Source of the DNA: a virus
Lineage: Duplodnaviria; Heunggongvirae; Uroviricota; Caudoviricetes
Virus record (IMG/VR): IMGVR_UViG_2778261694_000005
Location: 1-16,171 of that record
Reading direction: 5' to 3' (one strand)
Length of the DNA: 16,171 nucleotides
In this document: one piece after another, positions 1-16,171 of the stretch
Layout: each line of letters opens with the position of its first letter
Numbering within the stretch: position 1 is the stretch's first letter
Position numbers and translations under genes: made by a program
Notes under the pieces: generated by a model
Told to the model about the DNA's origin: nothing
Databases searched by the model: none
Seen by the model: the letters and a program-made list of their open reading frames with translations, nothing else

Positions 1-201
1 TTACCCATTGGCGCGGCTTAAGAGCTTATTTTTGAATTCACAATGGTCACGATATAACCATCTTGCTCGCCCGTGGATAACTTTGGCTTTTGGCAGGTCG
101 CCGGACTTAATCCGGTCATAGATGAAGGTTTTACCGAAGCCAGTATCGGCCATGATGAATTTCAAATCAACCAGTGAATCAGGTTGTAGTTCGTGTTGCA
201 T
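1..201 (-). CDS. xis: Excisionase / AlpA-family small DNA-binding protein (66 aa)
   Basis: Complete ORF with GGAG RBS about 9 nt upstream of the ATG at 201. Small basic protein with an HTH-like core (DTGFGKTFIYDRIKSGDLP) typical of excisionase/AlpA proteins. Sits at the distal end of the leftward operon, where xis precedes int in lambdoid phages. Confidence 0.6.
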   Translation of the reverse strand: MQHELQPDSLVDLKFIMADTGFGKTFIYDRIKSGDLPKAKVIHGRARWLYRDHCEFKNKLLSRANG

Positions 202-244
202 GAGTGCTATCTCCGAATAGGGAATCGAACCTGCAAATCAGGCA

Positions 245-266
245 AGAAAAAACCGCCATCAGGCGG
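245..266 (-). terminator. Intrinsic terminator (leftward)
   Basis: Minus-strand reading: stem CCGCC / loop / GGCGG (253-266) followed by TTTTTTCT (plus-strand A-tract 245-252). Overlaps the stop codon of the 259-426 ORF. Confidence 0.5.
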
Positions 267-426
267 CTTGGTGTTCTTTCAGTTCTTCAATTCGAATATT
301 GGTTACGTCTGCATGTGCTATCTGCGCCCATATCATCCAGTGGTCATAGCAGTCGTTGATGTTCTCTGCTTCGATAACTCTGTTGAATGGTTCTCCATTC
401 CATTCACCTGTGACTCGGAAGTGCAT
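259..426 (-). CDS. Small hypothetical phage protein (55 aa, MHFRVTGEWNGEPFNRVIEAENINDCYDHWMIWAQIAHADVTNIRIEELKEHQAA)
   Basis: ORF below the 60-aa cutoff of the supplied track. ATG at 426 is preceded by GGAG 7 nt upstream; stop TGA sits inside the terminator hairpin. Same orientation as the flanking operon. Confidence 0.5.
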   Translation of the reverse strand: MHFRVTGEWNGEPFNRVIEAENINDCYDHWMIWAQIAHADVTNIRIEELKEHQAA

Positions 427-465
427 TTATCATCTCCATAAAACAAAACCCGCAGTAGCGAGTTC

Positions 466-494
466 AGATAAAAGAAATCCCCGCGAGTGCGAGG
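466..494 (-). terminator. Candidate intrinsic terminator (leftward)
   Basis: Minus-strand hairpin CCUCGC-ACUC-GCGGGG (one G-U pair) followed by AUUUCUUUUAUC, just downstream of the 499-729 ORF. Confidence 0.4.
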
Positions 495-498
495 ATTG

Positions 499-729
499 TT
501 ATTCACCTTTGACGACAAGTTGCAGGTTAGCCACGGTTAACCTCCTGCGGCGGTTCTGGTAGAGGCATCCTTCTTTAACCAGATGCTCAAACTTGCTGTA
601 ATAACCGATACGGCTTAGTGTTTCTTTCCCTGCATTCTCGCCTTCTTTGAGAATTCCTCTTTCGCTAAGAATCAGATCGTGTTTTGTTCCGGTAATAACA
701 TATTTGCCTAGGTCTATGTTTAGCTTCAT
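499..729 (-). CDS. Hypothetical protein (76 aa)
   Basis: ORF with GGAG RBS about 9 nt upstream of the ATG at 729; co-oriented with the early-left operon. No recognisable motif. Confidence 0.5.
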   Translation of the reverse strand: MKLNIDLGKYVITGTKHDLILSERGILKEGENAGKETLSRIGYYSKFEHLVKEGCLYQNRRRRLTVANLQLVVKGE

Positions 730-745
730 TGTTAATTACTCCATG

Positions 746-1060
746 TTAATTTATTCGTATGCCTGCTCTTTCTTCATCGAGTTTTTTTAGCTTGTATCGC
801 ATAGCTCTTACTGAATAAATTGAGCGGCAGGTTGCAATTGCTATTTCTTCTGCGGAGAACTTACCGAAAAGTGATACTTCGGCTCTTGTCCATCGTCTTC
901 CACGAAGTCGGCTAACAATGTCAGCGCCAATCCTTGTTGCTTTCGCCATTACTGCTTTTTCAGTCCTTTCCAGTTTTTCAGCGATAACTTCAACTGGCAT
1001 TGTCGCCGCTACTTCGCGTAAGAAATCGACTTCCCATTTCTCCCATGGAGTCTTTTTCAT
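746..1060 (-). CDS. Hypothetical protein (104 aa)
   Basis: Co-oriented ORF tightly packed between neighbours. No recognisable catalytic motif; weak RBS, so the start is uncertain. Confidence 0.5.
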   Translation of the reverse strand: MKKTPWEKWEVDFLREVAATMPVEVIAEKLERTEKAVMAKATRIGADIVSRLRGRRWTRAEVSLFGKFSAEEIAIATCRSIYSVRAMRYKLKKLDEERAGIRIN

Positions 1061-1071
1061 AGGCGATACCG

Positions 1072-1554
1072 TTATTTGATAAGAAGTGAAGGTTTCCCAA
1101 CTTTGAGTTGAGCGCCGGGGATATTTATTCCTGCTTTTAGTTGGTGTTTGATTGCCAACTTGTCGGCTTTAATTGTCGTTTCAAACTCAACGTATTCAGG
1201 AGGAATGGCGCTTGAGTCGATGATTTCTACAGTTTCTGACGGTTTGCGGATTGTTACCTGGTGAATACCTGCTCGAATCTTTTTCTTGCCAACCATTTCA
1301 AGCGATGACGCTATATACGCCATAATGTTGTCAATCTTATTTTGAATTACTGCGGCTCGTTCATTTAGTGACTTTGCCTCTTCCTTGAGGCATTCAGCAT
1401 AACCAGATTCATTTTTAATAATGGCAAGAAGTTGCTCTATTTTATCGGTAAATTCTCCTTCCATGCCTTCTATTGTGTCAGCAATCATCTCTGGTTCTAA
1501 ATCTGAATCCATCAGCTTTGCGTATTCATTGGCAATTTCATACAGTTTGCTCAT
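1072..1554 (-). CDS. Gp157-like phage protein (160 aa), recombination-module associated
   Basis: Acidic helical protein immediately downstream of the recT/HNH genes with a 4-nt overlap with the HNH ORF. Resembles, from memory, the siphovirus Gp157 family that often accompanies phage single-strand annealing proteins; family assignment is tentative. Confidence 0.5.
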   Translation of the reverse strand: MSKLYEIANEYAKLMDSDLEPEMIADTIEGMEGEFTDKIEQLLAIIKNESGYAECLKEEAKSLNERAAVIQNKIDNIMAYIASSLEMVGKKKIRAGIHQVTIRKPSETVEIIDSSAIPPEYVEFETTIKADKLAIKHQLKAGINIPGAQLKVGKPSLLIK

Positions 1555-2018
1555 TTGCCATTCCTCTCAGTGGAGATCCCAGAAGAAACCTCAGCAACTA
1601 TCCTTGCCTCGCAGGCGTCGACAAAGCTACCAAACGACCCAAGATACTCATTCATGAATGTGGCTCTCCATTTTCCTCTTTGCTTGTGAAACCCAACTCC
1701 AGTAATGCCAGATGTGTTATTTTTCTGTTTTCTCTTGTTCAGAAGATTTATTTGCTGAGAGACGCACCTAAGGTTTTCTATTCGGTTATCACTCGGGTTT
1801 CCATTGATATGGTCTATTACCATCCCTTCTGGAATTTCACCGTGGTGAATTTCCCATACAACCCTATGCACGTATTCTCTTTTTCCGTTAATGCTTACAA
1901 TGCAATGGCCAGATTTTGTTTTTCCTCCTGCCTTATCACCAGCCCTCATCCATCGTGCTGGCTTAATCCGCCAAAAAAGCAATCCATCTTCATAACGAAA
2001 CAATTCAGACGCTTTCAT
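1551..2018 (-). CDS. HNH homing-type endonuclease (155 aa)
   Basis: Contains the HNH-3 type motif VIDHINGNPSDNRIENLR and a C-terminal NTSGITGVGFHKQRGKWRA segment (AP2-like DNA-binding region). Overlaps the recT stop by 14 nt. Confidence 0.75.
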   Translation of the reverse strand: MKASELFRYEDGLLFWRIKPARWMRAGDKAGGKTKSGHCIVSINGKREYVHRVVWEIHHGEIPEGMVIDHINGNPSDNRIENLRCVSQQINLLNKRKQKNNTSGITGVGFHKQRGKWRATFMNEYLGSFGSFVDACEARIVAEVSSGISTERNGK

Positions 2019-2913
2019 GCCGAATCTCTATTTTTTCTTTACATTCCATGTAGACTGCCTGGACGTTTTGTTGCAGCTTCATACCATGTGTGAGCCTGTA
2101 GGCATTAGCGAAGATGCGCTTAAGGTCATCCATGTTTTCAGCCTGAGCCATTTCATCACAAAGAAGTTGTGCTTTATCCGTTATTTCCTGCTGGCGTTTC
2201 CGTTCATCTTCGCGGATATCTTCCTCTGATTTGTGCGGCATAACTGGTTCAGTCCACACACCTTCTTCTTCGTTTAGTACGTGAATAGCACTATCAAGAC
2301 GTGATGCCTTAGGCCAATACTTGCTTGCACGCTTTACGACCGTCTTTCGCGCCATCTCATTCCAGTGATTTACCCATGGTCCTTTATCGCTGAAGGCCGC
2401 CTTGCTTGTTTTCCTTACAGCCTCAATTTCAGCCAGACTCATCTCTTCCGTTAGATAATCACCTGCTGGCGTCTTAACTGTGCAGTAAACGCCAACGATA
2501 TCACCACGATCACCGAAGGCGTTGTATTTATGGGTTGGTGCTTTATCAAGCCCGTTTGACTCATAGGTATCGTTAGCATGAACAAGTTTTGCCTGACCCC
2601 ATGAGATAACACCAGACTCCATTGCAATATGGAGCAATCCCATATAACTGATATCAAGGCACACCATGCCGTCGCGCGGAACCAGATAAGCCAGTTTGCT
2701 GGCCGGGTTTAAGGTGATGCCGATCGCCGCAACGTTGATGATAGCGTTCTGTGCGCTGGTCGGATTTGCCAGTGCCGTTTTAGCCAGGTAATCATTTTTC
2801 TGGAAATACTGAATTGCAAACTGGCTTTCCTTAGCCCATGTCACCGTCTGTTCAGTCAATGCTCCGCAGAATAACTGCTCTTGCTGTTTAACGAATTCAA
2901 CGATATTGCTCAT
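2005..2913 (-). CDS. recT: RecT-family single-strand annealing recombinase (302 aa)
   Basis: The segment GPWVNHWNEMARKTVVKRASKYWP matches the conserved RecT core (Rac RecT GPWVTHWEEMAKKTAIRRLFKYLP, from memory). GGAG RBS upstream; occupies the bet position of the PL operon. Confidence 0.85.
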   Translation of the reverse strand: MSNIVEFVKQQEQLFCGALTEQTVTWAKESQFAIQYFQKNDYLAKTALANPTSAQNAIINVAAIGITLNPASKLAYLVPRDGMVCLDISYMGLLHIAMESGVISWGQAKLVHANDTYESNGLDKAPTHKYNAFGDRGDIVGVYCTVKTPAGDYLTEEMSLAEIEAVRKTSKAAFSDKGPWVNHWNEMARKTVVKRASKYWPKASRLDSAIHVLNEEEGVWTEPVMPHKSEEDIREDERKRQQEITDKAQLLCDEMAQAENMDDLKRIFANAYRLTHGMKLQQNVQAVYMECKEKIEIRHESV

Positions 2914-3221
2914 GCAGCTTCTCCAAAAATGTGTCTGCGTTTGAATATTGCGAAGGCATATTCAGCCTTAACTCTTTCGGTTATTGCATCCCAGAACCAT
3001 TCAGCGGCTTTTTCCTGATAGTTACAGTCATCATCTTCCAGCCAGTCGATAGCGTCCTTAGTGTGTTCATCTGGTTTATATGAGCGAAGCATTTCGCTTA
3101 TTGGGTCGCAACGTTTGCAGAGGCGATCAACTTCACTGTTGATTCGTTCGTAATCTTCATCAGTAAAACTTGCGATTATTTGCGATATTTCACGCTTATC
3201 ATTCAGAGTCAGAATCATCAT
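2910..3221 (-). CDS. Hypothetical acidic protein (103 aa)
   Basis: ATGATG start with AGGAG RBS 5 nt upstream; 4-nt overlap with the recT start. No recognisable motif. Confidence 0.55.
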   Translation of the reverse strand: MMILTLNDKREISQIIASFTDEDYERINSEVDRLCKRCDPISEMLRSYKPDEHTKDAIDWLEDDDCNYQEKAAEWFWDAITERVKAEYAFAIFKRRHIFGEAA

Positions 3222-3302
3222 CTTTCTCCTGTTCTTTGTGCTGATTGAGCATTTCTTTCATCTGACGAATGAATTCTTCGTCTGACCAGTTATCTGTAAA
3301 AC

Positions 3303-3455
3303 TCATTTCCTGCGATACCACGGAAGGTTGATAGCTGATTTCATCGCTTTATTTGCTTCAAGCCACATTTTTGAATCACCAATAAATCGGGCTATTACTG
3401 CTTTGTTCTGTGCAGCACGAAGCATCTGGTGATTAATGGCTATTTCATTGCGCAT
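3303..3455 (-). CDS. kil: Kil-like small protein (50 aa), putative host division inhibitor
   Basis: Sub-threshold ORF with a strong GGAGG RBS 5-9 nt upstream of the ATG at 3455. Contains IARFIGDSKM, which resembles the lambda Kil core as I recall it. Lies directly downstream of the cIII-like gene, as in lambda. Confidence 0.5.
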   Translation of the reverse strand: MRNEIAINHQMLRAAQNKAVIARFIGDSKMWLEANKAMKSAINLPWYRRK

Positions 3456-3574
3456 AACGCCTCCAGTTGTTTCTTTGCTGCTCTGATTAATTGTTTAACT
3501 CGGCGTGATAATTCAGATTCGTGCGGGTAGAAAGCGGACATGACGCCGCTACCCGCGAGCTGAAAGTGCATCAT
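3440..3574 (-). CDS. cIII: CIII-like small protein (44 aa), putative FtsH inhibitor
   Basis: The track ORF 3440-3679 is a read-through extension; the supported start is the ATGATG at 3574, which has an AAGGAG RBS 6 nt upstream. The product (MMHFQLAGSGVMSAFYPHESELSRRVKQLIRAAKKQLEALCAMK) has the amphipathic ES-L-R--K-L pattern of the lambda CIII central helix. Confidence 0.55.
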   Translation of the reverse strand: MMHFQLAGSGVMSAFYPHESELSRRVKQLIRAAKKQLEALCAMK

Positions 3575-3638
3575 GGGTAACTCCTTATATTTGATTGCAT
3601 AACGAAAACGCCTCGAGTGAAGCGTTATTGGTATGCAT

Positions 3639-3664
3639 ATAAAAAAGCCCTCACACTGGAGGGC
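3639..3664 (-). terminator. Intrinsic terminator (leftward) within the PL operon
   Basis: GCCCTC-ACACTG-GAGGGC hairpin (3647-3664) followed on the minus strand by a U6 tract (plus-strand AAAAAA 3641-3646). Confidence 0.6.
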
Positions 3665-3782
3665 AAAGAAGATTTCCAATAATCAGAACAAGTCGGCTCC
3701 TGTTTAGTTACGAGCGACATTGCTCCGTGTATTCACTCGTTGGAATGAATACACAGTGCAGTGTTTATTCTGTTGTTTATGC

Positions 3783-3809
3783 CAAAAATAAAGGCCGACT
3801 ATGCGGCCT
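3783..3809 (-). terminator. Intrinsic terminator (leftward) at the end of the 207-aa gene
   Basis: AGGCCG-ACTATG-CGGCCT hairpin (3792-3809) followed on the minus strand by UUUAUUUUUG; overlaps the gene stop codon. Confidence 0.55.
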
Positions 3810-4422
3810 CGGAAGGAAGTCCAATCATCTTATTCAAATCTTCTACCCGTAAAGCAGGAAGTGCTGCACTTGCTTTATCTGCTTCTTTTGGTAGCAACTC
3901 TTTGCTTTCAGGCCAGACCTCAATAAGTCGCTTAACTGTTGTGACTGAGTTCAAAGCAGCCCATACATTTGATTCGATATCCTTTTTCCTGGCTTCAAGT
4001 TTTTGTTGCAATTCGCAGATTTCATCAAACCTTTTTGTTATTTTGTGTTCTGCGTCAAACATGCATTTATCTTTGTTGGGGGTAGGGAGAAATATATCTT
4101 CACCGTTGCCGTCTTTTCCGTATGAATGCCAGCCAACCCTTCTTCCAGATACAGTCAGATAAATCGAACTTGAACTGACATCGCGTGAGTAAAATGAACA
4201 TCCAAGCTTTTGAAGTTCCTCACTTGCAGCCATTAACTTTGATGCCAGCTGGTCCACTTCTTCGGTTTTCTTTTTCCCGCCAAACGCAATAACTCTGGCG
4301 TCAAGTGCAAGCTGGTTCTTTAACTTTGTTACTTCTTCAAGTTCAGTGAAAACCCCAGACTTAATTAAAGCGTTACGAGCGATTTCCTCTTTCATTCTCG
4401 TAGTTAAGCGGATTGATGACAT
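3799..4422 (-). CDS. Hypothetical protein (207 aa from the RBS-supported start; track ORF extends to 4482)
   Basis: Long ORF immediately downstream of the N-like gene. The internal ATG at 4422 has a GAGG RBS about 9 nt upstream, whereas the ATG at 4482 lies inside N. Predicted helical/coiled-coil and charged; no motif recognised. Confidence 0.65.
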   Translation of the reverse strand: MSSIRLTTRMKEEIARNALIKSGVFTELEEVTKLKNQLALDARVIAFGGKKKTEEVDQLASKLMAASEELQKLGCSFYSRDVSSSSIYLTVSGRRVGWHSYGKDGNGEDIFLPTPNKDKCMFDAEHKITKRFDEICELQQKLEARKKDIESNVWAALNSVTTVKRLIEVWPESKELLPKEADKASAALPALRVEDLNKMIGLPSEAA

Positions 4423-4483
4423 ATTAATTCCTCTCAAATAAGTGGTTTGCTGCCTAATTTCATTTTCTGGCGACCAACACAAG

Positions 4484-4867
4484 TCACCTCGCCGTCAGTT
4501 GTTTTGATTTCCGGTAGCCTGCCGCGTAAATGGCTACGTTTGGAAGACATACACCAGTTTCTGGTTGCTTATGTCCAAACTCATTCGCGTACACAATGGC
4601 CGCTCGCTCCAGATTGCGTCTGTATTCTTTCTGTTGCCAGATCACGTCCTGTGCCATGAACTTAATTGGCTTAGCGTCTTCTATGCGCTCAGGCGTTTCG
4701 TGAGTACCTTTAGCCTGAATCTGCGCTCTGCTTAGAGTAGGGCGGTGTAATACTTCTGAACTTATTGCTTCTTCGCGGGCCAGTACGCCGTTAGCTAATG
4801 CCTTTGCCTTTAAACGCTCACGACGACGAGAACGTGAATTGCCTTTGAACTGAGTTCTGCGTGTCAT
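4484..4867 (-). CDS. N: N-like transcription antiterminator (127 aa)
   Basis: First gene after the about 240-nt leader leftward of OL/PL, with a strong AGGAGG RBS. The N-terminus carries an arginine-rich motif (RSRRRERLKAKALANG) like the lambda/P22 N ARM, and boxB-type hairpins occur at both nut positions. Confidence 0.7.
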   Translation of the reverse strand: MTRRTQFKGNSRSRRRERLKAKALANGVLAREEAISSEVLHRPTLSRAQIQAKGTHETPERIEDAKPIKFMAQDVIWQQKEYRRNLERAAIVYANEFGHKQPETGVCLPNVAIYAAGYRKSKQLTAR

Positions 4868-5032
4868 ATAGACCTCCTGATGAACTTTGGTGGTGTGGTA
4901 GGTGGGAGACCCATTTCGACCTGTTTCGGCCTACTTCAATTCGGCAATAGTCCCGCAGGCCTCGCCGCTTTACGTGCGGCATATTCCCGTCCATGAACCC
5001 TTCACCACACCCCAAAGTTCACTTTGGTTATT

Positions 5033-5047
5033 GCGCTTTGTCAGCGC
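5033..5047 (-). promoter_or_regulatory. nutL boxB RNA hairpin (GCGCUGACAAAGCGC)
   Basis: Minus-strand sequence GCGCTGACAAAGCGC: 5-bp stem with a GACAA pentaloop, in the PL leader upstream of N. I recall this as the P22-type boxB. No canonical boxA was found beside it. Confidence 0.6.
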
Positions 5048-5109
5048 CGTAGATTCATATTCGAATCGTTGTATATTCACCGCCCTGGTGAGTAGTGCGT
5101 CCTGCTGAT

Positions 5110-5200
5110 GGGTAAACTTTATCGGAATGATAAATTAATGGCAATAGCAAAATGATAAATTCTTTTGATTTTCAAATATCGTATTGATTCTTATGGTGTT
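5110..5200 (-). promoter_or_regulatory. Putative OL/PL operator-promoter region
   Basis: AT-rich region with repeated TGATAAATT motifs (5128-5136, 5153-5161) and an inverted half-site TTTATC (5118-5123). The same TGATAAA motif recurs in the cI-cro intergenic region. Exact -35/-10 elements could not be assigned. Confidence 0.45.
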
Positions 5201-5340
5201 TTATTTTGTTGTAGGAATTCGACAGGATAAATAAAGAGATTTGAGGGAGATCTGGATTGCGTGGTTTAGCAAGTTGTATCAATCAGTTTTTCAATAAATA
5301 CAATGAGTTATGTTTTTTTAGGTGGGGGGATCGTGAGGCA

Positions 5341-5365
5341 AAGAAAACCCGGCGCTGAGGCCGGG
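5341..5365 (-). terminator. Intrinsic terminator (leftward) closing the cI-proximal accessory locus
   Basis: Minus-strand CCCGGC-CUCAGC-GCCGGG hairpin followed by UUUUCUU, immediately after the 33-codon ORF and upstream of OL/PL. Confidence 0.6.
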
Positions 5366-5376
5366 TTATGTAGGCA

Positions 5377-5478
5377 TTATGCGGCTTTTTTGGTGTGTGC
5401 TGACGAGCGAGCCAGAATCTCGTTAATGAGAGATCTCAGGGTCATTGCATCTTTGTGCAGAGTGGACATGGTTTTCAT
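5377..5478 (-). CDS. Candidate small protein (33 aa, MKTMSTLHKDAMTLRSLINEILARSSAHTKKAA)
   Basis: Sub-threshold ORF with a GAGG RBS 7 nt upstream of the ATG at 5478, followed within 12 nt by an intrinsic terminator. Could instead be non-coding RNA or a chance ORF. Confidence 0.35.
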   Translation of the reverse strand: MKTMSTLHKDAMTLRSLINEILARSSAHTKKAA

Positions 5479-5547
5479 TGCGTTTCCTCGGTTTATTTTA
5501 TGGTACTAGCCTAGTTCAAATAGACTATATGAAATCTTGATTTACTA

Positions 5548-5928
5548 TTAAGGCCATTGGGTTGGTGGAAGATCGTGGGTTTTTATCTGCGTATTTGCTT
5601 CCACACATTTATCATAGTCTAATTTCTCTACAGCAAGCAATAGTGATTCAGCATACATCAATCCTTGTTTGATGTTCATAACATTTATGCTTGCACTTGC
5701 GGCATCCATATCCTTTGCTGTCTCTACCATGTGCTCAAAGCTTTGAGCAATAGAGTCAACACCGTTTTTCATCCTTGTAAACACTAATTTTAGCTCATCA
5801 AGGCTTGGATTCGTTAGATCATACATCCCATGCATTCCATGGGCTTCGAATAACTCTGACAACGATCTAAGGGCGAAGTTCACAGAATCAATAACTTGGT
5901 CGTACTTTTTCTTATCAAGATCATTCAT
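5548..5928 (-). CDS. Hypothetical protein (126 aa) in the rexAB-equivalent position, candidate lysogen-expressed accessory factor
   Basis: Clean ORF co-oriented with and immediately downstream of cI, between cI and OL/PL. Visibly AT-rich and AAA/AAT-rich codon usage compared with flanking phage genes. No transmembrane segment or known motif recognised. Confidence 0.7.
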   Translation of the reverse strand: MNDLDKKKYDQVIDSVNFALRSLSELFEAHGMHGMYDLTNPSLDELKLVFTRMKNGVDSIAQSFEHMVETAKDMDAASASINVMNIKQGLMYAESLLLAVEKLDYDKCVEANTQIKTHDLPPTQWP

Positions 5929-6045
5929 TAAAAATATAACCTTTTAACTATTTGATATTGCTGCATTTATATCAATATATGTATTTCACATATATCACCC
6001 AAACGTCTCTTCAGGTCACTGGCTATCAGCTATGTGACGATAAAG

Positions 6046-6750
6046 TCACGAACTTTTCAGCCACTCCCTTGCCTCGATGTCATCCAGATGGCGTGACTGC
6101 TTCAGAATACCAGCCACATACTCCACCTTTGCTACTTGATGATAAGGCAACGTTATTGGTCTGTGGTCCTGGTTGATGCTTGTAAACTGGTATTCTCCGT
6201 CTCTGTCATAGCCAAGAACTTTGATCATGTTGTGTCCTTCAACGGTTCTGACAAACACCTCATCACCCGGGAATACTTTGGTGTTAGGCTCAATGAGTAC
6301 ATATTCTCCTGATTTTATTCTAGGCCACATGCTGTCTCCTTTCACACGAAGGCCAAAGGCATCTGGATCATCGCTATAAATTTTGAGCCACCCATCGCGC
6401 TCTTCGGTCATCTCGATGGCACCATCAACACCAAGAATTGCCTCACCAACCACGCGCACTAACCCTTTTCTTACCTGACCGACAAAAGTTAAAGAATCTG
6501 AGCATGATGCAATTGGTGTTACATCATGTACCAAATCAAGCCACCCATTAGGTAACCCAAGTGCGGCTTCAAATTTTCTTGCTAGTTTATCCCCTATGTT
6601 TCGAGTGCTTTTTTCACCGGAGACTTGCGTGAGTTGAGAAGGGCTAACCCCAAGCTTATCGGCAAAGCTTGCATTAGTGTTACCCGCGATTTTTTTATGC
6701 TCATCTAGCAAAAACGCCAGATTCGATTTGCGAATATCTTTGTTTTCCAT
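6046..6750 (-). CDS. cI: CI-type prophage repressor (234 aa), HTH plus S24 LexA-like peptidase domain
   Basis: N-terminal HTH (FADKLGVSPSQLTQV) and C-terminal S24 autoprotease motif (VKGDSMWP with a downstream Lys). Divergent from the cro-like gene across an operator-containing spacer. Confidence 0.85.
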   Translation of the reverse strand: MENKDIRKSNLAFLLDEHKKIAGNTNASFADKLGVSPSQLTQVSGEKSTRNIGDKLARKFEAALGLPNGWLDLVHDVTPIASCSDSLTFVGQVRKGLVRVVGEAILGVDGAIEMTEERDGWLKIYSDDPDAFGLRVKGDSMWPRIKSGEYVLIEPNTKVFPGDEVFVRTVEGHNMIKVLGYDRDGEYQFTSINQDHRPITLPYHQVAKVEYVAGILKQSRHLDDIEAREWLKSS

Positions 6751-6863
6751 CTCACAATTTTCCCTCTATTTAGCAAATGGATAAATACGCAATATGATAA
6801 ATTTACATTGCGGCTGGTTTATCAAAATGGTAAAGTTATTCTGTATGATAAACGGAGGCACTA
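6751..6863. promoter_or_regulatory. OR / PRM-PR divergent promoter-operator region
   Basis: 113-bp spacer between divergent cI and cro carrying several copies of the TGATAAA motif (6794-6800, 6846-6852, GGATAAAT at 6778-6785, inverted TTTATCA at 6818-6824). Candidate -10 TATGAT at 6844-6849 upstream of cro. Confidence 0.5.
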
Positions 6864-7097
6864 ATGAGTAATGAACTACTACGCTGGCGAAAAGAGGCTT
6901 CTAGTGAGGAATGGAAGCGACTCGCCGCATTAGCGAAAACTTCAGTTGGCTATCTTGACCAGATTGCATATGGATTTCGAAGAGCTTCCCCTGATAAAGC
7001 GAATGCAATCGAAGAAGCTACTCGTAATTTCACGGCCTATAAACCCGTGAAAAAGGAAAACCTGGTGTTCGTATCGCGTAGAGCATCAGCAGCATAA
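6864..7097 (+). CDS. cro: Cro-like HTH repressor (77 aa)
   Basis: Small HTH protein with a GGAGG RBS, divergent from cI and first gene of the rightward operon. Confidence 0.75.
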   Translation: MSNELLRWRKEASSEEWKRLAALAKTSVGYLDQIAYGFRRASPDKANAIEEATRNFTAYKPVKKENLVFVSRRASAA

Positions 7098-7104
7098 GTA
7101 ACAC

Positions 7105-7150
7105 CGCTCTTTTCACAATGGACATTCGTCCTACGTCGCTGACAAAGCGA
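7105..7150 (+). promoter_or_regulatory. nutR (boxA CGCTCTTTT plus boxB UCGCUGACAAAGCGA)
   Basis: boxA-like CGCTCTTTT at 7105-7113 and a boxB hairpin TCGCT-GACAA-AGCGA at 7136-7150 between cro and cII. The loop is identical to that of the nutL boxB. Confidence 0.55.
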
Positions 7151-7235
7151 GCCCCAAGATATCTGACCAACTAAGGTCATATGCGTTTCCACGCATACCT
7201 TTCAACTAACTATTCACTATTGGAAATATTAAGAA

Positions 7236-7535
7236 ATGACACAAGCAAGTTACAGCAAGCCAACACAGCGAGAAATTGATCGCGCTGAAACTGATTTACT
7301 CATCAACCTGTCAACGCTTACCCAGCGCGGTCTGGCAAAGATGATTGGCTGTCATGAATCGAAGATAAGCAGAACGGACTGGAGATTTATTGCTTCGGTC
7401 TTGTGTGCTTTCGGAATGGCATCAGACATCAGTCCGATTAGCAGGGCTTTTAAGTATGCGCTTGATGGACTCACCAATAAAAAACGCCCGGTGTGCAAGA
7501 CCGAGCGTTCTGAACAAATCCAGATGGAGTTCTGA
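7236..7535 (+). CDS. cII: CII transcriptional activator (99 aa)
   Basis: The C-terminus (LTNKKRPVCKTERSEQIQMEF) matches the lambda CII C-terminus (ILTNKKRPAATERSEQIQMEF, from memory); positioned after cro/nutR. Confidence 0.85.
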   Translation: MTQASYSKPTQREIDRAETDLLINLSTLTQRGLAKMIGCHESKISRTDWRFIASVLCAFGMASDISPISRAFKYALDGLTNKKRPVCKTERSEQIQMEF

Positions 7536-7567
7536 GGTCATTACTGGATCTATCAACAGGAGTAATT

Positions 7568-7729
7568 ATGACAAAACGTCGTAAGAAATACCAGGAAAAA
7601 GAAGAGATTCGACACCCTGATTCACCTGAGGGATTAGTGGTAGCCGCAGCAAATAACAGGGCGTTCGCAGAGCGCCTTGTTGGTGTTTACAGACTAGCCA
7701 AAGCAGGAGTGAAACATGGGCGTCGTTAA
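7568..7729 (+). CDS. Small basic ORF (53 aa) between cII and the replication initiator
   Basis: AGGAG RBS 6-10 nt upstream of the ATG at 7568; basic N-terminus (MTKRRKKYQEKEE). Sub-threshold ORF; function unknown. Confidence 0.35.
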   Translation: MTKRRKKYQEKEEIRHPDSPEGLVVAAANNRAFAERLVGVYRLAKAGVKHGRR

Positions 7730-7778
7730 GTTAGCTGATTACAGGCATAACCCTGTACAACATCAGGAGGCATCCAGT

Positions 7779-8606
7779 ATGGGGTATGTCTCTATACACC
7801 GCCAGTTTATGGACAGCAGGCTCTATAAGGACTCTCAGGCAGTACATCTTTGGCTTCACTTAATCCTCAAGGCTAATCACGAATCTACTGTCGTCAATAC
7901 GGATATCGGTCCGATAACTGTTGATCGCGGTCAGATGATAACTGGACGCCCGTCGCTGGTCAGAGAAACATTCATCCCCGACAACAAAGTTCGGAGCTTA
8001 TTACGGACTTTTGAGTCGAAAGGGATGCTTAATATTTGCTCGATGGGGAAGAAATTTAGCCTGTTTACAATCGTTAAATATGACGATTTTCAGGCAAAAA
8101 ATTGTCCAACGGTTGTCCAACGGTTGTCCAACGCAAACACCAGTAATGGCGCGGCTCTCAGCGGAGATTGTCCAACGGTTGTCCAACGGTTGTCCATAAA
8201 CAATAATATAAATAATATCTCTAATACTGACGTATTAGAGAGTGCCACAGCAGACAAAAAGTCTGACAAGAAAAAACCTTCCGTTAGCTGTCAGGATGTT
8301 GTCGATGCTTACCACGAAATCCTTCCTGAAGCGCCAAGAATCCGCGCACTGAATGACAAGCGTAAAAACCAGATCCGAACGTTCTGGCGCAAAGCCGGAG
8401 TGATAACCCGCCAGCTTGACGGGCATGGGTTCACGATGCAGGACTGGAGAAATTATTTGAGCTACGTAGGCGAAAATTGCCGATGGATGTTCGAAGAACG
8501 CCCAAACCATCAACGCGGAACCGTCTGGCACAAAAAGGGATTTGATTTCCTGCTTAACGACAATACCTACCTGAAAGTTCGTGAGGGTGAACACGATGAC
8601 CGATAA
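7779..8606 (+). CDS. Replication initiation protein, O-like / replisome organizer (275 aa from the RBS-supported start; track ORF starts at 7716)
   Basis: The ATG at 7779 has an AGGAGG RBS 8 nt upstream. The gene contains the iteron array and AT-rich stretch internally, as lambda O contains ori, and directly precedes the DnaB-type helicase. Confidence 0.7.
   Translation: MGYVSIHRQFMDSRLYKDSQAVHLWLHLILKANHESTVVNTDIGPITVDRGQMITGRPSLVRETFIPDNKVRSLLRTFESKGMLNICSMGKKFSLFTIVKYDDFQAKNCPTVVQRLSNANTSNGAALSGDCPTVVQRLSINNNINNISNTDVLESATADKKSDKKKPSVSCQDVVDAYHEILPEAPRIRALNDKRKNQIRTFWRKAGVITRQLDGHGFTMQDWRNYLSYVGENCRWMFEERPNHQRGTVWHKKGFDFLLNDNTYLKVREGEHDDR
8102..8196. repeat. Origin iterons: two clusters of 3 tandem 11-bp repeats TTGTCCAACGG, followed by an AT-rich stretch
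   Basis: Direct repeats at 8102-8134 and 8168-8196 (last copy of each cluster degenerate) inside the O-like gene, followed by an AT-rich segment 8197-8240 (candidate unwinding element). Confidence 0.8.
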
Positions 8607-10032
8607 TTTTTATGCGCCGCCCCATAGCATCGAGGCAGAGCAGGCGGTGATTGGTGGATTGCTTCTGGATGATGACAGCAGTGAGCGCGTCCAGAAAGTT
8701 CTGGCGATGCTGAAGCCCGATTCATTTTACAGCCGACCACACAAAATCCTTTTCGAAGAAATAACCAGAATGCACTGGGAGCAAAAGCCAGTAGATGGCC
8801 TGACGCTTTTCGATGAACTGGAGCGTAAATCGTTAACGGTGTCTGTTGGCGGTTTTGCTTATATCGCTGAGATCGCAAAGAACACGCCAAGCGCAGCAAA
8901 CATCGTTGCCTATGCAATGCAGGTTCGTGAAACCGCAATGGAACGCTACGCCATCAACCGCATGACTGAAGCGACGGAATTGCTCTATTCCCGCAACGGA
9001 ATGACTGCGACGCAGAAGTACGAAGCTATTCAGTCGATTTTCACGCAACTGACAGACCATGCAAAAACCGGATCGCGTCGCGGCCTTCGTTCATTTGGTG
9101 AGGTCATGGAAGACTGGGTTAGCGACCTTGAGAAGAGATTTGACCCATCAGGAGAACAACGGGGAATGAGCACAGGGATCCCATCGTTGGACAGGATGCT
9201 GTCACCGAAAGGTCTGGTGAAAGGCTCTCTGTTTGTCATTGGCGCTCGCCCTAAGATGGGGAAAACGACGCTATACAGCCAGATGGCAATCAATTGCGCA
9301 GTGCATGAGAAAAAGCCCGCATTGATGTTCAGCCTTGAAATGCCAGGTGATCAGATACTGGAAAAACTGGTAGGGCAGAAGTCTGGTGTTAACCCGAATA
9401 TTTTTTACCTTCCGGCGACAAATGACGCCGATGACGGCTATCAGGGTGATTACGATGGTGACTTCAACAGGGCGATAGAAACAGCCAATCGCTTGAGTGA
9501 AATAGACCTGCTTTACATCGACGACACGCCGGGATTATCTCTGGCTCAAATCGTCAGCGAAAGCCGTCGAATCAAGCGAGAAAAAGGATGTGTTGGCATG
9601 ATTCTGGTCGATTACCTGACACTAATGACCGCTGAGAAGGCCGATCGCAACGACCTTGCTTACGGCATGATCACCAAAGGACTGAAGAACCTTGCCAAAG
9701 AGCTTGATTGCGTTGTTGTGCTTCTGACGCAGCTTAACCGCGCACTGGAAAGCAGAACCAATAAACGCCCATTACCAAGTGACTCACGAGATACAGGGCA
9801 GATTGAACAGGATTGCGATTATTGGGTCGGGATCCATCGTGAAGGCGCTTTTGATGACAGTGTTCCACCTGGTGAAACTGAACTAATCCTTCGTCTCAAT
9901 CGTCATGGCAATACCGGCACGGTGTATTGCATTCAGGCAAATGGCGCTATTTATGACACAGACCAACAGTCTGCTGAAATGCGCCGACGTGAACGCGAGG
10001 AACCGCAGTCCAAGAAGAAAGGAGGATTCTGA
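8596..10032 (+). CDS. Replicative DNA helicase, DnaB family (478 aa from the ATG at 8596)
   Basis: Walker A motif GARPKMGKTT and DnaB-like N- and C-terminal architecture; position equivalent to P22 gene 12. The track start at 8581 lacks an RBS, whereas the ATG at 8596 follows GAGGGTG. Confidence 0.85.
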   Translation: MTDNFYAPPHSIEAEQAVIGGLLLDDDSSERVQKVLAMLKPDSFYSRPHKILFEEITRMHWEQKPVDGLTLFDELERKSLTVSVGGFAYIAEIAKNTPSAANIVAYAMQVRETAMERYAINRMTEATELLYSRNGMTATQKYEAIQSIFTQLTDHAKTGSRRGLRSFGEVMEDWVSDLEKRFDPSGEQRGMSTGIPSLDRMLSPKGLVKGSLFVIGARPKMGKTTLYSQMAINCAVHEKKPALMFSLEMPGDQILEKLVGQKSGVNPNIFYLPATNDADDGYQGDYDGDFNRAIETANRLSEIDLLYIDDTPGLSLAQIVSESRRIKREKGCVGMILVDYLTLMTAEKADRNDLAYGMITKGLKNLAKELDCVVVLLTQLNRALESRTNKRPLPSDSRDTGQIEQDCDYWVGIHREGAFDDSVPPGETELILRLNRHGNTGTVYCIQANGAIYDTDQQSAEMRRREREEPQSKKKGGF

Positions 10033-10060
10033 TGACCATCTACATCACTGAGCTAATAAC

Positions 10061-10092
10061 AGGCCTGCTGGTAATCGCAGGCCTTTTTATTT
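10061..10092 (+). terminator. Intrinsic terminator (tR2-like) after the replication genes
   Basis: AGGCCTGC-TGGTAATC-GCAGGCCT hairpin (8-bp stem) followed by TTTTTATTT. Confidence 0.6.
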
Positions 10093-10108
10093 GGGGGAGA
10101 GGGAAGTC

Positions 10109-10549
10109 ATGAAAAAACTAACCTTTGAAATTCGATCTCCAGCACATCAGCAAAACGCTATTCACGCAGTACAGCAAATTCTTCCAGACCCAACCAAACC
10201 AATCGTAGTAACCATTCAGGAACGCAACCGCAGCTTAGACCAAAACCGAAAGCTTTGGGCTTGCCTTGGTGACGTCTCTCGTCAGGTTGAATGGCATGGT
10301 CGCTGGCTGGATGCAGAAAGCTGGAAGTGTGTGTTTACCGCAGCATTAAAGCAGCAGGACGTTGTTCCTAACCTTGCCGGGAATGGCTTTGTGGTAATAG
10401 GCCAGTCAACCAGCAGGATGCGTGTAAGCGAATTTGCGGAGCTATTAGAGCTTATACAGGCATTCGGTACAGAGCGTGGCGTTAAGTGGTCAGACGAAGC
10501 GCGACTGGCTCTGGAGTGGAAAGCGAGATGGGGAGATCGGGCAGCATGA
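10109..10549 (+). CDS. ninB: NinB (Orf) recombination mediator (146 aa)
   Basis: Protein starting [55 protein letters not shown], essentially identical to lambda NinB as recalled. The track start at 10091 is an upstream TTG extension; the ATG at 10109 has a GGGAGAGGGAAG RBS. Confidence 0.9.
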
Positions 10550-10719
10550 TGCGATGTTATCGGTGCGGTGAATGCAAAGAAGATAACCGCTTCCGACCAA
10601 ATCAACCTTACTGGAATCGATGGTGTCTCCGATGTGAAAGAACACCAACAGGGGTGTTACCACTACCGCAGGAAAAGGAGGACGTGTGGCGAGACAGCGA
10701 CGAAGTATCACCGACATAA
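10546..10719 (+). CDS. ninD: NinD (57 aa), small Cys-rich protein
   Basis: Starts at the ATGATG overlapping the ninB stop (ATGA). Sequence [16 protein letters not shown]... with C-x2-C...C-x2-C, as in lambda NinD. Confidence 0.8.
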
Positions 10720-10868
10720 TCTGCGAAAACTGCAAATACCTTCCAACGAAACGCTCCAGAAATAAACGCAAGCCAATCCCAAAAGAATCTGACGTAAAAA
10801 CCTTCAACTACACGGCTCACCTGTGGGATATCCGGTGGCTAAGACATCGTGCGAGGAATACAAGGTGA
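10686..10868 (+). CDS. ninE: NinE (60 aa)
   Basis: GTG start; product [59 protein letters not shown], near-identical to lambda NinE from memory. Confidence 0.85.
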
Positions 10869-11035
10869 TTGACCCAAATCGAAGTTACGAACAAGAAAGC
10901 GTCGAGCTGGCTTTAACGTGCGCTAATTGCGGTCAGAAGCTGCATGTGCTGTAAGTTCACGTGTGTGAGCACTGCTGCGCAGAACTGATGAGCGATCCGA
11001 ATAGCTCGATGCACGAGGAAGAAGACGATGGCTAA
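10865..11035 (+). pseudogene. ninF: ninF interrupted by an in-frame TAA (29-codon N-terminal ORF 10865-10954; remaining frame continues to 11035)
   Basis: GTG start overlapping the ninE stop. Translation [29 protein letters not shown]-stop, then the same frame reads [26 protein letters not shown] and ends in the ATGgcTAA overlap with ninG. Lambda NinF as recalled has Glu where the TAA occurs here. Confidence 0.5.
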
Positions 11036-11639
11036 ACCAGCGCGAAGACGATGTAAAAACGATGAATGTCGGGAATGGTTTCACCCTGCATTCGCCAATC
11101 AGTGGTGGTGCTCTCCAGAGTGTGGAACCAAGATAGCACTCGAACGACGAAGCAAAGAACGCGAAAAAGCGGAAAAGGCAGCAGAGAAGAAACGACGACG
11201 AGAGGAGCAGAAACAGAAAGATAAACTTAAGATTCGAAAACTCGCCTTAAAGCCCCGCAGTTACTGGATTAAACAAGCCCAACAAGCCGTAAACGCCTTC
11301 ATCAGAGAAAGAGACCGCGACTTACCATGTATCTCGTGCGGAACGCTCACGTCTGCTCAGTGGGATGCCGGACATTACCGGACAACTGCTGCGGCACCTC
11401 AACTCCGATTTGATGAACGCAATATTCACAAGCAATGCGTGGTGTGCAACCAGCACAAAAGCGGAAATCTCGTTCCGTATCGCGTCGAACTGATTAGCCG
11501 CATCGGGCAGGAAGCAGTAGACGAAATCGAATCAAACCATAACCGCCATCGCTGGACTATCGAAGAGTGCAAGGCGATTAAGGCAGAGTACCAACGGAAA
11601 CTCAAAGACCTGCGAAATAGCAGAAGTGAGGCCGCATGA
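11028..11639 (+). CDS. ninG: NinG (Rap) recombination endonuclease (203 aa)
   Basis: Cys-rich N-terminus ([24 protein letters not shown]) and overall sequence as lambda NinG; overlaps ninF and ninH with typical 4-nt overlaps. Confidence 0.9.
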
Positions 11640-11842
11640 CGTTCTCAGTAAAAACCATTCCAGACATGCTCGTTGAAGCATACGGAAACCAGACAGAAGT
11701 AGCACGCAGACTGAAATGTAGTCGCGGTACGGTCAGAAAATACGTTGATGATAAAGACGGGAAAATGCACGCCATCGTCAACGACGTTCTCATGGTTCAT
11801 CGCGGATGGAGTGAAAGAGATGCGCTATTACGAAAAAATTGA
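11636..11842 (+). CDS. ninH: NinH (68 aa)
   Basis: [37 protein letters not shown]... (Fis-like HTH), as lambda NinH. Confidence 0.85.
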
Positions 11843-12491
11843 TGGCAGCAAATACCGAAATATTTTGGTAGTTGGCGATCTGCACGGATGCTACACGAAC
11901 CTGATGAAAAAACTGGAGACGATAGGATTCGACACCAAAAAAGACCTGCTTATCTCAGTGGGCGATTTGGTTGATCGCGGTACAGAGAACGTCGAATGCC
12001 TGGAATTAATCACATTCCCCTGGTTCAGAGCTGTACGTGGAAACCATGAGCAAATGATGATTGATGGCTTATCAGAGCGTGGAAACGTTAATCACTGGCT
12101 GCTTAATGGCGGTGGCTGGTTCTTTAATCTCGATTACGACAAAGAAATTCTGGCTAAAGCTCTTGCCCATAAAGCAGATGAACTTCCGTTAATCATCGAA
12201 CTGGTGAGCAAAGATAAAAAATATGTCATCTGCCACGCCGATTATCCTTGTGACGAATACGAATTTGGAAAGCCAGTTGATCATCAGCAGGTAATCTGGA
12301 ACCGCGAACGAATCAGCAACTCACAAAACGGGATCGTGAAAGAAATTAAAGGCGCGGACACGTTCATCTTTGGTCATACGCCAGCAGTGAAACCACTCAA
12401 ATTTGCCAACCAGATGTATATCGATACCGGCGCAGTGTTCTGCGGAAATCTCACATTGATTCAGGTACAGGGAGAAGGCGCGTGGGCATAA
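11820..12491 (+). CDS. ninI: Ser/Thr protein phosphatase, lambda PPase / NinI-like (223 aa from the ATG at 11820)
   Basis: Metallophosphatase motifs GDLHGC, GDLVDRG and GNHE. Matches the lambda phosphatase starting [15 protein letters not shown]; the track start at 11745 is an upstream extension overlapping ninH. Confidence 0.9.
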
Positions 12492-13000
12492 GAGAACTAA
12501 ACCTCACCAAAGAACAGCATGAGTGGCTGAATGGCTGGCTTGAACTGTGGGGCGCATGGGTTTATTCAGGTCGTCTGGAAAAGCGCATGAGCAGCGTAAT
12601 AGCGAAGTTCATGGAGAGCGTAGAGCCGGGAAGAGTTATGACAAGGCCAATGTGCAATGATGATGATGGAATGTTGATTTCTCAGGTCGTCGATTCCGTC
12701 ATGTACATTGACAAGAAAGCCTTTGGCATCCTCCTCAGCTACTACGCTCATGGTTCATCTAAGCGAGCAATTGCATCCTACTATCACGCGACTGCAAAGC
12801 CACGCAAGATGTGTGGACGTGGTGGCGAGGGATGTAGAAAACCTTCACTGGCAACCTGTAGAAACGAAATTGACGACATCCTGAAAGCGTCGTTATTTGT
12901 TTTGTACCAGCCAATGCAAAATGCTTTCAAAATGCGTAAACGTGTTGAGAAAGTTAAGCATGTTGCTGTTAAAAGCCTTGACATGCAATTATCCATTTAG
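12482..13000 (+). CDS. Q: Late-gene antiterminator Q-like protein (172 aa)
   Basis: GTG start with a GGAGAAGG RBS, overlapping the ninI stop. Occupies the Q position immediately upstream of the PR'-like promoter and short terminated leader, and contains a Cys cluster ([10 protein letters not shown]...C). Not lambda Q by sequence; assignment is positional. Confidence 0.6.
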
Positions 13001-13007
13001 CCATAAT
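12978..13007 (+). promoter_or_regulatory. Candidate late promoter PR' (TTGACA - 18 bp - CATAAT)
   Basis: Perfect -35 TTGACA at 12978-12983 and -10 CATAAT at 13002-13007, straddling the Q stop codon as PR' does in lambdoid phages. Confidence 0.5.
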
Positions 13008-13017
13008 TAGAAGGTAA

Positions 13018-13059
13018 GCTGCCGTTAGTGACTCTTAAGTTGCAACGGTGGCTTTTTTT
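13018..13059 (+). terminator. Candidate tR' intrinsic terminator just downstream of PR'
   Basis: 9-bp stem (GCTGCCGTT / AACGGTGGC, two G-U pairs) with a 17-nt loop, followed by T7 (13053-13059). Would yield a short terminated leader unless modified by Q. Confidence 0.5.
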
Positions 13060-13063
13060 ATTT

Positions 13064-13138
13064 GGGTCAGTCGTATAAAGGTCATTACGGAAGGCTGTTA
13101 ACCTTCTTATCGTGGTTCGAGCCCACGCTGTCCCGCCA
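13064..13138 (+). tRNA. tRNA-Asn(GUU)-like gene, 75 nt, with one acceptor-stem mismatch
   Basis: Manual fold: acceptor GGGTCAG/CTGTCCC (T4:T69 mismatch), U8, A14, G18G19, anticodon stem GAAGG/CCTTC with loop CTGTTAA (anticodon GTT), T-arm CGTGG-TTCGAGC-CCACG, discriminator G, encoded CCA. Confidence 0.55.
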
Positions 13139-13143
13139 AACAT

Positions 13144-13219
13144 GCTGGTTTAGCTCCAATGGTAGAGCAGTCGCCTTGTAAGCGAATGGGTAGCGGTTCA
13201 AGTCCGTTAACCAGCACCA
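13144..13219 (+). tRNA. tRNA-Thr(UGU) gene, 76 nt
   Basis: Manual fold: acceptor GCTGGTT/AACCAGC, D-arm GCTC-CAATGGTA-GAGC, anticodon loop CTTGTAA (anticodon TGT), T-arm AGCGG-TTCAAGT-CCGTT, discriminator A, encoded CCA. Confidence 0.75.
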
Positions 13220-13300
13220 TAACTGAGCCGTAGCCACTGGCTATCCTGAATTCATCAGTGATAGTTACGCTGCGGCCTTCTACACATGATCTTCGTGAAA

Positions 13301-13342
13301 GCGGGTGGCAGGAGGTCGCGCTAACAACCTCCTGCCGTTTTG
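13301..13342 (+). terminator. GC-rich hairpin / weak terminator downstream of the tRNAs
   Basis: 10-bp stem GGCAGGAGGT / ACCTCCTGCC (13307-13336) with a 10-nt loop, followed by GTTTTG; flanking GCGGG/CCCGTGC could extend the structure. Confidence 0.4.
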
Positions 13343-13461
13343 CCCGTGCATATCGGTCACGAACAAATCTGATTACTAAACACAGTAGCCTGGATTTGTT
13401 CTATCAGTAATCGACCTTATTACTAATTAAATAGAGCAAATCCCCTTATTGGGGGTAAGAC

Positions 13462-13785
13462 ATGAAGATGCCAGAAAAACATGACCTGTTAGCCGCCATT
13501 CTCGCGGCAAAGGAACAAGGCATCGGGGCAATCCTTGCGTTTGCAATGGCGTACCTTCGCGGCAGATATAATGGCGGTGCGTTTACAAAAACAGTAATCG
13601 ACGCAACGATGTGCGCCATTATCGCCTGGTTCATTCGTGACCTTCTCGACTTCGCCGGACTAAGTAGCAATCTCGCTTATATAACGAGCGTGTTCATCGG
13701 CTACATCGGTACTGACACGATTTGTTCGCTTATCAAACGCTTCGCTGCTAAAAAAGCCGGAGTAGAAGATGGTGGAAATCAATAA
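13462..13785 (+). CDS. S: Holin S, class I, lambda-type dual start (107 aa)
   Basis: [45 protein letters not shown]... is near-identical to lambda S, including the Met1/Met3 dual-start (antiholin/holin) arrangement. Confidence 0.95.
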
Positions 13786-14245
13786 TCAACGTAAGGCGTT
13801 CCTCGATATGCTGGCGTGGTCAGAGGGAACTGATAACGGACGGCAGAAAACCAGAAATCATGGTTATGACGTCATTGTAGGCGGAGAGCTATTCACTGAT
13901 TACTCCGATCACCCTCGCAAACTTGTCACGCTAAACCCCAAACTCAAATCAACAGCAGCAGGACGTTACCAGCTTCTTTCCCGTTGGTGGGATGCTTACC
14001 GTAAGCAGCTTGGCCTGAAAGACTTCTCTCCCAAAAGCCAGGATGCAGTGGCATTGCAGCAGATTAAAGAGCGTGGCGCTTTACCGATGATTGATCGTGG
14101 TGATATTCGTCAGGCTATTGATCGTTGCAGTAATATTTGGGCTTCATTGCCCGGTGCTGGCTACGGTCAGTATGAACACAAGATCGATAGTCTGATTGCC
14201 AAATTCAAAGAAGCTGGCGGGGTGGTTAATGAAACTTCGCTATAA
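13769..14245 (+). CDS. R: Endolysin R, lytic transglycosylase (158 aa)
   Basis: [49 protein letters not shown]... matches lambda R; the C-terminal residues differ from lambda. Overlaps the S stop. Confidence 0.95.
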
Positions 14246-14690
14246 GCTGGTTATTTCTGCTTTCCTCCTGACTTTATTCGGTTCTCTCGTCTGGTCAGCT
14301 AATCATTACCACAATAAAGCCATTGAATACAAAAAACAGCGCGACGAAAACGCTATGGCATTAGATTCGGCTATGGCGACGATCTCTGATATGCAGAAGC
14401 GTCAACGTGACGTAGCAGAACTCGATGCCAGATATACAAAGGAGCTTGCTGATGCTAACGCGACTATCGAAAGTCTCCGTGCTGATGTTTCTGCTGGTCG
14501 TAAGCGCCTGCAAGTCGCCGCCACCTGTGCAAAGTCAACGACCGGAGCCAGCGGCATGGGCGATGGAGAAAGCCCAGGACTTACAGCAGATGCTGAACTC
14601 AATTATTACCGTCTCCGAAGTGGAATCGACAAGATAACCGCGCAGGTTAACTACCTGCAGGAGTACATCAGGACGCAATGCCTGAAATAA
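14229..14690 (+). CDS. Rz: Spanin inner-membrane subunit Rz (153 aa from the ATG at 14229)
   Basis: N-terminal transmembrane segment ([19 protein letters not shown]) and coiled-coil periplasmic domain; start overlaps the R 3' end. The track start at 14196 is an upstream extension. Only the central part resembles lambda Rz. Confidence 0.85.
   Translation: MKLRYKLVISAFLLTLFGSLVWSANHYHNKAIEYKKQRDENAMALDSAMATISDMQKRQRDVAELDARYTKELADANATIESLRADVSAGRKRLQVAATCAKSTTGASGMGDGESPGLTADAELNYYRLRSGIDKITAQVNYLQEYIRTQCLK
14452..14637 (+). CDS. Rz1: Spanin outer-membrane lipoprotein Rz1 (61 aa), embedded in Rz in the +1 frame
   Basis: Strong AAAGGAG RBS 7 nt upstream of the ATG at 14452. Signal peptide with lipobox VVSAC followed by a Pro-rich mature region (KSPPPVQSQRPEP), entirely inside Rz. 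Confidence 0.8.
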   Translation: MLTRLSKVSVLMFLLVVSACKSPPPVQSQRPEPAAWAMEKAQDLQQMLNSIITVSEVESTR

Positions 14691-14721
14691 ATTTTTTTGC
14701 AAATCACAAAGTCAATTTAAT

Positions 14722-14746
14722 GAGCCTCGCGGTGCGGGGCTTTTTT
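14722..14746 (+). terminator. Intrinsic terminator after the lysis cassette
   Basis: AGCCTCGC-GGT-GCGGGGCT hairpin (8-bp stem, one G-U pair) followed by TTTTT. Confidence 0.6.
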
Positions 14747-14890
14747 ATATCTGAATTTCACAGCGCATCTCACGCGCATATTAACGAGAGCCTTTCAGTA
14801 AGCGAGCCTGAGAAATGCCGTTATAGGTGGCGACCTCTCTCGGGCGGCTTTTCTGTGAGACAGGCTCACTTTCTAAAAGGTAAAGACGCT

Positions 14891-15409
14891 ATGAATCATC
14901 AATTGGCTAATCTCGATTTCCGGGACATGGTTGTTGTTTCTGGTGATCGCGTGATCACAACCTCCCGCAAGGTAGCAGCTTACTTCGACAAGCAGCATCA
15001 CCACATCATTCAGAAAATCGAAAAGCTAGACTGTTCGGATGAATTTCTAACCAGCAACTTTTCGCGGGTTACCTATGAACACAAGGGTAATCAGTATGTT
15101 GAATATGAAATTTCCAAAGACGGCGCGATGTACATCATCATGTCGTTTACCGGCAAAAAAGCTGCCGCCATCAAAGAGGCGTTTATCAAAGCATTTAATT
15201 GGATGCGTGACAGGCTGATGGAGATGGCTCACTCATACCAAAGAGAGCACAACGAGTTAATGCTGGAGTTCATGAAGGAAAAGGATGTTGCCAGTATGTC
15301 AGGACGCTTGCTGAACCGCTGGGGCAGGATCAAAAAACCGCAACTCATAGCAAGAATCGAAAGGCTTGAGCAGCAGGCGCAAATATCGATCCCCGGACTG
15401 CCAAAGTGA
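14891..15409 (+). CDS. rha: Rha-family phage regulatory protein (172 aa from the ATG at 14891)
   Basis: N-terminal region VVVSGDRVITTSRKVAAYFDKQHHHIIQKIEKL fits the Rha-domain signature as I recall it. The track ORF start at 14678 reads through the terminator; the ATG at 14891 follows an AAAGG RBS. Confidence 0.7.
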   Translation: MNHQLANLDFRDMVVVSGDRVITTSRKVAAYFDKQHHHIIQKIEKLDCSDEFLTSNFSRVTYEHKGNQYVEYEISKDGAMYIIMSFTGKKAAAIKEAFIKAFNWMRDRLMEMAHSYQREHNELMLEFMKEKDVASMSGRLLNRWGRIKKPQLIARIERLEQQAQISIPGLPK

Positions 15410-15820
15410 CCATTCCAAAGCCCATCTACGGGTGGGCTTGATAATGAAACCGTGATTTACATCCCCACAATCCGGGTATGTAAAAGATAGTTCAGGCGAG
15501 AACAGATTTAACTAAATCTGTGCACCACCAGTTGCGGCAGTACAGCGAAACAACCCAAGCCAGAAAGTGGGGAAATAACACTGGCAGCCACTGAAAGATG
15601 AACCTCCTGCCTTATGGCAAAAAAGATTCTTTGTGGTGGCGGACTGATGGAAAGACATCGGTTATTGCAGAGGCCATTCAATGAGTGGTCTCGACAATGG
15701 CTTATACCCTGCACGGGATAACTTAACTGATATCCCTTTTAACGGATAAACGGAGCCAATAATGGCAGAGAATGTCGGCATTATGGCAGTGAAATTTGGA
15801 TAAATCGGAGATTAGTACAT

Positions 15821-16171
15821 ATGCCGCCACGAATCCCAAAAGCCTGCCGTGTTCGCGGTTGCCGCCATACCACCACAGATCCGTCAGGCTATTGTGAAAG
15901 CCACAAAAGCGAAGGCTGGAAGCAATACAAGCCAGGCCAGTCCCGGCACCAGCGCGGTTATGGTTCGAAATGGGATGTTATCCGTGAACGTGTGCTCAAG
16001 CGTGACAAAGGCCTGTGTCAGTTATGTCTGCGTGCCGGTGTGGTGCGTGAGGCGAAAACCGTTGACCACATCATTCCTAAAGCGCATGGCGGCACAGATG
16101 CCGACAGCAATCTGCAGAGCCTGTGCTGGCCGTGCCATAAGGCGAAGACGGCCCGTGAACGGCTAAAGTGA
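15821..16171 (+). CDS. HNH endonuclease (116 aa), packaging-associated
   Basis: HNH motif with zinc-binding Cys pairs (CQLC ... DHIIPKAHGG ... CWPCH) and a GGAG RBS. Position just upstream of where terminase genes are expected, as for HNH proteins that assist cos cleavage in HK97-like phages. Confidence 0.8.
   Translation: MPPRIPKACRVRGCRHTTTDPSGYCESHKSEGWKQYKPGQSRHQRGYGSKWDVIRERVLKRDKGLCQLCLRAGVVREAKTVDHIIPKAHGGTDADSNLQSLCWPCHKAKTARERLK

Follow-up and report, generated by a model that had tools for sequence, protein, structure and literature searches.

We consider it quite likely that the window (the whole 16,171-nt stretch of DNA analyzed here, IMG/VR virus record IMGVR_UViG_2778261694_000005) contains, in a lambdoid E. 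coli prophage, an HK140-type Rec module, which combines a RecT-type annealase with proteins controlling host nucleases and has no exonuclease of its own, and that the HNH gene within it codes for a selfish homing endonuclease rather than for the missing resection nuclease. The first-pass annotation had singled out this RecT for its want of a recognizable partner exonuclease, and had offered three explanations: an exonuclease hidden among the neighboring open reading frames (ORFs), reliance on the host, or displacement of the exonuclease gene by a mobile HNH gene. A RecT without an exonuclease is no anomaly here but the normal state of this type of module, and the second explanation is the most consistent of the three, being already the published view for the nuclease-less lambdoid modules of P22 and HK140 (Zheng et al., 2025; PMC12315714).

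Gene content and order of the module

ORF calls, together with Pfam and PHROGs matches, place the four central genes of the region on the minus strand, and agree with the earlier reading both in their coordinates and in the identification of the 103-aa, HNH and Gp157 proteins as the neighbors of RecT. In the order of transcription from pL, the module begins with the gene for a 103-aa acidic protein (2910-3221, minus strand; pI 4.65; phrog_3486, with no Pfam match). This is followed by the genes for the RecT annealing protein (2005-2913, minus strand; PF03837, E = 5.6e-32, its 111.3 bits exceeding the family HMM cut-off of 24; phrog_148, E = 5.6e-89), the predicted HNH homing endonuclease at the recT/gp157 junction (1551-2018, minus strand; PF13392 HNH_3, E = 1.6e-23; phrog_99), Sipho_Gp157 at the position of lambda exo (1072-1554, minus strand; PF05565, E = 1.6e-37, a full-length match of 129.5 bits, above the family HMM cut-off of 28.6; phrog_253) and a 104-aa helix-turn-helix repeat protein (746-1060, minus strand; phrog_323, E = 2.8e-20), which probably closes the module. 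The first four genes overlap successively by 4 nt (103-aa gene and recT), 14 nt (recT and the HNH gene) and 4 nt (the HNH gene and gp157). The RecT belongs to the RecT single-strand annealing family, and an annealing activity is predicted for it from its sequence; it is of the type termed 'SAP-4' (Zheng et al., 2025; PMC12315714).

Upstream of the module lie kil (3303-3455, minus strand; PF06301 Lambda_Kil, E = 1.7e-20), the cIII ORF (3440-3679, minus strand; PF08134, E = 7.8e-30), whose actual start is probably internal, and the ORF earlier described by its length of 207 aa, which encodes Nmad5 (3799-4422, minus strand; PF18757, E = 7.7e-70). The rightward operon contributes NinB/Orf (10091-10549, plus strand; PF05772, E = 1.3e-54) and NinG/Rap (11028-11639, plus strand; PF05766, E = 1.2e-91), both of which are accessory recombination proteins and neither of which is an exonuclease. 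At the other extremity, the left end of the leftward operon is apparently shortened, with a 76-aa ORF as against approximately 93 aa in relatives and few genes before xis.

Absence of an exonuclease gene

The ORFs of the window gave no match to exonuclease families in Pfam or PHROGs, and tblastn of the window in every frame with lambda Exo, the lambda-Exo-like protein of ENT47670 and the RecE-like protein of SEN22 recovered nothing. Genes fill the leftward operon almost without a break, the sole non-coding stretches being 202-498 and 3605-3798, which leaves no room for a missed gene; the primary observation of a RecT without a recognizable partner exonuclease holds for both the operon and the window. 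An SSB gene was likewise not matched in the window by Pfam or PHROGs. Beyond the window, an exonuclease gene is absent from the complete HK140 genome, and BLAST searches of 80 related IMG/VR loci returned no matches to Exo, RecE, Gam, GamL or MuGam.

The neighboring ORFs proposed as a hidden exonuclease, i.e. those for the 103-aa, 207-aa and Gp157-like proteins, do not bear out that proposal. No residue is invariant in the 103-aa family, the helical model of the window protein is nearest to lambda GamS, and the Gp157 family lacks conserved acidic or histidine catalytic residues (all taken up below). The 207-aa protein, Nmad5, is a variable accessory that can be ruled out as the partner nuclease: it is absent in HK140 and in phage Louie and has no relative in the PDB. 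What the literature has on Nmad5 is limited to a presumed role in DNA modification and the triggering of Tmn defense.

A conserved core in a published class of modules

The core of the module, comprising the tightly overlapping genes for the 103-aa protein, RecT, Gp157 and the 104-aa protein, is conserved across Enterobacterales, with occurrences in prophages of E. coli, Salmonella, Serratia, Cronobacter and Klebsiella, in the plaque-forming phages HK140, mEpX1 and Kapi1, and in phage Louie. Among the 80 related IMG/VR loci, the complete order is retained in 78, the recT-gp157 overlap in 79 and the 104-aa gene after gp157 in all. In the relatives without the HNH gene, recT overlaps gp157 by 17 nt.

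This arrangement corresponds to a module type that has already been described: the HK140 Rec module is composed of a SAP-4 annealase and a MuGam, with no SSB and no nuclease (Zheng, Casjens, Davidson, Amundsen & Smith, 2025, Genome Res; PMC12315714). In the same census, a nuclease was absent in 84 of 246 lambdoid Rec modules, and the P22 class, with anti-RecBCD and annealase functions only, accounted for 46 phages (PMC12315714). The window has a contiguous early-left annealase and anti-RecBCD-type gene with no nuclease or SSB gene, which places it in the HK140 type of the P22 functional class, though if modules were classed by gene content alone, the HNH insertion would turn this one into a nuclease-positive module. 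Its RecT is 96% identical to that of HK140, the Gp157, 103-aa and 104-aa proteins are 96-99% identical to their counterparts, and gene order, position in the early left operon and absence of an exonuclease are all shared. It differs from HK140 in the HNH gene between recT and gp157 and in a recoded recT tail. The HK140 module as published does not count the 103-aa gene (gp42) and the 104-aa gene (gp39) as members (PMC12315714); our results suggest that the gp42-type protein has the Gam fold and that the gp39-type protein shares a PHROG with Abc1.

As in lambda Red (gam-bet-exo), the module is placed after cIII and kil and comprises a small acidic Gam-fold protein (by its predicted model), an annealase and a third gene. 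However, that third gene is Gp157 instead of a PD-(D/E)XK 5'-3' exonuclease, its annealase, of the RecT type, has a different C-terminal domain, and the Gam-like protein has no similarity to Pfam Gam detectable by HMM. With P22 (arf-erf-abc1-abc2) it has in common an annealase without its own exonuclease, genes after the annealase that deal with RecBCD, and the membership of Abc1 and the 104-aa protein in one PHROG; unlike P22, its annealase is RecT rather than Erf, and it has no homolog of Abc2.

The 103-aa acidic protein as a probable RecBCD inhibitor

The family of the 103-aa protein consists of proteins of about 100 aa, and its alignment has no invariant residues. The AlphaFold2 model of the window protein (pLDDT 91.8) is small and all-helical and has the Gam fold, with lambda GamS, a RecBCD inhibitor, as its best match in a structure search of the PDB, where no relative was found by sequence. 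This combination of a Gam-like helical fold, absence of invariant residues and absence of a PDB sequence relative rules the protein out as a hidden exonuclease. Alignment of the family against the lambda Gam alignment with hhalign gave a weak match (E = 8.7e-4, probability 23%) over 26 columns, including a DDDxxFQE motif. None of 31 family members matched PF06064 (lambda Gam) at E values up to 10, among the best 25 of 30 matched families.

Genomic position points in the same direction as the model. The lambda gene order is cIII-kil-gam-bet-exo, and the 103-aa gene lies between kil and the annealase, in the slot of lambda gam as fixed by the kil and cIII landmarks. In sister RecT-Gp157 modules, this slot is taken by a lambda-type Gam (phage Dewey) or by Pfam GamL (Klebsiella prophages). 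A link of the family to GamL appeared in a single-sequence hhalign comparison (E = 0.005) and was not reproduced with a two-sequence profile. Chi avoidance, an indirect test of RecBCD inhibition, was uninformative for the window (0 sites against 0.29 expected), and HK140, with 4 top-strand Chi sites against about 1.4 (1.39) expected, gives no sign of strong Chi avoidance. On the strength of the predicted structure and the conserved slot, we regard the 103-aa protein as a probable lambda-Gam-fold inhibitor of the host RecBCD.

Gp157, the exo slot and the C-terminal domain of RecT

In ENT47670 and Midgardsormr38, the exact place that gp157 holds here, after the homologous 103-aa gene and recT, is taken by a lambda-Exo-like gene. 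Over residues 1-219, the window RecT shares 49-61% identity with the RecTs of phi80, ENT47670 and Midgardsormr38, each of which precedes a lambda-Exo-like gene. The last approximately 80 residues show only 16-17% identity to these same Exo-partnered RecTs, as against 47-84% to other Gp157-partnered RecTs. As judged from these identities, the C-terminal domain of RecT switches with the downstream partner, be it Gp157 or Exo. In lambda Beta, the C-terminal domain is the exonuclease-binding domain.

These patterns raise the question of whether Gp157, alone or with the 104-aa protein, replaces the exonuclease, either as a nuclease of unrecognized fold or as an adaptor that recruits or re-programs a host nuclease for RecT in the manner of P22 Abc2 with RecBCD. 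Its occupation of the exo slot of the ENT47670, Midgardsormr38 and phi80 modules, the switching of the RecT C-terminal domain, the translational coupling implicit in the 17-nt recT-gp157 overlap and the grouping of the downstream gene with P22 Abc1 would all suit such a role, as would weak Foldseek matches of Gp157 to phage PD-(D/E)XK and YqaJ-type proteins (E 3e-3 to 0.5, TM 0.2-0.5). Nevertheless, we regard this replacement as unlikely. The best Foldseek matches are other Gp157 proteins, the alignment of the family has no conserved acidic triad, and the family as a whole conserves no catalytic acidic or histidine residue, which rules out a classical nuclease, the weak PD-(D/E)XK matches being what still speaks against that exclusion. 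These results bear on the nuclease variant and leave the adaptor variant untouched. Moreover, others have classed Gp157 as a Mu Gam-like end-binding protein, under the labels 'Mu Gam-like end protection' or 'MuGam' anti-RecBCD (PHROG annotation; PMC12315714).

The AlphaFold2 model of Gp157 (pLDDT 81) has a helix at residues 21-88 and a C-terminal beta domain, a size and layout comparable to those of Mu Gam with its N-terminal helix and C-terminal beta region. Mu Gam is a Ku-like DNA end-binding protein. The two further share residues Y5, K132, I135 and G147 of Gp157, RxPS...D and (D/N)KxAI motifs, and an adjoining phrog_323 protein. They differ in family membership (PF07352 and phrog_491 for Mu Gam, PF05565 and phrog_253 for Gp157), and the gene for the phrog_323 protein lies on opposite sides of the two, upstream of gam in Mu and downstream of gp157 in the window. 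The window Gp157 had no HMM match to PF07352; sub-threshold but co-linear matches (E 0.012-0.015) were obtained for two of 47 Gp157 relatives and for the PdC23 homolog, and hhalign of Gp157 against Mu Gam was not significant (probability 1.4%). Homology to Mu Gam at the sequence level was thus not obtained by hhalign, by Pfam scans of the 47 relatives or by PHROG membership. Taken together, Gp157 is probably an end-binding or RecT-partner protein and not a nuclease.

P22 Abc1 (E = 1.3e-23) and Mu gp9 (E = 5.2e-29), the latter encoded directly upstream of Mu gam, both match phrog_323, the PHROG of the 104-aa protein. BLASTP aligned the 104-aa protein with Mu gp9 (32% identity over 44 aa, E = 5e-5) and gave no match to P22 Abc1, so that a direct homology to Abc1, despite the common PHROG, was set aside.

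The HNH gene as an inserted, predicted homing endonuclease gene

A free-standing gene whose predicted product is a homing endonuclease, the HNH gene is an insertion both rare and sharply delimited. It occurs in 4 of 5426 E. coli genomes, compared to 292 with an uninterrupted recT-gp157 overlap, and furthermore in phage Louie and in one of the 80 IMG/VR loci; the copies are 99.3-100% identical, and comparison with HNH-less alleles shows the boundaries of the insertion to be exact. The only solved relative of the protein is the homing endonuclease I-HmuI (1u3e, E = 9e-6), and its family extends over 2305 phage records and 3145 places, with up to 4 copies per genome in unrelated contexts.

The insertion is accompanied by a recoded 3' tail of recT (2023-2135, minus strand). 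Relative to Kapi1, 36 of 114 nt in this tail differ (31.6%), amounting to 18 synonymous and 8 non-synonymous codons, whereas the initial 777 nt of recT contain just 17 differences (2.2%), all of them synonymous (codons 1-259, with 0 non-synonymous changes), indicating that recT is under purifying selection. In E. coli, the recoded 114-nt tail is found only in the four genomes that carry the HNH gene, and it is a candidate for an immune version of the homing site or for a co-conversion tract. Thus, the HNH domain is related to a known homing enzyme, and the gene shows presence and absence at a fixed site next to a diverged flank. These features, along with the HNH_3 motif, the similarity to I-HmuI and the many copies in unrelated genomes, are those of the free-standing phage HNH endonucleases (the I-HmuI-like HNH_3 enzymes of T1-like and T7-like phages). 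It departs from them in being intergenic rather than intron-encoded and in overlapping both neighbors. The earlier proposal of a mobile insertion that displaced an exonuclease is therefore upheld in its first part only: the HNH-less relatives have the 17-nt recT-gp157 overlap and no exonuclease either, and nothing was displaced.

That the HNH protein is nevertheless the working nuclease of the module, with its nicks or breaks supplying the substrates of RecT an idea put forward for the closely packed HNH genes of some lambdoid Rec modules, that of ES18 among them, seems to us quite unlikely. The gene does lie on the same strand as both its neighbors and overlaps each of them, and such tightly packed HNH genes have been counted as probable members of Rec modules, albeit with advice of caution on account of their mobility (Zheng et al., 2025; PMC12315714). 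Further, Pantoea phage PdC23 has a homologous HNH gene (52% aa identity), with an AP2-type DNA-binding domain seen weakly in its product, at the same ATGA junction before gp157 but after the gene for a different annealase, Erf; the pairing of HNH with gp157 hence predates any single recent insertion and could be functional. Against this, the gene is missing from approximately 99% of otherwise identical modules and from viable phages, its family is multi-copy and scattered in unrelated virulent phages beside unrelated genes, its sole solved relative is a homing nickase, and the recoded flank is strictly linked to it.

Finally, that the module is a decaying remnant, whose exonuclease was lost and whose other genes no longer form a working recombination system, is highly improbable: while the apparently shortened left end of the operon would fit such decay, 78 of 80 loci, and modules from five genera, retain the complete set of genes with its overlaps, plaque-forming phages carry it too, and its recT has solely synonymous changes over 259 codons.

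A possible mechanism and its implications

Returning to a module of the HK140 type that relies on the host, we posit that it likely works by inhibition or capping against RecBCD combined with annealing, for which we infer that the single strands come from host enzymes or replication. After induction, the 103-aa protein would block RecBCD as lambda Gam does, and Gp157 would bind DNA ends, the module-specific C-terminal domain of RecT, or both. RecT would then anneal single strands exposed by host enzymes (e.g. RecJ with RecQ) or at replication forks, assisted by NinB/Orf and NinG/Rap from the rightward operon. The HNH enzyme, for its part, probably cleaves those recT-gp157 alleles of co-resident phages that lack its gene, whereupon repair would copy in the HNH gene along with the recoded tail.

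With approximately a third of lambdoid recombination modules being nuclease-less, and the exact module type being already published, the puzzle of a RecT without an exonuclease dissolves. The HNH gene adds the lesson that even a tightly packed gene of this kind in a Rec module can be a selfish insertion, and ought not to be scored as the module nuclease by position alone. The conserved small protein beside RecT, so far annotated as 'hypothetical', is probably a Gam-type RecBCD inhibitor, which would alter the classification of several module types. The tracking of the RecT C-terminal domain with the partner gene provides a testable handle on partner specificity, which bears on the movement of RecT recombineering systems between hosts.

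More tentatively, we raise a joint proposal that goes further: that the 103-aa family is a third, hitherto unrecognized sequence family of lambda-Gam-fold RecBCD inhibitors, and that Gp157, more than an analog of Mu Gam, is the dedicated partner of the swapped RecT C-terminal domain, standing in for the exonuclease, for instance as a loader of RecT at protected ends or as a recruiter of a host nuclease. Were this to be true, the HK140-type modules, as well as the SEN22-type modules now scored as inhibitor-less, would carry an inhibitor, and the present module would represent a distinct and widespread build of the annealase system that operates without a phage exonuclease.

A nuclease-free RecT module

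The recombination genes in the window constitute a module of the HK140-type nuclease-free kind that has already been described, and this copy of it has acquired a selfish HNH gene. The window (16.2 kb) represents the early region of a lambdoid prophage of E. coli, and its leftward, minus-strand operon encodes, in transcription order, a 103-aa acidic protein (2910-3221), RecT (2005-2913), an HNH_3 endonuclease (1551-2018), a Sipho_Gp157 protein (1072-1554) and a 104-aa helix-turn-helix repeat protein (746-1060). All coordinates and family assignments of the first-pass annotation hold upon re-annotation, as does its claim that the operon lacks a recognizable exonuclease: neither Pfam nor PHROGs gave an exonuclease match for any window ORF, tblastn of the window in any frame recovered nothing for lambda Exo, a lambda-Exo-like protein or a RecE-like protein, and the leftward operon has no gap large enough for a hidden gene. 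The complete genome of HK140, a plaque-forming phage, likewise contains no exonuclease gene. The earlier view of this absence as an anomaly does not stand, as nuclease-less modules are both common in lambdoid phages and published. A survey of recombination modules across 325 lambdoid phages found 84 of 246 modules to lack a nuclease gene, and recognized an anti-RecBCD plus annealase-only functional class with P22 as the prototype and 46 phages as members (Zheng, Casjens, Davidson, Amundsen and Smith, Genome Res 2025; PMC12315714). HK140 is entered there with a SAP-4 annealase and MuGam but with neither SSB nor nuclease. Given this census and the 96% identity of the window RecT to that of HK140, RecT without a partner exonuclease is a known and common lambdoid state.

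Megablast recovered the region, in mosaic form, from hundreds of phage records and from 2343 of 5426 complete E. coli genomes. In the related phages Kapi1 and HK140, recT (303 codons) and gp157 overlap by 17 nt, with neither an HNH gene nor an exonuclease. Among 80 IMG/VR contigs sampled for a Gp157 at least 96% identical to that of the window, the order 103-aa protein, RecT, Gp157, 104-aa protein is retained in 78 and the recT/gp157 overlap in 79, and no BLAST match to lambda Exo, RecE, lambda Gam, GamL or Mu Gam was found within 4 kb. Prophages of Serratia, Cronobacter and Klebsiella, in which Gp157 is 67-77% identical, also have a small protein, RecT and Gp157 in unchanged order. Further, all 17 changes relative to Kapi1 in codons 1-259 of recT are synonymous. 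The conserved order, the overlap and the synonymous-only change in recT thus mark the module as a maintained design rather than a product of decay.

Gp157 and the RecT C-terminal domain

In Cronobacter phage ENT47670 and Erwinia phage Midgardsormr38, a homologue of the 103-aa protein (49% and 39% identical, respectively) and a RecT homologue are followed by a lambda-Exo-like gene, and phi80 has GamL, a RecT-type annealase and then the same exonuclease slot; in the window this position is filled by Gp157. Residues 1-219 of RecT are 49-61% identical between the Exo-partnered and Gp157-partnered groups, whereas the last ~80 residues are only 16-17% identical to those of Exo-partnered RecTs, as against 47-84% among Gp157-partnered ones. 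Residues ~220-302 (2005-2250, minus strand) hence occur in two unrelated versions, which track the downstream gene. The C-terminal domain of lambda Beta binds Exo and SSB. As the split tracks the partner, this analogy suggests that the RecT C-terminal domain could be adapted to Gp157 or another non-Exo partner.

In the structural model of Gp157 (pLDDT 81), a helix of 68 residues leads into a small beta domain. Foldseek searches against viral models returned other Gp157 proteins as the top hits and then weak PD-(D/E)XK and YqaJ-type matches. No conserved acidic triad is found across divergent members of the family. Mu Gam has in common with the family the conserved residues Y5, K132, I135 and G147 as well as an RxPS...D segment; formal homology tests between the two failed or were marginal. 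The "Mu Gam-like" label accordingly rests on PHROGs and Zheng et al., and not on our tests. Gp157 proteins generally accompany phage recombination genes. In Pectobacterium phage ZF40 (locus L092, 1809-4486) a distant homologue overlaps a 721-aa protein annotated as an exonuclease that has no Pfam match, and in Vibrio phages (D459; locus L094, 1534-2800) another overlaps a 256-aa protein with a weak Rad52-like match.

The small proteins beside RecT and Gp157

The 103-aa gene lies between kil (3303-3455, minus strand) and the annealase, which is exactly the position of lambda gam. The same slot in homologous RecT-Gp157 modules is occupied by a lambda-type Gam in phage Dewey and by Pfam GamL in Klebsiella prophages. 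HMMER searches of 1.84 billion representatives delineated a small family of ~100-aa proteins. Not one column of its alignment is invariant, so an enzymatic function is disfavored. AlphaFold2 models the 103-aa protein with confidence (pLDDT 91.8) as entirely helical, and its pI is 4.65 versus 4.70 for GamL. Among the matched Pfam families listed for its members, the family has no match to Gam or GamL, nor does a two-sequence GamL profile match it; hhalign against the Gam family alignment gave a weak relationship (E 8.7e-4, probability 23%) with a DDDxxFQE motif at an equivalent C-terminal position. We favor, with some reserve, the prediction that it is a Gam-fold inhibitor of RecBCD. Zheng et al. 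omit this gene, scoring HK140 for MuGam only and SEN22 as lacking an inhibitor (PMC12315714). In Salmonella phage SEN22 (locus L086, 5001-7013) a 95% identical copy precedes a RecE-like exonuclease, which is followed by a 189-aa phrog_11517 protein and a phrog_323 protein, with no annealase; hence, the 103-aa gene travels with differing recombination partners.

The 104-aa protein follows Gp157 in 80 of 80 related loci and probably belongs to the module as its fourth protein. It is grouped in phrog_323 with Mu gp9, encoded directly upstream of Mu gam, and P22 Abc1, whose gene adjoins abc2; BLASTP lends weak support for Mu gp9 and found no supporting match to Abc1. A phrog_323 HTH-repeat protein is seen beside an end-protection or anti-RecBCD gene in three phage types (window 746-1060, minus strand; related loci L005, 5482-6325, and L105, 131-755).

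The HNH gene

Alignment with HNH-less alleles bears out the suggestion, one of several alternatives in the first-pass annotation, that the HNH gene is a mobile insertion, in that the window has a single extra block, which corresponds to the HNH ORF. Towards gp157, homology returns at the first codon: gp157 starts with a GTG within the end of recT in HNH-less alleles, and in the window with an ATG that overlaps the stop codon of the HNH gene as ATGA. On the other side, the last 114 nt of recT show 36 differences from Kapi1 (31.6%; 18 synonymous and 8 non-synonymous codons), as against 17 (2.2%) in the first 777 nt. Among the 5426 complete E. coli genomes, this recoded tail occurs only in the four that have the HNH gene, while 292 have an uninterrupted recT/gp157 junction. 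The recoded stretch encodes the best-conserved part of the RecT C-terminal domain; strongly conserved coding sequence is the usual kind of target of homing enzymes.

The HNH copies are 99.3-100% identical despite differing prophage neighbors (Nmad5 in the window, other genes in Louie and LZYWN_4), and the 2305 phage records with homologues hold them at 3145 places, with as many as four in one genome, amidst unrelated genes. The sole solved relative of the protein is the homing nickase I-HmuI. Judged by sequence, the gene is a homing endonuclease insertion with predicted cleavage activity. In Pantoea phage PdC23, a homologous HNH gene (52% identical) stands at the same junction before gp157, albeit behind an Erf gene instead of recT, and the HNH-gp157 association is thus older than a single event. 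This pairing behind a different annealase gene would also favor a role for the HNH gene in the module, which we nevertheless regard as improbable next to homing. In relatives, HNH homing-type genes are found at other junctions of the early-left operon: one lies between cIII and the 100-aa gene of a Serratia prophage, another close to kil in E. coli LZYWN_4 and a third upstream in an IMG/VR contig (loci L096, 3130-3696; L004, 5849-6361; L038, 885-1316); the operon seems to be repeatedly invaded by such genes.

Other features of the early region

Upstream of the module, the minus strand encodes a cI-like S24 repressor (6046-6750), the N antiterminator (4484-4867), an Nmad5 protein (3799-4422; PF18757, E 7.7e-70) and cIII (3440-3679). 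Between the repressor gene and N, the position of rexA and rexB in lambda, lies a 126-aa protein (5548-5928, minus strand; phrog_16322, E 8.2e-89), which by this positional analogy may be expressed from the prophage. The slot between N and cIII houses ral, sieB or other accessory genes in relatives; Kapi1 has the Nmad5 gene, HK140 and Louie do not. Dhillonvirus phages evade the Tmn defence system through Nmad5 mutations (PMC11846954).

The left end of the operon (202-729) looks shortened, with a 76-aa ORF (499-729, minus strand) versus a ~93-aa Sf6 gp24-like gene in relatives, followed by ~300 nt with several terminator-like hairpins (~250-269, 446-465, 476-497) and an excisionase-like gene (1-201, minus strand); the ead/Ea22-type genes of relatives are absent from this end. 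The rightward operon comprises cro, cII, O-like and DnaB-like replication genes, NinB/Orf, NinG/Rap, Q, lysis genes and Rha, after which a second HNH gene of another family (PF01844, E 2.3e-16; 15821-16171, plus strand) leaves the window at its right end and fits the terminase-associated HNH of HK97-like phages.

Functional implications

P22, the classical nuclease-less precedent, uses Abc2-modified RecBCD. With the conserved, exonuclease-free gene set of the present module, the 103-aa protein would inhibit RecBCD after induction, Gp157 would cap or manage DNA ends, and RecT, assisted by Orf and Rap, would anneal single strands that host nucleases and helicases, or replication forks, provide. 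Chi sites number zero in the window and four in HK140 (1.39 expected; 2143, 13519, 15106 and 16201 of its whole genome, L102, all top strand; 3 of 100 shuffles reach four), and these counts do not help in identifying the host source of the single strands. The HK140 count is mildly at odds with the Chi avoidance expected of phages with RecBCD inhibitors. To the published module, these results make modest additions in the form of a predicted Gam-fold assignment, a partner-linked RecT domain and an Abc1-like gene.

What the first reader, a model, noticed from the sequence alone, without database searches (positions are those of the whole stretch)
3639..4482. Unknown 207-aa protein directly after N, bracketed by two intrinsic terminators and a 9-bp inverted repeat
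The gene at 3799-4422 (GAGG-supported start) follows the N-like gene with no homology I can recognise. It ends inside a terminator (3783-3809), and a second terminator (3639-3664) follows about 120 bp of non-coding DNA containing GTGTATTCA-N10-TGAATACAC (3727-3754). In lambda and P22 the N-proximal interval holds accessory genes (ral, sieB, git), so this is a second moron-type slot in the window.
Basis: partly seen in the sequence, partly recalled or inferred. Interest (0 to 1): 0.6.

Follow-up and report, generated by a model that had tools for sequence, protein, structure and literature searches.

The report
Nmad5 gene plus PreS small RNA
The "unknown" gene after N belongs to a widespread phage protein family (Nmad5) that has a name but no known function, and the non-coding DNA behind it is a copy of phage lambda's PreS small RNA, so this is ordinary lambdoid early-operon architecture.

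Summary
The sequence features are real, but both main parts are already described.

**The ORF.** The 207-aa ORF (3799-4422, minus strand) matches Pfam PF18757 (Nmad5) over its full length, E = 5.5e-70. RefSeq already names the same gene in 211 of 5,426 complete E. coli genomes. Its biochemical function is unknown. It has no solved fold relative, few conserved polar residues and no modification enzymes nearby. Its name comes from gene context in other phages.

**The non-coding stretch.** The DNA behind the gene is 147/148 identical to lambda's ral-ea10 interval. That interval encodes the Hfq-dependent sRNA PreS/LPR1 and ends at terminator tL2a (window 3647-3664). In lambda, PreS activates dnaN and supports phage replication.

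**The inverted repeat.** Its pairing, not its sequence, is kept across lambdoid and P22-like phages.

**The slot.** It is a variable cassette position, holding Ral, HK97 gp45, Nmad5 or at least 8 others. The gene has no promoter of its own, so it is not a classical moron. It should be co-transcribed with N from pL early in lytic growth.

I infer a non-enzymatic early factor for phage DNA metabolism or counter-defence, with probability about 0.3-0.35.

The parts
4484..4867 (-). N antiterminator gene (127 aa, HK97-type), directly upstream in the same pL transcript
   Evidence: Pfam N_peptide E = 2.1e-15 and PHROG 271 E = 3e-39. It is 61 nt from the Nmad5 start. The only terminator-like site between the candidate pL promoter and the end of the Nmad5 gene is a weak 5-bp one inside N at 4565-4553. 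The fold of the N-Nmad5 spacer is not above chance, z = 0.39.
4423..4434 (-). Ribosome-binding site: GAGG at 4434-4431, 8 nt before the ATG at 4422
   Evidence: Read from the sequence. Homologues share the N-terminus MSSIRLT.
3799..4422 (-). Nmad5-family protein gene, 207 aa
   Evidence: Pfam PF18757 E = 5.5e-70 covering profile positions 1-206 of 206, and PHROG 1965 E = 3e-81. 71 close homologues all carry PF18757. 2,657 representative clusters were found. dN/dS is 0.17-0.32. The AF2 model has pLDDT 82.9.
3781..3810 (-). Intrinsic-terminator-like hairpin with U-rich tail that encloses the Nmad5 stop codon. It is the first strong terminator-like site downstream of pL.
   Evidence: The 7-bp stem is intact in 56 of 71 Nmad5 loci. 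Its 3' half and tail (GGCCTTTATTTTTGG) are shared with the end of lambda ral.
3717..3764 (-). 20-bp interrupted hairpin at the 5' boundary of PreS.
   Evidence: Longest inverted repeat in the window. -24.9 kcal/mol, z = -5.85. Four different stem sequences occupy this position in lambdoid and P22-like phages. 9 of 11 pairs changed on both sides, and 98% of the helix's cells are paired (98.7% for the whole three-helix structure) against 29-47% when the partner columns are slid.
3641..3728 (-). PreS (LPR1) small RNA homologue. The 88-nt form is predicted at about 3728-3641 and the processed 68-nt form at about 3708-3641.
   Evidence: 147/148 identical to lambda over the 130 nt upstream plus the terminator stem. 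In lambda this interval between ral and ea10 gives the Hfq-bound sRNA LPR1/PreS of about 88 and about 68 nt, ending at tL2a (bioRxiv 10.1101/2024.10.31.621285). The ends given here are extrapolated from those sizes. They are not mapped.
3641..3664 (-). tL2a-type intrinsic terminator (stem 3664-3647, U6 at 3646-3641), which forms the 3' end of PreS
   Evidence: The stem is identical to lambda 33950-33933. The PreS paper equates this site with tL2a.
3575..3640 (-). cIII leader with hairpin 3626-3607, homologous to lambda's cIII-ea10 interval. In this window ea10 is absent, so tL2a abuts the cIII leader.
   Evidence: Alignment. Hairpin -9.9 kcal/mol, z = -3.8.
3440..3574 (-). cIII gene (44 aa, HK97-type), the next gene of the operon
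   Evidence: PHROG 550 E = 2.6e-13. Same length and position as HK97 cIII.

Best explanation
This stretch is a standard piece of the lambdoid early-left (pL) operon. It is built from two known modules.

**Module 1: an optional Nmad5 gene cassette.** It encodes a 207-aa protein of the Nmad5 family. The gene has no promoter of its own. No strong terminator lies between pL and its 3' end. It should therefore be transcribed together with N as soon as repression is lifted (inferred from sequence). The first strong terminator of the operon encloses its stop codon.

**What the protein probably does (inferred, probability about 0.3-0.35).** I think it is a non-enzymatic helical adaptor. Its strongly conserved C-terminal motif (SVTTVKRLIEVWPESKELLP ... 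LPAL.V.DLN..IGLP) would engage a conserved component of DNA replication or recombination, or of host defence, at the start of phage DNA metabolism. I do not think it is a nucleotide-modifying enzyme, despite the name.

**Module 2: the PreS/LPR1 small RNA.** The 150-nt spacer is nearly identical to lambda's PreS region. A structured hairpin marks the 5' edge. The body carries the seed, and the tL2a terminator with its U tract forms the Hfq-binding 3' end. In lambda, PreS is made only in the lytic cycle. It opens the dnaN ribosome-binding site to raise beta-clamp synthesis, represses alaS, and raises phage DNA replication and yield 2- to 4-fold (shown in lambda; assumed here from near-identity).

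**A third role for the spacer.** It stays at least 96% identical between phages whose flanking genes are unrelated. It therefore also serves as a fixed joint at which upstream cassettes (Ral, gp45, Nmad5 and others) are exchanged.
For: **Family identity**
- establish Nmad5 membership and how widespread it is.

**Expression logic**
- One search finds no promoter-like site on the minus strand between 4423 and about 5100. A candidate pL lies at 5144-5116. Terminators are at 3810-3791 and 3664-3647.
- In Klebsiella and Providencia prophages, Nmad5 is the first gene after the cI-like repressor on the same strand.

**Not enzyme-like**
- Family-wide invariant or near-invariant residues are mostly hydrophobic, Gly or Pro. 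The only polar ones are R5, T162, E172 and N197.
- The model is three long helices, a beta-hairpin and small C-terminal helices.
- No modification enzymes occur anywhere in the window.

**Link to DNA metabolism or defence**
- Homologues sit in replication modules: N4-like Pollock beside exonuclease, primase, Sak4 and SSB; Scuro directly before DNA pol A; ECO1230-10 between helicase and primase; eiAU after helicase-primase; Providencia before a DUF2800 nuclease, an ssDNA-binding protein and pol A.
- The gene is core in Dhillonvirus (146 records). There a K-to-E change lets the phage escape the Tmn defence, deletion of the gene does not, and the gene is toxic to clone (PMC11846954).
- That lysine aligns with window R165, next to invariant L166 in the signature motif.

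**PreS**
-.

**Cassette exchange**
-.
Against: **Nmad5**
- No experiment addresses Nmad5 in any lambdoid phage.
- The adaptor idea rests on negative evidence (no fold match, no catalytic residues) and on gene position.
- The conserved tail is modelled with pLDDT below 50, so its structure is unknown.
- In Pseudomonas phage M6, Nmad5 does sit in a thymidine-hypermodification cassette. A role in modification there is not excluded.
- The K216 mapping assumes that phage SMA8's protein is numbered like the 254-aa SSL-2009a protein. I did not have the SMA8 sequence.

**PreS**
- Expression, Hfq binding and RNA ends were not measured for this prophage.
- The window copy lacks the 'GA' found between stem and U tract in lambda.
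- There is no Rfam model for PreS to score against.
Confidence: 0.8

Rival explanations
1. Nmad5 is a dedicated counter-defence protein, a functional alternative to the anti-restriction protein Ral. It would be made first after infection or induction to neutralise a host nuclease or sensor.
For: - It occupies the same cassette position as Ral, directly before the PreS spacer.
- Ral is present in only 8 of 80 Nmad5 loci, against 16 of 62 hairpin-anchored loci with Ral as the last gene before the hairpin.
- It is promoter-proximal in every temperate context examined.
- A point mutation in the Dhillonvirus homologue gives escape from Tmn, while deletion does not. This implies an active protein-level interaction with a defence system.
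Against: - There is no similarity to any known anti-defence protein, and there is no PADLOC hit.
- In virulent phages it is embedded in replication modules and is a core gene. That pattern fits a housekeeping DNA-metabolism role better than an accessory counter-defence role.
- Ral and Nmad5 do co-occur in some loci.
- Wild-type Nmad5 does not protect Dhillonvirus from Tmn.
Confidence: 0.25
2. Nmad5 is what its name says: an enzyme or enzyme subunit that modifies nucleotides or DNA bases. Under this reading the prophage modifies its DNA during lytic growth.
For: - The family name comes from a genome-context prediction (Iyer et al. 2013, cited).
- In M6/SN1-type Pseudomonas phages the gene lies within the thymidine-hypermodification cassette.
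- In N4-like Pollock it follows thymidylate synthase.
Against: - No conserved catalytic-type residues are seen. The one partly conserved His (H126) is replaced by D, N or S in many members.
- The fold is helical and coiled-coil-like, with no enzyme fold match.
- The window holds no kinase, aGPT-pyrophosphorylase, hydroxymethylase or glycosyltransferase partner.
- Most of the contexts examined lack modification genes.
Confidence: 0.1
3. The gene is a true moron: a gene expressed from the prophage that benefits the lysogen, for example by superinfection exclusion like sieB.
For: - It lies in the interval that holds sieB in lambda and P22.
- It ends in its own terminator.
- It is present in only about 4% of complete E. 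coli genomes, like other accessory cargo.
Against: - No promoter-like site precedes it.
- It has the same orientation as, and is contiguous with, the repressed pL operon.
- PADLOC gives no defence-family hit.
- Homologues are core genes of strictly virulent phages.
- The adjacent PreS RNA from the same transcript is undetectable in lambda lysogens.
Confidence: 0.05
4. The spacer is only a terminator cluster and recombination linker, and the hairpin is a chance palindrome.
For: - The count of terminator-like sites in 3000-5600 is not far above shuffles: 6 found against 3.2 +/- 1.6 expected.
- A 9-bp repeat alone is expected about once per window.
- The near-identity among phages could reflect recent exchange only.
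Against: - The homologous lambda RNA has been detected, binds Hfq, has validated targets with compensatory mutations, and has a deletion phenotype.
- The hairpin's pairing is retained through four unrelated stem sequences. An internal stem shows a GC-to-AU compensation.
Confidence: 0.05

Closest known systems
Pfam PF18757 Nmad5 ("nucleotide modification associated domain 5"); NCBI name "Nmad5 family putative nucleotide modification protein"; Dhillonvirus nmad5, the locus of Tmn-escape mutations
   Same: - Full-length HMM match.
- Same length of about 200 aa as most of the 2,657 representative clusters.
- Same N-terminal RLT..I...NA motif and same C-terminal TT.K[KR]L..WPE / DLN..IGLP motifs.
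- The basic residue changed in the Tmn escapers is conserved here as R165.
   Different: - The Dhillonvirus proteins are 254 aa with a roughly 50-aa insertion. They lie on the opposite strand among head genes and are core genes.
- Here the gene is an optional cassette in a temperate phage's pL operon.
- No modification genes accompany it, unlike in phage M6.
Phage lambda sRNA PreS (LPR1) with terminator tL2a (bioRxiv 10.1101/2024.10.31.621285)
   Same: - 147/148 identical over the RNA body and terminator stem.
- Same position in the pL operon upstream of cIII.
- Same GC stem plus U tract.
   Different: - Upstream neighbour is Nmad5 rather than ral.
- ea10 is missing downstream, so tL2a is fused to the cIII leader.
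- The 'GA' between stem and U tract is absent.
- Expression was not tested here.
Lambda ral and the other N-proximal accessory genes (ral, sieB, ea10; HK97 gp45)
   Same: - Same slot between N and the PreS spacer.
- Ral and Nmad5 cassettes even share the 3' junction GGCCTTTATTTTTGGCATAAA.
- These are optional genes that can be combined.
   Different: - No sequence or predicted-fold relation to Ral.
- Ral is 66 aa and acts on type I restriction-modification. No activity is known for Nmad5.
Morons in the sense of Hendrix and colleagues (own knowledge): an inserted gene with its own promoter and terminator, expressed from the prophage
   Same: - Inserted between conserved neighbours.
- Present or absent among close relatives.
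- Ends in a terminator.
   Different: - No promoter was detected.
- It is embedded in and co-oriented with a repressed early operon.

Membership tests
Nmad5 (Pfam PF18757) | Score above the Pfam gathering threshold over the whole domain | tested here: met
   236 bits against a cut-off of 27, E = 5.5e-70, covering profile positions 1-206 of 206.
Nmad5 (Pfam PF18757) | Family signature motifs (N-terminal R-L-T...I..NA; C-terminal TT.K[KR]L..WPE...LP and L.V.DLN..IGLP) | tested here: met
   Seen in alignments with close members, distant representatives and members from annotated phages.
Nmad5 (Pfam PF18757) | Genomic association with nucleotide- or DNA-modification enzymes, which is the basis of the family's name | tested here: not met
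   No such genes occur in the window. None occur in the Klebsiella or Providencia prophage contexts. The association is present only in M6 among the contexts examined. This affects the functional label, not homology.
Nmad5 (Pfam PF18757) | A nucleotide-modifying biochemical activity | not testable with these tools
   No activity has been reported for any member in the papers held. The conservation pattern and predicted fold argue against an enzyme.
PreS / LPR1 sRNA | [quoted passage not shown] | tested here: met
   147/148 over the 130 nt upstream plus stem. There is one 2-nt gap between stem and U tract.
PreS / LPR1 sRNA | 3' end formed by a GC-rich stem plus poly-U (tL2a) in the early-left operon | tested here: met
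   Stem 3664-3647 plus U6, on the pL strand between N and cIII.
PreS / LPR1 sRNA | Expressed in the lytic cycle, bound by Hfq, regulates dnaN and alaS | not testable with these tools
   Shown for lambda only.
Moron (own promoter and terminator, expressed from the prophage) | Own promoter immediately upstream | tested here: not met
   There is no sigma-70-like site on the minus strand between 4423 and the candidate pL at 5144-5116. The scan covers only consensus-like promoters.
Moron (own promoter and terminator, expressed from the prophage) | Own terminator, and presence/absence polymorphism between conserved flanks | tested here: met
   Terminator at 3810-3791. The slot is filled by at least 10 alternative genes.
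Known anti-phage defence or anti-defence families | Match to a PADLOC model | tested here: not met
   The only hit is a chance-level MTase_II match, E = 0.016, 12 bits.

The most novel reading that the evidence does not exclude
Nmad5 is misnamed. Under this reading it is not a modification enzyme. It is a very widespread, non-enzymatic, promoter-proximal early protein. Its conserved C-terminal motif would dock onto a conserved bacterial replication, repair or defence component. That interaction would be what the Tmn defence system monitors.

In lambdoid phages it would then be paired on one transcript with PreS, an sRNA that raises beta-clamp levels. The two together would form a small "replication take-over" unit.
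Probability: 0.3. Interest if true: 0.55.

Novelty: already known. Interest (0 to 1): 0.3.

Why it matters
As a scan hit it matters little. The gene is already annotated by family, and the spacer is a published sRNA.

Three residual points may interest phage biologists:
1. Nmad5 is a very large family (2,657 clusters at 50% identity). It is core in Dhillonvirus and N4-like phages, has no known activity, and its name is probably misleading. Lambdoid phages, where it is optional and genetically tractable (for example mEp235), would be a convenient system to find out what it does and why Tmn reacts to it.
2. PreS-like RNAs extend to P22-like Salmonella phages, well below the identity threshold used when PreS was described.
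3. PreS has a covarying 5' hairpin whose role, whether in processing or stability, is untested.

Tried and rejected
**Searches that gave nothing for the protein**
- NCBIfam and PADLOC: only chance-level hits.
- PDB sequence search with the single protein and with a profile: nothing.
- BFVD: only other Nmad5 or unnamed phage proteins.
- The afdb50 library was not available.

**Searches on the RNA**
- Rfam at gathering and at E <= 1: no family in 3400-5400, so this is not DicF, AgvB or AsxR, and PreS has no Rfam model.

**Literature dead ends**
- Searches for mEp235, PhiR12, SECphi18 and "tL2 + ral" gave nothing useful.
- The Iyer et al. 2013 paper that named Nmad5 is not held.
- The NMAD domain of a validated DefensePredictor defence system turned out to be Nmad2, not Nmad5.

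**Ideas tested and dropped**
- Linkage of Nmad5 to one type of recombination module. It occurs with Erf+Abc2, with RecT+Gp157 and in a locus carrying Ea10 (the Gam-type backgrounds in this sample carry Ral or gp45 instead), so there is no linkage.
- A terminator between N and Nmad5. None is convincing.
- An sRNA promoter inside the spacer. None was found.
- Small ORFs in the spacer. There are only ORFs of 21-41 aa on either strand, with no support.
- RNase III as the certain maker of the PreS 5' end. I weakened this because the P22-type hairpins have only 9-11 bp.
Full report
**What is in the sequence**

The window is the early region of a lambdoid prophage.
- On the minus strand, in map order from left to right, lie a Gp157-family gene, an HNH endonuclease, RecT, a 103-aa unknown, kil, cIII, the target ORF, N, a 126-aa unknown and a cI-like repressor. 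Transcription from pL runs leftward, from N towards RecT.
- On the plus strand lie cro, cII, O, a DnaB-like P, NinB, NinG, NinI, Q, two tRNAs, holin and endolysin.

The target ORF 3799-4422 (minus strand) gives 207 aa. GAGG sits 8 nt before its ATG, and homologues share the same N-terminus.

Its TAG stop lies in the loop of a terminator-like hairpin at 3810-3791, followed by UAUUUUU. A second terminator lies at 3664-3647, followed by U6. It is the core of a longer one, 3717-3738 paired with 3743-3764, which is the longest in the window. As RNA it folds into a 20-bp interrupted stem of -24.9 kcal/mol, z = -5.85.

Both terminators lie downstream of the gene and bracket the spacer rather than the gene.

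**The protein**

It is not without homology.
- It matches Pfam PF18757 (Nmad5, "nucleotide modification associated domain 5") end to end at E = 5.5e-70. It also matches PHROG 1965, function unknown.
- All 71 close relatives in the large protein collection carry the same domain. NCBI names them "Nmad5 family putative nucleotide modification protein".
- The same gene, at 91-99% DNA identity, is annotated that way in 211 of 5,426 complete E. coli genomes. It also occurs in phages mEp235, Kapi1, HK244 and many Stx phages.
- A profile search of 1.84 billion representatives finds 2,657 clusters. Nearly all are single-domain proteins of about 200 aa.
- The gene is under purifying selection, with dN/dS of 0.17-0.32 over 60 alleles.

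**What the protein looks like**

The AlphaFold model is confident, with mean pLDDT 82.9.
- It has three long helices (residues 8-72), a beta-hairpin (86-100), another long helix (127-158) and short C-terminal helices.
- The last 25 residues are modelled as disordered.

Across distant members, the invariant or near-invariant positions are mostly hydrophobic, Gly or Pro. The only polar ones are R5, T162, E172 and N197. A partly conserved His is often replaced. The best-conserved stretch is C-terminal: SVTTVKRLIEVWPESKELLP, then LPAL.V.DLN..IGLP. This is the pattern of a binding protein, not of an enzyme.

**Where its relatives sit**

- In 80 viral contigs with close homologues, the gene always follows an N gene. 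Four different N types occur. Sometimes Ral or a small regulator lies between. The gene is always followed by the same spacer.
- In Klebsiella and Providencia prophages (45-59% identity) it is the first gene after the cI-like repressor on the same strand. In Providencia it leads into a DUF2800 nuclease, an ssDNA-binding protein and DNA polymerase A.
- In virulent phages it lies in replication modules:
  - N4-like Pollock, between thymidylate synthase and exonuclease, primase, Sak4 and SSB
  - Acinetobacter phage Scuro, directly before DNA pol A
  - ECO1230-10, between helicase and primase
  - eiAU, after helicase-primase
- Only in Pseudomonas phage M6 does it lie in a thymidine-hypermodification cassette.
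- In Dhillonvirus it is a core gene, found in 146 records, and is set on the opposite strand among head genes.

The only experiments I found concern Dhillonvirus. A single Lys-to-Glu change in nmad5 lets the phage escape the Tmn defence system. Deleting the gene does not. The gene could not be cloned, apparently because it is toxic (PMC11846954). In a typical 254-aa Dhillonvirus protein, residue 216 is the second K of NTDKKLIKAWPE. This aligns with R165 of the window protein, next to the invariant L166. The mapping assumes that phage SMA8 is numbered like SSL-2009a.

**The spacer**

Window 3647-3795 is about 99% identical to lambda's ral-ea10 interval. Window 3560-3646 matches lambda's ea10-cIII interval. 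The window therefore simply lacks ea10. About 370 phage records hold the same spacer.

A 2024 preprint shows that this lambda interval encodes the Hfq-dependent small RNA LPR1, renamed PreS.
- It is about 88 nt, with a stronger processed form of about 68 nt.
- Its 3' end is terminator tL2a.
- It is made in the lytic cycle only.
- It activates dnaN translation and represses alaS.
- Deleting it or its seed lowers lambda DNA replication and progeny 2- to 4-fold.
- It was found in 2,537 genomes (bioRxiv 10.1101/2024.10.31.621285; also reviewed in PMC12197685).

The window's terminator stem equals lambda 33950-33933. The 130 nt upstream plus the stem are 147/148 identical. The window lacks two bases between stem and U tract. 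Extrapolating from the reported sizes, PreS would run from about 3728 to 3641, and the short form from about 3708. Rfam has no model for it, which explains the empty Rfam result.

**The hairpin**

The predicted 5' end of the 88-nt form falls at the 3' foot of the 20-bp hairpin.

P22-like Salmonella phages keep the PreS core (GAGCAATRTCGCTCGTAAC), an internal stem and a GC-rich terminator. They carry three other stem sequences at the hairpin position.

On a 37-sequence alignment:
- 98.7% of cells pair, against 29-47% when partner columns are slid.
- 9 of 11 hairpin pairs change on both sides.
- The covariation score is 0.50, against 0.03-0.13 when slid.
- The internal stem shows a GC-to-AU compensation.

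These changes represent only a few independent events, namely four hairpin types. Even so, pairing is retained each time, so the structure is selected.

The preprint text I searched does not mention RNase III, RNase E or a transcription start. My inference is that the hairpin sets or protects the 5' boundary of PreS, or the 3' end of the upstream message. RNase III is plausible for the 20-bp lambda-type stem and less so for the 9-11-bp P22-type stems.

**The slot**

I anchored a survey on the hairpin alone. In the 62 loci with enough upstream sequence, the last gene before the hairpin was:

| Last gene before the hairpin | Loci |
|---|---|
| Ral | 16 |
| HK97 gp45 | 10 |
| Nmad5 | 8 |
| Other unlabelled ORFs (at least 8 families) | 22 |
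| N itself, a small regulator, or no ORF | 6 |

- Ral and Nmad5 cassettes share the 3' junction GGCCTTTATTTTTGGCATAAA.
- The gp45 cassette can be inserted after it, which duplicates that tail.
- Nmad5 occurs with Erf+Abc2 and RecT+Gp157 recombination modules and in a locus carrying Ea10, so it is not tied to one recombination module.
- Ral accompanies Nmad5 in 8 of 80 loci (example).

So this is a real variable slot.

The gene nevertheless has no promoter-like site of its own. The only terminator-like site between the candidate pL (5144-5116) and the gene's end is a weak 5-bp stem inside N. It should therefore be co-transcribed with N as part of the first transcript made after derepression. 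It is not a moron in the strict sense.

**Most likely mechanism**

*Shown by homology or sequence:* family membership, the operon position, the terminators, and the PreS identity.

*Inferred:*
- Nmad5 is made immediately with N.
- It is a non-enzymatic helical adaptor. Its conserved C-terminal motif engages a conserved partner in DNA replication or recombination, or in host defence, at the onset of phage DNA metabolism. I put this at about 0.3-0.35.
- A dedicated Ral-like counter-defence role is the main rival, at about 0.25.
- A true modification enzyme is about 0.1.
- A prophage-expressed exclusion gene is about 0.05.

**Verdict**

Both components are already described. The gene belongs to a named family of unknown function, and the spacer is a published sRNA. 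The finding is a correct observation of ordinary lambdoid architecture.

Modest new points from this work:
- The Tmn-escape residue maps onto the family's signature motif.
- In temperate phages, Nmad5 is consistently promoter-proximal.
- PreS-like RNAs extend to P22-like phages.
- PreS has a covarying 5' hairpin.

Noticed in passing
Loci L214-L216 and L217-L295 (P22-like Salmonella phages); alignment A6: PreS-like RNAs exist in Lederbergvirus (P22-like) phages at about 73-76% identity, below the 92% cut-off used when PreS was described. They keep the core GAGCAATRTCGCTCGTAAC and an internal stem. They carry a 13-nt insertion, two other terminator stems and three other 5' hairpin sequences.
   Followed up: partly
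L336-L338 (Klebsiella prophages), L339 (Providencia prophage): Nmad5 is the first gene after the cI-like repressor on the same strand, with no N gene. In Providencia it heads an operon with a DUF2800 nuclease, an Enc34-type ssDNA-binding protein and DNA polymerase A.
   Followed up: partly
window 5548-5928 (minus strand), terminator 5367-5346: A 126-aa ORF lies directly after the cI-like repressor and ends in a strong terminator, in the position of lambda rexAB. It matches PHROG 16322 (unknown) and has no Pfam or PADLOC hit. It is a better candidate than Nmad5 for a gene expressed from the prophage.
   Followed up: partly
window 13064-13135 and 13144-13216 (plus strand): Two tRNA genes lie between Q and the holin, as in Stx-type phages, but no toxin genes follow.
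   Followed up: no
window 1072-1554, 1551-2018, 2005-2913 (minus strand): The recombination module is RecT plus an HNH endonuclease plus a Pfam Sipho_Gp157 protein. PHROGs labels the Gp157 protein "Mu Gam-like end protection", so the two libraries disagree on its name.
   Followed up: no
L018, L036, L039, L046, L050, L064, L065, L074: The HK97 gp45 cassette can be inserted about 45 nt into the spacer after Nmad5, duplicating the terminator tail. This suggests that cassettes are swapped by recombination at this short shared sequence.
   Followed up: partly
L108, L111, L128, L130, L133 (hairpin-relative -121 to +47): In loci with another upstream cargo, a 55-aa ORF (MMEHKLCGLI...) runs into the PreS hairpin. 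It may be a real small gene or an artefact of ORF calling.
   Followed up: no
window 2910-3221 (minus strand): A 103-aa protein between RecT and kil matches PHROG 3486 over its full length (E = 4e-59). It has no known function and no Pfam domain.
   Followed up: no

Follow-up and report, generated by a model that had tools for sequence, protein, structure and literature searches.

In phage lambda, the rexA and rexB genes lie between the cI stop codon and the terminator t_imm, co-oriented with cI and upstream of OL/PL; in P22, sieA is found in a comparable place. Morons of the HK97/HK022 type, associated with the name of Juhala et al. 2000, are reportedly promoter-gene-terminator units between conserved genes; the term designates a mode of carriage only and is silent on function. 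[quoted passage not shown] In the window (the whole stretch of DNA analysed, 16,171 nucleotides of the virus record IMGVR_UViG_2778261694_000005), the place held by rexAB in lambda is, by alignment, taken by a cassette of two genes (Table 1), an unusually small cargo without a recognisable domain. The locus had been presented as undescribed in a sequence-only reading of the window; this stands for the cargo, which matches no known family, and falls for the slot, already published as a variable defence locus: the slot itself is not new, only the present cargo is.

Table 1. Features of the cI-to-OL interval, in window positions.
Feature	Position	Strand	Remarks
OL1-OL3 and PL	5116..5191	.	downstream of the terminator
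Intrinsic terminator, lambda t_imm orthologue	5338..5367	-	ends the cI-cargo transcription unit; left cargo junction
Whole exchangeable cargo	5368..5991	-	624 bp, GC 0.375; aligned with AU5Stx1 and three E. coli prophages
Small gene, 33-aa basic peptide	5377..5478	-	pI 10.5, 3.7 kDa; translation
Intercistronic spacer	5479..5547	-	69 nt
Shine-Dalgarno GAGG of the small ORF	5486..5489	-	7 nt before ATG; read from the sequence
Large gene, 126 aa	5548..5928	-	ATG at 5928, TAA at 5548; WP_021539111.1; phrog_16322
Cargo-specific upstream leader	5929..5991	-	candidate sigma-70 promoter and weak AAGG ribosome-binding site
cI repressor	6046..6750	-	upstream of the cargo, co-oriented; Peptidase_S24 and HTH

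Homology with lambda extends from OL3 across t_imm and breaks off in the alignment exactly at the rexB end position, so the cargo replaces rexAB, in line with the earlier assignment of the slot. The gene upstream was identified as cI by a domain search (Peptidase_S24, E 3.8e-16; weak HTH). OL1-3 were placed at 5118-5134, 5143-5159 and 5175-5191 by mapping from the annotated ST2-8624 record (GQ499358), which is 95% identical to the window, and PL-like promoter hexamers were found at 5144..5116(-) in a promoter scan. Since PL and OL1-3 lie downstream of the terminator, the cargo is outside the PL transcript, on the cI side; from this anatomy it would stand outside both the PL and the PR early transcripts and within the lysogenic transcript. 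The two ORFs are thus placed between cI and the operators and co-oriented with cI, as the sequence-only reading had it, and the right cargo boundary was set at about 5992 by alignment with AU5Stx1. The higher AT content noted earlier was seen as well, to a modest degree (GC of cI, 0.451; of the whole window, 0.459).

The minus-strand stem of the terminator (5367..5346) consists of 8 pairs (6 G-C) followed by TTCTTTGCCT; a scan of 4800-7000 gave 3 terminator-like sites versus 1.6 ± 1.2 in shuffles. The hairpin is identical, base for base, with that of lambda t_imm, located in lambda just past the rexB stop, so a chance match is ruled out. The locus had been credited with its own terminator: an intrinsic terminator is indeed present, but it is the resident t_imm, lying in a conserved flank common to lambda, H-19B, AU5Stx1 and other relatives without the cargo. 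No terminator was found by the scan between cI and the cargo before t_imm, from which we infer that the cargo is co-transcribed with cI in the lysogen by read-through from PRM. The leader contains a candidate sigma-70 promoter (TTGATA-17-AATAGT at 5975..5947, 9/12 matches), which is at chance level, as the promoter scan of the region returned 6 sites versus 5.6 expected by chance. Copies of the cassette that follow a divergent gene (L048) or a host gene (Klebsiella prophage end) would need a promoter of their own, and the cargo is probably also transcribed from its own promoter. A search of Rfam over 4400-7200 gave only a sub-threshold STnc310 match, at the cI 5' end/PRM region.

The large ORF and its translation were confirmed; the product is an acidic protein (pI 4.8, net charge -8, 14 kDa), modelled as a cytoplasmic helical bundle. 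Its only family is phrog_16322, to which it belongs end to end (E 8e-89) and which is a PHROG without annotated function. The cluster of the protein at 100% identity is present on >1000 contigs, homologues were found at 66-86% identity, and an exhaustive HMM search yielded 18 clusters only, all of ≤134 aa and free of fusions. The protein was found to be neither a core phage protein nor a fragment of a gene; the apparent "truncated homologues" of 73-75 aa, considered as gene decay, turned out in the two loci checked to be abbreviated gene calls, the genes themselves being intact. A significant match to the protein is lacking in Pfam, NCBIfam, PADLOC, PDB and BFVD, and Pfam and NCBIfam yielded no family for the peptide either; the best Pfam scores (DUF7373_C, E 0.012; HMD) were below threshold and inconsistent between members, and PDB sequences, searched with two profiles of the large protein (20 and 34 sequences) and one of the peptide, gave nothing below E 0.03. 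Against PADLOC-DB 2.0.0 (including PD-Lambda, PD-T4 and the PDC candidates), both E. coli proteins were without match at E ≤ 1; the Aeromonas and Providencia-type large proteins gave nothing at E ≤ 0.01, while neighbouring cargo genes do match. A transmembrane segment is absent (maximum Kyte-Doolittle window 0.81 for the large and 0.51 for the small protein), as are nuclease, NTPase, pore or other effector motifs from either protein, which agrees with the earlier remark that no motif was recognisable. No paper on WP_021539111 or phrog_16322 was found, and the accession is absent from the DefensePredictor supplement files searched; two Gifsy defence papers deal with other, unrelated products (HepS, a HEPN protein, and an ATPase).

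With 20 close sequences, AF2 gave a poor model (pLDDT 68); a model built on 34 diverse sequences reached pLDDT 90.5 and pTM 0.82. Helices were predicted at 3-36, 43-71, 74-101 and 105-117, and the large protein is confidently modelled as a bundle of three long helices with a short fourth helix, a generic fold. The short fourth helix may leave space for a docking helix. The proposed check by remote homology and structure ended with a helical bundle and no match to a family of known function.

The 33-codon ORF with its GAGG motif was likewise confirmed, and it follows the large-gene homologue in every homologous locus examined (Escherichia, Klebsiella, Cronobacter, Pantoea, Pectobacterium, Providencia/Proteus-type phages, Aeromonas), so that the conservation on which the earlier claim had been made to depend was found. 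The first ~25 residues of the peptide form a predicted amphipathic helix with a continuous heptad hydrophobic seam (conserved hydrophobic positions 4, 7, 12, 14, 17, 18 and 21), followed by a basic tail ending in KKAA; the C-terminus across loci is [KQR]K[AV]A. Start codon, Shine-Dalgarno-type motif, C-terminal residues and length (32-36 codons) are kept down to 36% partner identity, the motif being of GGAG/GAGG type at the same distance in all loci (AGGA/AAGGA in three). The spacer measures 25-84 nt elsewhere and carries a hairpin in Klebsiella, L025 and Pantoea (some with a U-run); strong structure was not found in the spacer of the window's copy. Searched against PHROGs, the peptide gave weak matches only to phrog_34148 (function unannotated; best E 0.002). 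Judged by this conservation, the pair is a real conserved operon.

A full-length copy of window positions 5377-5990, with ≥99.3% identity, was recovered from 32 of 5426 complete E. coli genomes, among them those of 2009C-3133 and APEC 102026. Of the 875 E. coli records matched by window 5300-6050, a stretch that takes in the flanks, 32 carry the cassette. The cargo is at least 99.3% identical beside three different cI alleles, and the cI-cassette-N arrangement recurs at 85%, 37% and 36% protein identity. Besides the cI-N slot, the moron sites occupied are mnt/immI (in a Pectobacterium immI-like region the cassette lies downstream of mnt, co-oriented), the nin region (one copy; transcribed lytically) and the tail-fibre/att end, where the copies adjoin umuDC, DinI, or acyl-/glycosyl-transferase genes, including an MBOAT acyltransferase. 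Among 50,697 sequenced phage records, the cassette was found only in Aeromonas phage AsXd-1, adjoining an integrase gene; the plasmid collection contained no homologue, and a profile search of genome contigs with the close alignment returned one locus only. At all loci examined the two genes are intact, except that a metagenome contig (L046) has a small ORF with a 1-nt indel, and a terminator stands after the small ORF in every copy. The two genes co-diverge (r = 0.80), and their charges are opposite in all cases (large protein, -5 to -11; peptide, +1 to +6). The horizontal acquisition proposed earlier is in keeping with the near identity beside three cI alleles and with the other moron sites in other genera; as far as sequence comparison goes, the two genes make up an autonomous moron that moves horizontally and is conserved in the prophages of many gut bacteria.

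The flanks of the slot are common to H-19B, AU5Stx1, ST2-8624, mEp506 and lambda, and the cargo is different in each: mEp506 has in this slot the toxin-antitoxin-chaperone system HicA/HicB/HicC (record PV340542), ST2-8624 has genes matching PADLOC PD-Lambda-2_B (E 4e-50) and PD-T4-9_C (E 3e-11), and AU5Stx1 has a 47-aa ORF. The suggested comparison of the cI-to-OL interval therefore came out as foreseen, with varying cargo between conserved flanks. At the Providencia-type locus L034, a PDC-S43 (DUF3024) gene stands beside the cassette.

By analogy with such cargo, the function is probably phage exclusion or TA-like, and the cassette is a good, though unproven, candidate for it. The reading preferred, which is held tentatively and with somewhat less than even confidence, is that of a lysogen-expressed two-gene moron whose acidic-bundle/basic-peptide complex would protect the lysogen against phages. 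Through cI-linked transcription in the lysogen both products would be made; the peptide helix would dock onto the bundle to give a stoichiometric complex, as toxin and antitoxin or as sensor and effector. ClpX recognition signals reportedly include ssrA (...LAA) and MuA (...RRKKAI), an account that goes under the name of Flynn et al. 2003; the C-terminus of the peptide resembles such a degron and might make it the short-lived partner. A superinfecting phage that binds the complex or turns off host expression would then shift the balance; phage growth would be blocked, or the cell arrested, by the partner set free, and the lysogen population would be protected. More doubtful is the specific form of a hitherto unrecognised minimal anti-phage system, acting by abortive infection or exclusion and made only of a 14-kDa bundle and a 33-residue peptide, in which the KKAA-COOH degron would act as infection timer or sensor and which would be carried as a 0.6-kb cassette in lysogen-expressed slots of Enterobacterales and Aeromonas. 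The argument from location is weak, since virulence, SOS and serotype-conversion genes are found at moron sites too, as the neighbours of the cassette show. The nin-region copy, the chance-level promoter call and the absence of PADLOC matches and effector motifs were counted against protection of the lysogen.

In one rival reading the small ORF is untranslated, the 3' region being an sRNA or structured 3' UTR, or the antisense 68-codon ORF 5303-5509(+) being the real gene. The 33-codon ORF is never annotated by RefSeq (it is missing in all 32 complete E. coli genomes carrying the cassette), and on the opposite strand all loci have a stretch of 44-66 codons free of stops. The sense frame, however, is under purifying selection, with the lowest pN/pS of the six frames (0.37; mean pS 0.72 versus pN 0.27) and no internal stop in any sequence; antisense frame 1 shows the expected echo only (0.55) and a stop in L025, and the antisense ORF was rejected as such an echo. 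With the conserved start, Shine-Dalgarno-type motif, length and C-terminal residues, the lack of Rfam matches and a folding of the cargo 3' part not better than shuffles (z = -0.9), an untranslated ORF is highly improbable. A selfish addiction module would be a plain TA pair, stabilising prophage or cassette without phage protection. Two forms are conceivable: the acidic bundle would sequester a toxic basic peptide, or a labile peptide would hold a toxic bundle in check. In favour of such a module are two small co-transcribed genes, always together and intact, the opposite charges and a conserved degron-like C-terminus; the weak ribosome-binding site of the upstream gene and the strong one of the downstream gene, as well as the attenuator-like hairpin between the genes in several loci, fit a tuned stoichiometry, and a bona fide TA(C) system occupies the same slot of mEp506. 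The module is nevertheless unlikely, as neither protein has a known type II toxin or antitoxin domain or TA-family similarity (Pfam, NCBIfam, PADLOC), a DNA-binding domain for autoregulation and any enzymatic or membrane-disrupting feature are absent, and decayed or orphan copies, usual at TA loci, were not seen. TA activity and defence are compatible, and the module overlaps with the preferred explanation.

Lysogenic conversion, in which the complex would bind a host protein and alter host physiology rather than act on incoming phages, has about the same low probability as the addiction module. Possible targets are the SOS/RecA pathway, a protease, and a nucleoid-associated or transcription factor (cf. 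TomB-Hha, DinI, cIII); SOS modulators (umuDC, DinI) or surface-modification genes adjoin the cassette in several genomes, and a PADLOC defence signature is absent. Against it, none of the 20 large and 8 small members matches the Pfam families YbaJ/TomB or Hha of the TomB(YmoB)-Hha pair, the peptide is half as large as Hha and without Cys, and the preferred site directly after the maintenance repressor is the site of exclusion and defence cargo in lambda and relatives. Phage inhibitors are typically small acidic helical proteins without enzymatic motifs. The large protein is of this type, a copy was found in the nin region, where transcription is lytic, and the cassette adjoins the immunity regulators cI or mnt, all of which would suit a counter-defence role, in which the pair would neutralise the immunity of host or rival prophage, or tune the phage's own induction or immunity, to the benefit of the phage. 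This is less likely still: the window's cassette is outside the PL/PR early transcripts and inside the lysogenic one, in the phage records it occurs in AsXd-1 only, and a role tied to a single immunity system would sit badly with the variety of its locations. Arbitrium-like signalling was also considered and rejected (the peptide lacks a hydrophobic N-terminal segment; in place of a TPR receptor there is a bundle of 126 aa).

Should the cassette protect lysogens, it would rank among the smallest protein-only systems known, with a functional micro-protein in phage-host conflict; if it is host-modulating instead, it would still be an accessory function widely shared by prophages of clinical and poultry E. 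coli, of Klebsiella and of Cronobacter.

In comparison with lambda rexA-rexB, the cassette is likewise a two-gene unit with expected lysogen expression, situated between cI and t_imm, and the OL3-to-terminator DNA is homologous. The proteins are unlike (hhalign probability with the 34-sequence profile, 0.3% to RexA and 0.1% to RexB): the cassette encodes 126 + 33 aa versus 279 (RexA) + 144 aa (RexB), the cargo has 624 bp versus ~1.3 kb for rexA and rexB, and RexB is a polytopic inner-membrane protein, whereas the cassette is devoid of transmembrane segments. HigBAC/HicABC (bioRxiv 10.1101/2024.02.24.581848; mEp506) have three components in place of two, and the cassette shows neither homology to HicA, HicB or SecB-like proteins nor a recognisable RNase or other toxin fold; the closely related phage mEp506 carries its system in the same slot, and both are small multi-protein cassettes without a large enzyme, for which the proposed logic is control of an effector by a labile partner. 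From morons of the HK97/HK022 type the window's copy differs in that its terminator is shared with the resident immunity operon; it agrees with them in its presence or absence between conserved flanks (several unrelated sites occupied, most relatives lacking it), its deviant GC, the terminator that follows every copy, and a candidate promoter, albeit a weak match.

It is firmly supported that the large (126-aa) and small (33-codon) ORFs constitute a moron that is conserved and mobile, encodes two proteins and occupies the rexAB position, i.e. the interval from the cI stop to t_imm, the terminator closing the cI-rexA-rexB unit of lambda. The window comprises the early and immunity region of an E. 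coli prophage of the lambdoid, H-19B/Stx-phage-like type; its features are collected in the table. Between RecT and the Gp157-family gene stands an inserted HNH endonuclease gene, with a few-base overlap on either side; the Nmad5-family gene, which in the PL operon comes immediately after N, is found in some related prophages and is absent from others. At the cI stop codon, and overlapping it, is a short hairpin, GTGAC-GATAAA-GTCAC (6033-6048), also kept in AU5Stx1; it has no U-run and is therefore not a terminator.

Features of the window, with positions and strands
Feature	Position	Strand	Remark
Gp157-family gene	1072-1554	-	
HNH endonuclease gene	1551-2018	-	
RecT	2005-2913	-	
Nmad5-family gene, 227 aa	3799-4482	-	"nucleotide modification associated domain 5", E 8e-70
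N	4484-4867	-	
OL1 / OL2 / OL3	5118-5134 / 5143-5159 / 5175-5191		transferred from annotated ST2-8624 record (95% identical)
Small ORF, 33 codons	5377-5478	-	
Large ORF, 126 aa	5548-5928	-	
cI	6046-6750	-	
cro	6864-7097	+	
cII, DnaB-type helicase, phosphoesterase, Rha-like protein		+	listed after cro

A PL-like promoter overlaps OL1-3, and from these positions both ORFs are placed upstream of PL and on the same strand as cI. GAGG stands 7 nt ahead of the small-ORF ATG; the terminator scan returned a minus-strand hairpin (5367..5346, 8 pairs, then a T-rich tail) and nothing resembling a terminator from the cI stop to 5367. With this placement, itself firmly supported, the lysogen should express the cassette along with cI. 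The sole candidate promoter of the window copy (5975..5947, 9/12 consensus match) was no better than chance. The sequence-only reading had the anatomy right (two ORFs, GAGG ribosome binding site, terminator, position between cI and OL), as well as the AT-richness of the cargo (GC 0.375 vs 0.451 for cI and 0.459 for the whole window); as it had stated, neither protein showed a transmembrane segment or recognisable motif, nor was a family match obtained in Pfam, NCBIfam or PADLOC.

Window 5200-5400 was aligned to phage lambda from OL3 to the rexB end; homology was clear from ca. 5243 through the terminator and stopped just past the stem, where lambda continues into the rexB 3' end, and the hairpin AAAACCCGGCGCTGAGGCCGGGTT was identical in both. 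The terminator, earlier assigned to the locus as its own, is thus t_imm, homologous to that of lambda and part of the resident immunity operon; the proposed rexAB equivalence of the slot was borne out, with a stronger positional argument than the earlier reader could know. Homology to AU5Stx1 resumed 54 bp short of the cI stop, at ca. 5992, and the two boundaries delimit an exchangeable cargo of 624 bp (5368-5991). Comparison of the cI-to-OL interval across relatives, as had been recommended, gave common flanks and differing cargo: AU5Stx1 – a 47-aa ORF; mEp506 – HicA/HicB/HicC (L051 2873-4003); ST2-8624 – a two-gene unit (L050 2876-3933), the products of which match PADLOC PD-Lambda-2_B (E 4e-50, over the first third of that model) and PD-T4-9_C (E 3e-11). 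In a Providencia-type phage, a DUF3024 gene (PADLOC PDC-S43; L034 5357-5698) precedes the cassette in the cI-to-t_imm slot. A stretch of some 100 bp (5243-5340), lying between OL3 and the hairpin of t_imm and with nothing obvious encoded, is kept in lambda and in E. coli prophages of three immunity types; this segment may serve as the joint at which cargo is exchanged by recombination, or may hold a regulatory element not yet recognised.

Window 5377-5990 was found in 32 of 5426 complete E. coli genomes, each time as one full-length chromosomal copy of at least 99.3% identity; the cI alleles beside the cargo were of at least three kinds, and the OL regions differed as well. The wider query with flanks (5300-6050) matched 875 records, 32 of them with the cargo. 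No carrier was found among the sequenced E. coli phages or among the plasmids in the collections searched, and only one locus was found among 185,579 species-representative genomes, which indicates a rare accessory gene.

The order cI (S24 + HTH)-cassette-N recurred in three further lineages (85%, 37% and 36% identity), one of them that with the adjacent DUF3024 gene. In a Pectobacterium prophage the cassette is downstream of and co-oriented with mnt in the arc-mnt-ant region; at the prophage end (tail-fibre genes to attachment site) its neighbours are umuDC in Klebsiella and Cronobacter and, in Aeromonas phage AsXd-1, an integrase gene together with one that is DinI-like, while in Pantoea and a further locus, L048, a gene for an MBOAT acyltransferase or a glycosyltransferase is nearby; one copy occupies the nin region between P and Q. 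These are classic moron sites and, together with near-identical cargo beside several cI alleles, they uphold the view of a horizontally acquired moron. For the L048 copy, whose upstream neighbour is divergent, a promoter within the cassette is required. The terminator of the Pectobacterium copy, AAACCCGGCACTCGCCGGGTTTTCTTTGCCTCA (L005 5558-5600), has the same stem and tail, GGGTTTTCTTTGCCTCA, as the lambda-type t_imm of the window, which suggests transfer of the cassette along with a t_imm-like terminator.

The large protein (WP_021539111.1) matches phrog_16322 (function not annotated) end to end. Homologues of 66-86% identity were found in Pectobacterium, Klebsiella, Pantoea, Citrobacter and Cronobacter, and distant members in Aeromonas phages (47%, including AsXd-1, MH178096) and Providencia/Proteus-type lambdoid phages (36-37%); when 1.8 billion cluster representatives were searched exhaustively with the profile, 18 clusters only were obtained, all of at most 134 aa and hence free of domain fusions. 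The AlphaFold2 model (34-sequence alignment) was confident (pLDDT 90.5, pTM 0.82); its helices at 3-36, 43-71 and 74-101 are long and a fourth, at 105-117, is short. Conserved residues are concentrated in the helix 1-2 loop (G31, G34, P41), in helix 3 (N85, Q88, G89, L96) and at D104, C108 and W125.

In every homologous locus examined except one metagenome contig (1-nt indel in an A-run), the large gene is followed, 25-84 nt on, by an ORF of 32-36 codons with a Shine-Dalgarno of GGAG/GAGG type (AGGA/AAGGA in three loci) and an intrinsic terminator directly 3'; the small ORF, the conservation of which had been in question, is therefore kept. For five 33-codon versions the proposed frame gave mean pS 0.72 and mean pN 0.27 with no internal stops; in the other two sense and two antisense frames pN was at least equal to pS. 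The peptides share a heptad seam, with hydrophobic residues at 4, 7, 12, 14, 17, 18 and 21 and a small one at 11, and their basic tail has [KQR]K[AV]A at its end. PGAP/RefSeq annotates the large ORF alone in 32/32 E. coli genomes, the small one being missing from each; it is annotated in AsXd-1 and some metagenome gene calls. A 68-codon ORF, 5303-5509(+), antisense to the small gene and terminator and open in most loci, was rejected as the echo commonly seen opposite a coding frame; in the third antisense frame the sign of selection was weaker, and the homologous locus L025 has a stop there. Between the two genes a G+C-rich hairpin followed by a U-run was seen in Klebsiella (L008 5379-5462), L025 (6385-6456) and Pantoea (L043 4379-4450); none comparable was found in the E. 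coli copy. It resembles an attenuator or partial terminator and could determine the proportion in which the two proteins are made.

The large protein is acidic (-5 to -11) and the peptide basic (+1 to +6) in all cases, and the pairwise identities of the one are correlated with those of the other (r = 0.80, 66 pairs), which fits inheritance as a unit and by itself is no proof of contact. A protective or exclusion function is put forward as a hypothesis. In the reading tentatively preferred, the peptide helix would dock on the large-protein bundle, the invariant peptide C-terminus (resembling ClpX C-terminal motifs) would be a protease or recognition signal, and the two proteins would guard the lysogen against other phages as a toxin-antitoxin or sensor-effector pair. 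A plain addiction module is somewhat less likely. On a par with it is a host-modulating conversion factor, which the SOS-related neighbour genes and a noise-level TomB-Hha resemblance suggest, and a counter-defence or immunity-tuning role is less likely again. E. coli prophage defences were reportedly screened by Brenes and Laub in 2025. The cassette merits experimental work as a candidate and does not amount to a discovery.

Lambda RexA and RexB gave hhalign probabilities below 1% each; the cassette is therefore not Rex. [quoted passage not shown]

Follow-up and report, generated by a model that had tools for sequence, protein, structure and literature searches.

A tRNA-Asn/tRNA-Thr pair in the late leader of a temperate phage: conservation, and a probable role as nuclease-resistant replacement tRNAs

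The late leader and its two tRNA genes

The window that we analyzed is a stretch of 16,171 nucleotides of tailed-phage DNA (Caudoviricetes; IMG/VR record IMGVR_UViG_2778261694_000005, positions 1 to 16,171), and the locus described here runs from a phage 21-type late-gene antiterminator gene to the first protein gene of the late operon (Table 1). Two adjacent tRNA genes with encoded CCA ends, located between Q and the lysis genes, were the subject of the original prediction, and both the genes and their setting were confirmed: in the 16 kb window, ARAGORN identified two tRNA genes and no others, an Asn(gtt) and a Thr(tgt) gene on the plus strand with boundaries identical to those predicted, and the Pfam matches to Q and holin bracket the pair. 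The Rfam model RF00005, for which the gathering score is 29, also accepts both genes (E = 3.7e-9 for Asn and 1.8e-11 for Thr), so that neither structure is rejected by either predictor. The sequences carry the complete E. coli AsnRS identity set (G34, U35, U36 and G73) in the Asn gene and the corresponding Thr set (G1:C72, C2:G71, G35 and U36) in its neighbor. Judged on these sequence features, both are genuine, intact phage-borne tRNA genes.

Table 1. Features of the late-leader region, in window coordinates
Feature	Coordinates	Strand	Evidence and remarks
Q late-gene antiterminator (phage 21 type)	12482..13000	+	Pfam PF06530 Phage_antitermQ, E = 1.1e-25
pR' late promoter	12978..13007	+	TTGACA, 18-nt spacer, CATAAT; overlaps 3' end of Q
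Late leader: qut region and tR' intrinsic terminator	13016..13059	+	Hairpin 13016-13054, its 3' end running into the U7 tract at 13053-13059
tRNA-Asn(GUU)	13064..13138	+	ARAGORN; RF00005, 53.0 bits; 75 nt, encoded CCA, discriminator G73
Spacer AACAU between the two tRNA genes	13139..13143	+	Sequence and alignment; 5 nt
tRNA-Thr(UGU)	13144..13219	+	ARAGORN; RF00005, 61.5 bits; 76 nt, encoded CCA
Strong hairpin, then GUUUUG, in the interval from tRNA-Thr to holin	13301..13347	+	RNA fold, -28.2 kcal/mol, z = -3.68
Holin (lambda S family)	13462..13785	+	Pfam PF05106, E = 8.7e-30; first protein gene of the late operon 3' of the tRNAs

Comparison with annotated phages supports the assignment of each element of the leader. 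The Q gene is a homologue of Sf6 gene 59, which the Sf6 record labels "similar to phage 21 Q"; pR', which matches 11 of 12 positions in a promoter scan, coincides with a Sf6 feature described as "nearly identical to phage 21 late promoter"; and the tR' region aligns both with the tR' annotated in Sf6 and with the "aRNA" annotated in phage 21. Folding of the tR' hairpin gave -21.5 kcal/mol (z = -4.72), with none of 200 shuffled sequences folding as well. A simple terminator scan returned no match at tR', because the stem is long and interrupted and falls outside the rules of that scan. In every lineage tRNA-Asn begins 4 nt past the tR' U-tract, a gap too short to hold a separate promoter, and transcription is therefore expected from pR' only, by Q-modified RNA polymerase reading through tR'. 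The second strong hairpin, 3' of the pair, could serve as a secondary terminator or as a site of processing, and may or may not form part of the tRNA module. The proposed correspondence with the slot that holds tRNA genes in Stx phages was likewise upheld, since in 933W ileZ-argN-argO lie 3' of Q, pR', qut and tR' and 5' of the first late genes, stx and lysis. However, the 933W genes encode one tRNA-Ile and two tRNA-Arg rather than Asn and Thr, a distant search found no sequence similarity between them and the window pair, and the 933W leader is longer and contains a putative promoter of its own, pT.

Distribution, structure and conservation of the pair

The tRNA-Asn/tRNA-Thr pair is already known and has long been annotated in phages of the phage 21/Sf6 type, a history that the original prediction did not mention: the Sf6 record labels its tRNA pair "similar to phage 21", and the SfI pair has been described and discussed (PMC3636060). 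The module is annotated in Sf6, BTP1, SPN9CC and SfI, is present in phage 21 and HK446, and was found in 1316 of 5426 complete E. coli genomes. Over the 401 bp that comprise the 3' end of Q, pR', qut, tR' and both tRNA genes, the window is 96-99% identical to phages of the phage 21, Sf6, SfI, BTP1, SPN9CC and HK446 type. The tRNA-Thr gene is 100% identical to that of phage 21 and HK446, and is also identical to that of Sf6, whereas the tRNA-Asn of these three phages is one T-loop base apart from that of the window; at T-loop position 60 the window has C, which is found in 9 of 151 copies, and most copies have U. The HK446 RefSeq record carries no tRNA annotation, and the Asn half was overlooked in the 2026 work on HK446.

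In contrast to the late leader, the early region of the window is a different mosaic, for which the best matches, HK106 and Sf6, cover only 50-54% of the window, and the same pair accompanies different Q types and different integration modules. The arrays that we observed in this slot were Asn-Thr, Asn-Gly(UCC), Asn-Phe-Thr-Arg and Asn-Tyr-Thr-Ser, with Asn almost always leading regardless of the genes that follow. No tRNA-Lys(UUU) was detected in the window by ARAGORN or in any array surveyed. Our scan of species-representative contigs identified only six with the pair and says little on host range; of these six, two come from gut MAG bins carrying the labels Segatella and Collinsella, where enterobacterial phage contigs were probably binned in error.

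Asn(GUU) and Thr(UGU) also recur jointly in unrelated coliphages with very few tRNAs, being adjacent in P1 and both present in N4. The P1 genes trnA (Asn) and trnT (Thr) have the same order as in the window and are 2 nt apart, but they lie in the C1-controlled ban operon rather than in a late leader. The Thr genes of N4 and P1 are 88% and 83% identical to the window Thr, respectively, and both have G39; the Asn genes of P1 and N4 have a different body (58-63% identity). Unlike the window genes, P1 Thr keeps a CNG motif on both strands and P1 Asn keeps the UAAU element.

Alignment to RF00005 with cmscan demonstrated two non-standard pairs in tRNA-Asn, U4:U69 in the acceptor stem and U13:U22 in the D stem, and the variable loop is 4 nt (UUAU), so that the acceptor mismatch and short variable loop noticed in the original prediction are real. 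The description of the Thr gene as canonical did not hold, since cmscan flags a G27:A43 mismatch at the top of its anticodon stem, which is thereby shortened to only 4 bp; this mismatch turns out to be a functionally important feature (see below). Both genes vary in a manner expected of folded, selected RNAs. Among 35 distinct Thr variants, seven pairs differ at both positions, and covariation scores 0.206 against 0.088 for shuffled alignments (none of 500 reached 0.206) and at most 0.077 for slid controls. The 151 copies of Asn represent 26 distinct variants, in which six stem pairs have changed on both sides (pairing is kept at 5:68, 6:67, 7:66, 28:42 and 29:41, where both partners vary). 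The covariation score of 0.141 exceeds the 0.061 for shuffles (none of 500 reached 0.141) and the slid controls, which give at most 0.054. U4:U69 is unpaired in 24 of the 26 variants, and therefore has the character of something retained rather than of damage.

These data bear on two readings under which one or both genes would be relics. The first, also offered in the original prediction, is that tRNA-Asn is a decaying or non-functional pseudo-tRNA carried along with a functional Thr gene, and its two mismatches and short variable loop, the weak centroid fold of the single sequence (z = -1.09) and the existence of rare variants with damaging changes, for example discriminator G73 to U or U33A, are what such a reading would predict. 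It does not explain why a pseudo-tRNA would score 53 bits, retain the full AsnRS identity set, accumulate two-sided changes that preserve pairing, and conserve both mismatches between the E. coli/Salmonella and Klebsiella lineages, nor why no other gene of the slot is as constant as Asn, which is found even without Thr. On the sequence data, covariation largely refutes the pseudogene reading, and we consider it very improbable. The second reading is that the genes replace a host tRNA gene disrupted by the prophage, or are the remnant of an old attachment site. Many such phages do insert in tRNA genes, the HK446 attP being thrW-like and SfI integrating in thrW (PMC3636060), and compensation has been raised as an idea for the HK446 tRNA-Thr (10.64898/2026.07.10.737580). 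However, both genes are full length and diverge from their host counterparts, with Asn only 62% identical to asnT (and 71% to glyT) and Thr only 72% identical to thrU; the Thr anticodon is UGU as opposed to the CGU of thrW; the pair occurs with various Q types and integration modules; and in HK446 it lies in the late leader, approximately 14 kb from attP and int. Moreover, attP sites of this kind rebuild the host tRNA gene that they disrupt. A fragment of a host tRNA at a former integration site, which the original prediction had named for the Asn-like sequence, is ruled out by full length, divergence and, in HK446, distance from attP, and compensation for a disrupted gene is hardly credible.

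Anticodon stems and tRNA-cleaving defence systems

The Old protein of P2 prophages is a TOPRIM tRNase that kills infected cells by cleaving the anticodon stem of thrU, where the cut falls 3' of the C in paired CNG motifs (nt 28-30 and 40-42) and the anticodon arm is lost; a phage tRNA-Thr is rendered Old-resistant by an altered CNG and a shortened anticodon stem, and in the context of thrU resistance required both changes together (Govande et al., NAR 2025, PMC12445682). Our comparison demonstrated that the window tRNA-Thr has every sequence feature of an Old-resistant tRNA-Thr, namely the UGU anticodon, an altered CNG at 28-30/40-42 and loss of the 27:43 pair. Where host thrU has CUG/CAG in a stem of 5 bp, together with UAAU, the window gene has UCG/CGA in a stem of 4 bp, together with UAAG; U28:A42 stands in place of C28:G42, and positions 39-41 read G39-C40-G41 as opposed to U-C-A. 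These features are almost invariant: G27 and A43 are present in 144 of 144 Thr copies and G39 in 143 of 144, in a sample of copies found with a T-arm/acceptor seed lying outside the anticodon arm. Evasion of HepS by tRNA-Thr, which we also considered, is ruled out, as its anticodon loop is identical to that of thrU.

The same Thr sequence has been the subject of published experiments. According to Govande et al. (NAR 2025, PMC12445682), the tRNA-Thr of phage 21 "also protected against P2-OLD", and we matched the window gene to this tRNA-Thr21 from the paper's naming of phage 21 tRNA-Thr(UGU) and alignment to the phage 21 record AJ237660. On Old+ cells, HK97, HK542 and Bas34 plate again when HK446 tRNA-Thr is supplied, an effect that E. 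coli thrU fails to produce (Derzhaev et al., bioRxiv 2026, 10.64898/2026.07.10.737580). Both studies used plasmid expression, whereas the window gene has the same sequence in its native late-operon context. Since the plasmid-borne phage 21 or HK446 tRNA-Thr restores ACA decoding or plating, charging with Thr is implied, and since extra thrU failed to rescue Old toxicity where the phage tRNA-Thr succeeded, it is resistance that matters, and not just dose. Two points weigh against a role in evading Old during infection: escape of HK446 was credited mainly to the protein Oad2, with the viral tRNA-Thr alone giving no rescue of lambda (10.64898/2026.07.10.737580), and expression from the late operon could come too late, as Old is triggered by early functions.

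For tRNA-Asn, the most informative comparison is with the PARIS effector AriB, which depletes E. coli Lys(UUU), Thr(UGU) and Asn(GUU) and cleaves them between nt 40 and 41, and whose cleavage of tRNA-Lys is abolished by a change of U39 (PMC12409363). Host asnT has CGG/CCG with UAAU, whereas the window Asn has AAG/CUU with UAAC, and positions 39-41 are C39-C40-U41 as opposed to U-C-C; the window gene thus lacks both host CNG motifs as well as U39, the base within UAAU that AriB requires. Neither window tRNA has U39, which has likewise been lost from T5 Thr and Asn, and two of the three anticodons of the T5 tRNAs that evade PARIS (Asn and Thr) are common to the window, which has no Lys(UUU). The likeness ends there: the T5 tRNA bodies are unrelated (53-66% identity), and T5 is a lytic phage with approximately 24 tRNAs, whereas the window phage is temperate and has two. 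Because the window has Asn and Thr only, and not the full AriB target set of Lys, Thr and Asn, in which Lys(UUU) is the main PARIS target, and because T5 tRNA-Lys was needed in every reported PARIS rescue, the pair alone should not defeat the characterized B185 PARIS.

Evidence with respect to Old is less favorable for Asn than for Thr. Cleavage of host tRNA-Asn(GUU) by Old has been monitored together with that of further tRNAs. Asn(GUU) was not among the Old targets depleted more than 2-fold (10.64898/2026.07.10.737580). In addition, the window Asn keeps an anticodon stem of 5 bp (GAAGG/CCUUC), unlike the shortened stem of Thr, and the Klebsiella-lineage Asn with C28:G42 again has CNG on both strands. 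Our literature search found no published nuclease test of this Asn gene and no AriB test of these tRNAs. Colicin E5 recognizes the anticodon loop, and evasion of nucleases of this type by tRNA-Asn is ruled out, since its loop, CUGUUAA, is the same as that of the host. From the sequence, we regard an anti-defence role of the Asn gene as plausible.

Function of the pair

Two further explanations place the function of the pair in gene expression. Codon supplementation, as proposed for Stx-phage ileZ-argN-argO and usually invoked for the 933W genes as a supply for rare codons of stx and the late genes, would have the tRNAs add decoding capacity for phage-favored codons, chiefly ACA, for which the low-abundance thrU tRNA is the sole reader, and so speed late protein synthesis. 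Per 1000 codons, the late genes of HK446 contain 11.2 ACA and the ORFs of the window 11.4, compared with 5.4 for a sample of 42 K-12 genes, and the same bias was reported for SfI (17.3 versus 7.1; PMC3636060). Our codon-usage comparison, in which ACA was enriched approximately 2-fold in late and approximately 3-fold in early genes, nevertheless did not separate carriers of the pair from lambda, which has no tRNA genes and is equally rich in ACA (late genes, 10.4 versus 11.2 in HK446; early genes, 16.1 versus 18.0), and ACA use peaks in the early genes, whose translation precedes activation of the late operon. For Asn, both codons are read by one multi-copy host tRNA, and the share of AAU among Asn codons is alike in all sets (0.37 to 0.53). 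Other members of the slot arrays do fit codon supply, as Arg(UCU) and Gly(UCC) read AGA and GGA, which are classic rare codons. The SfI authors themselves saw "no obvious bias" and considered the significance of the Asn gene "not clear" (PMC3636060), and the failure of extra host thrU to relieve Old toxicity, which the phage tRNA-Thr does relieve, is difficult to reconcile with supply alone. Codon supplementation is compatible with an anti-defence role and does not exclude it; as the principal explanation we consider it unlikely, although it retains an appreciable chance.

Alternatively, the tRNA folds could act mainly as entry sites for RNase P and RNase E, detaching the terminator-containing leader and determining where the lysis and structural mRNA begins and how stable it is, with decoding secondary. 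The fixed distance of 4 nt between the U-tract and tRNA-Asn in every lineage, the near-constant first place of Asn whatever comes next and the strong hairpin 3' of the pair would all suit such an element. It would leave unexplained why identity elements and anticodons are conserved intact, and why the anticodon stem matches mapped determinants of nuclease resistance; furthermore, an identical tRNA-Thr rescues Old toxicity from a plasmid, outside the late operon, and lambda copes without a tRNA at this position. We therefore regard a primarily RNA-processing role as improbable.

Our preferred reading is that lambdoid and P22-like phages carry the pair as a mobile tRNA cassette of the late operon, with Q-dependent expression, in which tRNA-Thr is a nuclease-resistant stand-in for thrU and tRNA-Asn is likely to be alike, and we think that this is probably correct. 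The likely function, defence evasion more than codon supply, was missed in the original prediction. On this reading, the tRNAs would be excised by host tRNA-processing enzymes from the 5' end of the late transcript; the phage tRNA-Thr, with no CNG on either strand and a stem shortened by G27:A43, would survive Old and keep ACA codons readable; tRNA-Asn would most likely work likewise against a related tRNase; and added ACA decoding capacity would be a probable side benefit.

A more specific proposal, which we put forward tentatively as one that is possible but somewhat less likely than its converse, is that Asn forms the second half of a two-tRNA counter-defence cassette directed against prophage- or satellite-borne TOPRIM tRNases of the Old/PARIS family, and that the pR'-proximal slot is a swappable array of nuclease-resistant tRNAs, the composition of which tracks the tRNase repertoire of local hosts. 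If this is true, the retained U4:U69 and the glyT-like body of Asn would be adaptations that escape nuclease recognition while AsnRS identity is kept. The Thr half is now explained by published experiment, and the Asn half has been "not clear" since 2013; the Asn gene has lost the Old/AriB recognition elements, shares a target list with its partner Thr(UGU) and is strongly conserved in first position within the slot. As a sequence feature the pair is ordinary and long annotated, and its value is as an illustration of how views have recently changed: even temperate phages with only one or two tRNAs appear to keep them as nuclease-proof replacements for host tRNAs destroyed by defence systems, with the correction of codon bias not the main purpose. 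Since roughly one in four complete E. coli genomes carries the pair, it could affect prophage induction or superinfection in strains with P2-like prophages or P4-like satellites.

The tRNA pair and its place in the late operon

Using ARAGORN on the whole window, we identified exactly two tRNA genes, both on the + strand and at the positions given in the original prediction, and both score above the gathering score (29) of the Rfam tRNA model (RF00005). CCA is encoded at the end of each gene. The cmscan alignment confirmed the U:U acceptor mismatch (U4:U69) and the 4-nt variable loop described for tRNA-Asn, and placed a further mismatch, U13:U22, in its D stem. tRNA-Thr had been called canonical, a description that does not hold, as its anticodon stem is topped by a G27:A43 mismatch in the same alignment.

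Features of the late leader and lysis region in the window
Feature	Position	Strand	Evidence
Q antiterminator ORF, upstream of the pair	12482-13000		PF06530
Near-consensus promoter, TTGACA-18-CATAAT	12978-13007		promoter scan
Hairpin into U7 tract ending at 13059	13016-13054		RNA fold, -21.5 kcal/mol, z = -4.7
tRNA-Asn(GUU)	13064-13138	+	ARAGORN; Rfam tRNA model, 53.0 bits, E = 3.7e-9
tRNA-Thr(UGU)	13144-13219	+	ARAGORN; Rfam tRNA model, 61.5 bits, E = 1.8e-11
Hairpin followed by GUUUUG	13301-13347		-28.2 kcal/mol, z = -3.7
Lambda S-type holin ORF, downstream of the pair	13462-13785		Pfam
ORF in the position annotated endolysin in Sf6 and HK446	13769-14245		position only; Pfam no match
Rz ORF, downstream lysis region			Pfam
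ORF with Rha and ORF11CD3 domains	14678-15409		PF09669; PF10549

The promoter and the hairpin ahead of the pair match the positions of pR', qut and tR' in the Sf6 record, and also coincide with the promoter and 'aRNA' of the phage 21 record. The tRNA-Asn gene starts 4 nt past the end of the U tract and therefore has no room for a separate promoter; we infer that the pair would be made only by Q-modified polymerase passing tR', or by basal read-through. The equivalent place in phage 933W is taken by ileZ-argN-argO, confirming that this is the late-operon slot used by Stx phages. The hairpin between tRNA-Thr and the holin ORF may serve the late leader as an additional terminator or as a site of processing. 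Directly past the lysis genes, the Rha/ORF11CD3 ORF is a mosaic insertion unrelated to the tRNAs, and many relatives carry other small genes in its place.

An early-right and lysis region of lambdoid/P22-like type makes up the window, and it is a mosaic; HK106 and Sf6, which match it best, extend over only about half of it. A 401-bp module, running from the 3' end of Q through pR', qut and tR' to the two tRNA genes, is 96-99% identical across many phage records, is complete in 28 of the 155 records matched, and is present in 1316 of 5426 complete E. coli genomes. Phages with the full module include Sf6, BTP1, SPN9CC, HF4s and the S107 group, and both tRNAs are annotated in most. HK446 has a lambda-type Q and pR', yet carries the same tRNA pair, which therefore moves as its own module. 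The feature is already known, since a paper on phage SfI (2013; PMC3636060) describes Asn(GUU) and Thr(UGU) genes in tandem after Q. The HK446 RefSeq record (NC_019714.1; our loci L002 and L193) has no tRNA annotated, though both genes are present at 35097-35252; in accord with this, a 2026 preprint on Old (10.64898/2026.07.10.737580) states that HK446 encodes 'a single' tRNA-Thr(UGU) and leaves the adjacent tRNA-Asn unmentioned. Two matches to this enterobacterial phage tRNA in metagenome bins of Segatella copri and Collinsella sp. (L013 and L017) are probably mis-binned phage contigs.

Integrity and origin of tRNA-Asn

We scanned viral contigs and representative genomes for homologues with three different seeds, and analyzed 180 loci with ARAGORN; in these loci, this tRNA-Asn is represented by 151 copies (26 distinct variants) and tRNA-Thr(UGU) by 157 genes (36 distinct variants, of which 35 were aligned, leaving out a phage/host chimera). 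Six pairs of the Asn cloverleaf are altered on both sides among the 26 variants, with a covariation of 0.141 vs 0.061 in shuffled alignments (0 of 500 reach the observed value) and at most 0.054 with partners slid. For example, the E. coli/Salmonella and Klebsiella lineages have different bases at pairs 6:67, 7:66 and 28:42, with all changes compensated. U4:U69 is unpaired in 24 of 26 variants, and U13:U22 in all 26. The tRNA-Asn had been suspected of being a decaying copy, which these compensated pairs, the covariation and the conserved mismatches contradict: as judged from the aligned variants, the mismatches have been kept in a tRNA whose structure is under selection, and are not damage. 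In the Thr cloverleaf, seven pairs are altered on both sides, and covariation is 0.206 vs 0.088 shuffled (35 variants).

The other origin considered, a fragment of a host tRNA at an old integration site, is also not borne out, with only 62% identity between the window tRNA-Asn and host asnT, and with the HK446 pair located ~14 kb from its thrW-like attP; integration compensation was rejected on the same two observations. Identity is 71% to host glyT (L006:474-548), a tRNA-Gly(UCC) gene that has in common with tRNA-Asn a GUAU..UUAC D stem with U13:U22 and a 4-nt variable loop. These sequences suggest that tRNA-Asn arose from a Gly-type tRNA by a switch of anticodon and identity.

Anti-Old function of tRNA-Thr, a possible role of tRNA-Asn, and the codon-supply alternative

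For the Thr gene, work published in 2025-2026 supports by experiment a function against Old, the P2 prophage tRNase. Govande et al. (NAR 2025, PMC12445682) showed that Old kills via degradation of host tRNA-Thr(UGU), cutting after the C of paired CNG motifs (nt 28-30 and 40-42) and amputating the anticodon arm; that rescue by phage tRNA-Thr(UGU) is by replacement of the host tRNA, not shielding; that, in the thrU context, a changed CNG and a shorter stem are both required for resistance; and that phage 21 tRNA-Thr(UGU) 'also protected against P2-OLD'. In the 2026 preprint, plating of Old-sensitive phages was restored by HK446 tRNA-Thr, not by E. coli thrU. The window tRNA-Thr is base-for-base the same as the phage 21, Sf6 and HK446 versions. 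Host thrU has CUG/CAG, a 5-bp anticodon stem and UAAU, whereas the window tRNA-Thr has UCG/CGA, a 4-bp stem (G27:A43) and UAAG, a comparison of motifs that agrees with the published Old determinants. When Thr copies were collected with a seed that lies outside the anticodon arm, all 144 had G27 and A43 and 143 had G39; these are close relatives, and shared ancestry accounts for part of this conservation.

An anti-nuclease role for tRNA-Asn is plausible, if a little short of probable. Belukhina et al. (2025, PMC12409363) reported that AriB, the related tRNase of PARIS, cuts and lowers the levels of three E. coli tRNAs, Lys(UUU), Thr(UGU) and Asn(GUU), with cleavage between nt 40 and 41 within U36-A-A-U39-C40, that a U39 change abolishes cleavage of tRNA-Lys, and that T5 versions of the three tRNAs together neutralise PARIS. 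The specificities of the window pair are exactly two of these three targets, and U39 is lost in both tRNAs (Asn C39-C40-U41; Thr G39-C40-G41). CNG, present on both strands in host asnT (CGG/CCG), is on neither strand in the window Asn (AAG/CUU), and Old cleavage of tRNA-Asn(GUU) was followed beside Lys and Val, with tRNA-ThrU cut fastest (PMC12445682). The same two specificities are found together in unrelated coliphages with very few tRNAs: Asn(GUU) and Thr(UGU) are adjacent and in the same order in P1 (L008:2925-3078) and belong to the Asn, Ser, Thr and Pro set of N4 (L009:1837-2086); because both small sets include them, unrelated coliphages with very small tRNA sets keep converging on these two. 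Against a PARIS role, Lys(UUU), the main PARIS target, is absent from all slot arrays surveyed (180 loci). Against an Old role, the targets that Old strongly depletes do not include Asn (10.64898/2026.07.10.737580), and the Asn anticodon stem is not shortened; in addition, CNG on both strands is regained in the Klebsiella-lineage Asn. We found no experiment on this tRNA-Asn in the literature, and the sequence evidence turns its function into a specific test.

The pair may instead, or as well, supply decoding for phage-enriched codons, a contribution compatible with an anti-defence role. The slot also holds Arg(UCU) and Gly(UCC), which read codons classically rare in E. coli, and supply may therefore contribute. 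However, lambdoid phages in general are enriched in ACA, most of all in the genes whose expression precedes that of the late operon: per 1000 codons, ACA stands at 5.4 in a K-12 sample (42 genes), 11.2 and 18.0 in HK446 late and early genes, and 10.4 and 16.1 in those of lambda, which is without tRNA genes. The enrichment thus fails to single out tRNA-carrying phages, and the AAU share of Asn codons is alike in all gene sets (0.37-0.53). We consider the finding as originally stated to be of moderate to low interest, with the tRNA-Asn question and the variable composition of the slot worth following.

Variable arrays in the slot

The slot after tR' contains variable tRNA arrays in both viral and genome contigs (L012-L191). 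Those with this tRNA-Asn are Asn-Thr (120), Asn-Gly(UCC) (8), Asn-Phe-Thr-Arg(UCU) (7), Asn alone (5), Asn-Phe (3), Asn-Phe-Thr (3) and Asn-Thr-Arg (2), and with a single exception the array in these loci opens with Asn. Asn-Tyr-Thr-Ser arrays are also present, on a different Asn gene. In Salmonella phage ST64T (L004:1581-1652), and also in SW-70, ST-29 and Salfasec13b, tRNA-Thr is replaced by a tRNA-like gene with a Thr-type acceptor stem and CCA (42.1 bits on RF00005; no ARAGORN call), which has a 4-nt anticodon loop (CCUUC-CUAA-GAAGG) and hence no anticodon; this gene may be dead, or may act as a decoy that does not decode. An IMG/VR contig carries an Asn-Thr-Gly(UCC) array whose tRNA-Thr(UGU) (L188:1359-1434) is of phage type over its first 26 nt and matches host thrU exactly over its last 50 nt; this gene looks like a phage/host tRNA recombinant.

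Follow-up and report, generated by a model that had tools for sequence, protein, structure and literature searches.

The DNA analyzed here, a stretch of 16,171 nucleotides referred to below as the window, belongs to a lambdoid prophage that combines lambda-like lysis genes with HK97-like packaging genes, and all features described lie on its + strand. The last gene of the lysis cassette is the i-spanin gene Rz (14196 to 14690, stop codon at 14688 to 14690), identified by Pfam Phage_lysis (1e-38) and by PHROG 13, Rz-like spanin (3.8e-69), the probable start of Rz being the ATG at 14229. An open reading frame embedded in Rz in a different frame (14452 to 14637) was assigned to the o-spanin Rz1 by analogy to the Rz1 genes that the Sf6 and P22 records show within Rz; its predicted translation (MLTRLSKVSVLMFLLVVSAC...) displays a lipobox-like LVVSAC and a proline-rich stretch. 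An intrinsic terminator (14722 to 14748) begins 32 nt 3' of the Rz stop codon. It was the best-ranked candidate of the terminator scan and consists of a 9-bp stem with six G-C pairs (14722 to 14742) followed by TTTTTTAT, so that both the G+C-rich stem-loop and the U run of a rho-independent terminator are present. Compensatory changes were seen in the stem among relatives, and the records of HK106 and epsilon34 annotate a rho-independent terminator at the equivalent site. A terminator closing the lysis cassette, as proposed in an earlier reading made from the sequence only, is thus indeed present after Rz.

The terminator forms the 5' end of a cassette (approximately 14691 to 15410) in which this terminator is followed by a structured leader (about 125 nt) and a single gene. 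The 142 nt between the terminator and the start codon (14749 to 14890) are non-coding, confirming that the gene has a leader of its own. Downstream, the cassette is followed by a right flank (15411 to 15771, delimited by breakpoint maps) that is common to phages regardless of which gene the cassette carries and that matches 206 phage records. This flank contains a hairpin (15418 to 15439), a 35-amino-acid remnant open reading frame (15614 to 15721) identical at 30 of 33 positions to the N terminus of ST64T Orf-118, and the start of a DUF2560/orf80-type gene shortened to 13 codons (15763 to 15804). We considered this approximately 360-bp trailer as a candidate conserved non-coding RNA and rejected it, since it is an ordinary right flank in which an Orf-118-type gene and the beginning of a DUF2560/orf80 gene survive as remnants. 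The packaging module starts with an HNH endonuclease gene (15821 to the window end at 16171; Pfam HNH, 2.3e-16), which places the cassette between lysis and packaging genes, as originally described. In the closest E. coli prophage, terminase genes lie downstream, and in a related prophage of E. coli CP53, genes for a P27-family small terminase, a large terminase, a portal, and an HK97-type protease and capsid follow.

The gene of the cassette, rha, extends from the ATG at 14891 to a TGA ending at 15409 and encodes 172 amino acids. Its assignment as a Rha-domain protein held up: residues 23 to 106, encoded by 14957 to 15208, match Phage_pRha (PF09669; E value, 1e-23; 84.1 bits against a gathering cutoff of 29.9, covering profile positions 1 to 90 of 91), and the whole protein matches PHROG 518, "Rha-like transcriptional regulator" (5.5e-80). 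The C-terminal part, for which a domain search had been suggested, corresponds to ORF11CD3 (PF10549) at residues 115 to 168, encoded by 15233 to 15394 (E value, 9e-24; 83.9 bits against a cutoff of 25, covering the entire profile, 1 to 54). Databases hold 334 homologues, and nearly all of those among the matches listed have the same two-domain architecture. An AlphaFold2 model (mean pLDDT of 86) predicts an alpha/beta domain at residues 10 to 83 followed by two long helices (89 to 134 and 138 to 163). Fold searches with the protein returned no significant match, but a weak resemblance to winged-helix proteins was noted; together with general views of the family, this resemblance suggests that the N-terminal domain most likely binds DNA. 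The helical C-terminal domain most likely pairs with itself or with a partner. A longer in-frame open reading frame of 243 amino acids starting at 14678 was rejected, because the extension is broken by an in-frame stop in 31 of 39 readable homologous leaders, in 24 of these 31 at most 8 codons from the ATG. The gene is the known P22-type rha regulator, annotated in hundreds of genomes, at its customary site after the lysis genes.

The presence of the gene is variable among relatives, as the sequence-only reading had stated. In ST64T, nothing lies between Rz and the right flank, which begins about 30 nt past Rz, and in HK620, HK106, epsilon34, Dewey, and Louie, other genes occupy the slot. These alternative cargo types include KilA-N plus ORF11CD3, KilA-N, T5orf172/MUG113 (T5orf172/GIY-YIG), and HNH_3, and the slot gene of Louie carries a Tad2-like anti-defense domain. 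Gally, APC_JM3.2, and JEP4 are 96 to 99% identical to the window across the rha module. Breakpoint mapping placed the limits of the exchanged segment at 14895 to 14898 and 15404 to 15411; judged from these breakpoints, cargo is swapped precisely from start codon to stop codon. The leader precedes every cargo type found, from Escherichia to Gilliamella and Xenorhabdus. Among 111 leader-bearing IMG/VR contigs, the next gene encodes Rha in about 76, KilA-N in about 12, and T5orf172 in about 11, the rest encoding ANT or one of a few proteins without an assigned family.

We then examined the leader itself. Its minimum free energy fold (z = -2.94) comprises a long irregular hairpin (14790 to 14881) built of five helices: P0 (14790 to 14802 with 14869 to 14881), P1 (14804 to 14810 with 14861 to 14867), P2 (14811 to 14815 with 14850 to 14854), P3 (14817 to 14822 with 14843 to 14848), and P4 (14825 to 14828 with 14833 to 14836), the last closing a GGCG loop. 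It is preceded by a small hairpin, H2 (GCGC/AUCUCAC/GCGC, 14763 to 14777), which is conserved in the alignments and kept in relatives, for example, as GCGU/ACGC in phage RothD. When homologous leaders were folded one by one, the common architecture was recovered in all 40. A MAFFT alignment of the 40 leaders misplaced the 3' strand of P1 by one column in P22-type sequences, and we therefore relied on a covariance-model alignment and on alignment-free tests instead. In the covariance-model alignment, which is fitted to the structure, 95.9% of the cells were paired, and double changes occurred in 30 of 33 pairs. The covariation score was 0.583, compared to 0.218 for shuffled controls (none of 500 as high) and 0.05 to 0.11 when the partners were slid. 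The fold of the + strand was the more stable one in 33 of the 40 homologues, and the G-U pairs likewise favor the transcribed strand.

Two long-range pairings complete the predicted structure. In the first, PK-A, the loop of H2 (14768 to 14773) is complementary to GUGAGA at 14855 to 14860, in the 3' half of the internal loop that separates P2 from P1. In the second, PK-B, CGAGAG (14785 to 14790) pairs with CUCUCG (14837 to 14842), the 3' bulge between P4 and P3. Duplexes formed by each homologue's own PK-A strands had a mean energy of -8.79 kcal/mol, compared to -6.91 kcal/mol with permuted partners (0 of 2,000 permutations), and those of PK-B had a mean of -10.67 kcal/mol, compared to -7.58 kcal/mol (0 of 2,000 as low), neither comparison being corrected for kinship. 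PK-B reached -7 kcal/mol or lower in 39 of 40 homologues, and controls with swapped partners were null for both pairings. PK-A is represented by 24 distinct sequence pairs across the homologues and PK-B by 26, which argues for many independent changes in both; given their register shifts between subfamilies, they were left out of the counting of pair columns. The homologue comparisons show a predicted leader fold that is conserved and specific to the sense strand, consisting of the P0-P4 hairpin and two covarying long-range pairings.

These results change the picture of the inverted repeats that had been pointed out upstream of rha. The repeat GTGAG-N5-CTCAC does exist (14856 to 14870), but by comparison it is not the relevant pairing; by our estimate, about 0.8 repeats of 5 bp with spacers of 3 to 8 nt are expected by chance in 145 nt. 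Instead, GUGAGA at 14855 to 14860, which overlaps the GTGAG half of that repeat, pairs with the loop of the upstream hairpin, and CAGGCUC (14861 to 14867) pairs with GAGCCUG (14804 to 14810). On account of these two pairings, the leader does have meaningful inverted repeats, far larger than the one originally noted. PK-A and PK-B may coexist with P0 and P1 or may belong to an alternative conformer. P0 and P1 together amount to 18 bp, and P2, P3, and PK-B together amount to 17 to 19 bp; with arms of nearly equal length, the hairpin could fold in half, and it could then be clamped by PK-A at the hinge and by PK-B at the open end.

The 3' strand of P0a, an A-U-rich helix at the foot of the hairpin, contains the Shine-Dalgarno core of rha, AAAGGU (14876 to 14881). 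In the predicted ensemble, each base of this core has an unpaired probability of at most 0.11 in the window, the mean over the 40 homologues being 0.19, and all four pairs of P0a show double changes. The Shine-Dalgarno sequence is thus base-paired in a conserved, covarying helix, the hallmark by which a cis-acting leader for translational control is recognized. Only the core is clearly paired, however; the broader region from -14 to -6 has an unpaired probability of 0.45, no lower than that of other genes of the window, and fails to set rha apart. The pairing of the core suggests that the leader would repress translation.

The leader is also widespread. It occurs in 954 of 5,426 complete E. 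coli genomes (about one in six) and in 181 phage records, and a covariance model found it in 38 of the 39 genome and phage loci searched; its carriers include P22, HK620, Sf6 relatives, and Stx-converting phages. A search of Rfam 15, including C4, isrK, ribozymes, and riboswitches, gave no credible match, even with permissive settings on 241 nt, the best scores (13 to 26 bits, against gathering cutoffs of 37 to 86) being obtained with microRNA-precursor models, isrJ, and rimP. A literature search for a description of the leader found nothing relevant, and the leader appears to be an undescribed structured RNA. That unrelated cargo genes share this leader, and that it is itself the conserved structured element, had been overlooked in the sequence-only reading.

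Such a fold might also act mainly in RNA processing or stability, as an RNase III site or a self-cleaving RNA, with any effect on translation being secondary; cleavage at the leader would then divide the long late transcript and determine where the mRNA of the cargo gene has its 5' end. Its helix, nearly continuous over about 29 bp and containing an asymmetric internal loop, resembles substrates of RNase III, such as T7 R1.1, one of the intergenic hairpins of that phage, and the lambda N leader. Small ribozymes are, moreover, typically compact double-pseudoknot folds, and the leader lies at a gene boundary within a very long operon. Yet no ribozyme family of Rfam matches the leader, few of its unpaired nucleotides are invariant, and a pure processing site has no need of covariation in the helix that contains the Shine-Dalgarno sequence. 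We regard processing as the main function, and with it the cutting of the late transcript, as unlikely.

Less likely still is the explanation closest to the original proposal, in which the cassette is a true moron, that is, an autonomous unit with a promoter in the leader, whose expression in the prophage would not depend on the late operon and would benefit the lysogen. Between conserved genes, the cassette is present or absent as one unit among close relatives, being missing from ST64T; in some genomes, it also follows tail-completion or virion structural genes, as a mobile insert would; the terminator shields it from upstream transcription; and the same-slot gene of Louie is labeled a moron in its record. 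To this extent the idea of a moron-type insertion stands, but the further attributes of a moron did not materialize. A consensus-only scan for sigma-70-like promoters between 14400 and 16000 found none, compared to 1.8 expected, and no promoter-like -35/-10 hexamers were conserved in the 40 aligned leaders, although a weak or activator-dependent promoter may exist at 14749 to 14790. The terminator scan detected no terminator 3' of rha, the sole one being upstream; no U run follows the hairpin at 15418 to 15439, which lies in the flank also found in ST64T, where the slot is empty. Base composition is not distinct either, the GC content being 0.44 to 0.47 in the cassette and 0.46 to 0.50 in the flanks, with no anomaly in the composition profile. 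P22 rha has been described as a late-operon gene (PMC4936722). Finally, indirect evidence comes from Gally, which has an rha module 99% identical to that of the window and gave no sign of autonomous expression: in RNA-seq of a different strain, an E. coli LF82 lysogen, under two conditions (LB and macrophages), no Gally gene except the repressor was at least 5-fold above background, and Gally rha was unaffected in macrophages (PMC9928086). Given that no sigma-70-like promoter was found, that the terminator lies upstream, and what the Gally data show, neither the claim of a separate unit with an independent transcript nor the strict use of the term "moron" finds support for the rha cassette. 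In annotation, position alone is no ground for naming cassettes of this kind morons. Two further sites were looked for in this region. A LexA box was discarded, CTGTGAGACAG being, by eye, CTGT-N3-ACAG and not CTGT-N8-ACAG, and the IHF consensus WATCAANNNNTTR has no match in the leader, its only two matches in the window lying near 5900.

That the leader is merely a DNA-level "boundary sequence," a homology patch for cargo-swapping recombination with incidental hairpins, is very improbable: the points of cargo exchange coincide with the limits of the conserved flanks, and records of related phages mark such junction sequences (bsq7 in Sf6, for instance, is a conserved boundary sequence at a module junction), but a patch requires identity, whereas here 30 of 33 pairs are maintained by double substitutions, PK-A and PK-B are likewise kept through 24 to 26 different sequence pairs, and the G-U pairs and the stability bias in 33 of 40 homologues point to the transcribed strand.

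We consider it likely that the locus is a P22-type rha accessory cassette that is transcribed late under the control of Q and whose translation is throttled or gated by the folded leader. Apparently lacking a promoter of its own, rha would be transcribed only when Q-modified RNA polymerase reads through the terminator; as a consequence of such read-through-only transcription, Rha would be made late in lytic growth and not in the lysogen. Although the late mRNA is abundant, its folded leader would keep the ribosome-binding site closed, so that a protein that binds DNA and could do harm would be made in small amounts only, or only once the RNA is opened or cut. The RNA could be opened or cut by RNase III, by a protein, by a small molecule, or by another RNA. 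A bolder version, which we put forward as a tentative possibility, is that the leader represents a new class of cis-regulatory RNA of about 125 nt, a switch deciding the late translation of Bro-network genes, with a metabolite, protein, or nuclease reading the folded-back hairpin locked by its two long-range pairings.

An rha gene at this site is no novelty, being familiar from the time of the P22 genome sequence; the interest lies in the leader. Wherever the family of the cargo could be assigned, the leader was found before Bro-network genes, whose products are often toxic. If it gates translation, it would offer a handle on when and why Bro-network proteins are made, would explain how unrelated cargo can be swapped into one expression context, and would open a testable route into the old puzzle of Rha and IHF. 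The link between Rha-type genes and host-factor-dependent interference, invoked in the sequence-only reading, agrees with what PMC4936722, on the basis of Mozola & Friedman 1985 and Henthorn & Friedman 1995, says of the phi80 and P22 homologues, namely, that in hosts deficient in IHF, rha inhibits the growth of the phage. Should the leader be a switch, it could be the missing link to this 30-year-old finding that Rha is harmful in such hosts.

Among known systems, the closest are rha (orf201) of P22 and rha of phage phi80, both of which are linked to the late operon in PMC4936722. The P22 product shares the Pfam Rha domain and the ORF11CD3 tail and is 45% identical to the window protein, colinear over the full length (178 columns; E value, 1e-53). 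In P22, rha has gene 15/Rz1 on one side and orf80/gene 3 on the other, that is, it comes after Rz/Rz1 and before the packaging genes, and is preceded by a homologous leader with the same fold. By colinear similarity and genomic position, the window gene qualifies as its orthologue, and its location is no oddity but the canonical position of P22 rha. The two differ in that the window cassette has an HK97-type HNH/terminase module next to it and not orf80 and gene 3, in that the P22 record annotates the rha start 23 codons upstream of the conserved ATG, and in that the rha sequence of the window has diverged.

The morons of lambdoid phages, reportedly described by Juhala et al. in 2000 and by Cumby et al. 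in 2012, resemble the cassette in being extra genes between conserved late genes that are absent from close relatives. Unlike them, the window gene shows no promoter of its own, carries its terminator in front and not behind, and is of ordinary base composition, and its counterpart in Gally showed no expression in the lysogen in the one available transcriptome.

Structured leaders that control phage regulators include the lambda N leader, which contains an RNase III site, the c4 RNA of P1/P7 acting on icd-ant, and IsrK of Gifsy-1 acting on anrP. What the window leader would have in common with them is that it serves a gene of the regulator or antirepressor type whose ribosome-binding site is enclosed in RNA structure, with an extra event needed for expression. 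It shares no sequence or structure homology with them, and the Rfam models of C4 and isrK, both of which are mentioned in PMC10111431, do not match it. The fold of the window leader is, in addition, much larger and contains two long-range pairings.

The "Bro network" proteins of phages and satellites are said to have been described by Iyer, Koonin, and Aravind in 2002. With its Rha N-terminal domain and ORF11CD3 C-terminal domain, rha is a member of this domain-shuffling network, which comprises Bro-N, KilA-N, ANT/KilAC, Rha, ORF11CD3, and T5orf172 (PMC10111431) and thus both of the shuffled domains of the window protein. In HK620, the gene in this slot, hkbK, encodes KilA-N joined to the same ORF11CD3 tail. 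The functions of members elsewhere range from antirepressor to repressor to nuclease-like, and at the site described here, one leader serves Rha, KilA-N, ANT, and T5orf172 genes.

At its right end, the window covers late genes of a lambdoid prophage: those for a lambda-type holin (13462-13785) and an endolysin (13769-14245), then the Rz open reading frame (14196-14690), in which an Rz1-type o-spanin is embedded in another frame (14452-14637; lipobox-like motif and proline-rich stretch in MLTRLSKVSVLMFLLVVSAC...). An HNH endonuclease gene starts at 15821 and reaches the window end. Of the E. coli prophages, that of strain CP53 is closest (97% identical over 14400-16171); its genes further on encode a P27-family small terminase, a large terminase, a portal protein, and a protease and capsid protein of HK97 type. 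As the sequence-only reading had proposed, a terminator closes the lysis cassette and a 172-codon gene for a Rha-domain protein follows. The terminator (14722-14748) is a strong intrinsic one, the gap is 142 nt, and the gene starts at ATG 14891; its product matches Pfam Phage_pRha (aa 23-106, 84 bits), Pfam ORF11CD3 (aa 115-168, 84 bits) and PHROG 518. A sub-threshold Rfam match to isrJ, a Salmonella prophage sRNA, at 14675-14743 (16.6 bits, gathering score 37, E 0.77) is probably due to chance; it spans the Rz end and the terminator, and isrJ is itself prophage-borne.

A protein search returned 334 homologues; among the matches listed, nearly all have the two-domain layout, and the named ones are called "Rha family transcriptional regulator." The window protein is 45% identical end to end to Rha of P22, whose gene lies 3' of gene 15/Rz1 and 5' of orf80 and gene 3, a position as in the window, and 14723-15771 is 96 to 99% identical to a module found in three P22-like phages (Gally, APC_JM3.2, and JEP4). 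By similarity and position, we identify the window gene as the known rha in its known place, ordinary in substance. A passage of PMC4936722 describes rha of phi80 and P22 as detrimental to lytic growth without IHF (citing Mozola & Friedman 1985 and Henthorn & Friedman 1995) and P22 rha as a late-operon gene. A longer frame of 243 codons from 14678 was rejected as an accident of the window sequence, being interrupted by in-frame stops in 31 of the 39 readable relatives, in 24 of them at most 8 codons from the ATG. In the P22 record, the rha start is annotated 23 codons (1076-1144 of our locus L008) before the ATG that comes right after the conserved leader and on which the rest of the family aligns; the annotated start is probably too early. 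Two proteins match the window Rha at 100% identity (loci L016 and L017): one is from Shimwellia pseudoproteus DSM 3038, and the other is encoded on a 3.2-kb contig assigned to a "Bacillota" metagenome-assembled genome, a contig that looks like an enterobacterial phage fragment in the wrong bin.

Mapping the window against nine related phages to find breakpoints indicated that the slot is variable and that its cargo is exchanged at the codon level. A left block of homology runs from the terminator through the third codon (14723 to 14895-14898), and a right block, starting at most a few bases from the stop codon (15404-15411), extends to 15771. Between these blocks, HK620 carries a KilA-N+ORF11CD3 protein plus hkbL, E212 a KilA-N protein, HK106 and epsilon34 a T5orf172/MUG113 (GIY-YIG-type) protein, and Dewey an HNH_3 endonuclease followed by a KilA-N gene. 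In Louie, a Tad2-like (Thoeris anti-defence 2) protein (L005 1670-2137, Pfam 9.3e-27) directly follows the terminator without a leader, showing that the slot can take anti-defence cargo. The slot is empty in ST64T, whose right flank begins ~30 nt after Rz, and from these comparisons the optional unit comprises terminator, leader, and gene, roughly 14691-15410. The proposal that Rha-type genes are variably present thus held. In two further loci (L046 1286-1792 and L042 1070-1510), the gene ahead of the leader and Rha cassette is not Rz but one for tail completion or a virion structural protein, so insertion also occurs elsewhere among late genes.

The same reading had labeled the cassette a moron-type insertion, and here it was not upheld. 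No sigma-70-like promoter was found in 14400-16000, and an alignment of the leaders from 40 relatives shows no common -35/-10-like hexamers. The terminator lies 5' of rha, not 3', and the GC content of the cassette does not depart from its surroundings. One relevant experiment is published, on prophage Gally, with an rha module that matches 14723-15657 of the window at 99% identity: the repressor alone rose above prophage background, and rha was unresponsive to growth in macrophages (PMC9928086). The cassette is moron-like solely in being optional, and a strict use of the term is not supported. On the simplest reading, rha would be transcribed only by Q-modified polymerase ignoring the terminator, like other late-operon genes, while the terminator would keep the cassette and structural genes silent against unmodified read-through from the lysis region.

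The 360-bp spacer 3' of rha first seemed mysteriously conserved but is explained as an ordinary right flank with gene stumps, left because the HNH/terminase module replaced P22-type genes. One stump (15614-15721) holds 35 codons corresponding to the N terminus of ST64T Orf-118, and the other (15763-15804) holds 13 codons, the start region only, of DUF2560/orf80, a gene of P22-like phages, indicating that module exchange again cut just past a start codon. A perfect 8-bp inverted repeat, CAGATTTA-AC-TAAATCTG, lies at 15503-15520, within a stretch (15453-15525) that is missing from ST64T.

The leader between terminator and rha folds into the same long irregular hairpin in 40 of 40 sequences, each folded separately. 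On the + strand of the window it consists of helices P0 (14790-14802/14869-14881), P1 (14804-14810/14861-14867), P2 (14811-14815/14850-14854), P3 (14817-14822/14843-14848), and P4 (14825-14828/14833-14836, loop GGCG). With a covariance model built from four close sequences and then used to align the 40 homologues, standard pairs made up 95.9% of pair cells, and pairing was kept through two-sided changes at 30 of 33 pairs. The covariation score was 0.583, compared to 0.218 with shuffled partners (reached in 0 of 500 shuffles), and dropped to 0.05 to 0.11 when partners were slid by 1 to 3 columns. G-U pairs were frequent and the + strand was the stabler one in 33 of 40 sequences, which argues that the structure belongs to the mRNA and not to the DNA.

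Two long-range pairings, first reported by a repeat finder as complementarities, covary as well. PK-A joins UCUCAC (14768-14773), in the loop of a small upstream hairpin, to GUGAGA (14855-14860), on the 3' side of an internal loop; relatives have UCGUAC/GUACGA, UUCACC/GGUGAA, CCGAAU/AUUCGG, and AUGCCC/GGGCA. PK-B joins CGAGAG (14785-14790), the six bases just 5' of P0, to CUCUCG (14837-14842), in the bulge between P4 and P3, with CCCGAG/CUCGGG, CACAGAG/CUCUGUG, CGUCGAA/UUCGACG, CACCGA/UCGGUG, and GCAUAGAG/CUCUAUGC in relatives. In an alignment-free test, which ignores shared ancestry, the energy of each sequence's own duplex was compared with energies after permuting partners among the 40 sequences: -8.79 versus -6.91 kcal/mol for PK-A and -10.67 versus -7.58 kcal/mol for PK-B, the observed value being reached in 0 of 2,000 permutations in each case. 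Swapping partners between PK-A and PK-B gave no signal in these sequences. The homologues contain 24 (PK-A) and 26 (PK-B) distinct sequence pairs, implying many independent double changes. The repeat GTGAG-N5-CTCAC, singled out from sequence alone, is present to the letter and consists of one PK-A strand and part of the P1 3' strand; in relatives such as E212, with GUGCG...CUCAU, the two halves no longer pair with each other. Taken together, the comparative data point to a leader RNA ~125 nt long that is widespread, covaries strongly, and contains two long-range pairings.

The conservation of the leader reaches far beyond rha itself. It was found at 75 to 100% identity in 181 phage records, ahead of Rha, KilA-N, "DNA-binding," and GIY-YIG genes, the hosts being Escherichia, Salmonella, Klebsiella, Enterobacter, Hafnia, Pantoea, and Actinobacillus, and in 954 of 5,426 complete E. 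coli genomes. Prophages of Gilliamella, Xenorhabdus, Providencia, Morganella, Erwinia, and Rosenbergiella, among others, likewise have it 5' of their Rha homologues. Among 111 IMG/VR contigs found by a short pattern taken from the leader, the following gene encoded Rha in ~76, KilA-N in ~12, T5orf172 in ~11, and, in the remaining contigs, either ANT or an unknown protein; the preceding gene was Rz-like in 87 of 106. A Rosenbergiella nectarea contig (L035) has two leader copies ~860 nt apart (1006-1114 and 1869-1979), suggesting tandem cassettes.

The Shine-Dalgarno core, AAAGGU (14876-14881), forms the 3' strand of the closing helix P0a, with the ATG 9 nt further on. P0a pairs covary in the covariance-model alignment, and in the predicted ensemble the unpaired probability of the core is at most 0.11 in the window and averages 0.19 over homologues. 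Since the core lies in this covarying, paired helix, the leader is probably a device limiting or gating translation of whichever gene sits behind it. In the same ensemble, the start codon and three preceding bases (14888-14893) are mostly paired (unpaired probability 0.01 to 0.2). Weak points of this model are that P0a is A-U rich and that rha is not distinct from other genes when accessibility is measured more broadly (-14 to -6). Such a device would make sense for proteins of DNA-binding or nuclease type whose late transcript is very abundant, and it would also be consistent with the earlier observation that Rha, when mis-regulated, is harmful to the phage. As P0+P1 (the basal arm, 18 bp) and P2+P3+PK-B (the apical arm as extended by PK-B, 17 to 19 bp) are equal in length, the hairpin could fold in half; reasoning from these pair counts, PK-A could sit at the hinge and PK-B could close the open end beside the ribosome-binding site. 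Alternatively, PK-A and PK-B may form in a different conformer. For opening the structure of the proposed gate, RNase III would be an obvious candidate because of the near-continuous helix of ~29 bp with an asymmetric loop.

As a protein, the window Rha is an unremarkable representative of its family and of the domain-shuffling "Bro network" (PMC10111431). The leader had no match in Rfam 15, even at E values up to 10 with a 241-nt query, was unmarked in the annotation of the twelve phage records and one E. coli chromosome region examined, and had no description in a targeted full-text literature search; going by these sources, it appears to be new. The sequence-only observation was correct, its moron label unsupported; with the gene already known, the interest lies in the leader RNA and in the function that we infer for it. 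The leader is not related to the lambda N leader, the P1 c4/ant system, or Gifsy-1 IsrK/anrP, which we take to be its functional analogues among phages; its general class is that of structured 5' leaders holding a ribosome-binding site.
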